Assembly (NCBI GenBank): GCA_035221665.1
Contig: CM069146.1
Span: 58,342,001-58,406,000, forward strand
Source: Okamejei kenojei
Taxonomy: Eukaryota
Direction of reading: 5' to 3'
Length of the DNA: 64,000 nt
Under the pieces are notes generated by a model. It was not told where the DNA came from. It was given only the letters and a program-made list of their open reading frames with translations, and did not search any database. Made by a program: the position numbers and the translations under genes. Each line of letters starts with the position of its first letter. The stretch's first letter is position 1. Shown here piece by piece: positions 1 to 64,000 of this stretch.

Positions 1-74
1 CAGTTCAATGTAAGCAGCAAAAGTCTAACGCTTTGTACAAATCTATGAAGAACTACCTTTTTTTAAAATTGTGA

Positions 75-1115
75 CTAGACTAAGTGGGACCCATTGGGTC
101 CCAGCTTCACACGGGAGTGCTGGTCCCCCAACGCAATATTCCACCTCTCCACCAATTCCAATATAGTGGGGGGCTTTCTGGAGTGCTAGCATTGTGTTGT
201 GGGACAAAGAGACTGGTTTCCAGAGAGCTAGTATGGACATTGTGGGCCGAATGGATTCTTGGGCTGGCAGCTCAGTCACTGAGACCANNNNNNNNNNNNN
301 NNNNNNNNNNNNNNNNNNNNNNNNNNNNNNNNNNNNNNNNNNNNNNNNNNNNNNNNNNNNNNNNNNNNNNNNNNNNNNNNNNNNNNNNNNNNNNNNNNNN
401 NNNNNNNNNNNNNNNNNNNNNNNNNNNNNNNNNNNNNNACTTTCTTGAATACTCACACGGCTGAGCGCGGCCTCTCCACTTTGGGGCATCCGCAATCAGA
501 GTGACCTGTGCTCTTACCGGAAATTATGCAATCAGCGCGACCTCTGCACTCACGAGAAATTACGCAATCAGCGCGACCTGTCCACTAAGCGGAAGTCACA
601 AAATGAGCGGGACTTTTGAACCAAACACAGTCGGACCTAATAAAGCATTGCAGTTTCAACCACCGGCAGGGCAGCAGGCCAAATAACTCATGGCGTTGTC
701 ATTAAGGCCTAACAAATCATTTATTGCAAGTACATTGCAGACTCACAGCTCAGTTGATTTACAGCTTAGAATGAGAGTCGTGGCCTCTCCCTCGCGATGT
801 TGCAGAGTGACTGAGTCACATCCAGGCATCCGGGGTTTTATAGACCTGTGCCCCCTTTTCCCCCCCCCCCCCCCCCCCCTCCCCCCCCAGAAGGAGCATT
901 ACCTTCATCACGGTGATTGAAAGGCGAGAGCATCTCAAGGTTTTTTTAAACACTCATAACTTTACTTTTCATCGATGGGAAAAATCCTCGGGGCCTGCTC
1001 AGTGGAGGGGGTCTAAGATGGCCTAAAATCAAAGCGATATATGGTAGCATTTTTTTTTTAATCAATATACAGCGCAGCCAGGAAGTAGTCAAGATGAGAC
1101 TTTTAATTATATAGA
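75..1115 (-). mobile_element. Non-autonomous Helitron (spans the N-gap 288-438)
   Basis: On the - strand it starts TCTATATAATTAAAA at 1115 and ends CTAG at 78-75, inserted between A and T. Subterminal hairpin TGGGACCC-ATT-GGGTCCCA at 85-103. No Rep/helicase ORF. Confidence 0.8.
288..438. other. Assembly gap (N run)
   Basis: Run of N. Confidence 1.
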
Positions 1116-1567
1116 TAATTCACTAGGGATTAAACACTAATCTTGCTTGCAATCCTAGCTACTATATGTAGATTATATTTGAAGAAAATCTTCCCCGACT
1201 CTCAAACCAAATACAAATACTTTTAAAGTACTTTTGTATTTTGTAAATCCAAATCAAATGGATTTCAAAAATGCTCTCTTGATAAAGTAGAAGTTCAGTA
1301 AAAGTTGCGATCACTGTCGTACATATTGTAAGGCATCGTGCCCGTTGATGTTTTCAACAATGATGATGATAATTCTTGATAAATGTTATCTGATTTCTAA
1401 TCTGTTTTGTCACTAGAGGCAGTAAGAGGAAGAACACCGCACACACATCCCCTCTCAAACTCGACCCTCGCCGCGGCTGATCATTGTTATTCCAAATTTA
1501 TTAGATTGTCTCTATTTGGCAATAGATATCAGATTTTGATTATTCTGTAAGATTTCCTTGTGACATA

Positions 1568-3100
1568 CAGTGCCCTCCATAATGTTTGGGACAAAGACCC
1601 ATCATTTAATTATTTGCATAAATCATATGTGGTTAAGGTGCACATTGTCAGATTTTATTAAAGGGTATTTTTTATACCATGTAGAAATTACAGCTATGTT
1701 TATAGGCACTATAATGTTTGGGTCACATGGCTTCACAGGTGTTTGTATTTGCTAAGGTGTTTTTAAATGCCTCCTTAATGCAGGTATAAGGGAGCTCTCG
1801 GCACCTAGTCTTTCTAAACCTAACTTTATTGCTGTTTATCAACATGAGGACCAGAATTGTGCCAATGAAAGTCAAAGAAGCCATTATGAGACTGAGAAAC
1901 AAGAATAAAACTGTTAGAGACATCAGCCAAACCTTGGGCTTACCAAAATTAACTGTTTGGGACATATTTAAGAAGAAAGAGTGCACTGGTGAGCTTACTA
2001 ATCGCAAAGGAACTGACAGGCCAAGGAATACCTCCACAGCTGATGACAGAAGAATTCTCTCTATAATAAAGAAAAATCCCCAAACACTTGTCCTACAGAT
2101 CAGAAACACTCTTCAGGAGTCAGGTGTGGATTTGTCAATGACTACTGTCCTCAGAAGGCTACACTGCAAGATGCAAACCACTGGTTAGCCTCAAAAATAG
2201 GATGGCCAGGTTACAGTTTGCCAAGAAGTGTTAAAAGAGCAGCCACAATCCTGGAAAAAGGTATTGTGGACAGTTAACGAAGATTAACTTGCATCAGAGT
2301 GATGGCAAGAGCAAAGTATGGAGGAGAGAAGGAACTGCCCAAGATCCAAAGCATACCACCTCATCTGTGAAACACGGTGGTGGGGGGTGTTATGTCCTGG
2401 GCATGTATGGCTGCTGAAGGTACTGACTCACTTATCTTCATTGATGATACAACTGCTGATAGTAGTAGCATTATGAAATGTATAGACACATCCTATCTGC
2501 TCAACTTCAAACAAATGCCTCAAAACTCATTGGCCGGCGTTTCATTCTACAGCAAGACAATGATCCCAAACATAGTGCTAAAGCACCAAAGGAGCTTTTC
2601 AAAGTTAAACAATTGTCAATTCTTGAGTGGCCATGTTAATCACCCGATCTGAACCCAATTGAGCATGCCCTTTATATGCTGAAGAGAAAACTGAAGAGGA
2701 CTAGCCCCCAAAACAAGCATAAGCTAAAGATGGCTGCAATACAGGCATGGCAGAGCATCGCAAGAGAAGACACCCAGCAACTGGTGATGTCCATGAATCG
2801 CAGACTTCAAGCAGTCATTCAATGCAAAGGATATGCAACAAAATACTAAACATGACTACTTTCATTTACATGACATTGCTGTGTCCCAAACATTATTGTG
2901 CCCTGAAATGGGACTGCAAAACACTGCTGTAATTTATACATAGTGAAGCCAAAATGTGTAAAAATGGCCTTTATTAAAATCTGACAATGTGCACCTTAAC
3001 CACATGTGATTTTTTTTTCTATTATAAATCTTAACTTGTGGAGCACAGAGGCAAATAAATAAATGATGGGTCTTTGTCCCAAACATTACAGAGGGCACTG
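1568..3100 (+). mobile_element. Tc1/mariner DNA transposon (IR/DR type), defective transposase
   Basis: TA flanks (1566-67, 3101-02). TIRs CAGTGCCCTCCATAATGTTTGGGACAAAGACCCATCATTT / AAATGATGGGTCTTTGTCCCAAACATTACAGAGGGCACTG. Frameshifted transposase from about 1843 to 2850 (HTH region in ORF 1829-2188; GGVMSWACM, QQDNDPKH and PDLNPIE-like segments). Confidence 0.95.
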
Positions 3101-3794
3101 TATCATGCAATGTTTAAATGTGTTGGAAGGAACTGCAGATGCTGGTTTAAAGTGCTGGAGTGACTCGGCAGGACAGGCAGCATCTCAGGAGAAGGAATGG
3201 GTGACATTTCGGGACGAGACCCTTCAGTCTGAAATGCTGCCTGTCCCGCTGAGTTACTCCAGCTTATTGTATCTATGGAATTTTTTGAATAATCTGGAAA
3301 TTTTTCATCAAATTCAGTTCTGTAAATCTAATTTAGTGTTTAATTCAATTGGTCAAAAATCATGTGAATTAACTTGATAAAGAAATTATCGATTAGAATT
3401 TTCAGAAAGAGCAGTACAACATTTTAACCCAAAGATGTGGTATGCCATAGGGAAAACAAGGATGAATGAATAATTTTAATCTGACCTATCAGCCTTGGGT
3501 CAGACATGAAACTAAACTAAACTAAAACTAAAGGCTTCTGGAATCTCTTAATTGTTCTAAAGTACTTCATAGCCACTTTTTATTTCTCGGATGAAATGAT
3601 ATGTTGAAACGGCTCCTGTTTTCATTTAAATGTCCCATCATTCCGCTTCTGTCCACTCAATGTGTCAAAGAGCTGTACTGTTTTATCCACAAGATTATTT
3701 TCCTAGGGTGCCACTTCCCTCCTTTCAAATTTTCTGAACAAGCAAAATATTAAATAAGTACAGCTGAACCAAAACACTAATTACTCAACAAATG

Positions 3795-4128
3795 ACCTGG
3801 ATGTGGAGAGGATGTTTCTACTAGTGGGAGAGTCTAGGACTAGGGTGACAGCCTCAGAATTAAAAGACATTCCTTTAGGAAGTAGATGAGAAATAATTTA
3901 TTTAGTCAGAGGGTGGTGAATCTGTGGAATTCTTTGCCACAGAAGGCTGTGGAGGCCGTCAATGGATATTTTTAAAGCAGAGATAGATTCTTGATCTGTA
4001 CAGGTGTCAGGGGTTAAGGGGAGAAGGCAGGAATGGGGTTAGTTGGGGGAGACAGATCAGCCATGATTGAATGGCGGAGTAGACTTGATGGCCTAATTCT
4101 GCTCCTATTTCTTATGACCTTATGATCT
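3795..4128 (+). mobile_element. CR1/HER1 LINE 3' fragment
   Basis: Typical 3' end (GAGGGTGGTGAATCTGTGGAATTC...GATCAGCCATGATTGAATGGCGG) with a CTTATGA-type tail; related copies at 8.8, 20.1, 21.5 and 35.9 kb. Confidence 0.8.
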
Positions 4129-5291
4129 TATAACCTCTGGGATTATTTTATATACTACACGTTCATATACTCATGAAAATATACTTGAGGAAACTGCGGA
4201 GGAAGTGAAGCAATATACACCTTCAAGTTGAAAAGTTTATTGCTCCTGATTAGATACGAGAACATAACAACCTGATATTCAAGAACAAGAATCTTAAAAT
4301 AAAGTGCAGAAAATGTGGCTCTATCATTTAAACAGTAACATTCAACTGTGGAACATTTTACAATTTGATAAAATGATTTTTGAAGTGACATGGAATGTTG
4401 ACCAACCTATTTTAAGTAATTTTACCTAATCTAGTTTAAATGAGCCTGACACTAACCTTATTAGTTAATAATTAGCAAGAAAGGAATCCGCAAATGTATT
4501 TTAAAACATTCAGTGTCAAACAAATCTCCGGTGCTGAAAATAATGTTTCACTTTTCACTGGCTTCTAATGATGTACCTTGTTAATGTACAGATAAAATAA
4601 CAGTTCTAGTGCATCTATTTTATAGAAATGAGTGATCTGAGATTTGGAATATTTTAATATTTTAAATTGGAGGAAGGTATGAGTTTCAGAGACTTCAAGG
4701 TACACATTGCTTTAGTTTGCAAATAATGTACGGAGGTGGAGACCTTTGAATGTTGCAAGCATGATTTTTTTTTTTTTTTTTTTTTTTTTAATGTAGGAAA
4801 CTCAGGAGTTTCTAGTTAAAATTGTGTTTTTAAAGAAATCTCTACTTCCATCAAAGGACATGCCACCCTTCCATCACCCCGCCATGCCAGATTACAGAGG
4901 TGTGTAAATACTTGCTCTGAAGAATTCAATGTCCCTGGTTTGGCATTCTTGGACCAGTGAAATAGAGTGGAATATTTTAACTGCACTGAGATGTAAAATA
5001 GGGAATATTTTTTTATTTGGTTTACGTCATTACTAAATTTAAGGTAAACTAGCCTCTATCTTCCTAACACAAATTGAAAGAGACTTGGTTCCCATCTTCA
5101 GCTGGCTGTCTGCTCTGAAACATCACAGAAGGATTGAAAATTCAGCATCTGTCCAAAGTACTCATTTCATACATTTAAGAATTATTTGCAAAATATATAT
5201 GTATTTTGATAGGACTATTAGTTTTCATGGATATTTTATATCATGAAATTGTATTTTGATAAATTAATATAAAGTTTGCTTTTCTTTTCAG

Positions 5292-5411
5292 ACATGTCAA
5301 TTTGGTGATTCGAGTATTTTGTCAAGTTCTCCAAGCATACACAACTCTGTAGGCCTGGCAATAAAAGCACCAACCGATGAATGTACCTCGTCCTCATCAC
5401 ACCACCACAAG
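5292..5411 (+). CDS. DCP1A: mRNA-decapping enzyme 1A, internal exon
   Basis: TTTTCAG acceptor, GTAATT donor, 120 nt. Encodes TCQFGDSSILSSSPS..., resembling QMGDSNISSP of vertebrate DCP1A. Phase 0 joins the next exon. Confidence 0.8.
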
Positions 5412-6545
5412 GTAATTGGACATGGTCTCAATTATAACTCCTCGCATGTAGATGACACTATTGCAATGCGACAATGAGGTTCACCAGAGTAATCTCAAAC
5501 AATCTCAACAATCTCAAACAGAACCACATAAAGTGGTATCGAGCAAGTCAAGGAGACATCTTTAAGTGGGGTATGTACAGTGATGATGTACAGTCAGGGT
5601 CTTTTAAGATGGTAAATCCAGAAAACAACATTTGCAATTTAAATCTGGGTGATTAAAAGTGTGTAGTTTGTAGGTTATAGAACTGAAAAAAAAGCTTGTG
5701 TGATGGATGAGGTGTTTGAAAGCAGAATAAGAATATTAGAATCAAGGTGTGTCTTGGATATCTGGTACCTCTTGTAGGCAGTGGTGATATTTGCATGGGA
5801 CTTGATGTAAAGGAGGATTCAAGAACATTGTGCAAAGTGCAAGTGAGGCACAAGACATTTGATGGCGTGGAGACATTGGATAGCAGTCTGGGTGGATTCA
5901 AGGGTTGGAATCTTGGGTCAGATAATCTCCTTCAACCTCTGATGTGGAATCTGGGTGGGAACTGTTGTGGACAGAGTTTATGGCTGTGCCCAGAGGTACA
6001 CCAGACTTGATTCTTCTGGGCTCTAACATGCTGCTGTGTAGGGGAACTACCGGAGTGGATAGTTTTTTGGATGCACGGGTATTGTGCATCAAAGAATCCT
6101 GAATCCTGATTGTGTAGAGAAACTATACATGAACAATAAAATTGCACACGGTGGCAGGAGCCCAAAGCTGTGGTGCCAATGCCCAAAAGGCCTTTCTCAC
6201 TGGTAGCTGAGGTGCAGACTGACCCTTTAACTTAAACTGGAGCCAGTCTTTGCCCCCTGGTTATTTGTGATGAAATATTTTATCATGCAATCCACAACTG
6301 ACCACACTGCCCCTAATGTGACAGATCCTCAAAGAGCCCAAGAAAATATCCCGATGAACGCCAAATGTGCACAGTGGTGTCAAAGTGATTATTTTGTTTT
6401 AAACCCAAAACCGATCAAATCGTACTAAATGTTGTACACTTGACTTACTAGCCTAGTGGTGTTTGGTCTTCACTATTTAATGAAGAAATAACCTGCTCCA
6501 CCAGTGCAAGCAAACATTTTAAACTGTGCCTTTTTTATCTTGCAG

Positions 6546-7257
6546 AATAATCTCTCAGGTGCCAAGCACTTGACTGTAGAGGAATTATTTGGCGCCCCTG
6601 TCGCAAAAGAACAATTGATAAACCCTAATCATGATGTGGTGTTGACATCTCAGCAAGATGCTAAGTTGGGAAGCCAGAACTTGATGCAACCCTTCACGTA
6701 CGAACAATCTACAGATAAACACTTCGGGAGCCCCGAGAGTCTAAATAACAAAAGTAGTTTTACTCGATTGAAGTGCCAGGAGGCTTCCTCGGAAGTGCTC
6801 GTGACACCGGCAGCTCTCCAGAAAACTGAGAAAACTAAGCGCATGTACAATGCTTGTAGCAGTCCCCATATTCTTACTTCCCTAAATTTTGAAGCTACTG
6901 CAAATCAGACCGCATCCACCATCAGTACAAATGGTCACAGTCAGAGATTACAACAGGAAGTCAAAACTATTTCGCCACTTATGATGTGCCCACTTTCCTC
7001 AGATGCAGCGTGTGCTCATCAGAATACATCCTCAGCGGGGAGCCCGCCTTCACAGACAGCCACTGGTGATAGAACCACTTCAGATATTCCATCCCAAGGT
7101 CATGAACTGCTTCAGAAACTCAAACTCGCACATCCACATGATCAGCTGCACCAGACTCTTCGGCAAACCCTCCTTAGCTGCAAATTTTTCTCCACTGCTT
7201 GTAACACCAGAGTGCTTTAAAGAACCAAATGTAAAAACTACAGAGGTCTCTTTGCAG
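6546..7257 (+). CDS. DCP1A: DCP1A large central exon (apparent +1 frameshift near 7161)
   Basis: TGCAG acceptor. Motifs KHLTVEELFG, ISPLM and ELLQKLKL..HDQ; after a shift at about 7161 it continues GKPSLAANFSPLLVTPECFKEP to a phase-0 donor CAG|GTACAA. Confidence 0.9.
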
Positions 7258-8146
7258 GTACAAATTGTTGAATTATATAATTTAAACTACAACACGAGAC
7301 TTTGTTACACCACCGGTCAGAGTCGCGTTCAATATTAAAATGAAAGGATTGTGAGATGGAGGTGAGGGAAGTAGAGCACAGAGTGTACAGGGATTTTGGG
7401 AACCATGGACAATGATTCTGTACAGTGAACATACTCCAATAAGGGCCAGTGCTGTGTCTCTTGATGCTGTGGAAACACTAAGTTTGAGGAGCACGAAGGG
7501 TAGTGCAAGAAGAACGTTTTCTGTCCTGGCTCTACAGGGACATAGAGGATGATAAGCAGACAGCCTGATAATAAATACAATAAAAGGCCTACCCTTGTTT
7601 ACTGGCAGTTTGGGTCAGCATCGTGCACATAGTCGGGGCTGTGTTGCATAATCTGGTGACAAGAGTTTTTGGTCAAGTGGAAAATGTAAGGTTGTGTTGT
7701 GTCACTGGCAGGAATATTCCAGAATACATCAAGGAATGTGTCAGCAGGAAGCCGTTAATTACAGACAAGCCACAGGAGTTTACACACAAGGCATGAAGTG
7801 TGGATAAAGTACCAGTTGCATATGAGTGAACCCACTAATTATTCTGCAACAAAATATTTCACTGTTCATTTTGCATTTTGATCAGCATATCAGTGTTCCA
7901 TACTTGAATTTAGCATTTTAGCGATAAACTAAATTCAAGCTTACGATCCATGATTAGAAAAATCAGATTCCACAATATAGGGTCATAGTGTAGTACTGCG
8001 TGCAAACAGGCCCTTCAGCCCAACTTGCCCACAATGACCAACATGCCCCAATACTAGTCCCAACTGCCTGCGTATGATGGTATAAATCAGGTAAATGTTT
8101 GTTTTCCACGTGTATCTGGCTGCCAGATCTGTGTGTTCATTTCCAG

Positions 8147-8356
8147 GTTGTTCTCACGCCAACCACCTCTGCAATGGGCCCGTCTATGCTTCTGTCTCCC
8201 AGTATGTTCAAACAGTCAGCAGGAGCAATGTCAGAAGCTGAGGGCAAGTATGCTTCTGCTTCACCTTTAACGTTAGCAACAGAGGCCCGATCTTCACCCT
8301 TGCCCACTGTTCTCAGCAAGACTCAGCTTCAGGAAACACTAACTCATCTAATAAAG
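8147..8356 (+). CDS. DCP1A: DCP1A penultimate exon
   Basis: TTCCAG acceptor, GTAATG donor, 210 nt. LLSPSMF motif and LSKTQLQETLTHLIK, the start of the trimerization domain. Confidence 0.93.
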
Positions 8357-8825
8357 GTAATGTTACTTGCATATGAACAGCGTTATCTTGACCAGTAATG
8401 CAACGTGTACTAATAATTGAAATGCCTTGTCCCTCTGCTTCACCTACAGTGATGTCTAACATTGCACGTCTTCGCATTAAGTGGTGACGTTCTCTTCAGA
8501 GCCGATCAACAGTTCCCCCAAAGGAAACCTGTGTGATCTTTCTCCATACTTCCTTCACCTGTCAACATCTGTGGAATAATCATTTGCATTGTATCCTAAG
8601 AGTGTGTGTGTGTCAAATTTCTCATTCTCTCCCACAGAGTGTGCGTCATATTTCTCATTCTCTCCCACAGTGTGCAAGGGGATGGTTGTTTCCGTGTTTG
8701 AGTGATGAAGAAATGCTGTCGAGCTTGTGAAGTTCCTTGCCAAATTCCAGAATAGCATGTAGCAAGCCCCAACTCTTTGTTACATTTGAGTCTGAGGAAT
8801 AATTGACTTTTCAATGCCACATTGC

Positions 8826-9222
8826 TGATAAGGGATTTGGGAGTGCTGGTGCAGGATTCCCAAAATGTTAATCTGCTAGTCAAATCGGTAGTAAAGAAAG
8901 CAAACTCAATGTTAGCATTTATTTTGAGAGGGCTTGTATACAAAAATAAGGATGTAATGCTGAGGCTCTTTAAGGTGCAGGTCATGGCACATTTGGAATA
9001 TTGTAAGCAATCTGTGGAATTCTTTGCCACAGAAGGCTGTGGAGGCCAAGTTAGTGGATATTTTTAAGGCAGAGATAGATAGATTTTTGATTAGTACGGG
9101 TATCAGAGGTTATGGGCAGGAGAATAGGGTTAGGAGGGAGAGATAGATCAGCCATGATTGAATGGCAGAGTAGACCTGATGGGCCGAATGGCCTAATTCT
9201 ACTCCTATCATTTATGACCTCA
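8826..9222 (+). mobile_element. CR1 LINE 3' fragment with internal deletion
   Basis: RDLGVLV..VVKKANSMLAFI..HLEYC RT C-terminal remnant followed by a CR1 tail. Confidence 0.85.
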
Positions 9223-9673
9223 TAAAATGCTCCACCATTGTATTTCTAGGCCAGTGTTTTCATTCAATATTAACCATGATTCTTAAAGAAAAGAGCTTGT
9301 CAGTTAAAAGGAAAATTCCCCAATGCATGGGATAATAACTGAAAGAACAGAACTAGCAGCAATCAGCATAAATTGACATAATTACATATGTTTGTAATTA
9401 TTGTCTTTCTACTGACTGGTCAGCACGCAACAAACATTTTTCACTGTACCTAAGTACACGAGACAATAAACTCAACTAAACAATGCAACTAGAGAGCCAT
9501 TGCCTCAATGTTTTCAATGTGCAGGGCACCTGAGACCGCGTCTCCCAGCAACACCAGGCAACTCGCCAGTGAATACAATAAAAATGGGAGGATGTTACTT
9601 TACAGCATTGTTCCTTTAGCCAAGATCCAGTTGTAGTTTTGTCTCTTTCGCCATTCGTCTTTTCGCCCAGAGT

Positions 9674-10130
9674 ACTCAAGGAGGTGGACCTAGAAATCAT
9701 GGATGATTGGTGATCATTTTCCAATGTTCTATAGACTCTGGATCAGTTCTGGACGGGTGGGAAACTAATGTAACTCCACTTTTTAAAAAAGGAGGAAGAG
9801 AGAAAACGGGGAATTATAGACCAGTTAGCCTTACATCGGTAGTGAGGAAGATACTTCAGTTGATTATTAAAGAGGTAACAGCAGTACATTTGGAAAGCAG
9901 TGATCGGATCGTCAAAGTCAGCATGGATTTATGATGGGGCAATCATGCTCGACTAACCTGGAATTTTTTGAGGATGTAACAAGTAGAATGGATAAGGGAG
10001 AGTCAATGGATGTGGTGTATCTGGACTTGGCAGAATTAGAGCTCATGGTATTGGGGTTAGGGTATTGACATGGATAGAGAACTGGTTGACAGACAGAATG
10101 CATAGAGTAGGAATTAACGGGTCCTTTTCC
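9674..10130 (+). mobile_element. CR1 LINE RT fragment
   Basis: NVTPLFKKGGREKTGNYRPVSLTSVV and later EFFEDVTSRMDKGES remnants. Confidence 0.85.
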
Positions 10131-10817
10131 TTACACGGTACACTGTGGATGGCTCGATTGTAATCGTGTATTGTCTTTCCGCTGACTGGTCAGCACGAAA
10201 CAAAAGCTTTTCACTGTACCTCAGTACACATGACAATAAACTAAACTGAACTGAACTGGAATATAGAACAGGACATCACCAAACAGGCCCTTTGGCCCAC
10301 AATGTCTATGCCAAACACAATGCCAAGACCAACTCTTATGAACCTGCATATAATCCATATTCCTCCATTCTCTGCATATCCACGTGCCTATCCAAAAGTA
10401 TTTTAAATACCGCTATTGTATCTGCTTCCACCACCACTGCCCATGGCAACATGTTCCAGGCACCCACTACTCTCCTTATAATAAAAAAAATTAAAAAATT
10501 CCTCACACATCTTCAAACTTTGCCCCTCTCATCCTAAAGCTATGCCCTCTAGTATTTGATACTTCTATCCTGGGAATACATCAAAATTACAGAATCGATA
10601 ATTGGGCACTTCCTATAATGTTTAGATTAAAAACAAAATGTTTAATTCAATATCTCATACAAGATCACACCGCAAGAAGGCTATGCAAGATCAAAATTGT
10701 TGACCTAAGGGCACCCAATGAAGCTGAAAGATTGCCATGATCTGGTATCTTCAAGGGAAAATTGGGGCAATCCATGAGGTTCAAGTAAAGCTAACATAGC
10801 AAAGGATAAATGTTTTC

Positions 10818-13800
10818 AATCTTACAATTTTACTTCGGAGTCACGTGAGTGACTACGTGAAGAAGGCCCGCCTGGCGCTGGAGCGGCATTACGTCGACGC
10901 TGACGGCAGAAGCAGGAGCTGCACAGACAGCTCCTCGACAGCGGTAGGTTCGGAACCGGCAGGTAAGTGCAGTTGAAAAAATTTTTTAGGAAGTCTGCAA
11001 AACTCCGTGCCTGGTGGGTTGAACCAGGATTTTAAAGGTTTTAAAAAAAACAAAGTAAAAGTTTAAATTGAACAGAAATACTCTGTTAAAAACAACGGAG
11101 TTTTGAAAAGAACGTCCCAGGGGAATACCCAGCGATCGGGACGAGAGATTAATTACGGGGCCGGTTCCGATACTGGTACCGTTAAAAATACGGTAGAGAG
11201 GTTAAAATGCTCCACAATCTTTTGGTAGGAAATTTTAAAAGTCAGAAAGACTGTAATTTAAGAAGATAATAAATTTTGCGATATGGAGAAAGTACTCCAA
11301 AATATAAAAAAGAGACAAGGGTCACAGTACCCAAACAGTTCCCCAAAAAAGACCCTGAGGGGCTTGAATATACAAAATATGGCTATGTGCCAAATTGAGA
11401 ATTTGAAACTCCGGACCCAGGATTAGGGTGGAGGAAGTCTCTTTGGATATAATTCCAAGTGGATCAGGGCTGCAAAAGACAGACCCTGCAAGTGGTGATG
11501 TGAATTATGAATGCACACCACAAATAAAAAGAGAGGCCAGATGTGCCTGAGATAGCAAAATATTTTGCTATATCTAAAGGAAGTGGTGAGGCTATGGAAG
11601 AAAACCTAGCTGCCAACATTAATTATATGGTATCTCACCAACTTCAAGAATACGATAAAACTTTTATGTTTTATTAAAATATCAACGGTAAATCCGTTTA
11701 TAATATCCATGTCTCAAATAATATGAGATATAAGAAATACAATTTCAAAGTATTTCAAAATGGTGCAAATAAGTAATACTTTCAAAATAAAATAAATTGC
11801 CATCAGTTGTGGAGCTCAATGGGAAGAAATATATATAATTTACCAAATCTGCACTATAGGTTCGCAGATCAATACAAATCAGGATATATTAAACTCCTGA
11901 TTATTATGGAATAAACCTGCCTTATGATAAATTAAAGATATTAATTACAAAAGAACAGACTACTGATCTTTAAACTTTGGGGAAAACTATGATCCAATGA
12001 AAAATTTGATAATGGATCAAAACAAAGGCAGAAGTGGTATAATCCAAACATAGCCTTATCCAAACCTATATAATTGGGGAAAAGAAGGCTTGAAGTACGT
12101 TGAAGAGGTGCAAACATCTGGTTACAAAATAAGTTCATGAAATCTCCAATTATGGGGGATTACAGGTGTATTATGATTGTTAATATAACTAAGGAAGGAT
12201 TGGTTCACCTGTATAAGAAAACTTTAAAAATTGATTTCAGGTTTGCACTCAAAAGTAAATTTTAATAAGAAGGGGTACGTACATGTATATTATAAAATTA
12301 CCTCAGTGTAAAGATTTCATGGTATAAACCATACAAAACATCATTATATTTACACTTTCACAGTGTAAGAAAATGGAAACATCTAGAACATGGAAAAACT
12401 GTTGTGATTAACAAAGTGTTAATCAATATTACAGGTGCTTGAAATTAATTAAAGTGGGTCAAGCTGTGCAAGTTAAAACATTGTCCAAACAATCAAATCA
12501 GTTCAAGGCTGTTAAACCGAACACTGAAGGAACAATTATACTGATAAAAGATCAGCACTTGCACTAATGAGGTCATGGTCATGGGTTATCTCGATTACAT
12601 TTAAATTGGAAGAGATAAGAGCAGCTGCAAATTAGTGCCTGCAATTACAAACCTGGTGGTAGGTAAGGACCTGACCCATTACATAAAGCATATGCTTAGG
12701 CATTAATAAAATATTTATAAATTACTATTCTGAATTTAGAAGTAATTCAAGCACCATAAGAGAGGGGGAAAATTGTTCCATGATACAAATATGTCTAATT
12801 GTTGTTGACATACTTTGTCCCTCCATTAGGTTAGGTAAAAAAAAAATAATAATAAAATAAATAAATAAAGTTCCAAAAGAAGGAATACAGAAGCTTATAA
12901 GAATATGTATGCCTTGTGAAGAGGCTTATGCAAAATATCAAATGATACGTTATCATTATTAAAGTAATGTAAAAAAGGTTCATAAGCTGCTTCAACTATA
13001 AGATTAACAGCTGTTGCAAACTGAAGCAAGTGTTACAGATGATGTACAGCTTCTGTGAATGTTTGGGTAAAGATAAGAATATTATCTATTCTTATAACAA
13101 TAATTGATATGTCTCTTGTTCGGACTGCAGACAATAATACCAGGTGAACATAAATGGTTTGTCCTAAGAAATGTTCTAAACATTCGTATTAATTGTTGAA
13201 GTATAAGGAGTTATGGATTAAAGATCGATTGTTTTATTATGGAACTGTCCATGTCGTATCAAGATGAACAATACCACGGCTGTGGCATATGTTAACAATG
13301 GTATCGGAGACAACAAATTTGGGAGAAAAACATATTGTCATTATTTTGCATTACTTACGATTAATCTGGTTGTATACAGATTAAATCACTGATCTTTCAA
13401 ATGTTTCTTGTGGGTCACAAGATAAGTCAAATAACAATCATGGGATTATCTAAGTAAACAGATGTGGCATATTTTAAAGTTTAGTCCACCTGTTTATCTC
13501 TAAGGAAGAGACAATGGTATCGGAAGACAACAAATTTGGGAGAAAAAACATATTGTCATTAATATGGATTACTTACGATTAATCTGATTGCATACAGATT
13601 AAATCACCGATCTTTCGAATATTTCTTGTGGGTAAACCAAGAACAGCGAAGGTGGATGCTTTTCTCCCAATTACATGAGGAAAAGATTTCTTTGTGTTCC
13701 TCATTTTTGTTTAATAGGGCAGTGTCTGATGAAAATGTAGCGGGACACTGCCAGAGGCATTTTGGTGGCCTAATACGGGTCCTTTATGGTTTCATAAATA

Positions 13801-15706
13801 TTGTGTGTTTTTGAACTGCTAGTGATGATTCATAGTGGCAGCAATTTATTGAAGTCAAAAAAGGGGTCTCGACCTAGGTCGTTGCCTGTCTCCCTTCGCT
13901 CTTTGGATGCTGCTGCACCCACTGGGATCTCCAGGTTTGAGAAACCCTGCAGTAATTTATTGTTGTACAAAAACATCCATGACATGAAAATATGAATTTG
14001 ACTATCTGCAGGTTGACCAGACCATCACAACAGCTGATGGTCAAAGAAGTCTATAAATGTTAACCAATATAACAACATATCAATAAAATAATTATGTATA
14101 AAGAAGTGTTATACCTGCAATTTGCAGAAATAAGTCTAAAAAACAATATTTTGTTATAAGAAATTGGAGGTCTGTATATACAGTAAAGTTATATTATCAT
14201 ATTAGATATATGTGAATTCCTTGTGGATTGCATTTTCTAAGTATCTAATTGATAGAGCCAATAATAGGGCTCAGAGTGTTACCGTCTTATAAACGGACAA
14301 TATATTAACCAAGAAGTTATCAGATGCATTCATAATATCCCGATATGGAAAGGGATATATATATATATATATATATGTGTATATATATAGATTATGATTA
14401 TGATTATGATATTGATTATGATAATGATTATGATAATGATTATGATAATGATTATGATTAATGAATGTGTATATGTATATATAATCTGTCCAAAATTGTA
14501 AAAAAAAAATATATATATATATAAAGGCAGGAGATAAATAATCTTGAATTGCCTTAAGAAATGGACTCTAACTCTATCTATGATTCAAAAAACTTAAACA
14601 TTGAAAATAATAATGCTGATAACTTTAGTATCAATATAAGAGTGCAAACATTGCAAATGTTACGTTATAATTGCATGTGGATACAGATTGCATTATCATA
14701 TATGTTTATGAATCTACCAAACAAAGCACACCAAGAAGACCTGAAACAAAGGTAAACCTATAAGCATATCCTGCCGGCTTTAAGTTGTGTGTGTGTGTGT
14801 GTGTGTGTGAACATTGATGAAAATGTTGCAGTAGGTAAGAGTCTCTGTGGCAATGAGACTGCTTATTACACACATAAAACACATTGGGTTCAGTAAAAAC
14901 TGATGGTTATAGAGGAATGTATTTCTAGATGGTTAGAAATTGGATACATTCAGTAGGAACTAGACACTGAAAGGTGGAAAATCACTCTGTTAATGAGGAA
15001 AATACATTCACAGGAATGGCACGGGATGAGCCACTCGAGCAAAGATGCAAGGCCGCAGGAGGCTGTAGATTACTGTTAAAGTAAAAAGGAACCAGTCATG
15101 GTGTCAGATTTAGACACGCAATGTTCGGTTCTCTATAATTGTTGCTTTGTCATGCCATAAAAATATATATATCAATTGGTATTTGCGATAAACTTGCCTT
15201 TCAATGGAAAGGGCATTACTTTCATTTTTTATAATGTGAAATATTTATCACATAACTTGAGGCAATGTTTGGGGAAAATGTGTTATTCGCTCGTTATTGT
15301 GTTAAATGAGCCGTACTGTCGTATGGAATAAATTCTACGACACGAAAAACACAGAAAGCTTCAAACTCTTCACGTAGTCACTCACGTGACTCCGAAGTAA
15401 AATTGTAAGATTAAACGAGAACTTACCAGTTCGAAGTTTGATCGTTATTTTATGAGGAGTTACGATGAGGGATTACGTGCCCTCCACTCCCCACCCTCAT
15501 AAAATGAATGATCATCTGGTAGTTCTAAATCTATGATGAGCCTTACTATCTTACTCCGGCTATTTTTGTGTTCTGTGTTTTTCATGCCGCTGCTTTGAAG
15601 TATGCCGTTCCAGCGCCAGGCGGGCCTTCTTCACGTAATCCCTCATCGTTACTCCTCATAAAATAACGATCAAACTTCGAACTGGTAATTTCTCGTTTAA
15701 TCTTAC
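10818..15706 (+). mobile_element. DIRS1-type tyrosine-recombinase retrotransposon, non-autonomous/decayed
   Basis: 36-bp ITRs at 10854-10889 and 15602-15637 (1 mismatch). Internal complementary region 15367-15479 is the reverse complement of the left end (46/46) joined to the right extension (65/67). Remnant motifs in DIRS order: RT MGYLDY (12581), RNase H NNTTAVAYVN (13267), methyltransferase-like NLIAYRLNH and PHFCLIGQCL (13581, 13699), YR TLKIIMLITLVS..RVQTL (14598) and ISRWL (14920). Confidence 0.9.
14353..14525. repeat. (AT)n and (ATGATT)n microsatellites inside the DIRS element
   Basis: Directly visible simple repeats. Confidence 0.9.
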
Positions 15707-15785
15707 TATTACACAGCTCAGTAAAGTAATGGCATTAAATAAGTTAAATGCATAGGCTTTTAACTCTTTGTCGTGTCTCTTGCAG

Positions 15786-15863
15786 AATGACTCTGATTTC
15801 CTAAACACGATCCACGAAGCCTATCTACAGATATTCCTGAAGAATGTGGTTAACATTAAGTAA
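15786..15863 (+). CDS. DCP1A: DCP1A last coding exon
   Basis: TGCAG acceptor. NDSDFLNTIHEAYLQIFLKNVVNIK-stop resembles the conserved NDSSFLSTLHEVYLQ C-terminus. Confidence 0.95.
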   Translation, partial: NDSDFLNTIHEAYLQIFLKNVVNIK

Positions 15864-17261
15864 TGAAGAGAGACACAGGAGTGAACATGAGTGCAAATTA
15901 TTAAAGATTGCTGCAATGAGCAACATGATGCTGTAAGCATTCAACACTTCACAATATTAGTTATCGGTCTGTACATTTATCCGGCAGTTTATCTCTACGA
16001 TAATTGGTATTTCTAGTTTAAACATTATAAGCACTTATGTGAAAGTTTGCCAAAATAATAAAAGTATGTGTGCATGTAGCGATGGTAACATACTACTCAA
16101 TGCCTTATGGTACAGAGAAGCTCATCAGCAAAAGACAGGTTTTACTTGTTTTGTTTCTTTTTCGTTTTGGTAAGAAACATTTCTAAAATTACTTGATTTT
16201 ATATGTCTAGTTTGTTCCTGTTTGAAAATGTGTCAGTGGCTTTGTCACCTTTTAATGCATAAAGTAAGCATTCATTTGAGTTTTTTTCTCTTAAAAGTAC
16301 AACAGTGTTTTAAAAGCAATAATATGTCATTGCTTAGATGCAGAGGAAGGTGTTTTAATCTGTTATTTTAAACATTTTCCATTTAATGTGAAATACTATA
16401 CAAATTTGTATAGAAGAGACAGACTTGTTGTATAAATAAAGGTAAATGAAAAAGTGAGCAGGATACTGAGGCCAATAGAAACATAGAAAATAGGTGCAGG
16501 AGTAGGCCATTCGGCCCTTCGAGTCAACACCGCCATTCAATATGATCATGGCTGATCATCCTAAATCAGTACCCCATTCCTGCTAGTGGATAGTAGCAAC
16601 TAAATCTCTCTCCTAACAATTGAGTGTGATCAGTTCAACACTGTCTCTGAATGCTCATTTTGCATTGTGGATCTGGTTATAGATGTGAACAGCAGCAATG
16701 ACATAAGCAGACTCAAAGTTACACCATATTCTAAACTAAATTAAACCTGCACATTTTTGCATGTTAATATCAGTTTCACTTGCTTATTCTTGGGATCAAA
16801 CTTATACCCAATTGTAACATCACCTCCTTACTTTATGGATAAACTGTCTATATTGCAGGTTACGGATACGTTAAAATCAAAAATAAACTGTCTATATTCG
16901 GATACGTTAAAATCAAAAATAAGTTTTCACAATTTGATAAATTTGTAACATTACTTGGTTTGTAATAGTCAAATTGGTTCCTAATTTCCCTGACAAACTA
17001 AGTATTTTGGTCATTAATTGGTATCGTGTTGTAAAATGTTCAAATTAATCAAAGTTACAAATCAAAATTTTGTTGTGAGAGATTTTCAATGTAAGAGAGG
17101 TGATCTATACGAATTTCTTCGGCAGTAGACTATTCAATTGGTGATTGTCTATTCGTGGTCTTGCGTAAAGACAGTAATAATAATACTGTTTAATTCAGTT
17201 GATGAAGTGAAACAAAGATTTCCGCTTGAACAATGTCTCGCTGCATGTATCTCAGTTGCTC

Positions 17262-17267
17262 AATAAA
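17262..17267 (+). promoter_or_regulatory. Candidate DCP1A polyadenylation signal
   Basis: AATAAA followed by a T-rich tract. Other AATAAA hexamers lie upstream, so the choice is uncertain. Confidence 0.3.
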
Positions 17268-17407
17268 ATTTAAAACCTTTTGTTATCTCACCAATGTCAG
17301 CTTTATTTCGTTAAACAAAGCCCAAAGATTGGATCTTGGATTTTCTGATTATATTATCTTTACTGGAAGCTTAGTGTCAATAGTTCTGATAACATTAATT
17401 CGATAAT

Positions 17408-19200
17408 TTTTATTTTTTTTAAATATATTTTTATTAGAAACAAACACACATTATGGTAAAAACATTTCATATATATCAATCATACATTATTAATATTATC
17501 AATTATGGATTCATTCTGCTTCTATTTAAAAAAAATATATAGATAGAATGTAATAAAGAAAGGAAAAAAACATAAATGTCAAGATAAAAAAAGAATGGAA
17601 TGATTTACTAAGAAGACATCATTGAAGATGGGTTAGAAGATTATAAAGTATAACTTTTCATCTAATCCTGAGTTCATGTTTCAGTTAGGTTCCCGTGCCG
17701 AACCAATCTACCCCTTCAAATAATCGATGAATGAAGACCATATTCTAACAAAAAGTTCTTGTTTGTCCATTAAGACAAATCTGATTCTTTCCAGGTGTAG
17801 GGTCTCCGACATTTCCATAATCCACATTTTAATTGTGGGGGTTATAGGGCCTTTCCAAAATGTTAATATTAATTTTTTCCCAGTTATTATACTGTAGTCT
17901 AGAAAGTTTCTTTGGCTTGTTGTGAGTGTTAAACTTTGCTCTGATATTCCAAGTATTATCAATTTTGAGTCTGAATCCAATTTAGTATTAACAACTTCAG
18001 AAATTATTCAAAAAATATCAATCCAGAAATTTTTGATTTTTATACAATTTGCAAAAGTATGTGTTAAGTTAGCCTCCAGATGCTGACATTTATCACAGAT
18101 AGGCGAGATATGTGGGAAAATTCTATTTGGTTTTACTTTAGAGTAGTGTAATCTGTGTAATACTTTAAATTATATTGAAGCATGCCTGGCATTTAACGAA
18201 CATTGATGTGTATATTGTAGACTTTTGTCCCAAATATCTTTCGTTATAGGTTGGCCTAATTCATTTTCCCATGTATGTCTATATGATTCCATCGATGGGA
18301 CCTCGCTATCTAAGAGGGTATTATAAATATAAGTTGTTAATTTTTCTGTATTAGGATGTTTATTCAAACATTCATCAAGGATTTCTGGTTCCCTACTCCT
18401 ATAATCTTGTGTATTAGATTTAACATAATCTCTAAGTTGTAGATATCTAAAAAAAGTTATTTGAGTGTAGTCCATAAATCTGTTGTAACTCCTGAAATGA
18501 AAGAAAAATTCCTTTCTTATAAAGATGTCCCATCTTTATAATTCCGTAATTTTTCCATTGTGTGAAACCTTTATCTAATAAGGAAGGTTTAAATAAGGGA
18601 TTGTTTACAATGGGAAAACAGGGTGATATATTATCCAATTTTAAAGCCTGTTTTAATTGTTTCCAGATTCATATATCACTATGTATTATAGGGTTTTTTG
18701 TGCAATTTTGTGGGTGCAAACATAATCAAACCAATTTCAAAAGGCAAACAATCTTCCTTTTCCATCCTTAACCAGTCTGGTTGCTGATCCATTTCTTCCA
18801 GCCAGAAATTCATGTTTTTAATATGGACTGCCCAAAAATAAAACAAAAAATTGATTTACATAAATGTTTTCTGCTTATTCTATGCTTCTTATAATTCCAA
18901 ATGAAGCTTGTAACAATGGAGTCGACATTTAAAAACATTTGGGGGACATATATCGGAATTGACTGAAATAGGTACAGTAATTGCGGCAAAAAGATCATTT
19001 TTATAGCATTAATTCTACCAAACATTGAAATTCATTCTGCCAAACATTGTTTTCCAATACTGAATATTCTTATTTAGTTTATTCAGTAAAGGTGGGAAGT
19101 TTGATTTGAATAAAGAAGTATATGTCTTAGTTACATAAATTCCTAAATATTTAAAATTTTCCTTAACTATTCTAAAAGGGGATTGTTGTAGTTATGTAAA
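17408..19200 (-). mobile_element. L1-clade LINE, 5'-truncated, ORF2 C-terminal part with frameshifts
   Basis: GRINAIKMIFLPQLLYLFQSIP, FFRYLQLRDYV, and terminal WIMEMSETLHLERIRF..IWSSFIDYLKG-stop; A-rich tail near 17410. Confidence 0.9.
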
Positions 19201-20121
19201 TTGAGAGATAATTATTAGGACTTTACCACATGACTTCTTTCGATAGACAAGAAATCTAAAGTTAGCATTCTAATTTTAATTTTCCTATTTATTGATCTTG
19301 TCCTTGCCCAAGTTTTCTTTTTCCCCATCACAGTTTAGCATTCCATATTGAGAGACCCTGTCAGTGCTAGACTAAACAGTGGCATTGAAGGAGCCACTAT
19401 CTATGTGTACATTGAGCACAGGCCCTTTGGCCCACAATGTCTGTGCTGATCATGATGCTGGTAAACTAATCTCCAGTGCATATCCCTCCATTCCCTGCAT
19501 ATCCATATGCCTGTGTAAAGGCCTCTCTAAAATGCCACTATCATGTCTGTTTCCACCACCACCATCCCTGACAGCACGTTCCAGGCATAAGGAAGAGCCA
19601 TCCATTCCAGGACATGCCAGTACTTGGTAGAGCTCCTCTTCATGCTGCCACATCGGAACCATTCTCGGCATTCTATGGCACCAAGTGTCAATTCCTGCTC
19701 CTTGCTCTTCTCACAATTGTGGTTTCCAATCCATATGTGAAATGTATTCCGTAACAGTGGATTTTCATATTTTGTGTTTTGTTTAAAGATGCTGTGGATT
19801 ATTGAAGTGTTTGGAACAAGTTCAGCTTTTCGTATTTAGAGTATATATTTATAATAAATGTAAGGTGAATTTGACACACACTGCATTGGTTCATGATTCT
19901 TAAATAACCAATGTGTTAGATTATTTTGTCATGATCCTATGAATTCTAACTTGTCAAACCACCTAGTTGCGGTTATTTTAATTGACAATGTTTTGATCAT
20001 ATCCTGCTTTAGTAAAGTGACTATTTCAAGAAAAAAATGCTATTCCATTTGGAATTGGCATTGATTGCAGTAATTGCAGTCCAATTGGAATCAAACATAA
20101 TTTTTTGATCATTTAATATAT

Positions 20122-20912
20122 AAGGCCACAAGATATGAGCAGAATTAGGCCATTTGGCGCATTGAGTCCTCCACCTCTCAATCTGATCTATTTTTCCTCC
20201 TCAACCCATTCTCCTGCCATCTCCCCATAACCCTTGAAATCCATACTAATCAAGAAATTGTATTATATCTTTTATCATTTTTCCTGAGTACTTACATACC
20301 CAGAGGAAACGAAAAAACGTTGCTCAACCAGTGTCCATTCAGTGTGCGGTAAAAAATAAATATAAATAAAAATAAAAATACATATCATGAGTTCCAATCG
20401 GTAGCGGCACGACAATGGCTCTGCTTCAGTGTGTCTAGGTTGGTGGTTGATGCGCGATACTTTGGCAGGGGGCAAAGTCTGTTTATCAGTCTTATAGCCT
20501 GCGGGAAGAAGCTGAGGAGCATCCTGCTGGTTTTGCAGCTGATGCTCCTGTACCTCTTCCCAGATGGCAGGATGGAGAATATGTGATGCGATGGGTGGTA
20601 GGGGTCTTTGATGATGGAGATGCTCTGCTGATACATCTCTTCCTGTATATGTCCAGCAGGAAAGGGAGTGGAGCACCAATAATCCTGCTGGCGGTCTTCA
20701 CAATCCTGTCCAGTTGGTGCCGTTATCAATCTCTGCTTTAAAAATAACCAATGTCTTGGTCTCTACTACCGTCTGTGGGAATGGATTGCAGGATCACCAG
20801 CCTCTGGCTAAATAAATTCCTCATTTCCATTCCATAGGTGCATCCTTACACTCTGAGGTTGTGCCCTTTAGACTCTCCCACTACTGGAAACATCCTCTCA
20901 ATATCCACTCTT
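20122..20912 (-). mobile_element. CR1 3' fragment interrupted by a Rex1/Babar insertion
   Basis: The CR1 tail sequence stops at about 20260 and resumes at about 20723. Confidence 0.75.
20262..20722 (-). mobile_element. Rex1/Babar LINE 3' fragment
   Basis: SIIKDPYHPSHHIFSILPSGKRYRSI..SFFPQAIRLIN, the typical Rex1 C-terminus. Confidence 0.85.
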
Positions 20913-21514
20913 AGGCCTTTTATTTTTCCGCAGGATATGGGACACAGTGATGTGGCAGATCACTGGCAATGTTGGGATTCCTCCTGTGATTGCAGTTGAA
21001 CTGAGGAGACCATTAAAATGACCACGTGTGGGTCAGCCTGCTGGCACATTTCAATCCTTGAAAAACATCACCAAAGCAGCTGAGTTTTTGATAATCTGGT
21101 TGCCATTAATGTTATCAAATTTTAAATTCCATATTTATTTTATTACTTGAATTTGAAATCCCCAGTTATAATGACTGATTACAGACCCAGAACCCTTTTC
21201 TGTATTATACAATTGGCTACCGTATGTCAGTTTAAACTTTATTTTACATTTTTGTCCTGGGTCGTTATTGTTGAAGTTTAGTGTTTTGCTGTTAACCAAC
21301 ATCATGATCATTACTAAATTTGATATTGCAACTATTTGAACAGATGCGTCAAATAGAAGTAATGAATAACAATTAACTGAAGTATTTTCTGTAATGGAGT
21401 CCAAGTAGTTTATTTCATGCGTATCACTTGCACACACATTCAATTAAGAACTTCTGCAAACCTTTATACACATATCAAATGTCAATAACCAATTTGGGAG
21501 CTTTTCTGATCATT

Positions 21515-21728
21515 ATCTGTGGAATTCTTTGCCACAGAGGGCTGAGGAGGCCGAGACAGTGGATACTTTTAAGACAGAGATAGGTAGATTCTTGATTAGC
21601 ACGGGTGTCAGAGGTTATGGGAAGAAGGATGGGGTTAGGAGGGAGAGATAGATCAGCCATGAATAAATGGTGGAGTGGACTTGATGGGCCAAATGGCCTA
21701 ATACTACTCCTATTCCTTATGACCTTAT
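21515..21728 (+). mobile_element. CR1/HER1 3' fragment
   Basis: Same tail sequence as 3920-4128. Confidence 0.75.
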
Positions 21729-22589
21729 TATGCCCAAATATATCTTTTTTTTTTCAGGTTCTCTTAAAGTAAATTCAAAAAGTAAGCAGTGACTAGAAGT
21801 GTTGTACCATTGTCATGTTTAGTGTTTATTGACTTAAGTTCATTGCGGCAAATAACATGAATGACTGGCTCCAACCTTGCCCATCTCCTCTGGCTCCAGA
21901 CTGGTGCACCCTATAATCTGCCTTCACTAGTTCAAAACTAAGTGGTGGAAAGCGCTACCAGGTAAACTGGCATTTGTTTACATTAGAGCAGTGTCTTTGT
22001 TTGGTGCTGATCACCCTTTAATGATTAAAAAGGACTCTCTTGTTTCATGTGTTTAACAATGCATGAAAAGACTCGCTGGGCTGGGCCCGCCTTGCTTTTA
22101 CACACTTTCTCGGCCCTGCTCGCAGGGCTCGGCCCGGGTTGCGTTGGGGGAACAGGTGATGGGGGTGATTGGCTCCGGGGGGCGCCTGTCTCCGGGGTGA
22201 GCACCAATGCCACGTTCGTGGACCAGCCCTCCCGTGCGACGCCGCGCTCCCCCATCCCCACCTTGGGGGACGCAACCCAACAGGTCCCACTTGGTCTACG
22301 GTTGACAAAAGTGCTGGAGAAATCACAAGGATGTCCTTCCTCCAATTAGGAGACCAAAACTCAAAGGTTATTTTATTGGTCACATACACCAATTGGTGTA
22401 GTGAAATGTTTCTTGCCAATGCAGCACATAAAAAAATAATACAGACATAACAATAATAAAGAGATTTAAACATAAAAAACATCCCCCCCACAATGGTTCC
22501 CATTATGAGGGAAGGCACCATGTCCACCCATAGCCAATGCTCCAGATGTGGTCTCACCAGAGCCCTCTGCTCCTACACTGAATCCCCGT

Positions 22590-23090
22590 GTTGTGAAGGC
22601 TCCGCCCCCGGGGCGGGACCGCCGGTGCGTCACTGGGGCAGGACGGACGTGCCTGTGTCACGTGTTGGGGGCAGCACCGCCGGTGCGTCACAGGGGCCGG
22701 TGCGTCACGTGCCGGGGGCGGGAGCGCGCACAGCCCGGCTGCCCGCGGAGCGAGTGGACGGCGAATGGCGGACATGGCGTGTTACCACAGACCCGACGCA
22801 GCCACGCTGCAGGCCCTGAGGGACATGGCGAACACGCTGCGGATACACTCCATCAGCGCCACCACCGAGGCCGGCTCCGGGTACGTGGGGCCGGGGGCTC
22901 CCGTGAGGGGCGGGGGGCGGGGGGGACCGGCCCTCCTCCACCGGGCCCGGGCCCAGGGTGAGCCCGGCCGGACACTCCGCTCCCGGTGACAGCCAACGCC
23001 GGCCATGCGGCGAATCTCACAACCCTCCCCTCCCCGCGATGCGTTAACGAGAGCGGCAAACGGTGTTGACGGTCGGGCGGAGATCAATGG
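22590..23090 (+). promoter_or_regulatory. TKT CpG-island promoter / first exon region
   Basis: CpG-dense and GC-rich in an AT-rich background. GC boxes, three GCCGGTGCGTCAC copies and two CACGTG E-boxes upstream of the ATG. Confidence 0.8.
22774..22880 (+). CDS. TKT: Transketolase exon 1
   Basis: MACYHRPDAATLQALRDMANTLRIHSISATTEAGSG, 107 nt, donor GTACGT. An in-frame upstream ATG lies at 22765. Confidence 0.95.
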
Positions 23091-26000
23091 GAGAGGATGG
23101 TAACACGAGTGTGATCCCACATTCACATAAAAGGACACACAGTGCCAGAGCAACTGAGCGAAACCAGCATCAGTGGTTCCATGTGTCTGACTACATGATC
23201 TAAGGTGTAATTCCTGGCGAGTTCACCTGATTCTCCTGAACTTGTCCAACTTCTTCGTACATTCTTTAACCATGTTCAAGAAATACACCCTGAAAACCAA
23301 CATTTCCTGTTATCGATCAGCCTACATTGGGCAAAGGATCTCCATTTTGAAGGAATGTTTTGCAATCAGTTGTTTGAGAAATCGAGCAGTCAAACAACAT
23401 CTGTCCTTGTGGCTCAGTGAATAATTAAGTAATCTCTGAGCTCTGCAGATAAAGTTGGTCAGATCCTTAAATCCTTGTGGCTGATTAGCTTTGACAGGAC
23501 CGCATGGCCACTTATTGCCAATGGGTTGTTCAGGGATTGTAACTAAGAAGCACTCCTGTTTTTAAGATTAATTGTTAAGACTTTGTGAGGACTCAGATTA
23601 GATTGAGTTTGTGGCAAACTCGATTCAAAATTGGCTTGATGGTAGAAAGCTGAGGGTAGTGGCGGAGGGGCTGCTGCCTGGAGGTCTGTGACCACCAGCA
23701 GTTGCAGACTTGTGCTCTGTATCCACCACTACTGTGTCACCAGACACAATGCCATCTTCACACTCACCAACGATACCACCATTGTTGGATGAATAATGAG
23801 TAACAACGAGACCAGGAGTGAGATCGATAATCCAATTGAATTGCACCAGAACAGTCTCAACATTACCAAGAACATGGAGCTGATTGTTGTCAGAGGGACT
23901 GTGCATCAGTCAGTGGGACGGTATCGATGGGAGACACCAGTTTCAAGTTCCCTTGAGTACATTTCTCGTGATTTGTCCTTGACCCAGCATATTGATGCAG
24001 TTACATAGAAAGCTCATGTCTGCTTCCCTGGACGTCTGATGAGATTTGGCATGTCGTCAAATACGTATGCAGATGCATGGTGGAGACCATACTGACTAGT
24101 TACATCACAGTCAGGTTAAGGTAATCAATACATTCAAGAACAAAAGCTGCAAGAAGTGGTGGTTGTAAAATGTAGGCCTGTTTCACATGTGGAAAAAAAA
24201 TGGGTTTCTTGCATAAATGTAAATTTCCTTTGGTTGTGTGGGTAGGAATGAAGCCCTTGGTGTGTTTGGATATGTATTTGGTCGGGCTGTGGAAGTTGCA
24301 GCTCAAAGGCCAAGTTACAGTAAATTAAAAATATTTGAAATACAACTATGTATAAATGGAGTATCAGTGAAAGTGGCAGTTTTCCTATTGGCCATGGGAT
24401 TTTGAGTTGACAAATATTCAACAGTTTTAAATTGATTTTGAAAATAAACGTTTTTTAAAATTTTCTATTTTTGTTGCTTATTTATTGCTCTCCCTTTACA
24501 AATGCGCCATTTCCGCGTGAACTCTAGTTCCATGAGTGCCGGCAGACCAGGATCACTGTGTGAGACATCATTTATGTGAACTCTTGCCCAGCCTTTCTAG
24601 CAATGATTCTGAGATAGTGACAAGAAGCGGGAATCCTTGCTGTATTTCTATATAAGTTACAGTTCAATTTCACTTTTCACTTCAATTTTATAGTCCTAGT
24701 TGAAATCAGTTGCACGGAGCTATTGCCTTAGCAATTTTCATATTCTTGTACTTTTACATTTATATAATTTGAGTCATTGGAGGAAATATGGTATCATTTC
24801 TGTTTGCTGCATCCTTCAATGAGAAGTGTCTGAAACCTGATTCAAAGTGTGATGTATACAGTGCCAGGAAGATGATGGAATAAAATGTATTAAAAGTAAA
24901 TGAAGCATTTACTGTGATTATCTGATTTCCAAAAGGAACAGGTATTCCTGAGGTATACATTCTTCAAAATGTCCCAGTATTGTTTTGCTCTCTCTTGTTT
25001 GTGTTCATCTCTTCTCCAGGCAAATAATCTGCAAATCCAAGCTACCTTCACACTCTCTCAGCTGGGAGCTCCATCTTGTGATTATCCAATCTCTCAGGCT
25101 TCCAACCTCTCTCAGATATTCCCCAAGCTCCCTGCATTGTTCCCCTTACAGGATGTTGGATTTCTAGCTTTTCCCCAAGTCTGTTAAGTCATGAAGCTGA
25201 ACCATTAACTCCACATTTCATGCCTGCCCTGTGGAGCATTGATAGCAATTCTATTTTAATAACAATGCCTCTTTTTTATATGTTGAATCCACATCTACCA
25301 GAATTTCTCTCCATAAACTGAAACGAAGATTGCATGGGAAATGTGATTAGGTTTCTGCTTTAACATCTCATGTGATGTTTTGCTTTATTCTTATTGCCTG
25401 TGTATTGTTGCAGATTTAGGTCACTTTACCAAGACACAGGATTTGATGGCAACTGGTTAAGTATTGGCATGAAAGGTTTGCTCAAGATTGGAGCATGTGA
25501 AGTATTAATATTTAACACGTGACGTGGCGTATGTAACCCAGTTCCATGTGGTGGAACTGAGCCAGTGAGTTGTGCTCTAACCTGCATGGAGAATATTTAC
25601 TAAAAGCAACAGAAATGTGCAACGCTATTCCAAATCTATTAATCTGGTGAAACAATGTACAAGTTTCTCTTGCCGTAAGCAAATAATTGTTCTTGTTATT
25701 TAACTTTTTTTTCCATTAATTGAAGACAATATGGTTTGTCAACATTTCCTTTTAACATACCAGCAAGTAAAAACCAGATAATAAATATTTACCTTCTGAT
25801 GGGCAATATATTTTTAATGATTTGCATTCAATCTGGAGACTGAGGCAATATCCAACCAGTGACTGGTGCTTTCTGTGCCAGATATTAATTCAATTGATTG
25901 CATTGTCTATTGACAGTTTCTCATTTGATTTGTAGTATTAAGACATTTTTCCCTATTGCAGGGAAAGCGACTCTTTAAATGAACATTTTGTGTGAAATAA

Positions 26001-26413
26001 CCTATTTTTTAGCGTGGCAACTAAAATAATGAATTTAATGGGTATGAAAGATATATGATCAAACATGCTTTGAAACAAAGGTCTGCTATTGAGAAAAGGG
26101 TTTGCTTTCATTTCATAATTATTTAACAAAACAGAAAGATTAGCTAATTTTTAATCTATATACTGTCCCTAAAATCACACACGTACAACAGTTTTATTAA
26201 TTTAGTTTTCAAATACTACCTCATTTCAATAATGCAATTCATAAAGAAGGACATGCTTTGGTTGAAATGACTGCAACATTGTATGGGGAAACAAATTGAG
26301 ATTATCAGATCTATGGTTATTGCCCATTCTGAAAGGAAATGTGGCATGTTGAACAGGCTGTCAGTACCAAACCCTGAACTGTGTGTAGAGTTACCTTGCT
26401 GTTTGATTTACAG

Positions 26414-26531
26414 ACATCCTACATCATGCTGCAGTGCTGCAGAGATCATGTCTGTCCTGTTCTTCCACAACATGAAATTAAAAGTACAAGAACCCCGGAA
26501 TCCGAACAATGATCGCTTTGTACTCTCAAAG
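26414..26531 (+). CDS. TKT: Transketolase exon 2
   Basis: [29 protein letters not shown], 118 nt. Confidence 0.97.
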
Positions 26532-27074
26532 GTAAAAATTGATGCTGTAAGCGTGATGTTTCCGATATTCCTTCACGTAATGTCTTCCTGAACTCTCTTT
26601 GGATCCATTGTACTTATCCTTTAGGACCTGCCTACCACATAGAACCATGTCAAAACCTCATTAAAGTTTCTATGGCCTTCATGGGCCTTTTTTGTTACTT
26701 CTTCAAAATAGTCAGATTATTAAGACAGGATTTGCACTCTCAAGCTATGCTGACTATATCTAGATCTAAGCTATGCTGACTATATCTAATTGGTCACTGC
26801 CTTTCCAAATGTACATAAATCCTTAGGCTTTTCACAAGGACTCGTCAGCGTGTAGTCACCAGGTTCTACTTAGCCGGTCGCCAAAATTAGTGGTGGTGGC
26901 CAGGCCCTTTATGTTTGGAGCTGAGGCTGATATAGACTACAAGTGCGGCAAGCCTTCATGAAATTTGTGCTGCTTTGTTTTGTATACTTTTGATAATCAG
27001 TGCTGTTGCTTTAATCTAAATACGTTTAACTTTGTAATGGGACTATTCTTAATTTTGAAGCGTTTTAATTTCAG

Positions 27075-27188
27075 GGCCACGCAGCTCCTATACTGTATGC
27101 GGTCTGGGCAGAGCTTGGGTTCCTGTGTGTGGATCAGTTAACGACATTGAGGAAAATGGATTCCCTTCTTGAAGGGCACCCTGTTCCA
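27075..27188 (+). CDS. TKT: Transketolase exon 3
   Basis: [20 protein letters not shown], 114 nt. Confidence 0.97.
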
Positions 27189-27427
27189 GTGAGTATCAAC
27201 AAAATGACATCTTCACATACTTTGGAATATTTCTGCTCCCTAGGCTCTGCACCAGATGTCTTTGTTAAGGCCTGATCATACCAATTGTGGCTGCTTTACA
27301 GAAATATATTGTACAAGTAAAAGTAAAAGATCATGAAAATCACTTTACGTCCGCTTGCTGCCTCTTTGAGTCGTTGCTTTACTTGTAAATGTTCCCAAGT
27401 CGTACTTTGTGCCTTGTGTTTTTTCAG

Positions 27428-27525
27428 AAACTGGAGTTTGTTGATGTTGCTACTGGATCTTTAGGACAAGGTCTCGGGGCTGCGGCGGGAATGGCTTACA
27501 CTGGGAAGCATTTTGATAAAGCCAG
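27428..27525 (+). CDS. TKT: Transketolase exon 4
   Basis: [33 protein letters not shown], 98 nt. Confidence 0.97.
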
Positions 27526-28334
27526 GTGATCATGTTTATATCAAGCTCTACAAAAAACATTTATTTTTTGTTGTTTTTATTTCATATTCAAAAATTGGAG
27601 TTTTCAAATGATCAGCCATCCATCGATTTTTATTCCTTATCAGAATCTGTTGCATACATCTGATCTTTTAGTTTTCAAAATGAGCGAAAGGATGGCATTC
27701 AGTCTCTTGCTTGTTCAGCTACGCTACCAGGTCATGGCTGATCCGTTCATCAACTTTGAACTGGAAAATTATCGGTACGAGGCTTGAAATTTTCATTTAA
27801 TCGGGAACATGGGACTTTTTGCAAATAGAGTTACAAATTTCCACTCGGCTTTAAGGAGGAATATTCTTTCTGATTTTACACCTAGGTAGCCACGCTCCAA
27901 TGTTAAATTCATCATGTTTATAGTTTCCCGTTCAAAAAGAAAATGTTTCAGTTCTAACCTTGTCAGAAGTGTTTCTTTTTAAATCCCATGTTCAAACAGG
28001 AACCGTAGAATATCAACAATATTCATGCAACCTGCTCATAATTAAATCTTAAAACCGCACTTTCATTGTGTACTTTATATATGTACTACACCCCTCAAGA
28101 TTAATGCATCCTTTGAAGATATCTCAAACAGCTTGCAGATTGATATCTGAAACTGCAAAGGACTCCAACTAAAGCATTCTGCTATTGAACCATTTTATTG
28201 TCACAACCAAAATTATACTACCCTTTCTGATTACTTTGTGTCTTTTCATTTGCTTTGTTGATCCAACATTTTTAGTTACTCTACTAAGAAAATATTGTTT
28301 TCATTTATTGTTCTCAGAACCAAAGTGATCTAAT

Positions 28335-29344
28335 AGCAATGTTACAAAATTTTGAGATTTAAAAAATCTAGTCTGCAATTTATCCCATCAGATAAAGCAT
28401 AAAAAGAAGTGTAATTTGACACCTAATTCACTTTCATATCTTCAGTATTAAAAAAGTAATGGCCATTTTCATACTCGGAAATTAACATCTTGTTCCCTAT
28501 TGCTTTTCCATTGACAACACAAAAGCTGTGATCGAGGACAGTCAAAAGCCCATAACTTTCTTAAAAATTAAGAGAACTGAATTGTTCAGTTATTATAGAT
28601 TGAAGCATTCTGAAACAAATATGAAACCAACTTACTTGGATGGCCTGAAATTAAAGCATATCGTTAGTTAGTTAGTTACCTAATTGTAGCAAATTACAAA
28701 ATTCAATTACTAGATTTAAACATCTATCCATTTCTTAAGAAAATATTAACATTTTTCAATAGCCTATGTGTCCAAATTCACACAAGAATTCGCAATATAA
28801 CATGATTTTTAAATCGCATTGTCATGAATTTAATGTTTAATTCCCGTAAATTAATGGCCATTTTAATCATCTTGCGAGTGGGTTTTTGTGGAACGCGATC
28901 GATTGGAACATAGCGATTTGCGGTGAATTTAAACCCCATATCGGCAGGAAAAACACTACCGGTTCGTATGGGGCCATAACCACATTTTCGCCAATGAAAT
29001 TTTGATTATAGTCATCCTAAGAAGCAAGTTTATATGTAAAATAAACGACTTACCTTATGTTTTGTCCCCTACGTGAGATCCGTCTGGTTGACGGCGTTAG
29101 AAGTCACTTTTTTATTTTACTTCAGAGATTAAATTGTCCCACGATTTTTTTTTTAATATGTCAGAGAACACAAGTCAGAACAATTTTTCAGCATCAGCTA
29201 ACAGCCTGAGAAAATATATCTTGGACAGGCAGGAGAAAATGACATTTTAATCCCCCCCCCCCCCCCCCTCAAAGGAGCCAAAGTCACGCACACGGCCAGT
29301 GGCAGAACTGCAGCGCTGCTGAAGGTAAGTATTGTAACATACCT
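28335..29344. mobile_element. Putative non-autonomous DNA transposon (unclassified)
   Basis: Imperfect terminal inverted repeats AGCAATGTTACAA / TTGTAACATACCT bounding a roughly 1-kb non-coding block. Confidence 0.5.
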
Positions 29345-30396
29345 AGATCTAACCTTTTCTCACACGAATTCTTATTTTGTCGTATAAATTGGCCTCTTTG
29401 TGAAGTTCCAGCCTAAAATACTGAAAACTCTGCAGCATAAAAGACTCTACAGATCTGCCCTCTGCCTATTCCCCTTCCTCCTCCCTCTCATTTCTGGCTA
29501 TGTCTTTGAATCTTTAGGCTTTTAAACTCTGAAACACCTGTATTTTTACTGCTTCTTGCTAAAATATTCTTAAAAACTGACCACTTTGACCAAGCTCTGA
29601 CATAATATCTACTTTGTATTTTTTTGTTCCAAATATGGCTTGGGACAACTTAATATCTTAAAGTTCCAAAGTAAATGCCGCTTGCTCTTATCCTGTTCTC
29701 ATCTACACAAACTGTCTATGGGCACACTGTTATCTGCAAGTTCTATTTAAGCCTTTTTTTGCTAATAATCTGTGGTGTAGATGTTGAGCAGAATTCCAAA
29801 TAAGCAGTCTCCACAGCCATTTCTCTAGATCAAAACTTAGATTATTCAGACATAACCTAAGTTTACAAATGTTCTCTTTTTCAGTTTGTGTTACCAAATC
29901 AGATTGATGAACTCCTGAACTATCTGTTTTAATGCTGGAAATTGTCCAGTCATGTGCGATAGGTGGGAACTGAAAGCAGCCACAGACTCTGTAAACAGTG
30001 GAGTGTGGAGACATGCCAAGTCTAATCCATTCCTTAAAAAACTGCTTGGTCACAATGATTTTGTTATTCTCATGTGTAATGAAGATATGCTGTGCACTGA
30101 TCGAGAACAGAAAATGGTGGAAGCATTCAACAGGACGGATCTGCACCGAGCCGAGAATCAGTTCACATGTGTCAGGATCCTTTGTCAGCAAGAAGGATTA
30201 AACTTACCTTTTTTTAATCTCTTTCATAGTTCTGATGAAGGTTCTCTAGCATGATACATTAACTCTTCTCTTGCCTGAAACATTAACCCTTCACTTGCCT
30301 ACATGTTTCCTTCATTTTCTGTTTTATTTCAGACTTCCAGCATCTGCTCTTCTTTACTCTTCTTATACTTTCAATTTTCCACTAGATTATCTGTCT

Positions 30397-31049
30397 GATA
30401 ATAGTGATAGTGTGATAATAGTTTGATTACTGTTTGGTAATAGGGAAAAAATTAATATTGAAATTTTGGAAGGGAACATTATCCCCACAATTAAAATGTG
30501 GACAGTGGAAATGTTGGAGACGTTGCATTTGGAAAGAATCAGATTTGTCCGAATGGACAAATACAAACTCTTTGAACAGATATGGTCTCCATATACAGAA
30601 TATTTGAAGGGGTAGCTGTTCTTGGCATCACAACTCAATGGGTATCCGGCAGGATTAGATGAAAATAACTCTCTGCTTTTTTTTTTTTGATTTGTATACA
30701 TGTCTCTATTGATATCGCTATTTGAAATTGTGTTATTCACTATTAAGATGTATACTATAATCTCTTTTTTTTATATATATATAATACTTTGTTTTAATTA
30801 AATATATATAACAAGAATATATACATATTTTTTTTTCTCTCTTCTCTCTCTATATAATCAAAATTATTATTTAATCACCATTCTTATTGATTAAAATCTA
30901 TTCTTTTCTTTTTCTACTTTCAAAAAAATAGAAGTTTATAAGAATTATTCATAACATTTGTATACTTACTGAAATAAGTTGGTTGTGTATTTGAAAAGTT
31001 GTTATACCGTTGTTATGATGGATTACTTCTAATAAAAATATTATTACAC
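30397..31049 (+). mobile_element. L1 3' fragment, related to the 17.4-kb copy
   Basis: Encodes ..IKMWTVEMLETLHLERIRFV..EYLKG-stop; AATAAA near the end; 13-bp TSD AGATTATCTGTCT at 30384-96 and 31050-62. Confidence 0.88.
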
Positions 31050-31777
31050 AGATTATCTGTCTTCTTAAAATGTATCAATTCAGGATAGGTACCCATGTTT
31101 AAAAAACCTCTCAAGTGTGAGGCAGCATTTCTGATCATAAATCCGTTTTTTATACAGGTGTTTACATGCAGACCTTTCTCTTATCTAAATGCCACCATTG
31201 ATTCTGTACAAGCATTCTCAAAATGTGTATTAATAATTAGGATCTGTCATTTGTTTCAGAGTAATTCTTTTAGTTAGAAATATGGTTTAAATGATATTTT
31301 TGTGACACACTTGATTTAAGCATCAAACTTGAATATTTTAATGAAACTTTGAAACTCAATTTTAAATATTGTATTTTGGCTACAGTACTGGACATCTAGG
31401 TGACAATGTGAGAAATTGTATAAAGGGACTGCATCAATCCTGATTGGTCTTGACATTAGGGCTGTGTCAGTCTGTTGTTAACGTGCCCTGGTTAAATGAA
31501 ATCAATAAGATTTGAGGGTAATCCTTCACTGGCAGGGATCCTACGCAACAAACAAAGGAAACTGTTTTAATCTGGGAGAAATCTCACCAATTTCACAATA
31601 TTGATGTAGAGAAAATATTTTGGAGCAAGTTAATCTTGGAGAATTTTTTTAGTGAGGTTTAGAAAGCTGTTTTTGAATTCTGATTATTTACTAACCGGTA
31701 TTTTTCAAATGCTACGGTCAGAGATGAGTAATGTAGGTGCTTTGTACTTTACGGTGTTTCTTGTCCTCTGCTTCCAG

Positions 31778-31969
31778 TTACCGTGTATACTGTTTACTGG
31801 GAGATGGGGAATCATCGGAAGGCTCGGTCTGGGAGGCCATGGCGTTTGCTTCTCACTACAAGCTTGACAACTTGATGGCAGTTTTAGACGTGAACCGCTT
31901 GGGTCAAAGTGAACCTGCGCCTCTGCAACATAAAATTGACATCTATCGCAAACGTTGTGAAGCTTTTGG
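31778..31969 (+). CDS. TKT: Transketolase exon 5 (ThDP-binding GDGE..N motif)
   Basis: [28 protein letters not shown], 192 nt. Confidence 0.98.
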
Positions 31970-33017
31970 GTAAGTTTTTAATTTTGACCTTCAGATGTGG
32001 TACTAAAAGTGTTGGCTGATGGATTAGAGGGCAGACGTAACTCTTTTGTCTTTTAAATATTGATACTTCAATAGGATGGCCAATAAATACATCCCTTAAA
32101 CTCAAGAACAAAACCTTGAGCTTAGCTCTGCATTAGACTGGGGGTGCTGCTGTACGGTTGCTGGAAATGCATAACGTACACCAGGAACACTGCATGGGAG
32201 CTGTTGAGGTTGGCAAAGATGAGGATTCCAGCAACAGATGGATGGACTATTATAGAAGAAGAGCTGGCCATGTTATGGAAAAGGCATCTGCCAGGATACA
32301 AGATGAGAGGCTACACTTGGGAACCAGTATTGGAGTAACACCACAGTATCACAAGTGAAAGCATGAGTTTTGTACAGAGGCTGAAGGTGACACCTTCCTA
32401 TTTGTACTCCTTATAATTAATCTGTTACATGTTAGCCTGAACTTGCAGATTATTGCTAGGAATTGTGATCGTATTCCGGCATTTAATTAATTCCCACTGT
32501 GGAATTGCCTCCTGGTGACATTAATAGGGATCATAGGACAATCGTTGTGGCTGTGTTCAACTGTTCTGCTCTAGGTGACAAATGGAAAGGGATGTTGCTT
32601 TAAATTGGTGGCTTTAATGCTTTTCATTATTTATATATGTTTATGCAATAAGTAATCAAAAAATATTTCATAACAATGTTAAGCATCATTTACTTCAATA
32701 ATTTTAAATGTTTGCGTCAGTCATTTGAAAAATCATGAACTGCTTTTCTAGCTGGCAATGATGGGGGTTGGGTTTCTCTGGGGCATATCAGATCTCTGCA
32801 GAATAGGGAGAGTATGGGGGACCGTGGACTGGTGTCTCACCGGGACCGAGTCACTGAGTTCCAGCTCGGTGCTCGAGTCTGGTAAATAACTTCCTCACAT
32901 CGTCATTTGTACAAATATTGTGAACGCTTTTGAAATTTTGTCTAGGATTAGCTGCTTGAATTGGTATCCGTGTTGATTATTACGGTATACTGGTGAATTG
33001 TGATCCTTTCTGTTCAG

Positions 33018-33145
33018 CTGGCATACTGAAGTTGTGGATGGACACAGTGTTGATGAACTCTGCAAAGCTTTTTGGCAAGCCAGCATGATCAACGGCAAAC
33101 CAACCATGGTTATTGCTAAGACCTTTAAAGGAAAAGGCATCGAAG
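33018..33145 (+). CDS. TKT: Transketolase exon 6
   Basis: [28 protein letters not shown], 128 nt. Confidence 0.96.
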
Positions 33146-34899
33146 GTACCTTAAATACTTAATTTCTGTGATTCTACTTTACCTTTGTCTTGGAAAAGTT
33201 AGTGATCTATATTTGACACAGATCAAAACTATTATGCTACTGGGTAAAGAGCACTAACAGTAACACTCCATGTACTCCTCATGCTGCCTCGGCAAGGCCA
33301 CCAGCTTAATCGAGGACCAATCTCACACTGGTCACTCTGTCATCTCCCCTCTCCTATCAGGCAAAAGGTACAGGTGAAAATGCACACCTTCAGATTCAGG
33401 GACAGTTTCTTCTCAGTTGTTGTTTGGCAACTGAACCAACTAGAGAGTGGTCATGACTTACCAACTACCTCATTGGAGAACTTCTCACTATGTTTATAGG
33501 ACTTTACCTTGCACTAAATGTTAATCCCTTGATCCTGTATCTGTACACTGTGGACGGCTGGATTGTAATCATGTGTTGTCTTTCCGCTACTGGATAGCAC
33601 GCACAAAAAAATCACTGCACTCACCAGAAATCCAGTATTGTGGGCCATACATATAAATCACTAATAATTACAACAGCTTGACCCATTAGAGTAATTAAGG
33701 TGAACAGCATAAATACTTTCAATAGGAAGCTAGATGATGCTTTATGAGAACTGCTGATCAACAGATTCACTTAGATAAAAGAGGAGGGGTGATGAGCATA
33801 AACAGCCTTGATTGGACTTTGCTGGCTTTACCTTGCACCAAATGTTGTTCCCTTATGTATCTGTACACTGCAAATGGCTCGATTGCAATCATGTTCTGTT
33901 TTTCTGCTGACTGGTTAACATGCAACAAAAGGATTTTCACTGTACCTCGGTACATGTAACAATAAACTATCTGAAACTGAGCACAAAGACAAATTGGACC
34001 AAATGAGTTTGCTGCAAATTTGATGTAATGCATATCCACCATTAGCTGATAATTGGTTAAGATGTTTAAGAAGGAACTGCAGATGCTGGAAAATCGAAGG
34101 TAGACATAAATGCTGGAGAAACTCAGTAGGTGAGGCAGCATCTACGGAGCGAAGGAAATGGGCAACGTTTCGGGCCGAAACCCTTCTTTAGGCCTGATGA
34201 TCTTGGAAGCAGCCTGAATTGATGTTGAAATATGAAGGTTATGTGGCATCTATGATCGGGACATCCACGTAACGTCAGATGGTGCGGCAGCAATGGCTGA
34301 TTCGCTGAAAGATGAGGTTGCATACTCTTGCCCCAAGCGCCTGGAATGGAATTTAATAACGGGCACAAAAGCGCCTGGAAATCACAAAGGAAAATAAATA
34401 AGCAACATAAAATTATTGAGGATTCTTTAAATAATTTACTGTTTTTTCTACTAGCTCTTTCAATGAATTTGTCAATCCAGTTGTGGGTAAACAATATATC
34501 CATTTTGTGTAAATTCTAAATTATTCTGAAATGCCCACAAATTGCATGTCTATCATGACAAGATAATTACAACACTATCAATTTTGGTGAAATGTTTCCT
34601 TGTTTCAAGTTGGACCCTGCCTTCAAAGGTAAGAAGCACAAAATAAATAATGTTCAGAGTAAGAAATCTTCAGCCAGTTTAGCTAAGCTAACTAAGCTTT
34701 CCTTACTAGTGACGTTATTGTTAAAATTCACCTGTTCTTGATTGACAGAATCTGTCTATTTAATGTGCAGTCTGTAATCATGATTGCACCGTGTAAATCT
34801 GTGTCCACTGTCGTGTGATTCTGCCTACTGTAGCTTAGCTGAGATTGAACTCTGTGTATGTATGTTGTGTGTCACCTTCAAAGTTTAACATCTTTTCAG

Positions 34900-35093
34900 G
34901 TGTTGAGGATAAAGAAAATTGGCATGGTAAAGCCATTCCAAAGGATGAAGTGGAAGCAGTTATTAATTCAATCAAAGCTTTAATCACGAATGAGAAGAAG
35001 CTTACCCCAGGCCAGCCAACGGAGGATGCCCCACCTGTCTGCCTCCAGAATATTAAACTATCTGCACCACCTGCATACAAACATCTGGAGAAG
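34900..35093 (+). CDS. TKT: Transketolase exon 7
   Basis: VEDKENWHGKAIP..PPAYKHLEK, 194 nt. Confidence 0.96.
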
Positions 35094-36598
35094 GTAAACA
35101 ATCACACTGAACAATATTACTCTCCTTGGGCAGGATCGTTGAGTAACATGATCTGGGAGTTAAAAGTGTTTGAAGTTGCAGTCAGGTTTTCAGGCTCCTT
35201 TCTGAATGCAGAAGTGGATGGGAGGGGAAGATGATTCTTGGTGAAGGTGGCAGAAACTGTGAAAGATAGTCTGTTGAACGAGGAGGCTGGTTTGAACTGT
35301 CCACTGAAAAAGAGAAGCGTGTGCTGCAAGCGCTACTACAGTATTCAGGTATATTCAGCATCAGCTCGTGCAGTCCTGTTCAATGTCATTGTTTGTGAAT
35401 ATGACCCTACTTTGCTTAGACCTTACTGGGGTCTTCTTGTTGCTTGAATACAGTGCAGTTAACATGCTATCTTGTTATATCTGATGTTTGATTAATTCTC
35501 CTACTGTTATTGTGTCATACAGCATGGAAAGAGGCTCTTTGACCCAACATGTCCCGTCTACACTAGTTCCAACTGCCTGCTTTTGCCTCATATCCTTCCA
35601 AACCTGTCCTTTCCATGTACCTATCCAAATGTTTTTTAAGCATAGTAATAATACCTCACTCAACTAACCTGTTCTGGCAGCTCGTTCCACATACCTACCA
35701 TGTGTAAAAAAACAAAGTTGTCCTTCAGGTTCCTATTAAATCTTTTCCCCCTCACCTTAAACCTATGCCCTCTGGTTCTTGATTCCCCAAACCTGGGGAA
35801 AAGGCTCATCGATTCACCTTATCGATTCCTCTCATAATCTGATGCACATATTCATAAGTAATCGGAGCAGATGTAGGTCATTCTGCCCATCTGGTCTTCC
35901 ATTCAGTCATGGCTGATCTATCTTTCCATCTCAACCCCCTTCTCCCTATAACCCATGCCACCGTTACATCAATAATCTATCTATCTGACTAAAATATCCA
36001 ATGACTAGGCCTCCACAACCTTCTGCGGCAAAGAATTCCACAGATTCACCACCCTCTGACTAAAGAAATTCCTCCTCATTTCCTTCTTAAAGGAACGTCC
36101 TTCAATTCTGAGGATGTGCCCTCTGTCCTTGACTCTCCCACTGGTGGAAACATCCTCTCCACATCTACTCTATCCAAGCCTTTTAATATTTGGTAAGTTT
36201 CAATGCGGTCCCCCCCCTCATTCTTCGAAACTCCAGCGTGTACAGGCCCAGTGCCGACAAACGCTCATCATATGTTAATCCAATCATCCTCGGATGAAAA
36301 TGTTCTACAAGATGCGCTGGAATGAAGCCTCCTGATAATTGTTGATTGAGCACGAGGGTTAGAAAGACAAGTAACCTCTACAGGACAAACACAACTGCTT
36401 TAATGACCGTAAACTAGCCACCGGCAAGCACAAGTATGGTCTTCAATCTCAGCTTAAATGAACAACAAATATCTTTCAGGAACTGTCTTATTAATTATTA
36501 CAAGAGCAATGAACAATAAATAGATTGATTTATTCATCATAAATTGATCATGTGTTCATTATTTTTATTGAGTCTTTGCTTGGCACTTGTTTTTCCAG

Positions 36599-36763
36599 GT
36601 GGCCACGAGGAAGGCATATGGTACTGCACTGGCAAAGCTGGGCCACGACAACAAAAACGTCATTGCTCTGGATGGTGACACCAAGAACTCCACTTTCTCC
36701 GATATGTTCAAGAAAGCACATCCCAAGCGTTTTATTGAATGTTACATTGCAGAACAGAACATG
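36599..36763 (+). CDS. TKT: Transketolase exon 8
   Basis: [27 protein letters not shown], 165 nt. Confidence 0.98.
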
Positions 36764-36953
36764 GTAACTTGGAGTACTTATTTTGTCATAAGGTCATCAG
36801 GGATAGGAGTGGGATGAGGCCATTCGGCCCATCAAGTTTACTCCGCCATTCAGTCATGGCTGGTCTATCTCTCCTTCCTAACCCGATTCTCCTGCCTTCT
36901 CCCCATAACCTCTGACATACAAATCATGAAAGAAAAGCAGAAATTAGAATACT

Positions 36954-37256
36954 GGGCGGCATGGTGGCGTAACGGTAGAGTTGCTGCCTCACAGCGCCGG
37001 AGACCCATGTTCAATCCCGACTACGGGTGCTGTCTGTACGGAGTTTGTACGTTCTCCCCATGACCACGTGGGTTATCTCTGAGAACTTCGGTTTCCTCCC
37101 ACACTCCAAAGACGTACAGGTTTGTAGGTTAATTGGCTTGGTGTAATTTTTTTTTAATTGTCCCCAGTGTGTGAAGGGTAGTGTAAATGTGCGGGAATCG
37201 CTGGTCGGTGCGGATAAGACTGGCCAAAGGGCCTCTTTCCACGCTGTATCTCTAAA
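36954..37256 (+). mobile_element. tRNA-derived V-SINE (HE1-like), near full length
   Basis: A/B-box-like head (GGTGGCGTAACGGTAG, GTTCAATCCC), core GGTTTCCTCCCACACTCCAAAGACG and a CR1-type tail. Confidence 0.85.
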
Positions 37257-37770
37257 TAGAAACAGAAAATAGGTGCAGGAGGAGGCCATTCGGCCCTTCG
37301 ATGTGATCATGGCTGATCATCCAACTCAGTATCCTGAATCTGCCTTCTCTCCATACCCCCTGATCCCTTTAGCCACAAGGGTCACATCTAACTCCCAAAA
37401 AACAAAACTAAAATAAATAGTGTGTGATGATGAGATTAAGACTGGGGTAGTTTCATCATCGTTATTGCAGAAGCCAAGCCTGCGTTCCTGGACTGACCCG
37501 CTGCTACTTTGTTATTGCAGGAGCATTCACACTGGTAGCAGCATGTAATTATTATGATTGATTGTAATAAGAATGTTCTTATAAGATTAAAAGGCATCCT
37601 TTATGATCTTTGATTAAACTAATTCAGAAAAAACACTTTTTTGGGTTGGGTTCATTTTCTTTCCTGATTTATCGCAATCTGTAGAGGGTAAAGATAATGA
37701 AAATGAAGGACGTTTGTACAGCAGGCATTTGGCTGAGAAGTTAATGTGGTCCCTGTATATTTCTTTACAG

Positions 37771-37927
37771 GTGAGTGTTGCTGTCGGCTGTTGTACACGG
37801 GACCGGACTGTTGCGTTTGCCAGCACTTTCGCAACTTTTTTCTGCCGAGCATTTGATCAGATTCGTATGGCAGCCATTTCTGAGAGTAATGTTAATCTCG
37901 TTGGATCCCACTGTGGTATCTCAATTG
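37771..37927 (+). CDS. TKT: Transketolase exon 9
   Basis: [32 protein letters not shown], 157 nt. Confidence 0.98.
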
Positions 37928-38167
37928 GTGAGTTAAATCTAAATATTTCTAAACTAATTCCTAATTCACGTGGAACATTCCTTTGCCATTCCCTGCGGTC
38001 TTCCTCCAGTCCTGGATATGGGTTTTCAGAAGTCCATCAACGCCTGTGTAAGTGGCCGTACTTTACTTGTGAGTGCACGGAACATCGCCGGATTGTCCTT
38101 GTTTTGGACTCCAAATCTTTCCTCAGAAGTCAGTGGGGTTGTTTCTAATGCTGCTAATTGTTTTCAG

Positions 38168-38298
38168 GTGAGGATGGGCCTTCACAGATGGGCCTGGAGG
38201 ATCTGGCTCTGTTCCGCGCCATTCCAACCTCAACAATCTTCTATCCAAGCGACGCTGTCTCCACTGAACGTGCAGTGGAACTAGCTGCTAACACCAAG
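38168..38298 (+). CDS. TKT: Transketolase exon 10
   Basis: [35 protein letters not shown], 131 nt. Confidence 0.98.
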
Positions 38299-39017
38299 GT
38301 AGAGGCTGCAAACTTTACTTCAAAGCTTTTCAGGCCAAACCATTTTTAAGCCAGTTTGTATGTTTTTACAGCCCCTTCTCCCCACAGCCCTCACTCATTG
38401 TGCACGTACCCATGTCCTGATCTCTGAAAAGGTGATGACAATGCACCACGCACTGTCACTTTGAATTACTACAGAGGTTGCAATTCTGAAAGTGAATTTT
38501 AGCTCCTTTATCTTCACTAACCACTCCACTTTCCACTGTGTTTTCCCATGGAGGAGATGCAACCTCTTCACCTTCACCATCCAGGGACACAATCGGCCCT
38601 TTCAAGTGAAGCAGCAATCACTTACCTTTCTTCCGATCTCTTCTCACACTGAACCACTTCACCTCCACCCTTCTTTCTCCAGATCAAAGGTGTAGCTTTG
38701 GGGACTTGCATGCTCCCAACGTGCGCTATGTGCAACAGTCCAAGTTTCAGTTCTGCTCGGGCTTATCTGGTCAATTGATGACTGCATTGGTGATACCTCC
38801 TGCACACATGCAGTACCTGCAGTTTGTTGCATTTGCTTCACTCTTACCTCCGCATGTTCCATCTCCTGCCTCTTCTGTTGCCTTTCTGAATCACTGTGCC
38901 CCTGTCCCTGGGTGGCTTACTGACACACATTCATTAAATGTCCTTGGACTCCCATAACAGTTTCAACTATCCTTCCTCCACCCTGCCTTCTGAACAAATT
39001 CCCTTCTCCCAGGTTAG

Positions 39018-39133
39018 CACATAGGCAACATGTCTAGTGCTGCTGCCTTTGATGTCACATAGGCAACATGTCTAGTGCTGCTGCCTTTGATGTCACATAG
39101 GCAACATGTCTAGTGCTGCTGCCTTTGATGTCA
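39018..39133. repeat. Perfect tandem repeat, 38 bp x 3
   Basis: CACATAGGCAACATGTCTAGTGCTGCTGCCTTTGATGT three times, no spacers. Confidence 0.95.
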
Positions 39134-40217
39134 AGTTCAATCGTTTCAAGGAACTCTCTTTCTTTGTTTGTGCCAGAACTGCAGAAGTGTATCCATCTGC
39201 TTCAGTAGCTGTGTTTTCCTATCTGTACTAACACAGCTGATCTGCTGACCAGTTGCTGATGCTACAGCAATTACATGCTAATCTATTACATTGCTTCCCA
39301 TGCTAATTTATTAACCAGATGGATTCATCAGCAGCTAATCACTAAGGCAGTATACTCCCCATCCAATCAAAGATAATCCATTTGTCCCATCCATTCCTCC
39401 CCCACCCTCTGTTAACGTAAAACTAACTTTGGTCAGTTCCGAGGAAGAGTCTTCTAAATGAAATGTTAACTTTAATACTTTTTCTGCAGGTGCTGGCTGA
39501 CGGACTGAGTATTCCCAGCATCTTCTGCTTTTGTGACCTTAATGTTTTCATCAATGGCAAGGCTTTGTGTAAAACCATCCCACTGCTCACTGGCTAAATA
39601 TTGTTGACTCAGTTTCTCTCTCCGCAGATGCTGCCCAGATGTTGAGAACTTCTCACATTTTCTGTTTTTATTTCAAATTTCCAAGATCAACACTTAATTT
39701 TCCACAACCACTGTGTTTGAGAGGGAATAGCAACTTAGTTCTTGTTCTGATCTCAGTAATCCACTGTGGCTAAATATGATGTGTTGCCATTTCACAAATT
39801 TGCAGCAAAATTAACTGAAAGGAATTTGCAGTTACAGTATGAATTTATTTGTAAAGTTACAATTTGGTTTATCTTGGACATGCGCAGTTGTGACAGGTTT
39901 ATTTTGGACCAAAACACTACTTTGTTTACAAGTAAGGCGCTTGATCTTGTTTATTGGAAAGGAAGAGCGGAGCCTAGGTGCAAGTTGTCCCAGAATGTTT
40001 CATGGGCAAGTAATTACCTTGAAGTGTCATTATGATTTTGCATCATCTATGCTGAAGTGTCTGCTAAGATTGTCCTCGGTCTCAGGGTGGAGCTGAACAT
40101 AACCTTGCATCAGATGCAACAGTTCACTTGTTTTCCTCTCTTGTTGTATGGTACTGGGTTTATGAAAAGTTTAATAAAGTTTCACTTCTGAACTGAAATC
40201 TTGGTTGCACCCCGTAG

Positions 40218-40301
40218 GGTATCTGCTTCATTCGAACCAGTCGACCAGAGACGACAATAATTTACAAAAATACTGAAGTTTTTGAGGTTGGAAAAGCTAA
40301 G
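40218..40301 (+). CDS. TKT: Transketolase exon 11
   Basis: [28 protein letters not shown], 84 nt. Confidence 0.97.
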
Positions 40302-40415
40302 GTAAACAGTCTAGCAAAAATTATTCATGAAAATGCATGTATTAGCTTCTCATTTACCCTAATGTTTAAATGAACACATCACTCCAGCTGTAAGCAAGCA
40401 GACTTTATTAGAAGT

Positions 40416-40536
40416 GTTTAAGAAAGAACTGCAGTTGCTGGAAAAATCGAAGTTAGACAAAAATGCTGGAGAAACTCAGCGGGTGAGGCAGCATCCATGG
40501 AGCGAAGGAATGAATGACGTTTCGGGTCGAGACCCG
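40416..40536 (-). mobile_element. Short Penelope-tail element (hammerhead motif truncated)
   Basis: Matches the PLE tail at 49959-50050; 16-bp TSD AGACTTTATTAGAAGT at 40400-15 and 40537-52. Confidence 0.85.
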
Positions 40537-41233
40537 AGACTTTATTAGAAGTATTATTTTTCAAAAAGATTGTAATTTTTTGGAAGTTTATCTTATTTGA
40601 TTGTCAGCATGAAAATATTTGGCCTTTAGTGATCCATTGTATGTTGCATTTTGTTTCCTGTCTGTCACAGTCTGGTGTTGCACTGTGCAAATCAAGTTTT
40701 CCTTGGTACCATTAATTTGAGGAATTCAAGGGCTTAAGTTAAATGTGTAGGAAAGAATTGCAGATGCTGGTTTAAATCGAAGGTAGACACAAAATGCTGG
40801 AGTAACAGCGAGTCAGGCAGCATCTCTGGAGAGATGGAATGGGTGACGTTTCGGGTCGAGACCATTCTTTAGACTCTGTCCCACTGAGTTACTCCAGCAT
40901 TTTGTGTCTACCTTCGGAATAAGTTAAATGCTGTCCTTGTACTGATGATCATATATCATGTTTTCATAATGTACGCTCATCTGCTCTAATTTAAATAGTT
41001 AAGAATAGGTCCAAAGCTCCAATCCAAAGCAAATTGGGCCTGCACTTATAGTGCAGAATCATCCACAGTACCAGGTGAACACGGAAATCAGTCATTAGTG
41101 GTGGGGAAAGAAAGATGGCAGGCAAGTGAAGCTAGTGATTAATGGTTCTATTGTCCTTTATTTTCACGCGTACCAAGGTACCGTGACATTTGATTTACCA
41201 TACACTCATACAAAAAAAGCAACAAGATACATA

Positions 41234-42694
41234 CAGTGGCTTGCAAAAGTATTCATACCCCTTGAACTTTTCCGCATTTTGTCATGTTACAACCACAAAC
41301 GTAAATGTATTTTATTGGGATTTTATGTGATAGACCAACACAAAGTGGTGCATAATTGTGAAGTGGAAGGAAAATGATACATAGTTTCCAGATTTTATTA
41401 CAAATTAAAAAACTGAAAAGTGTGGCGTGCAAAAGTATTCAGCCCCCCCGAGTCAATACTTTGTAGAACCACCTTTCGCTGCAATTACAGCTGCAAGTCT
41501 TTTGGGGTATATCTCTACCAGCTTTGCACATCGAGAGACTGAAATTTTTGCCCATTCTTCTTTGCAAAATAGCTCAAGCTCAGTCAGATTGGATGGAGAG
41601 CGTTCACAGACTTTTCAAGTCTTGCCAGAGATTCTCAATTGGATTTAGGTCTGGACTTTGACTGGGCGATTCTAACACATGAATATGCTTTGATCTAAAC
41701 CATTCCATTGTAGCTCTGGCTGTATGTTTAGGGTCGTTGTCCTGCTGGAAGGTGAACCTCCGCCCCAGTCTCAAGTCTTTTGCAGACTTTAACAGGTTTT
41801 CTTCCATGATTGCCCTGTATTTGGCTCCATCCATCTTCCCATCAACTCTGACCAGCTTCCTTGGCCCTGCTGAAGAATAGCATCCCCACAGCATGATGCT
41901 GCCACCACCATGTTTCACAGTGGGGATGGTGTGTTCAGGGTGATGTGCAGTGTTAGTTTTCCGCCACACATAGCGTTTTGAATTTAGGCCAAAAACTTCA
42001 ATTTTGGTCTTGCTGTGTCCCCCACATGGCTTGTGGCAAACTGCAAACGGGACTTCTTTAGGCTTTGTTTCAACAATGGCTTTCTTCTTGCCACTCTTCC
42101 ATAAAGGCCCGATTTGTGGAGTGCACGACTAAGAGTTGTCCTGTGGACAGATTCTCCCACCTGAGCTGTGGATCTCCTCCAACTCTTTCCATTTTCGGAT
42201 GATGGATTGAGCAGTGCTCTGTGAGATGTTCAAAGCTTGGAATATTATTTTATAACCTAACCCTGCTTTAAACTTCTCCACAACTTTATCCCTGACCTGT
42301 CTGGTGTGTTCCTTGGGCTTCATGATGCTGTTTGTTCACTAATGTTCTCTAACGAACATCTGAGGCCTTCACAGAACAGCTGTATTTATACTGAGATTAG
42401 ATTACACAGAAGTGGACTCTATTTACTAATTAGGTGACTTCTGATTGGCAATTGGATTTTATTTAGGGGTATCAGAGTAAAGGGGGCTGAATACTTTTGA
42501 ACGCCACACTTTTCAGTTTTTTATTTGTAAAAAGATTTGAAAACCATGTATCATTTTCCTTCCACTTCACAATTATGCACCACTTTGTGTTGGTCTATCA
42601 CATAAAATCCCAATAAAATACATTTACGTTTGTGGTTGTAATGTGACAACATGTGGAAAAGTTCAAGGGGTATGAATACTTTTGCAAGCTACTG
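41234..42694 (-). mobile_element. Tc1 DNA transposon with long TIRs, internally deleted transposase
   Basis: TA flanks; TIRs of about 210 bp starting CAGTGGCTTGCAAAAGTATTCATACCCC; transposase pieces MKPKEHTRQVRDKVV and VKHGGGSIMLWG..FQQDNDPKH..SPDLNPIENLW. Confidence 0.96.
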
Positions 42695-43270
42695 TAACTG
42701 CATAAAGATTAAACATAGACTTAAGGCGTGTGAGAATCCCCAGGGCACACCGCATAAGCGGAGACAATAGACAATAGGTGCAGGAGTAGGCCCTTCGAGC
42801 CAGCACCGCCGTTCAATGTGATCATGGCTGATAATCCCCACGGGTGTCGGGGGGGTTATGGGGAGAAGGCAGGAGAATGGGGTAGAGGGGGAAAGATAGA
42901 TCAGCCATGATTGAAGGGCAGAGTGTTGTTGGGCCGAATGGCCTAATTCTGTTCCTACAATGTATGAATTTATGAAATATAATAGGTTAAGCACAATTAC
43001 TCCACAGAGCTTCAGAAACTTTGAAAAGTCTCAAGAAAGAAATTATCTCAGCTAATTAATGAAAACATTCAGAAATACTTTGGTCACTGCAGGATTCAAG
43101 GTGTAGGTTCTGAAAATAGTTGCACAGTTTAACCAAGAGGCTAATCTGATCTCCCTTGTTTACACTGGAGACTGCAGATAGTGGTTTTAATAGAGTATTA
43201 TTCTCTAAGATAAAATGAGTAATTAAAAGCCAGTTGTGACAGTTGACAAAGAAGGTTGTTAATTGCGCAG

Positions 43271-43367
43271 GTTCTGCGGAAGAACAATAAGGATGTGCTG
43301 ACGGTTGTTGCTGCGGGCGTGACAATGCGCGAGGCATTGGCTGCAGCTGCGGAGCTGGCCGAAGAGG
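43271..43367 (+). CDS. TKT: Transketolase exon 12
   Basis: VLRKNNKDVLTVVAAGVTMREALAAAAELAEE, AG/GT, 97 nt. Confidence 0.93.
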
Positions 43368-44567
43368 GTAATTATAAACTGGTGCACATGTACCGATCAA
43401 GCTTCTCTCCTGCTGCACATGCACCTCTCTTCTGCAGCAGATTCTTTCTTCAATATACCTTAATAATTGCATAGTCCTGACACATTTTATAAAACGCAAT
43501 ACATCTTACATTGTGATTTAATCACTCTCAAAGTTACACTCTCCTTGGGCTAATCAATGAACATGATTGGAATTAAAAGGATAATTAATAAATAGGTGTG
43601 TTGGGAATATTATAGAACTGCAAAACCTCTAAGGTGCCCCGTTCCCTTTCGTATGAGGTTCAAGTTTCACCCAGCATCTGCAGAAAATCTACAGACTTGC
43701 TCAAAACAAGTTTTGTGACCCTATCTGAAGTTAGAGCCACTGAAGCAAGGACTGGATTTCTGAGTGAATGTGCACATCAGCAAGTTTCTACATCACAGCA
43801 TTGACTAGCAATGTAAACGTTTGAATGTGGTTACACTGGAAATTATCCCATTTATTTTTTCCATTTGTTAATTACATCATAGATGTGGACCCATGTATGA
43901 ACAGAAACTATTCTCTTTTGGCTCTCTCACTGAAACAGGAAACATGTATTGTCAATCAATAAAATGTAGATGCTGGTAGTGTGAAACAAAACAATGGTTT
44001 GAGACACTGGTCATTCCAGGCAGCAGTTGTGGAGCAGAGACACAGGACATTAAGGGCTGATGATCTTCATCACAACGTGTGTTATTTGGTTGAAATGAAA
44101 GGCATAATTTGTGAACAGATATAAATATAAATGTAAATATATGGTAGTTGTGTCACTGTGAAAGTTTGTACTTTATGCAAGCAGCTGCTACCATTGACAA
44201 GAAATGGCCAAAGTCAGGATGCTTCTAGTGTTCAGTGACTAATGATATGATATCATGCTGATCCAAGACTGTTCAGGATATGGCAAAGGAGGTGAGGTGG
44301 AGGAAGGCCAGTACTGAGGAACAGAGGGTGGTTTGGAAGGGAGAGGATGGTAATGCAAGGAAAGATACAAAGTTGGCAGGGTAACATTTACTGACAACGA
44401 TATCAAAGAATCGGAGGACCAGGGGAACTGGGATAGGCTGAGTCACCGAGTCACATTCTTCGCACTTGCATTGAAATAATTGTTTTTCATCTTTATTTGA
44501 AACTATTCATATATTTGCATTATGTGTAATATAATTAATTTGCCTTAAAATGCATCTGATGTTCCAG

Positions 44568-44690
44568 GTATATACATTCGAGTGATTGATCCATTTACTA
44601 TCAAGCCGATTGATGATCAAACAATCACTTATTGTACTAAATGCACCAAACTGAAGAAGATTATCACTGTGGAAGACCACTATTATGAAG
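44568..44690 (+). CDS. TKT: Transketolase exon 13
   Basis: IYIRVIDPFTIKPID..ITVEDHYYEG, 123 nt. Confidence 0.96.
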
Positions 44691-45506
44691 GTAAGATTTT
44701 AAAATCCATTTGAACAAAGGTATGTGTGGATAAAACTCTGGCTTTAGCTATTTGTATAATTTATGGAATGGGTCAAATCATGTTCATAGTTAGCTTGAGA
44801 GTGGTGAGTTGAGAGTTAGACTTTATTCCCTCTAATCATTGATATAGTTGCAACCTAATGTCACAGAACAGAATCCAGCTTCTTGTTAGCAGAAGTTGCA
44901 GCTGAGGTTGGTGGAGTTGCTTCTGCCCAAGTCTATCATGAACGTTACATCTTACAAATGCGATGGCCTTCTGTATGAGGAGAACTGAGCACTCCTAGCT
45001 GGTGACATTCTTTAAATGTATTACTTCATCCCAATTTCAAATATCTGTTCTTAATAAACAAAAATTATTATTTTATTTCCAATTTCAACTATGTTTCTAG
45101 TCTGACAATTTTTTTTTAGTTTAGAGATACAGGGAACAGGACCTTCGGCCCACCGCACCGACCAGCGACCACCCTGTACACTAGCACTATCCTACACACA
45201 CTAGGGACAAGTTACAATTTTACCAAGCCAATTAACCTATAAACCTGGTCAACTTTGAAGTGTGGGAGCTCCTGGAGAAAACCCACCCAGGTCACAGGGA
45301 GAATGTACAAACTCAGTACAGACAGCATCACTATGCTGCAGTGGAAGGATTTACAATGAGCCCAATTTCTGGTTGTTCGCGTGCCCCAATCCTGTGTTTT
45401 TACTATCATTGTACAATTGGTCTTTGTTTGAATATGTTTGATTAAATTTAACAATACATCCATTTTTCGGATGGTCAGCATCACAGGGTGTTCTCTTTGG
45501 TTGCAG

Positions 45507-45685
45507 GAGGTCTTGGTGAAGCAGTGACAGCTGCAGTTGCTCTGGATCCTGTGATAAAGGTGCACCGCATGGCAGTGTCTGGCGTGGCATTCAGCGCTAC
45601 GTCAGCCGAGCTCATGGAGAAGTTTGAGATTGATGCAAAAGCAATAGTGAAAACTGTGAAAGAGCTCAGTGAGGACCAGTACTAG
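45507..45685 (+). CDS. TKT: Transketolase exon 14 (stop)
   Basis: GLGEAVTAAV..IDAKAIVKTVKELSEDQY-stop. The 14 exons sum to 1887 nt, an intact 628-aa frame. Confidence 0.95.
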
Positions 45686-46706
45686 TCCCCAGGTCGTGGG
45701 CTAGCAGTTGATCGCTTTCTGTCATTTGTTTGAAATAGCAAGCTGCTTCATGTGTTTCGTGGATTTGCGTAATTAGTAAACTTGAAAATGAACTAAGGAA
45801 GTTAACTTGGGAAATATTGAAGTAGTCTCTTTAGTGACTAGTGTTGGCTGTGACGGTTTATGGCCATTGGGAGAATGTTCTGTTCTGGTGCTATTAATGT
45901 TCACAAACATATCAATGGTTCTGTTTTGGTGCTGCACTAATATTCACAAAACACATCAACTAAAGGTGTGTGGTTGGGTCTGGTCCGTGATTTAGTTTAA
46001 AGCAGCACTTGTGGAAAGCCATCCCATGCCTATTTGTCCTGGAGGTCCCTGTGGCCAGAATCTGTTCAGCTCTCAGTAACAATCACACTCACCCCAAGCT
46101 GCTGTTTCAGACTAAACCAACCAAGCACAACCTCAGCATACTGTTTCAATGTGTACGGTTTCAGCTGTCCATTCTCACTGTCACAGACTTATTACTCCCC
46201 CCTCTATAAACGTGCCCACCTAGCTTCCCCTCAGATGTGGTTTTCTACACCATCTTTGGGAATTTCAGACCCTTTCATCCCGTGCTTTCCTGCACCTGCC
46301 TCACCTTATCTCATCCAACTTATTACTAATAAAAATACCTTTATTTTTTGAAAATGGTGCAAGATAAATAACATTGCAACTGAAATGTTCCTGCCTCCGA
46401 CCCTTTCTCCCCAATGACAATAATTTTTATAATAACATTTTTCTACAACACAAGGTTTATTAGGAACGCAACTGTTGCGTTAGAGCAGAACCACCTTGTA
46501 CGTCTATCTCCTCTCGCCACAATGTTCAAATAGCGACCACACAAAGTTGCTGGCTAATTTTCAGAGTCCGGTAAACTACTTTAGTAGTAAATAAGAACCA
46601 AAGTAACATTGAAAATGAGGCTGCTGTTAGTGACATGCCAGTCAGGTTCACATAATGCTGCGTACGTTTTTTGCTGGGATCGTTTTTTTAAAATGTTGGA
46701 AAGATT

Positions 46707-46973
46707 TTAATTAAAAACAAAGTTATTTTGAATGTTACTTAAATAATTTTTTGAATATACAATAATTTTCAATGTAAGTGCATAGTTTAGAAATGCAGGT
46801 TTTCTTTGGGGAATACTATGGTACAGCAAGATAATAAAATTTGCACAAACATAAAATGTTCTGGAGTTTTCTTGTGGCTGTCCATCAATGAATTTAGCTT
46901 CCACTTGTCGCTGTAAATGGAGCCGTTCTATCAGCTGAAGGATACTCTGGGCAGCAGGGTCGATGGAAGCTGG
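46707..46973 (-). CDS. Uncharacterized gene, candidate last exon
   Basis: Acceptor GATTGTATTGCAG, phase 0. PASIDPAAQSILQLIERLHLQRQVEAKF... The 3' half looks UTR-like, so the true end is uncertain. Confidence 0.55.
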   Translation of the reverse strand, partial: PASIDPAAQSILQLIERLHLQRQVEAKFIDGQPQENSRTFYVCANFIILLYHSIPQRKPAFLNYALTLKIIVYSKNYLSNIQNNFVFN

Positions 46974-47283
46974 CTGCAATACAATCACAACATGATTTAA
47001 AAAATATGCACAATTAGAATAAAGTCACAATGAAGTTCCACCATTGTCATCAGTTAATTTTATTTTTTGCCACAACTCTTGGCCAAAATACTTATTAGAC
47101 ATGTTTAAGATACTTTCATACAGTAGTATAGTGGGCTGAACATTTTCCTCAACTTCAAAGGAGTAAGATGGGCACAAAAAGCTGCAGTAACTCAGCGGGT
47201 CAGACACCAACTGGAGAAATGGAATAGATGGCGTTTTGGGTTGACGCCCTCCTTAAGCTGTGAAGTTAGTGTTAGTTTTGTAC

Positions 47284-47477
47284 CTTGACGGTGTAGTCTC
47301 TAATCTGGGCAAGTGTCTCAACCTTCCTCTTGGGTGAACTATCTCCCAACAGAAAAGGATCCTGTGAAGAACTGGACCTGTTACAATCTATTCTTGTTCT
47401 TTCTTCCCAAATCAGCCCCATTCCATGAGTCAGGTGATTACACTGGGATTTGTGCTGCTCAGATTGATTGCTGTTCC
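47284..47477 (-). CDS. Uncharacterized gene, internal exon
   Basis: Acceptor CCCATCCTAG, donor GTACAA, 194 nt, phase 1 to 0, open. Confidence 0.6.
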
Positions 47478-47738
47478 CTAGGATGGGCATCAGTGGGGAA
47501 ATAAATGGGTTCTCTCATCTGACAAATGTTCAACAGATTTTAACGCGGGGGCATCACACATGAACTCCACGGTGACCCTTTATTGTACAATTCCACTTAT
47601 TTGCCTGATTTTTGGAGACTTTAAGAATAAGAATCTTGGCCACATTTTACATCCCAGATCACTAATGGACGAGATGCTGGAAGATGTGGTTTAAATTAAT
47701 CCAGTTGCACACGGATCAATTTCCTGCAGACGTCTCAC

Positions 47739-47818
47739 AGGGCACAAAACACCACGTCTCCTGAGCAGCGCCTCCTATATACTGTGACCTGGTCTCCCAC
47801 AGCAGACATGTCAAGGCA
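47739..47818 (-). CDS. Uncharacterized gene, internal exon
   Basis: Acceptor CTTTTACAG, donor GTGAGA, 80 nt, phase 2 to 1; ALTCLLWETRSQYIGGAAQETWCFVP. Confidence 0.6.
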
Positions 47819-47999
47819 CTGTAAAAGTACCACCAACTCTGTCTCTACAGAATCCATCACAGTTTAACAGTTTAGTTTATTGTCACGTGTAACGGGGTAC
47901 AGTGAAAAGCTTTTGTTGTGTGCTATCCAGTCAGCAGAAAGGCAACTCGTGAACCGAGGTCAGTGTTCTCTCCCAGCCCAACACTGATGCCCAACTTAC

Positions 48000-48129
48000 G
48001 CTGAATCAGTTCTGGGGAAAGCCACATCTTTGGCATTCCTGATACCATTCTCCCAAACACTTATAAATGCTTCTAAAAGAGTTAGGGATGTAATGTCCTC
48101 GCTGAATGTTGGGAATCCCTGGTCTCCGT
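48000..48129 (-). CDS. Uncharacterized gene, internal exon
   Basis: Acceptor CTTCACTTTAACCAG, donor GTAAGT, 130 nt, phase 1 to 2; GFPTFSEDITSLTLLEAFISVWENG. Confidence 0.62.
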
Positions 48130-48424
48130 CTGGTTAAAGTGAAGTTGGAATGCTATTGAAAGCCTTGATTTTGCCAAGAAGACTTGCAGAAGTGCACCAC
48201 TCCACAAATAACAAGGAAAAGCTGGAGGGCAGATCTGTGCAACAGTCCATGAGTGCACAAGAAATTATCAATACGAGGAACTGCACATACTGGTTTACAT
48301 AAAAAGACACAAAGTGCTGGGATCATTCAACAGATCAGGCAGCATCTCGAGAACACAGATAGTGACATGGATAGTGACCCTTCTACAGACATTTCAAGAA
48401 ACGGTCAGGAAACATAAGAAACTG

Positions 48425-48835
48425 GCTTGTCCAACACACGTCTCCTGAAACAGATCCTGTACTCTCAACTGAAGGAGGTCGGCGAGCCCCCGGTGGGCCA
48501 AAGAAACGCTTCAAGGACAACAGTGAAGAAATTCCACATCACCTCAAGCAACTGGGAGCACATTGCACTGGACAGGCGCTCCTGGAGGAATTCCGTGCAG
48601 GAAGAAGCTGCACGTTATGAAACAGAACTATGCCGTGTCGCAGAGACAAAGCGACAACACCGTAAGGAGAGAGCGAAGGGGCTCGACTACCCACCACCGC
48701 CAGTCTCCACTGTCCACGTTGCACCAAGGTGTGTGGATCGCGGATCGGCCTCTACAGACATCTGCAGACCCACAAGTAGACGACCCTATGGAGAGGAGAG
48801 GACAGTCATACTCGTTTCGAGTGACCGCCAATGAT
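48425..48835 (+). mobile_element. RTE-clade LINE 3' fragment
   Basis: RLLKQILYSQLKE..WEHIALDRRSWR plus a frameshifted C2H2-like end (CPRCTKVCGSRIGLYRHLQTH). Confidence 0.8.
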
Positions 48836-49151
48836 CATGTTGCTTTTTTGTGCAACTGTGGCAAATAAAATTTCACTGTACCTCGGCACACGTGACAATA
48901 AAGAACCATTGAACCATTATTTATTCAAATGCAAAGTGGTCGGTGTGTGGGAATATGATGTTGCAATCACATTGGTCTGGTTGAGGAAAGGACAGGCGTT
49001 CCAGGATGGAATCTTCAGGCATGATGTGAAAGAGGGAATGGCATTGAAATATGGATTAAGGAATCCATTATGGTGGTATAAGAGGATATCCTTGAGGTTT
49101 TTCAAACAAAACTATGTGTGTAGAATTTAAAAAGAAAATAGGGTTGATCAC

Positions 49152-49210
49152 TTCTAATCCTATGTTTGGCAGATGAGGCTTGTGGGGTATAACTTGTATA
49201 AATTTTGCAG
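49152..49210 (-). CDS. Uncharacterized gene, small candidate exon
   Basis: Acceptor TTTGATTTCAG, donor GTGATC, 59 nt; phase 2 to 1 bridges its neighbours. Confidence 0.4.
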
Positions 49211-49390
49211 CTGAAATCAAATATTATTTTATTAAACTCTAAACTGCTGCAATTTTTTCATTGGTGAACTATTACTGTTTGTAAAATCTTAATTCAACGT
49301 TTCAAACCAATTCCAACTATCGTGGCACTCAAAACCAGGATAATATAGAGTTAAATGAATGATAAAAACAAATCAATAATCAAACTATTA

Positions 49391-50177
49391 TGGGCTGCAT
49401 GGTGGCACAGCCACTGCCTTACAGCACCAGAGACCCAGGTTTGACCCTGACAACGGGTTCTCCCTGTGACAGTATGGGTTTTCCCCAGGAGCACCAGTTT
49501 CCTCCCACATCCCAAAGACGTGCAAATTTCCCGGTGCGGCAGAGGTTCATCTGCACCTCCTCCAACCTCATCTATTGCATCCGCTGCTCTAGGTGGCAGC
49601 TGCTCTACATCGGTGAGACCAACACAGGCTTGGCGATCGCTTCGCCCAACACCTCCGCTCGGTTCGCAATAACCAACCTGATCTCCTGGCGGCTCAGTAC
49701 TTCAACTCCCCCTCCCATTCCGAATTCACCTTTTCTGTCCTGGGCCTCCTCCATGGCCAGAGTGAGTCCCACCGCAAATTGGAGGAGCAGCACCTCATAT
49801 TTCGCTTGGGTAGTTTACACCCCAGTGGTATGAACATTGACCTCCAATTTCAGGTAGTCCGTGCTTTCTCCCTCCTTCCCCTCCCCTTCCCAGCTCTCCC
49901 ACAGCCCACTGTATCTGCCTCTTCCTTTCTTCTCCCCAACCCCCACCCCCACATCAGTCTGAAGAAGGGTCTCGATCCGAAACTTCACCTATTCCTTCTC
50001 TCCATATATGCTGCCTCACCCGCTGAGTTTCTTCAGCATTTTTGTCCACCTGCAAATTTCCCTTCGTGTGTTGGGAGTACATAAGTGGGATAACATAAAA
50101 CTAGTGAACGGATGATCAATAGTCGGCGTGGACTCGGTGGGTCGAAGGGCATATTTCCACACTATCTCTAAACTAAA
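49391..50177 (+). mobile_element. HE1-like SINE split by a Penelope insertion
   Basis: SINE head and core at 49391-49532; the tail resumes at 50051. Confidence 0.75.
49533..50050 (+). mobile_element. Penelope-like element 3' fragment (GIY-YIG endonuclease plus tail)
   Basis: NLIYCIRCSR..LLYIGET..LEEQHLIFRLGSLHPSGMN; 12-bp TSD TGCAAATTTCCC at 49521-32 and 50051-62. Confidence 0.92.
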
Positions 50178-50687
50178 TGGAGCTATTGTAAAACAAATTA
50201 CATTTATGGTCCCCATTTCCTGGGCAATTCTGTTTTCAAACACAGGGTGGCGGTAGTGAGTTAGCAAAGTTAAATTAACTCCTCGTGTAATAAGGGTACA
50301 CAAAAGGCTGGAGAAACTCAGCGGGTGCAGCAGCATCTAAGGAGCGAAGGAGATAGGCGACGTTTCGGGTCGAGATCCTTCTTGTAATAAAATGGAACTG
50401 CAGATTTATACCAAAGATATACACAAAATGCTGGAGTAACTCAGTGGGCCAGGCTGCATCCCTGGAGAACATGATACTTGGAAACTGTTCATTACTAATG
50501 TCAACTATGTTTATAGAGTACAGGGCAAAAGCAGGCGTTCTGAGTTAGTTCCCTGAACTGCTGTTGTCATCAAAAATCACAGTGCTATCTTTAAGAAGGA
50601 ACTGCAGATGCTGGAAAATCGAAGATAGACAAAAATGCTGGAGAAACTCAGCGGGTGAGGCAGCATCTATGGAGCGAAGGAAATAGG

Positions 50688-50716
50688 GAACGTTTCGGGT
50701 CAAGACCCTTCTTCAG
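50688..50716 (-). ncRNA. Minimal hammerhead-ribozyme-like motif in a Penelope-tail element
   Basis: CTGAAGA-A-GGGTC-TT-GACCC-GAAA-CG-TTC: CUGANGA box, stem II, GAAA box and NUH. Activity untested. Confidence 0.55.
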
Positions 50717-50796
50717 CCTCGCCCGCTGAGTTTCTCCAGCATTTTTGTCTACCATAGAGCTATCTTTGGTTGTCACAGCATGGGGTTCAGTCTCAC

Positions 50797-50997
50797 GAGG
50801 ATGAATTCCCCCTCCCCTCCGCCTGTCTCAACCTTCTGACGGGCTGAAGCAAGTTTAGAATTCGGTATGAACCTGCAGTTACTCCGTCACTAAGTGCAGT
50901 CAAAGCAACAACTGGTGCTTCACAATTAGTTATTGCCTTTATCTGTTGCAAGCTTCCATCCGTCCTCTTTGTAGCCTGTACGTTGGCCATGTAACAT
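50797..50997 (-). CDS. Uncharacterized gene, candidate internal exon
   Basis: Donor GTGAGA, weak acceptor, 201 nt, phase 2 to 2; CYMANVQATKRTDG..EAPVVALTALSDG. Confidence 0.45.
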
Positions 50998-51635
50998 CTA
51001 CCTCTCTTCATTTAAACATTGGACATATCCACAGCTGACCAACGATTGCAGGCTCTGAGTACAAGAACAAAATTGATTAGTGCGGCTGTCAGAAGTTACG
51101 GGGAGAAGGCAGGAGAATGGGCTTGAGAGGGAGAGATAGACCAGCTATGATTGAACGGCAGAGTGGACTTTATGGGCCAAATGGCCTAATTCTGCTTCTT
51201 TCACATGAATTTATGACCAGAGTCAGATTAATTTTACACTACTAACACTGCACAAAGGATTTATTTTTTAATCTTTTGTTCTTAATATGTCAAAAGGGGT
51301 GAAAAAGAGTGCCGATGCAAAATGTCACAAAATGTTTTTTGGTGAACCAGTTCCTTGTTTCTCTATTCTTTATATATCCTTCAATCTTATTATTTTGTTT
51401 TGTATAAAATTAAGTATCAACTTATTAAGCATTAATGTGAGAAAAATTGACTTTATGCTGCTTCCCACAATCCCAAAGCACTTTACGACCAATTAACAAC
51501 TGTTGAAGGATGATCACTGCTGTAATTGGGGACCTTATTAGTGACAATATTGTGCTACTAGGCAGACAGCCTCTGTGCTAAAAGTGGATAAATCCTGGGA
51601 TAAGTGCCCTGTCCTCAGTCTCTGTGATGCCAGTG

Positions 51636-51860
51636 CTTAACTAATTTTTTGGAATTTTTTGAGGACGTAACAAGTAGAATGGATAAGGGGGAGCCAGTGG
51701 ATGTGGTGTATCTGGACTTTCAAAAAGCCTTTGACAAGGTTCCACACAAGAGATTAGTGTGCAAAATTAGAGCACATGGTATTGGGGGTAGGGTATTGAC
51801 ATGGATAGAGAACTGGTTGGCAGACAGGAAACAAAGTGGAGGAATTAGCGGATCTTTTTC
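51636..51860 (+). mobile_element. CR1 RT fragment
   Basis: EFFEDVT..VYLDFQKAFDKVPH..WIENWL. Confidence 0.85.
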
Positions 51861-52555
51861 ATCCTTAGCATCTGAGAGGTTGGTTCAAAATCTATTAACA
51901 GCAGGGGAGAAACTGTTCCTGAGTGGTGATGTGTATTTTCTGCCCATATAACCAGAGTGTGAGTGGTCCTTGATTATGTTGGTTGCTATCATGAGAAGTG
52001 TAGATGGAGTTGATAGTGGTCCGTGTGATAGACTGTACTACATTCACAAGTCTCTTCAATTTCTTCTGGTCTTGGGCAGGGCAGTTGCCAAGCCAGACCA
52101 AGTTGGGATACATCAGATAGGAGGTTTACTGTGGTGCATCTGTATAGAATTGTCAGCAATGTGCTGGATTTCCTTGTTCTTCTGACGGAGTAGAGGCATT
52201 GGTGTGCATCTGGCCGCCGCTGTTTGTAGCCTTAACCCTTTGCCATCTTCATCCCTCCTCTTTCCTGGTGTCTTTCTGTTGTTCCTTCTGCGCTTCTCTT
52301 TGGGGGAAGAGGCACGTCAGGATGTCCAGGGAGGGAGGCCATTAAGGTTTATAAAGAGTGCAGGAAGGAACCGCAAATGCTGGTTTAAATTGAAGCTAGA
52401 TACAAAATGCTGGACTGAAGGAGGGTATCGACCCGAAACGTCACCTATTCCTTCTCTCCAGAGATGCTGCCTGTCCCGCTGAGTTGCTCCAGCATTTTGA
52501 GTCAATTAAGGTTAATAAAGAACTCTGGGCTAATATCTGTAACCAACATTGTCAC

Positions 52556-52662
52556 CTTGGTGCAGTCGACCCTCGGGAAGTGGATCCTCTGGGCAAACCT
52601 AGCTCAGCTGCTGCTCTCTGTACAAGGAGTAGAATTACCCTTTCCTTAGATGGAGATGCTCC
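52556..52662 (-). CDS. Uncharacterized gene, candidate internal exon
   Basis: Donor GTGACA, 107 nt, phase 0 to 2; GASPSKERVILLLVQRAAAELGLPRGS. Confidence 0.5.
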
Positions 52663-53502
52663 CTGTCATCTCACGCAGCAGATCTGAGGGCTAACATTTA
52701 CGGGCAGCTGGAGCGTAGAATTGTCTGCAAGCTAAGTTCAATGTGACCTTTACATTGAGATTCAGAGCAGTCCTGCTGCAGCTATGTATGGGGGCTCTTC
52801 CTATAGAGGGCAACAAATCCTTATTGGCAATGATTTAGAAGCTGTTACTTTACAAACATATTGGTTCCAGGCAGGGGAAGGTGTGAGCGCACTCAGCGGA
52901 TGAGATCCACCTGACCTATTCTGCTGGACAGATGTTGTTAAGCTGCAAAGAGCGCAGAGAAGATGTACGGGAATGTTGCCAGGACTCGAGGGCCTGATCT
53001 ATTGGGAGAGGTTAGGCTGGCTAGGACTTTATTCCATGGAGCAAGAGGATGCGGAGTGATAGAGGTGTATGAAATCATGAGATGGATAGTGTTAATGTAG
53101 TCTAAGACACACAGTAAGGACATCAATAACTAGGGGACATAGGTTTAAAGCAGGAGGTGAAAGATTTAATATGAACCTGAGGAGCAACCATTACACACAG
53201 AGGTCGGTAGGTATATGGAATGAGCTGCCAGAGGAGGTAATTGAGGCAGGTGCTATAAAAGACATTTAGACAGGTACATGTATAAGAGAGGTTTAGGGGG
53301 ATATGGGCCAAATATGGCCACGTGGGACTAGCGTAGATGAGGCGATTTGTTCAGCATGGACGTTGGGCCAAAGGGCCTATTTCTGTTCTGTACGACTCTT
53401 CCCGTCTGTCTATCCCGCACCCTCTGAATGCCTGTGCCTTTGGCCACTGTCCTCCTGCCCTGGGATGTGTCAGGCAGTAAAGACCATGGATCGGGCTCCT
53501 AC

Positions 53503-53662
53503 CTTCAGTTTACAATAGCAATCCATCACTTCAGCAGATGTTGACCAGTACAGACATGGAATGTCCCTCTGTTCATACCAGTGTTCTGATGCATAGTCCA
53601 GACTGGCTGATAAACAACTAGTTTCACCAGCGTTGTCAATTAGTTGTTGTACACATGCACAT
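53503..53662 (-). CDS. Uncharacterized gene, internal exon abutting the gap
   Basis: CAG at the gap edge, donor AAG|GTAGGA, open frame CACVQQLIDN..HWYEQRDIPCLYWSTSAEVMDCYCKLK. Confidence 0.55.
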
Positions 53663-53665
53663 CTG

Positions 53666-53838
53666 NNNNNNNNNNNNNNNNNNNNNNNNNNNNNNNNNNN
53701 NNNNNNNNNNNNNNNNNNNNNNNNNNNNNNNNNNNNNNNNNNNNNNNNNNNNNNNNNNNNNNNNNNNNNNNNNNNNNNNNNNNNNNNNNNNNNNNNNNNN
53801 NNNNNNNNNNNNNNNNNNNNNNNNNNNNNNNNNNNNNN
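53666..53838. other. Assembly gap (N run)
   Basis: Run of N. Confidence 1.
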
Positions 53839-54410
53839 GTGTATGTACATGTGTGTATGTACATATCTGTACTTGTGTGTATGTGTCTACATGTGTGTGT
53901 ATGCATGTATGTACATGTGTGTTTGCACATGTCTATACATGTGCATGTATGCGTGTGTACATGTGTGAGTATGTGTGTATGCGTATATGTACGTGTGTAT
54001 GGTGTGTGTATGAGTGTATGTACATGTGTGTACATACATGTGTGTATGCATGTGTGTACATGTGTGTATGCATGTATGTACATGTGTGTACATATATGTG
54101 GGTGTACATGTGTGTGTGTGTGAGTGTGTACATGTGTGTGTACATGTGTGTGTACATATGTATGTACTTATGTGTACATGTATGTGTATGTGTGCGTGTA
54201 CATGTGTGTATCCATGTATGTACATGTGTGTACATATGTGTGGGTGTACGTGTGTGTGCGCGAGTGTGAACATGTGTGTGTACGTGTGTATGCGTGTGTG
54301 TACATGTGTATGTATGTGTTATGTACTTGTGTGTACCTGTGTGTGTACATGTGTGTACATGCATGTCTACATGTGTGTAAGCGTGTGTGAAAGCGTGTGT
54401 GTACATGTAC
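53839..54410. repeat. Degenerate (TG/TA/CA) alternating purine-pyrimidine microsatellite
   Basis: GTGTACATGTGTGT-type units; continues at about 55899-55955 after the CR1. Confidence 0.95.
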
Positions 54411-55898
54411 ATTAGAAACGGGAATAGTGCCGGAGGATTGGACGTACTGCGCATGTTGTTCCATTGTTTAAAAAGGGTTCAAAGAATAAACCCAGCAATT
54501 GTAGACCTATTAGTTTGACGTCAGTGGTGGGCAAATTAATGGAAAGGATACTTAGAGATAATATATATAAGCATCTGGATAAACAGGGTCTGATCAGGAA
54601 CAGTCAACATGGATTTGTGCCTGGAAGGTCATGTTTGACAAACCTTCTTGAATTTTTTGAAGCGGTAACTAGGGAAATTGATGAAGGTAAAGCAGCGGAT
54701 GTTGTCTATATGGATTTCAGTAAGGCCTTTGACAAGGTTCCCCATGGAAGGTTGGTTAAGAAGGTTCAATCTTTGGGTGTTAATGGCGGAGTAGCAAGAT
54801 GGATTCAACAGTGGCTGAATGGGAGATGTCAGAGAGTAATGGTGGATGGCTGTTTGTCAGGTTGGAAGCCAGTGACCAATGGGGTGCCTCAGGGATCTGT
54901 GTTGGGTCCACTGTTGTTTGTCATGTACATCAATGATCTGGATGATGGGGTGGAAAATTGGATAAGTAAGTATGCAGATGATACTAAGATAGGTGGTGTT
55001 GTGGATAATGAAGTAGATTTTCAAAGTCTACAGAGAGATTTGGGCCATTTGGAAAAGTGGGCTGAAAGATGGCAGATGGAGTTTAATGCTGTTAAGTGTG
55101 AAGTGCTACATCTTGGCAGGACAAATCAAAATAGGACGTACATGGTAAATGGTAGGGAATTGAGGAATGCTGTGGAACAGAGGGATCTAGGAATAACTGT
55201 GCATAGTTCCCTGAAGGTGGAATCGCATGTAGATAGGGTGGTAAAGAAAGCCTTTGGTGTGCTGGCCTTTATAAATCAGAGCATTGAATATAGTAGTAGG
55301 GAAGTAATGTTAAAATTGTACAAGGCATTGGTAAGACCAATTCTGGAGTATGGTGTACAATTTTGGTCGCCTAGTTATAGGAAGGATGTCAACAAAATAG
55401 AGAGAGTACAGAGGAGATTTACTAGAATGTTCCCAGGGTTCCAGTAACTATGTTACAGAGAAAGGTTGAACAAGTTAGGTCTTCATTCTTTGGAGCGCAG
55501 AAGGTTAAGGGGGGACTTGATTGAGGTCTTTAAAATGATGAAAGGGATGGACAGAGTTGACATGGATAAGCTTTTCCCATTGAGGGTAGGGAAGATTCAA
55601 GCAAGAGGGCATAACATGAGAATTAAGGGACAGAAGTTTAGGGGTAACGTGAGGGGGAACTTCTTTACTCAGAGGGTGGTGGCTGTGTGGAATGAGCTTC
55701 CAGCAGAAGTGGTGGAGGCAGGATCGATTTTAACATTTAAGAGTAAAGTGGATAGGTATATGGACGTGAAGGGAATGGATGGAGGGGTATGGTCTGAGTG
55801 CAGGTAGATGGGACTAGGGGAAAACAAATGGTTGGCACGGACTGGAAGGGCCGAGAGGGCCTGTTTCCGTGCTGTAATTGTTATATGTTATATGGTTA
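54411..55898 (+). mobile_element. Young 5'-truncated CR1 LINE with nearly intact RT domain
   Basis: RPISLTS, QHGF, DFSKAFD, GVPQGSVLGP, YADD in a 327-aa ORF; one in-frame stop at 55445 and the frame continues to 55807; GTTATAT-type tail. Confidence 0.95.
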
Positions 55899-57382
55899 TG
55901 TGTGTGCGTGTGTGTACGTGTGTGTATACATTTGTGTACGTGTGTGTACATGCGCACCTGAACGTATGTGAGATAAACATCGAATCCAAAGTAGACATTT
56001 CTGCACTGAGGTCCCAATAAGTGTCGTGCTGTAAATTAAGCAGATCACACTGAGAAAACATACACCATGTGTTTGAATTCAATTCACAATTATTTTGTTT
56101 ATTTGCCCAATTGTTCTTTATAATTACTTTTATATTTGGTTGTTATTGTTTCATGTAAATGTTAACAATACTCAAATCGGCTCTGATAAAATGGTTTCCT
56201 TCTGATCTTCCTATGGGAGCAATTAATTAAACTGCATCCCTGTTTAAGAGCAGATGGCTGATTGTAAGTTAGAGAGTGAGTGATAATGAGCCTGGGGTTG
56301 GGCCACTGGCGTTGCCCTCCAGTACAAAACACACTTAGACGCCACGGCACCTTATCTCCACATGCCCATCTGTGGTACCCTGATTCAAAATATGAACTGC
56401 TACCTCCAATGAACGCCTTGCGTGGAAACTTATGGAAAGGAAGAGGCCTGTGTGGGCCTGTGGTTACCATGCAACATGCAGAGAGTAACTAAACAACCTG
56501 AACAGCTGGCCCATGTAAATCAACCTCCAAACAGCGAGTTTAGCTCCTCGCCTTAATAGTTCTTTGGTCGGTACTTCCCAGCAACAAAAAAAGCCGGCTC
56601 CTTTTTGAGATTAATAAACAAAAATATTACAAACCTCATGCTTGAACTGGAACTAAAACGAAAGCAAAGCTTCCTGTTTGTACCATTTGGTTACCAATAA
56701 TGAGAGTAAAACAGCCGGTTATTGAAGATGTGCAATTATTGAACACAGGGGTTGCAAACTATTCTGAAAAGAACTTACAAAAATTACAGAGAAGGAAAAG
56801 GAGGATTTCAAATGCACCAAAGTAGCAACAACAAATCAAAGGCATGTGAACAAAATATATTCTTTAAATATACAGTGGTGCTGCATAAAATTAAAAATAG
56901 CAGTTTAATTTAGTAGCTACAAACTGACAGGTGGAGTCTGACTGCTCCACACACCTGGAACAGAACAGTGTGTAATACCCTTCATCCAGCTCACTGGCAG
57001 AACAAGGAAATGTTGTGTAGCCAAACAACCACACACTCTGGCCAAGAAAATCAGTATTGCTTCCCTTTAGAAAATACTATCGGCTGTCAAACTGCTTATT
57101 AGCTATAATGGATAGGAATTATTGACACTTGTTCTGGGTTGACTGCTCATAGAACATAGAGCTACAGTACCACACAGGAACAGCTCTTTGGCCCACAGCA
57201 GAAGATGATGCCAAGCCCAGCACTTATCTGCCTGCAAACCAACTCTTATCCAACTCCAAGAACAGGGCTGACATCTCCTCTCCTCTCCCCCCACCTCCCA
57301 CCAGCTTCCCCCCCACCAATTGTGTGCATCCTTTAAATCTCATCTGTACTATTTTTCCAGAGTTCCACATTGTCAGTAACTT

Positions 57383-57540
57383 GTGCAGGAAGGAACTGTA
57401 GATGCGGGTTTAAACCAAAGATAGACACAAAAAACCTGAAGTTTTTAATTCTGAAGAAGAGTCTCGACCCAAAACGTCACCGATTCCTTCTCTCCAGATA
57501 TGCTCTCTGTCCCGCTGAGTTACTCCAGCTTTTTGTGTCT
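57383..57540. mobile_element. Short inverted Penelope-tail element
   Basis: Two opposed tail halves with the motif at 57451-78; 14-bp TSD ATTGTCAGTAACTT at 57369-82 and 57541-54. Confidence 0.85.
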
Positions 57541-60257
57541 ATTGTCAGTAACTTCCCTGAAACATTCTGAAAGGATTGCAAAATCCTGTAGCTTCAGTTG
57601 CGATCCAACACTGGTGTTCTGCCATGTAGCAGACGCCGACTTCAGGAACAGTTTTCCTCACAACTTTGACATCAAAAAGTCACCCTCAAGGGTTAATACC
57701 ACAATATAAACGGCACTCTCAGCTGCTGGGTGGTGTTGGCAAGGAACAATGGAGCTACAATGGTGGGAGGGTGTGGGTAAGGCCTCTCAGCAGGGCAGGC
57801 AATGTTGCTGATGTGCTGTGTGTGTGCAGGAGGTAGTCCTCTTCCGCAAGAAGAGACCGACTGTAAGGGCACGACCCGCCTCTACGGACAAAAAATAGTC
57901 TCCAACAATTGGCTGCAGACACTTTCTGAGTTGAAATTGTCAGTTCTAGCATGTGCATTCATTAAATCTCAGCTGCACAGGATTAGCTGGCAATTATGGA
58001 AGGATAATTTGGCCACAGATCAGTACAATACAGGAAGTATTTTACCTATAATTAACAATGGCTGATATTCAAGTCACTTGCAGCAAATCAGTCACCACAC
58101 TATCCCAACTAACAGACTTTTACCTAACTTACAATGTCATCCACATTTATGACCAAACACCCTGTAAAACTGTAAGATAAAACTGTGATGTGTTTATAAT
58201 AGTGATTTCACATTCCAAATTGAGTTATAAATTTGTCAAACAACTTGAATTTTAATGTTTACTATGAAGTAAATGGGCCAAAACAACTGTATGTTTAGAT
58301 ATTCAGCACGGACTAGCTCTGAGCCACAGTCCATGCCGACCATCGATCACTCGTTCACACTAGTTCCGTGTTATCCCACAGGGACTATATACAGTGGCCA
58401 ATTATCCTGCAAACTCGCGTGTCTGTGGCGTGTGGGCAAAATTGGAGCACCCGGAGAAAATGCACAACTCCACACAGACAGCAGCCAAAGTTACGATCGA
58501 ACCAGGGTCTCTGGCGCTGTGATGCAGCCCAATGACAGATACATTTTCTAACAAATGCAACTCGTACACAGGGTAGGATAGTCCGTGTTTATTCCAACAG
58601 TTACTTTGAAACCTCTGCAATTTTTTTGAGCTAAAATAGCCCTGAGTTCAGTCTCAAACCTGGCTGCAGGTCAACTGGTGAGGTAAATTCAAATCCTTCT
58701 CATTCATTAAATGATTTTGGGAAATAAATCCTTTTGCTCTGCTCCAAACGAAGATTTGTGTGAGTTCAGGCCTACACCTGGAACAAAACTGGATAAAATA
58801 TCAACAGCATATGGTGTAGATTTGGATGGGAATGGTCTATAAAATGTTTAACATTGACTCACGCACCTGGTCGGGAATGGGCAAGGAGCTTCCAGTTGCT
58901 GATCATCTAGAATCCTCTCTCAGATGTTCAGGTAAGGCTTTGTGATATTCAGGTACCCTGTCTCCAGATGAAGGGACTCGACCCGAAATGTCACCTATTC
59001 CTTTCCTCCAGAGATGCCTTCTGACCTGCTGAGTTACTCCAGCATCTTTGGTGTAAACCAGCATCTGCAGTTCCTTCATTCATATTTTGTCTCTAGCACA
59101 GTCATCACAGCTGGATGTCCTCCTGCATTCTGAGGATTAGCTCGTCTCCTGGAGGTGAGTTACAACATGATAGCAAGACAGTGTTGGTGATGGCACGGGT
59201 CTTCACTGACATCCACTCCTCTCCCTTCTCAGTACATTTATTTTCTAAATGTTCCAAGTTTAGATATCATCAACTTGAAACATTAACTGCAACATTGCCG
59301 TGCTTCCATTCAAACATGAACTCTTCCTTTCTCCACCTGCAGACCATTTCCAACACTTCTGTTCTGACTTCAGATTTAGTCTTTTGTTTTTAACTCATGG
59401 TTCACTTATTTTACACGTGAATTAGGAGCGGGGTAATCCCCGCCACCATCTCCCCTCTAACCCCAAGCACCCCTCCCCCACTCTGCCCCTCCCCAACTCC
59501 AACCTGCTCCTTCACTAATAATGTCAGGCCTGAACTAATTCCAATCTTTGCATTTTTGACGACCACTATCAAAAGCTGTAAAGGATTATTCAAAGCATTA
59601 AACCTTCAACCTGTGCATGAGGTTATTCTCAGAGCTCCAGCCACACACTGTGCATGGACACACAAGGATGACATGTTGAGTTAGCATGCTCATGATGTGT
59701 GGCAGTCCTGAGCCACCGTTCCAGCACTCGTTCAAGGTGAACGGAATGGGGGATTGGCTTCATGCCTGAAAGGAGACTTTCTTTATCCAGTCTCAGTCTA
59801 ACAATGAAGCTGTCAGAACAGAAATAACAAGTACTTTCCAATGCTGGAATATGTCCTTGCAATAGATTATGCAGTCAATTGAGGAAGCTTCCAGTGTGGG
59901 CTTTTCAAAATTATTGTAGGGTTGTGCATTTGCACCAATGTAGAGACACAAGTGAACAAGGACAGAGTGCAGGGAAGATTTGCGGGAAACTTGCCAAGAC
60001 TTTAGTAGCTAAGCTCCATGGTGATATGGAGCAGGCTAGGACTTATTCCTTGGATCATAGGAGGCTGATCTTATAGGGTATAAAATCTTTAGGGAAATAT
60101 ATAGGGTGAATACATTGAGTAATTTTCCCAGCGTAGATTTTCAAAAATAAGACATATGTTTAAGGTGAGAGGGAAAGATTTAATATCCAGCTGACGGGCA
60201 ATCTTTCCACTCAGAAGGTGATGGGCGCATGGAATGAGCTGCCGGTTGTGGTACTTC

Positions 60258-60545
60258 AGTTTCATTGATACAGCGCGGAAACAGGCCCTCTGGCCCACTG
60301 AGCCCGCGCCGACCAGTGATCCCCACACATTAACACTATCCTACACACACTAGGGACAATTTTTAAATGTATACCAAGCCAATGAACCTACAAACCTGCA
60401 AGTCTTTGGAGTGTGGGAGGAAACCAAAGATCTTGGAGAAAACCCACACGATCACGGGGAGAAGTTACAAACTCCGTACAGACAGCAGCCGTAGTCAGGA
60501 TCAAACCCGAGTGTTGTAAGGCAGAAACTACCGCTGTGCCACCCT
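60258..60545 (-). mobile_element. HE1-like SINE nested in an old CR1 3' fragment
   Basis: Reverse complement of the 36954-37256 SINE; CR1 tail sequence on both sides (about 59960-60257 and 60560-60690). Confidence 0.8.
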
Positions 60546-63456
60546 ATAACAACACTATAACAACATTTAAAATACTTTGGACAGGTACATGGATAGGACA
60601 GGTTTATATGGATATGGACCAACTGTGGGCTAGCTTAGATGGGGCATCTTGGTCGGGATGGACGGGTTGGGCTGAACGGCCTGTAGGACTATGACAAGCG
60701 ACTGCAGAAGCTGGAATCTGGTGCAGCGAACTATCTGCTGGAGGGATTCAGTGCGTCAGACAGGAGGTCAGTCTCAATCACTAGCAAGCAGAGTACTTGC
60801 TGGGAAAGTTGTTGCAGCCAGAGACAGCCTCAAGGCAGGGTATGACAAATAACGCCTACAATTATGTTCCAGAGCTGATCCACCCACAGCCTGACAGCCT
60901 CATGAACAACAGCTGCGATGTACCACCCACACCGTGGGCTGTAGGCCTGGTTCACACACCAACTCCGTCCATTCATTATCATTATTGTTTGCCCAAACAT
61001 GAAAATACTCCAAAGAAGAAATAATTGGTTCAATGGTTCTTTATAAACTATCATAATTTTATTTCCTTTTTGTTGATTTTGTTCAAAGTTCCTTAACATG
61101 ATGTTTCCTATTAATGCTGGTATAAGATGCATGGTTCCTTTGGCACTCCAGTGAGGAAGGATTGTATTTTTGGAAGTGAGGCCCTGCTTGTTCGCTCAAT
61201 GTTAATAACAACCTCCCATATGACGATTTTGAAGGGAGTTGCCCTGGCGAGAGACTGCAATTAACAGCACTAAAAAATGGATGATCTCATCATCACCACA
61301 TCGTGGGAATTTGCGGTGACCAAATAGTTATTGTTTCTTACCTTAACAATAACTGCACTTCAAAATTATTTAAACAAAATACAATGGAAGTGCAGAGTAA
61401 AAACATAACATGTGGATCATGTACATCAGAACCAAAAGTTTCTCCTGTGCAAGTAGAAACAGAGTAATAGGCGTCACATTTATTTCTAATGATGTGACGA
61501 CAGGTCAACAGGGTGAAATATTAAAGTGTTTAAGAAAGAACTGCCGATGCTGGAACAATCAAAGGTAGACAAAAAATGCTGGAGAAACTCAGCAGGTGAG
61601 GCAGCATCTATGGAGAGAAGGAATAGGCGACTTTTTGGGTCGAGACCCTTCTTCAGATGGTTCGGGTCAAGACCCTGCTTCAAATATTAACTGTTTCCCC
61701 CTCTATTTACTCCACCTGAACTGTGGGCGTTTCCAGCATATAGTATACATATAGTATAAGTACAGGTTGTGAAAGGTTTGCTGTAAGTTGCCTAACATTT
61801 CTTCTCTTAACATACAGATTATTCCTAATGATGAGGAGAGACCAGCAGAGTAAATTAAATATACTTTCCTTTTACGGCTGGATAAACTTCAGCTCAGCAC
61901 TGATGATCTGAGCTCTGAGTCTCAGACACTGTCGTGCATCTAGCATGGACAAGGTTACATACACACTTTGTCCCCAGGTGCAGAAACAGGGCAGAAAAGT
62001 TTGACTATGAAAGAGGCAGGAATGGATCAGTGTTGGAGGATTCTCATCTCTTGTCAAACATTGTCTACCATATCCTGAGGGACACGAAAGGAAAAACTAA
62101 AGAAAATGGCTGCATAGGGGTTAATCATGTGGTTCAGACTAGATCTGACGTATTGTATCTGAATCATCTACAGCAGGCAACGATTCATTAGAGCGCTAAC
62201 TTGCTGGTCTCGTCCGACAATTATCTGCACAGCATTCAATTCAAGAAAGAAGTCAGCACTTGCCTTGAATAGGAAACCCAGAGGTGAGATGTAAACTTGT
62301 TCTAATACAGTGAGATCCTCCGGAGGTTTGGCTTTATAACATCTTCAAGCAGACAGTGAAAGAGGCAGAGGACAGGACATAGCATTGGAGATGTCACTTG
62401 CGGCTCTTGCTGTCGGACAATAGATATTGAAATGGTTTAGGCTACAATTCATGATACAATAACAAGAGCAACAAAGACTAATTGAAGATATTTCTAAGCA
62501 GCTCAAACATTAATGGCAACTGTTCATTTTTAGCTCATGAGTCAGACAGTTTGGTGTAATAATGAATGTCATGTGGTGATTAAGGCTTCTTGGGCCATAA
62601 TAAGTATTCCATGAGATATAAGTGTAGAAGCTATCTAGAGGTTACAAAGAGACGTAGAAAGGGCCAAGGACTGGGAAATGTATGTGGGGAAACTGATATT
62701 GTCCATTTTGGCAAGAAAAGTGAAAAAAAGCATGACATCAATGATGAGATATTGCTGAGCTTTGAGATACACGGGGAAATGTGTATGTAGCGCCTTATTG
62801 TGCAGCAACAAACTGCTGGAGGAACTCAGCGGTCAATCAGATACGGTGCAGGGTCTCGACCTGAAACATTTTTGCATGTCTTTCATTCATTGTTCTTTAT
62901 CTCTCCATTCCACCGTCTATATCTCTCCTTTCCCTTTTCCCTAACTAGTCTGGAGAAGGGTCTTGATCTGAAATATCACCCATTCCTTCACTCCAGAGAT
63001 GCTGCCTGTCCCGCTGAGTTACCCCAGGTTTTTGTGTCTATTATCCAAAACATTGACTGTCCATCTTCTCCCACAGATGCGGCCTGACCCACTGAGTTCT
63101 CGATGAGTGATATTGATGAGTGATATTGATTAGTGATTGTGGTATTTACAAATCTTTCAATACATTGCAACTTTGGTGGATCTGTAAGAGAGGCACGTGG
63201 ACAGGTCATGTTAATTGAATGAGTATCAAAATACTCACTCTGCTTGAACTTACTTTTGAGAAAAATTTCAAGATAGCAACTTTGATGATGATGTTAAATG
63301 TCCATTTTAAATTTTGACTGTTACATACAGGCAGAGCTATTGTGCAGGTCAATGTTGGCAAATGGGACAGGAGAGGAGGTTTTGCTCAGGGACATTCTTT
63401 ATGGGAGAAGCATTGAGTTGAATTAAGTTTATTGTCAAGTTTATTGTCATTTGCAG

Positions 63457-64000
63457 GAATGAATGAATGAATGAATAAGTTTATTGGCCAAGTATTCACA
63501 TACAAGGAATTTGCCTTGGTGCTCCGCCCACAAGTGACAACATGACATACAGTGACAGTTAAGAATCACACATAAAACATTAATAATAAAACATTATTGT
63601 TTAAACATGTGAATTAAATTAAATACCAGAGCAAAAGGAGGCTACAGATTTTTGGTTATTGAGTAGAGCTACTACCTGTGGGAAAAAGCTGTTTTTATGT
63701 CTGGCTGTGGCAGCTTTGACACAGTCCGGAGTCGCCTTCCAGAAGGGATTCAAAAAGTTTATGACCAGGGTGAGAGGGGTCAGAGATGATCTTGCCCGCT
63801 CGCTTCCTGGCCCTTGCAGTGTACAGTTCATCAATGGAGGGAAGGTTGCAGCCAATAATCTTCTCTGCTGATCGGACGATTCGCTGCAGCCTCCGGGTGT
63901 CGTGCTTGGTGGCTGAGCCAAACCAGACCATGATGGAGAAGGTGAGGACAGACTCTACGATGGCCGTGTAGAATCGGACCATCATTGCCTGTGGCAGATT
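63457..64000 (-). mobile_element. Rex1/Babar LINE 3' part (runs off the window)
   Basis: FYTAIVESVLTFSIMVWFGS..LQRIVRSAEKIIG..DPSHPGHKLF..SFFPQ; (ATTC)n tail at about 63457-63476. Confidence 0.9.

Follow-up and report, generated by a model that had tools for sequence, protein, structure and literature searches.

A candidate lineage-restricted minus-strand gene, probably fast-changing or decaying, adjoining TKT in the skate Okamejei kenojei

Lineage-restricted (orphan) vertebrate genes and unitary pseudogenes, a class rather than a family, are the closest described counterparts of the locus reported here. The candidate shares with them a multi-exon structure with weak splice sites, a faint coding bias, the lack of a detectable homologue and an in-frame stop in one exon, although neither label is proven for a candidate known here from sequence alone. 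Its setting can be compared with a mammalian block: an excerpt from a dog region table gives the order CACNA1D, DCP1A, TKT, PRKCD, the last two without an intervening entry (PMC9897549), in agreement with the first-pass annotation, which had placed PRKCD directly after TKT in human. In the window analyzed here, a 64,000-nucleotide stretch of contig CM069146.1, DCP1A exons likewise lie upstream of TKT, adjacent and co-oriented. The skate locus differs from the block, as far as that excerpt describes it, in that the candidate carries no kinase family, and no PRKCD exon was recognized among the open reading frames (ORFs) of 45700-64000. The part of PMC5423597 available gives no gene order, and our literature search found no paper on the synteny of TKT, PRKCD and DCP1A, none that treats these three together with RFT1, and none that links the HE1 SINE with skate and cartilaginous fishes.

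The candidate consists of eight minus-strand segments between 53662 and 46707, each bounded by AG and GT (Table 1), which splice into a chain of 1198 nt or 398 codons with phases 2-0-2-2-1-2-1-0-stop. The coordinates, splice dinucleotides, phases and length given in the first-pass annotation were all reproduced, as was its convergence with TKT. The frame is continuous across canonical splice sites, and remains so with exon 3 skipped. Self-comparison of the window placed the segments outside its internal repeats, with an overlap of 0 bases; a transposable element was rejected on the ground of this within-window result and for the lack of a Pfam family.

Table 1 Features of the candidate and its surroundings (positions in the window; scores in bits)
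Feature	Position	Strand	Remarks
Candidate exon 1	53503..53662	-	Cys-rich, 53 codons; donor at 53503 strong (4.6, 99th percentile)
Candidate exon 2	52556..52662	-	originally chosen acceptor weak (-3.2)
Candidate exon 3	50797..51054	-	symmetric, phase 2-2; originally chosen acceptor 50997
Candidate exon 4	49152..49210	-	weakest segment; acceptor -0.8, donor -1.0
Candidate exon 5	48000..48129	-	42 codons, core cluster
Candidate exon 6	47739..47818	-	26 codons, core cluster; two frames open
Candidate exon 7	47284..47477	-	64 codons, polar Ser/Gln/Asn-rich linker
Candidate terminal exon 8	46707..46973	-	stop TAA at 46709-46707
TKT	22774..45685 (approximate)	+	14 exons; convergent neighbor, positive control
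Polyadenylation hexamers	46328..46461		AATAAA on - at 46461 and 46345, on + at 46328
173-N assembly gap and degenerate CA/TG array	53666..54409		directly upstream of exon 1; gap at 53666-53838
Upstream exon candidates	61444-61342, 57037-56955, 56049-55958	-	good sites; within 55958..61444

Splice sites were scored with a weight matrix, with the TKT exons as positive control. All seven scorable acceptors fell between -12.0 and 1.6 bits, below the weakest TKT acceptor (1.7), and five of the seven donors scored below the weakest TKT donor (1.6); the exact intact-gene model lacks splice sites of usable strength. The lowest score belongs to the exon 3 acceptor at 50997, which is purine-rich and stands at the 6th percentile of the region's AGs. 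An in-phase acceptor 57 bases upstream, at 51054, scores 2.8, and the frame read from it hits a TAA at 51014-51012; the chance of such a site being in phase is about one in three, and exon 3, being phase 2 at both ends, is skippable with the frame kept. With a purine-rich acceptor for exon 3 and a stop behind the more natural one, the exact 398-codon model is unlikely.

Exon 1 is an internal exon bordering the assembly gap, for which neither a start codon nor a promoter was identified. Its 5' edge is uncertain (alternative acceptors at 53606 and 53602): the acceptor lies three bases from the gap, and 12 of the first 17 bases are identical to the CA/TG array across it. An exon, or the true acceptor, may be concealed in the gap and array. 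For exon 2, acceptors at 52644 (0.6) and 52617 (3.3) are in phase and stop-free, and two further in-phase sites, 52683 and 52707, both run into a single TGA at 52668. Exon 4 has two open frames and a composition score below that of its own shuffles, and exon 7 contains a stronger internal acceptor at 47361 (5.9, phase 0). In exon 8, the first 40 codons are 47.5% GC with a predicted helix and the last 48 are 23.6% GC; this AT-rich tail remains open in just 48 of 3000 shuffles and has two minus-strand AATAAA beyond it, both in favor of a real gene. No hydrophobic 19-mer exceeds 1.09 in any exon.

The segments were hand-picked, so every supporting test is inflated. When thresholds were loose, chains of at least eight exons and at least 398 codons arose in 6 of 17 control stretches, each of 7 kb, and in 14 of 17 the best chain beats the score of the original chain (27.3). 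The geometry of the original chain is correct, but in the form stated it was not confirmed as more than chance; the first-pass annotation had itself cautioned that part of it could be accidental. The chain might be a string of hand-picked open frames with passable AG/GT sites in intergenic DNA between repeats, an explanation that we consider rather unlikely. The weakness of every acceptor relative to those of TKT favors it, as does CpG depletion in the segments (observed/expected 0.30, where the TKT exons give 0.59 and the window 0.39). A maximal-segment scan also showed no excess (33 segments versus 37 on the opposite strand), and was dropped as a test for being GC-confounded.

Clustering and phase argue against chance. 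The core, exons 5-8, packs 172 codons into 1320 bases, a density that none of 1000 shuffles and none of 138 real windows attained with thresholds tuned to the core. At six untuned settings, 2-17 of 400 shuffles and 1-4 of 138 windows attained it, so that the core stands in the top 0-4% of controls. Several of the windows that match or exceed it at untuned settings sit on a LINE ORF at 54428-55799, and we estimate about one window equal to the core per 100 kb of strand at such settings. When junction sites were picked blind to phase, 6 of 7 were concordant, the sole miss being exon 3 (TKT, 12 of 13; chance, 0.333 per junction). A combined splice and composition score reached 20.7 for the region, compared with at most 15.4 in 13 controls and 27-68 in TKT controls; repeat-derived sequence underlies two of the six exons of the best chain in this scoring. 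The G1-G2 bias of the chain was 0.081 against 0.027±0.033 in shuffles (7 of 300 shuffles), well below TKT (0.19-0.25) and DCP1A (0.12). Neither the codon score (z = 1.4; 25 of 300 shuffles) nor purine at position 1 (103 of 300) was significant.

Homologue searches returned no relative for exons 1, 3, 5 and 8 (0 of 4), the exons used against large collections, with weak single-exon queries of 42-66 residues and no positive control for skate or shark proteomes. Exon 1 gave 0 matches at E ≤ 0.001 when 1.84 billion representatives were scanned in full with HMMER; word searches, which took in longer proteins only, confirmed 0 of 164 candidates for exon 3, 0 of 4 for exon 5 and 0 of 3 for residues 1-45 of exon 8. 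Pfam matched 0 of 7 exons, 0 of 2 extended exons and, above cut-off, none of 113 minus-strand ORFs (one match below cut-off, E 0.017), in a scan that covered these 113 out of 119 listed and none of the 91 plus-strand ORFs; the TKT control exons matched in 3 of 3 cases. The same silence would be expected of a chance chain. The PVVALTAL stretch of exon 3, which we take to resemble a CheY-like receiver domain, shares with it a short hydrophobic strand motif and the Thr-Ala that comes next. This assignment was rejected, with no Pfam match at E ≤ 1, none after X read-through and no homologue among the candidates above.

Comparison of five exons with PDB sequences gave a best E of 0.34. In the Atlas, exon 1 had unnamed matches only (0.90-0.91, low recognition) and exon 3 none; a MULE lead for exon 1 (0.85) was rejected. 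Among metagenome contigs, 0 of 592 pattern matches were confirmed. Structure prediction and fold search, proposed at first pass, gave single-sequence AlphaFold models for two exons (exon 3, pLDDT 53.7; exon 8, pLDDT 66.5, all helix) and no fold match in Foldseek (best E 2.6). Among the 20 sequencing runs listed, which included no RNA run, none contained half of the stretch's words (shares 0.05-0.24). These shares are uninformative, since a fraction of 0.19 of the 31-mers comes from repeats alone and 0.13 from the exons.

These results bear on the original interpretation of the locus, in which an ancient vertebrate gene with an intact eight-exon, 398-codon frame persists in non-mammals and has disappeared from mammals. 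As written, the frame is open, a base error or a private allele could account for the TAA, and the excerpted dog table has no gene in the corresponding interval (PMC9897549). A conserved gene should nevertheless have matched in the searches above, and the exon 3 acceptor is hardly usable; we regard this interpretation as most unlikely. No homologue was found anywhere, and the claimed mammalian loss would therefore lack an ancestor. The idea of a hidden gene fares better than its exact model: a real, unrecognized minus-strand gene is on balance probable, mainly because of exons 5-8 and the donors of exons 1 and 2.

The segments could also belong to a spliced non-coding RNA, to distal 3' exons of the gene that follows (PRKCD if the order is as in mammals, presumably on the same strand as the candidate) or to an old decayed mobile element, with incidental frames. 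Weak coding bias would fit, as would the good-looking splice sites farther upstream (the best chain in 54500-63965 is no better than controls), an interval rich in mobile-element fragments, and the polyadenylation hexamers. Two of these lie downstream of exon 8 on the minus strand, head-on to the only plus-strand AATAAA between the TKT stop and 46706; of the window's 65 plus-strand hexamers, 4 stand in such a pair. The phase concordance is not predicted by any of these origins, Rfam gave 0 matches in 50000-64000, the segments matched no Pfam family of transposases, RTs or kinases, and no segment is repeated in the window, which makes them very unlikely. A PRKCD identity was rejected, with no kinase or kinase C-terminal family above cut-off in the scanned minus-strand ORFs.

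We favor, with modest confidence, a real and lineage-restricted gene of which the segments form the 3' part, lying tail-to-tail with TKT, damaged at exon 3 and encoding a soluble, non-enzymatic binding protein. The locus is probably a fast-changing or decaying gene adjoining TKT, with chance as a possible alternative. In our proposed model, the segments would mostly be true exons of a spliced protein-coding gene that evolves fast or under relaxed selection. Damage would lie at exon 3, whose good acceptor opens onto a premature stop: a transcript containing this exon would have a truncated frame and be a target of nonsense-mediated decay, and one skipping it would stay in frame through exons 4-8. 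The sites, frames, stop and exon symmetry can be read directly from the genomic sequence, from which splicing, translation and decay are inferred. The predicted product, soluble and intracellular, would lack a catalytic signature and comprise a Cys-rich segment, short alpha/beta segments, a polar linker and a C-terminal amphipathic helix. If the gene is real, an adaptor or binding role may tentatively be suggested, and a role in a restricted tissue such as gonad is a guess. It is quite unlikely that the locus is instead a functional unannotated vertebrate gene of a new family, with exon 3 a skipped or decay-triggering cassette and a head-on polyadenylation site shared with TKT, kept in cartilaginous fishes and lost toward mammals.

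If the chain is due to chance, it warns how easily 7 kb of intergenic vertebrate DNA can be made, by manual choice of exons, to yield phase-consistent chains of 400 codons. If the gene is decaying, gene loss would be in progress, and sharks or chimaeras should offer an intact form. If it is both real and functional, annotation would have missed a vertebrate gene in a well-conserved block, and the gene would represent a new protein family.

The eight minus-strand segments that the first-pass annotation had joined into an unrecognised gene, absent or lost in mammals, exist as it described them. All eight have the proposed ends (AG and GT) and coordinates and chain in phase (2-0-2-2-1-2-1-0-stop) over 1198 nt and 398 codons. 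The surrounding region is 22% repeat, and no repeat detected by self-comparison touches any of the eight. We slightly favour a reading in which they are the 3' exons of a real gene that is read in the direction of TKT, meets TKT head-on at its 3' end and is now damaged or loosely constrained. The tests were internal to the 64 kb or were database searches with single exons as queries.

Candidate exons and other features of the window (splice scores in bits)
Feature	Position	Strand	Acceptor	Donor	Remark
Exon 1	53662-53503	-		4.6	
Exon 2	52662-52556	-	-3.2	2.4	
Exon 3	50997-50797	-	-12.0	0.1	
Exon 4	49210-49152	-	-0.8	-1.0	
Exon 5	48129-48000	-	1.4	1.5	
Exon 6	47818-47739	-	1.6	1.0	
Exon 7	47477-47284	-	1.4	0.4	
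Exon 8	46973-46707	-	0.3		
Isolated segment	61444-61342	-			
Isolated segment	57037-56955	-			
Isolated segment	56049-55958	-			
DCP1A exons	8078-8395				position given is that of the Pfam mRNA_decap_C match
TKT	22774-45685	+			14 exons
TKT, last two exons	44568-45685	+			
Tandem repeat in TKT intron	39018-39133				perfect 38-base unit, 3.1 copies
LINE fragment	54428-55807	+			339-codon open reverse-transcriptase frame; Pfam RVT_1, E 2e-35
Tc1/mariner-type transposase, broken	1790-2849	+			HTH and DDE_3 families found over both copies
Tc1/mariner-type transposase, broken	41604-42335	-			HTH and DDE_3 families found over both copies
Fragment presumably like the GIY-YIG end of a Penelope-like element	49617-49960	+			no match in Pfam search
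Presumed DIRS-type retrotransposon-like fragments	11067-13400				between DCP1A and TKT; gag-like piece, RNase H-like motif; no Pfam match for one ORF
Presumed L1/Tx1-like ORF2 remnant	17700-19200	-			frameshifted

The whole chain is not by itself beyond chance. With dynamic programming at loose site thresholds, 6 of the 17 control stretches yielded chains of at least eight exons and at least 398 codons, and 14 outscored the proposed chain; these controls overlap, some contain element ORFs, and two are drawn from upstream sequence of the minus strand. Under the splice-site weight matrix used, the tabulated values compare with 1.7-6.1 (acceptors) and 1.6-6.6 (donors) for TKT, the positive control. 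The combined score was 20.7 for the candidate region, compared with at most 15.4 in 13 controls and 27-68 for TKT, and two of the six exons in the region's combined-score chain were repeat-derived. Assembly by chance is, in our judgement, a real and clearly lesser possibility.

Three tests favour real exons: core density, phase agreement and G bias. Exons 5-8, the core, hold 172 codons within 1320 bases. With thresholds tuned to the core, none of 1000 shuffles and none of 138 real windows matched this density; at six untuned settings it was matched by 2-17 shuffles out of 400 and 1-4 windows out of 138, the matching windows often falling on the LINE ORF. As by our estimate one such window or so is to be expected in every 100 kb of strand, this density is only suggestive. 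With the best site per open frame picked blind to phase, 6 of 7 junctions agree (TKT, 12 of 13; chance, 0.333 per junction), for which the probability, worked by hand with two open frames allowed in exons 4 and 6, is about 0.02 before correction for the original choice of segments; allowing one upstream stop gains the exon 2-3 junction and loses exon 4-5, leaving 6 of 7. The excess of G at codon position 1 over position 2 is 0.081, against 0.027 ± 0.033 (7 of 300 stop-free dinucleotide shuffles), a value above the null and short of the controls (0.19-0.25 for TKT, 0.12 for DCP1A). Counted against real exons were the codon score (25 of 300 shuffles), purine at codon position 1 (103 of 300) and a CpG o/e of 0.30, under the window's 0.39; the amino-acid signal (2 of 2000 draws) was mostly gone in a GC-richer pool (P 0.05-0.25). 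We hold a non-coding RNA or a decayed element to be very improbable.

The exact model breaks at exon 3, where the proposed acceptor lacks a pyrimidine tract. The nearest good acceptor, at 51054 (2.8 bits, the needed phase 2, same frame), is followed 13 codons downstream by an in-frame TAA at 51014-51012. An intact ancient gene, lost in mammals, is to us the least probable reading. Exon 3 is symmetric in both forms, so exon 2 joined to exon 4 stays in frame. In the favoured case of a damaged or loosely constrained gene, inclusion of exon 3 through 51054 would introduce a premature stop with several junctions lying between it and the last one, an arrangement known to trigger nonsense-mediated decay. 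Skipping exon 3 would keep the frame open through exon 8.

At exon 2, two acceptors (52644 and 52617) are both in phase and stop-free, and two farther upstream (52683 and 52707) traverse one TGA; exon 4 is weak in all tests. The 5' edge of exon 1 is uncertain: a 173-N gap lies three bases from its acceptor, and the opening bases of the exon are similar to the CA/TG array on the far side of that gap (12 of 17 identical). Exon 8 runs through 40 ordinary codons and then 48 codons at 24% GC, open in 48 of 3000 shuffles, which reflect either a poorly constrained tail or loss of an earlier stop. Downstream lie minus-strand AATAAA hexamers at 46461 and 46345. The second of these faces the sole plus-strand AATAAA close to TKT, at 46328, a head-on arrangement found for 4 of 65 hexamers. 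The three isolated segments score well at both splice sites and may represent exons lying further 5' in the candidate or in a different transcript.

One TKT exon scored 113 bits against solved transketolases, and CACNA1D, DCP1A, TKT and PRKCD appear together in an excerpt of a dog region table (PMC9897549). The tandem repeat in the TKT intron is either a recent duplication or an assembly artefact. The last two exons of TKT seem to have drifted further from the human protein than those in the middle of the gene, and a Pfam search at E<=0.01 assigned the final exon to no transketolase family. Repeats in the window look like cartilaginous-fish SINEs, probably of skate or ray; a literature search for such elements turned up no paper.

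The initial failure to recognise a protein family was borne out by sequence, profile and fold searches of single exons. With queries of 42-66 residues, HMMER run in full against 1.84 billion representatives gave no match for exon 1, and a word-indexed search restricted to longer proteins gave no relatives of exons 3, 5 and 8. Pfam, PDB sequences, Atlas, metagenome contigs, Rfam and Foldseek returned nothing usable. These results argue against an annotated, well-conserved gene; one that evolves fast or lacks annotation would be compatible with them. The candidate belongs to none of the families tested, namely PRKCD, a recognisable element and the receiver domain, the last considered for an apparent motif likeness. 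It behaves like an orphan gene or a unitary pseudogene, and membership would require an orthologue or a transcript. Literature searches on the TKT/PRKCD/DCP1A neighbourhood turned up no description of a gene here.

The encoded pieces show no enzyme signature, and none has a hydrophobic stretch long enough to span a membrane (hydropathy over 19 residues peaks at 1.09); exon 1 carries six Cys, exon 7 is polar, and the start of exon 8 is predicted, at low confidence, to be helical. Our best guess is that the product would be a soluble binding or adaptor protein. Expression may be limited to a site such as gonad, which would explain the missing annotation. That the segments represent a functional new protein family kept in cartilaginous fishes we consider unlikely, and worth some limited credence.
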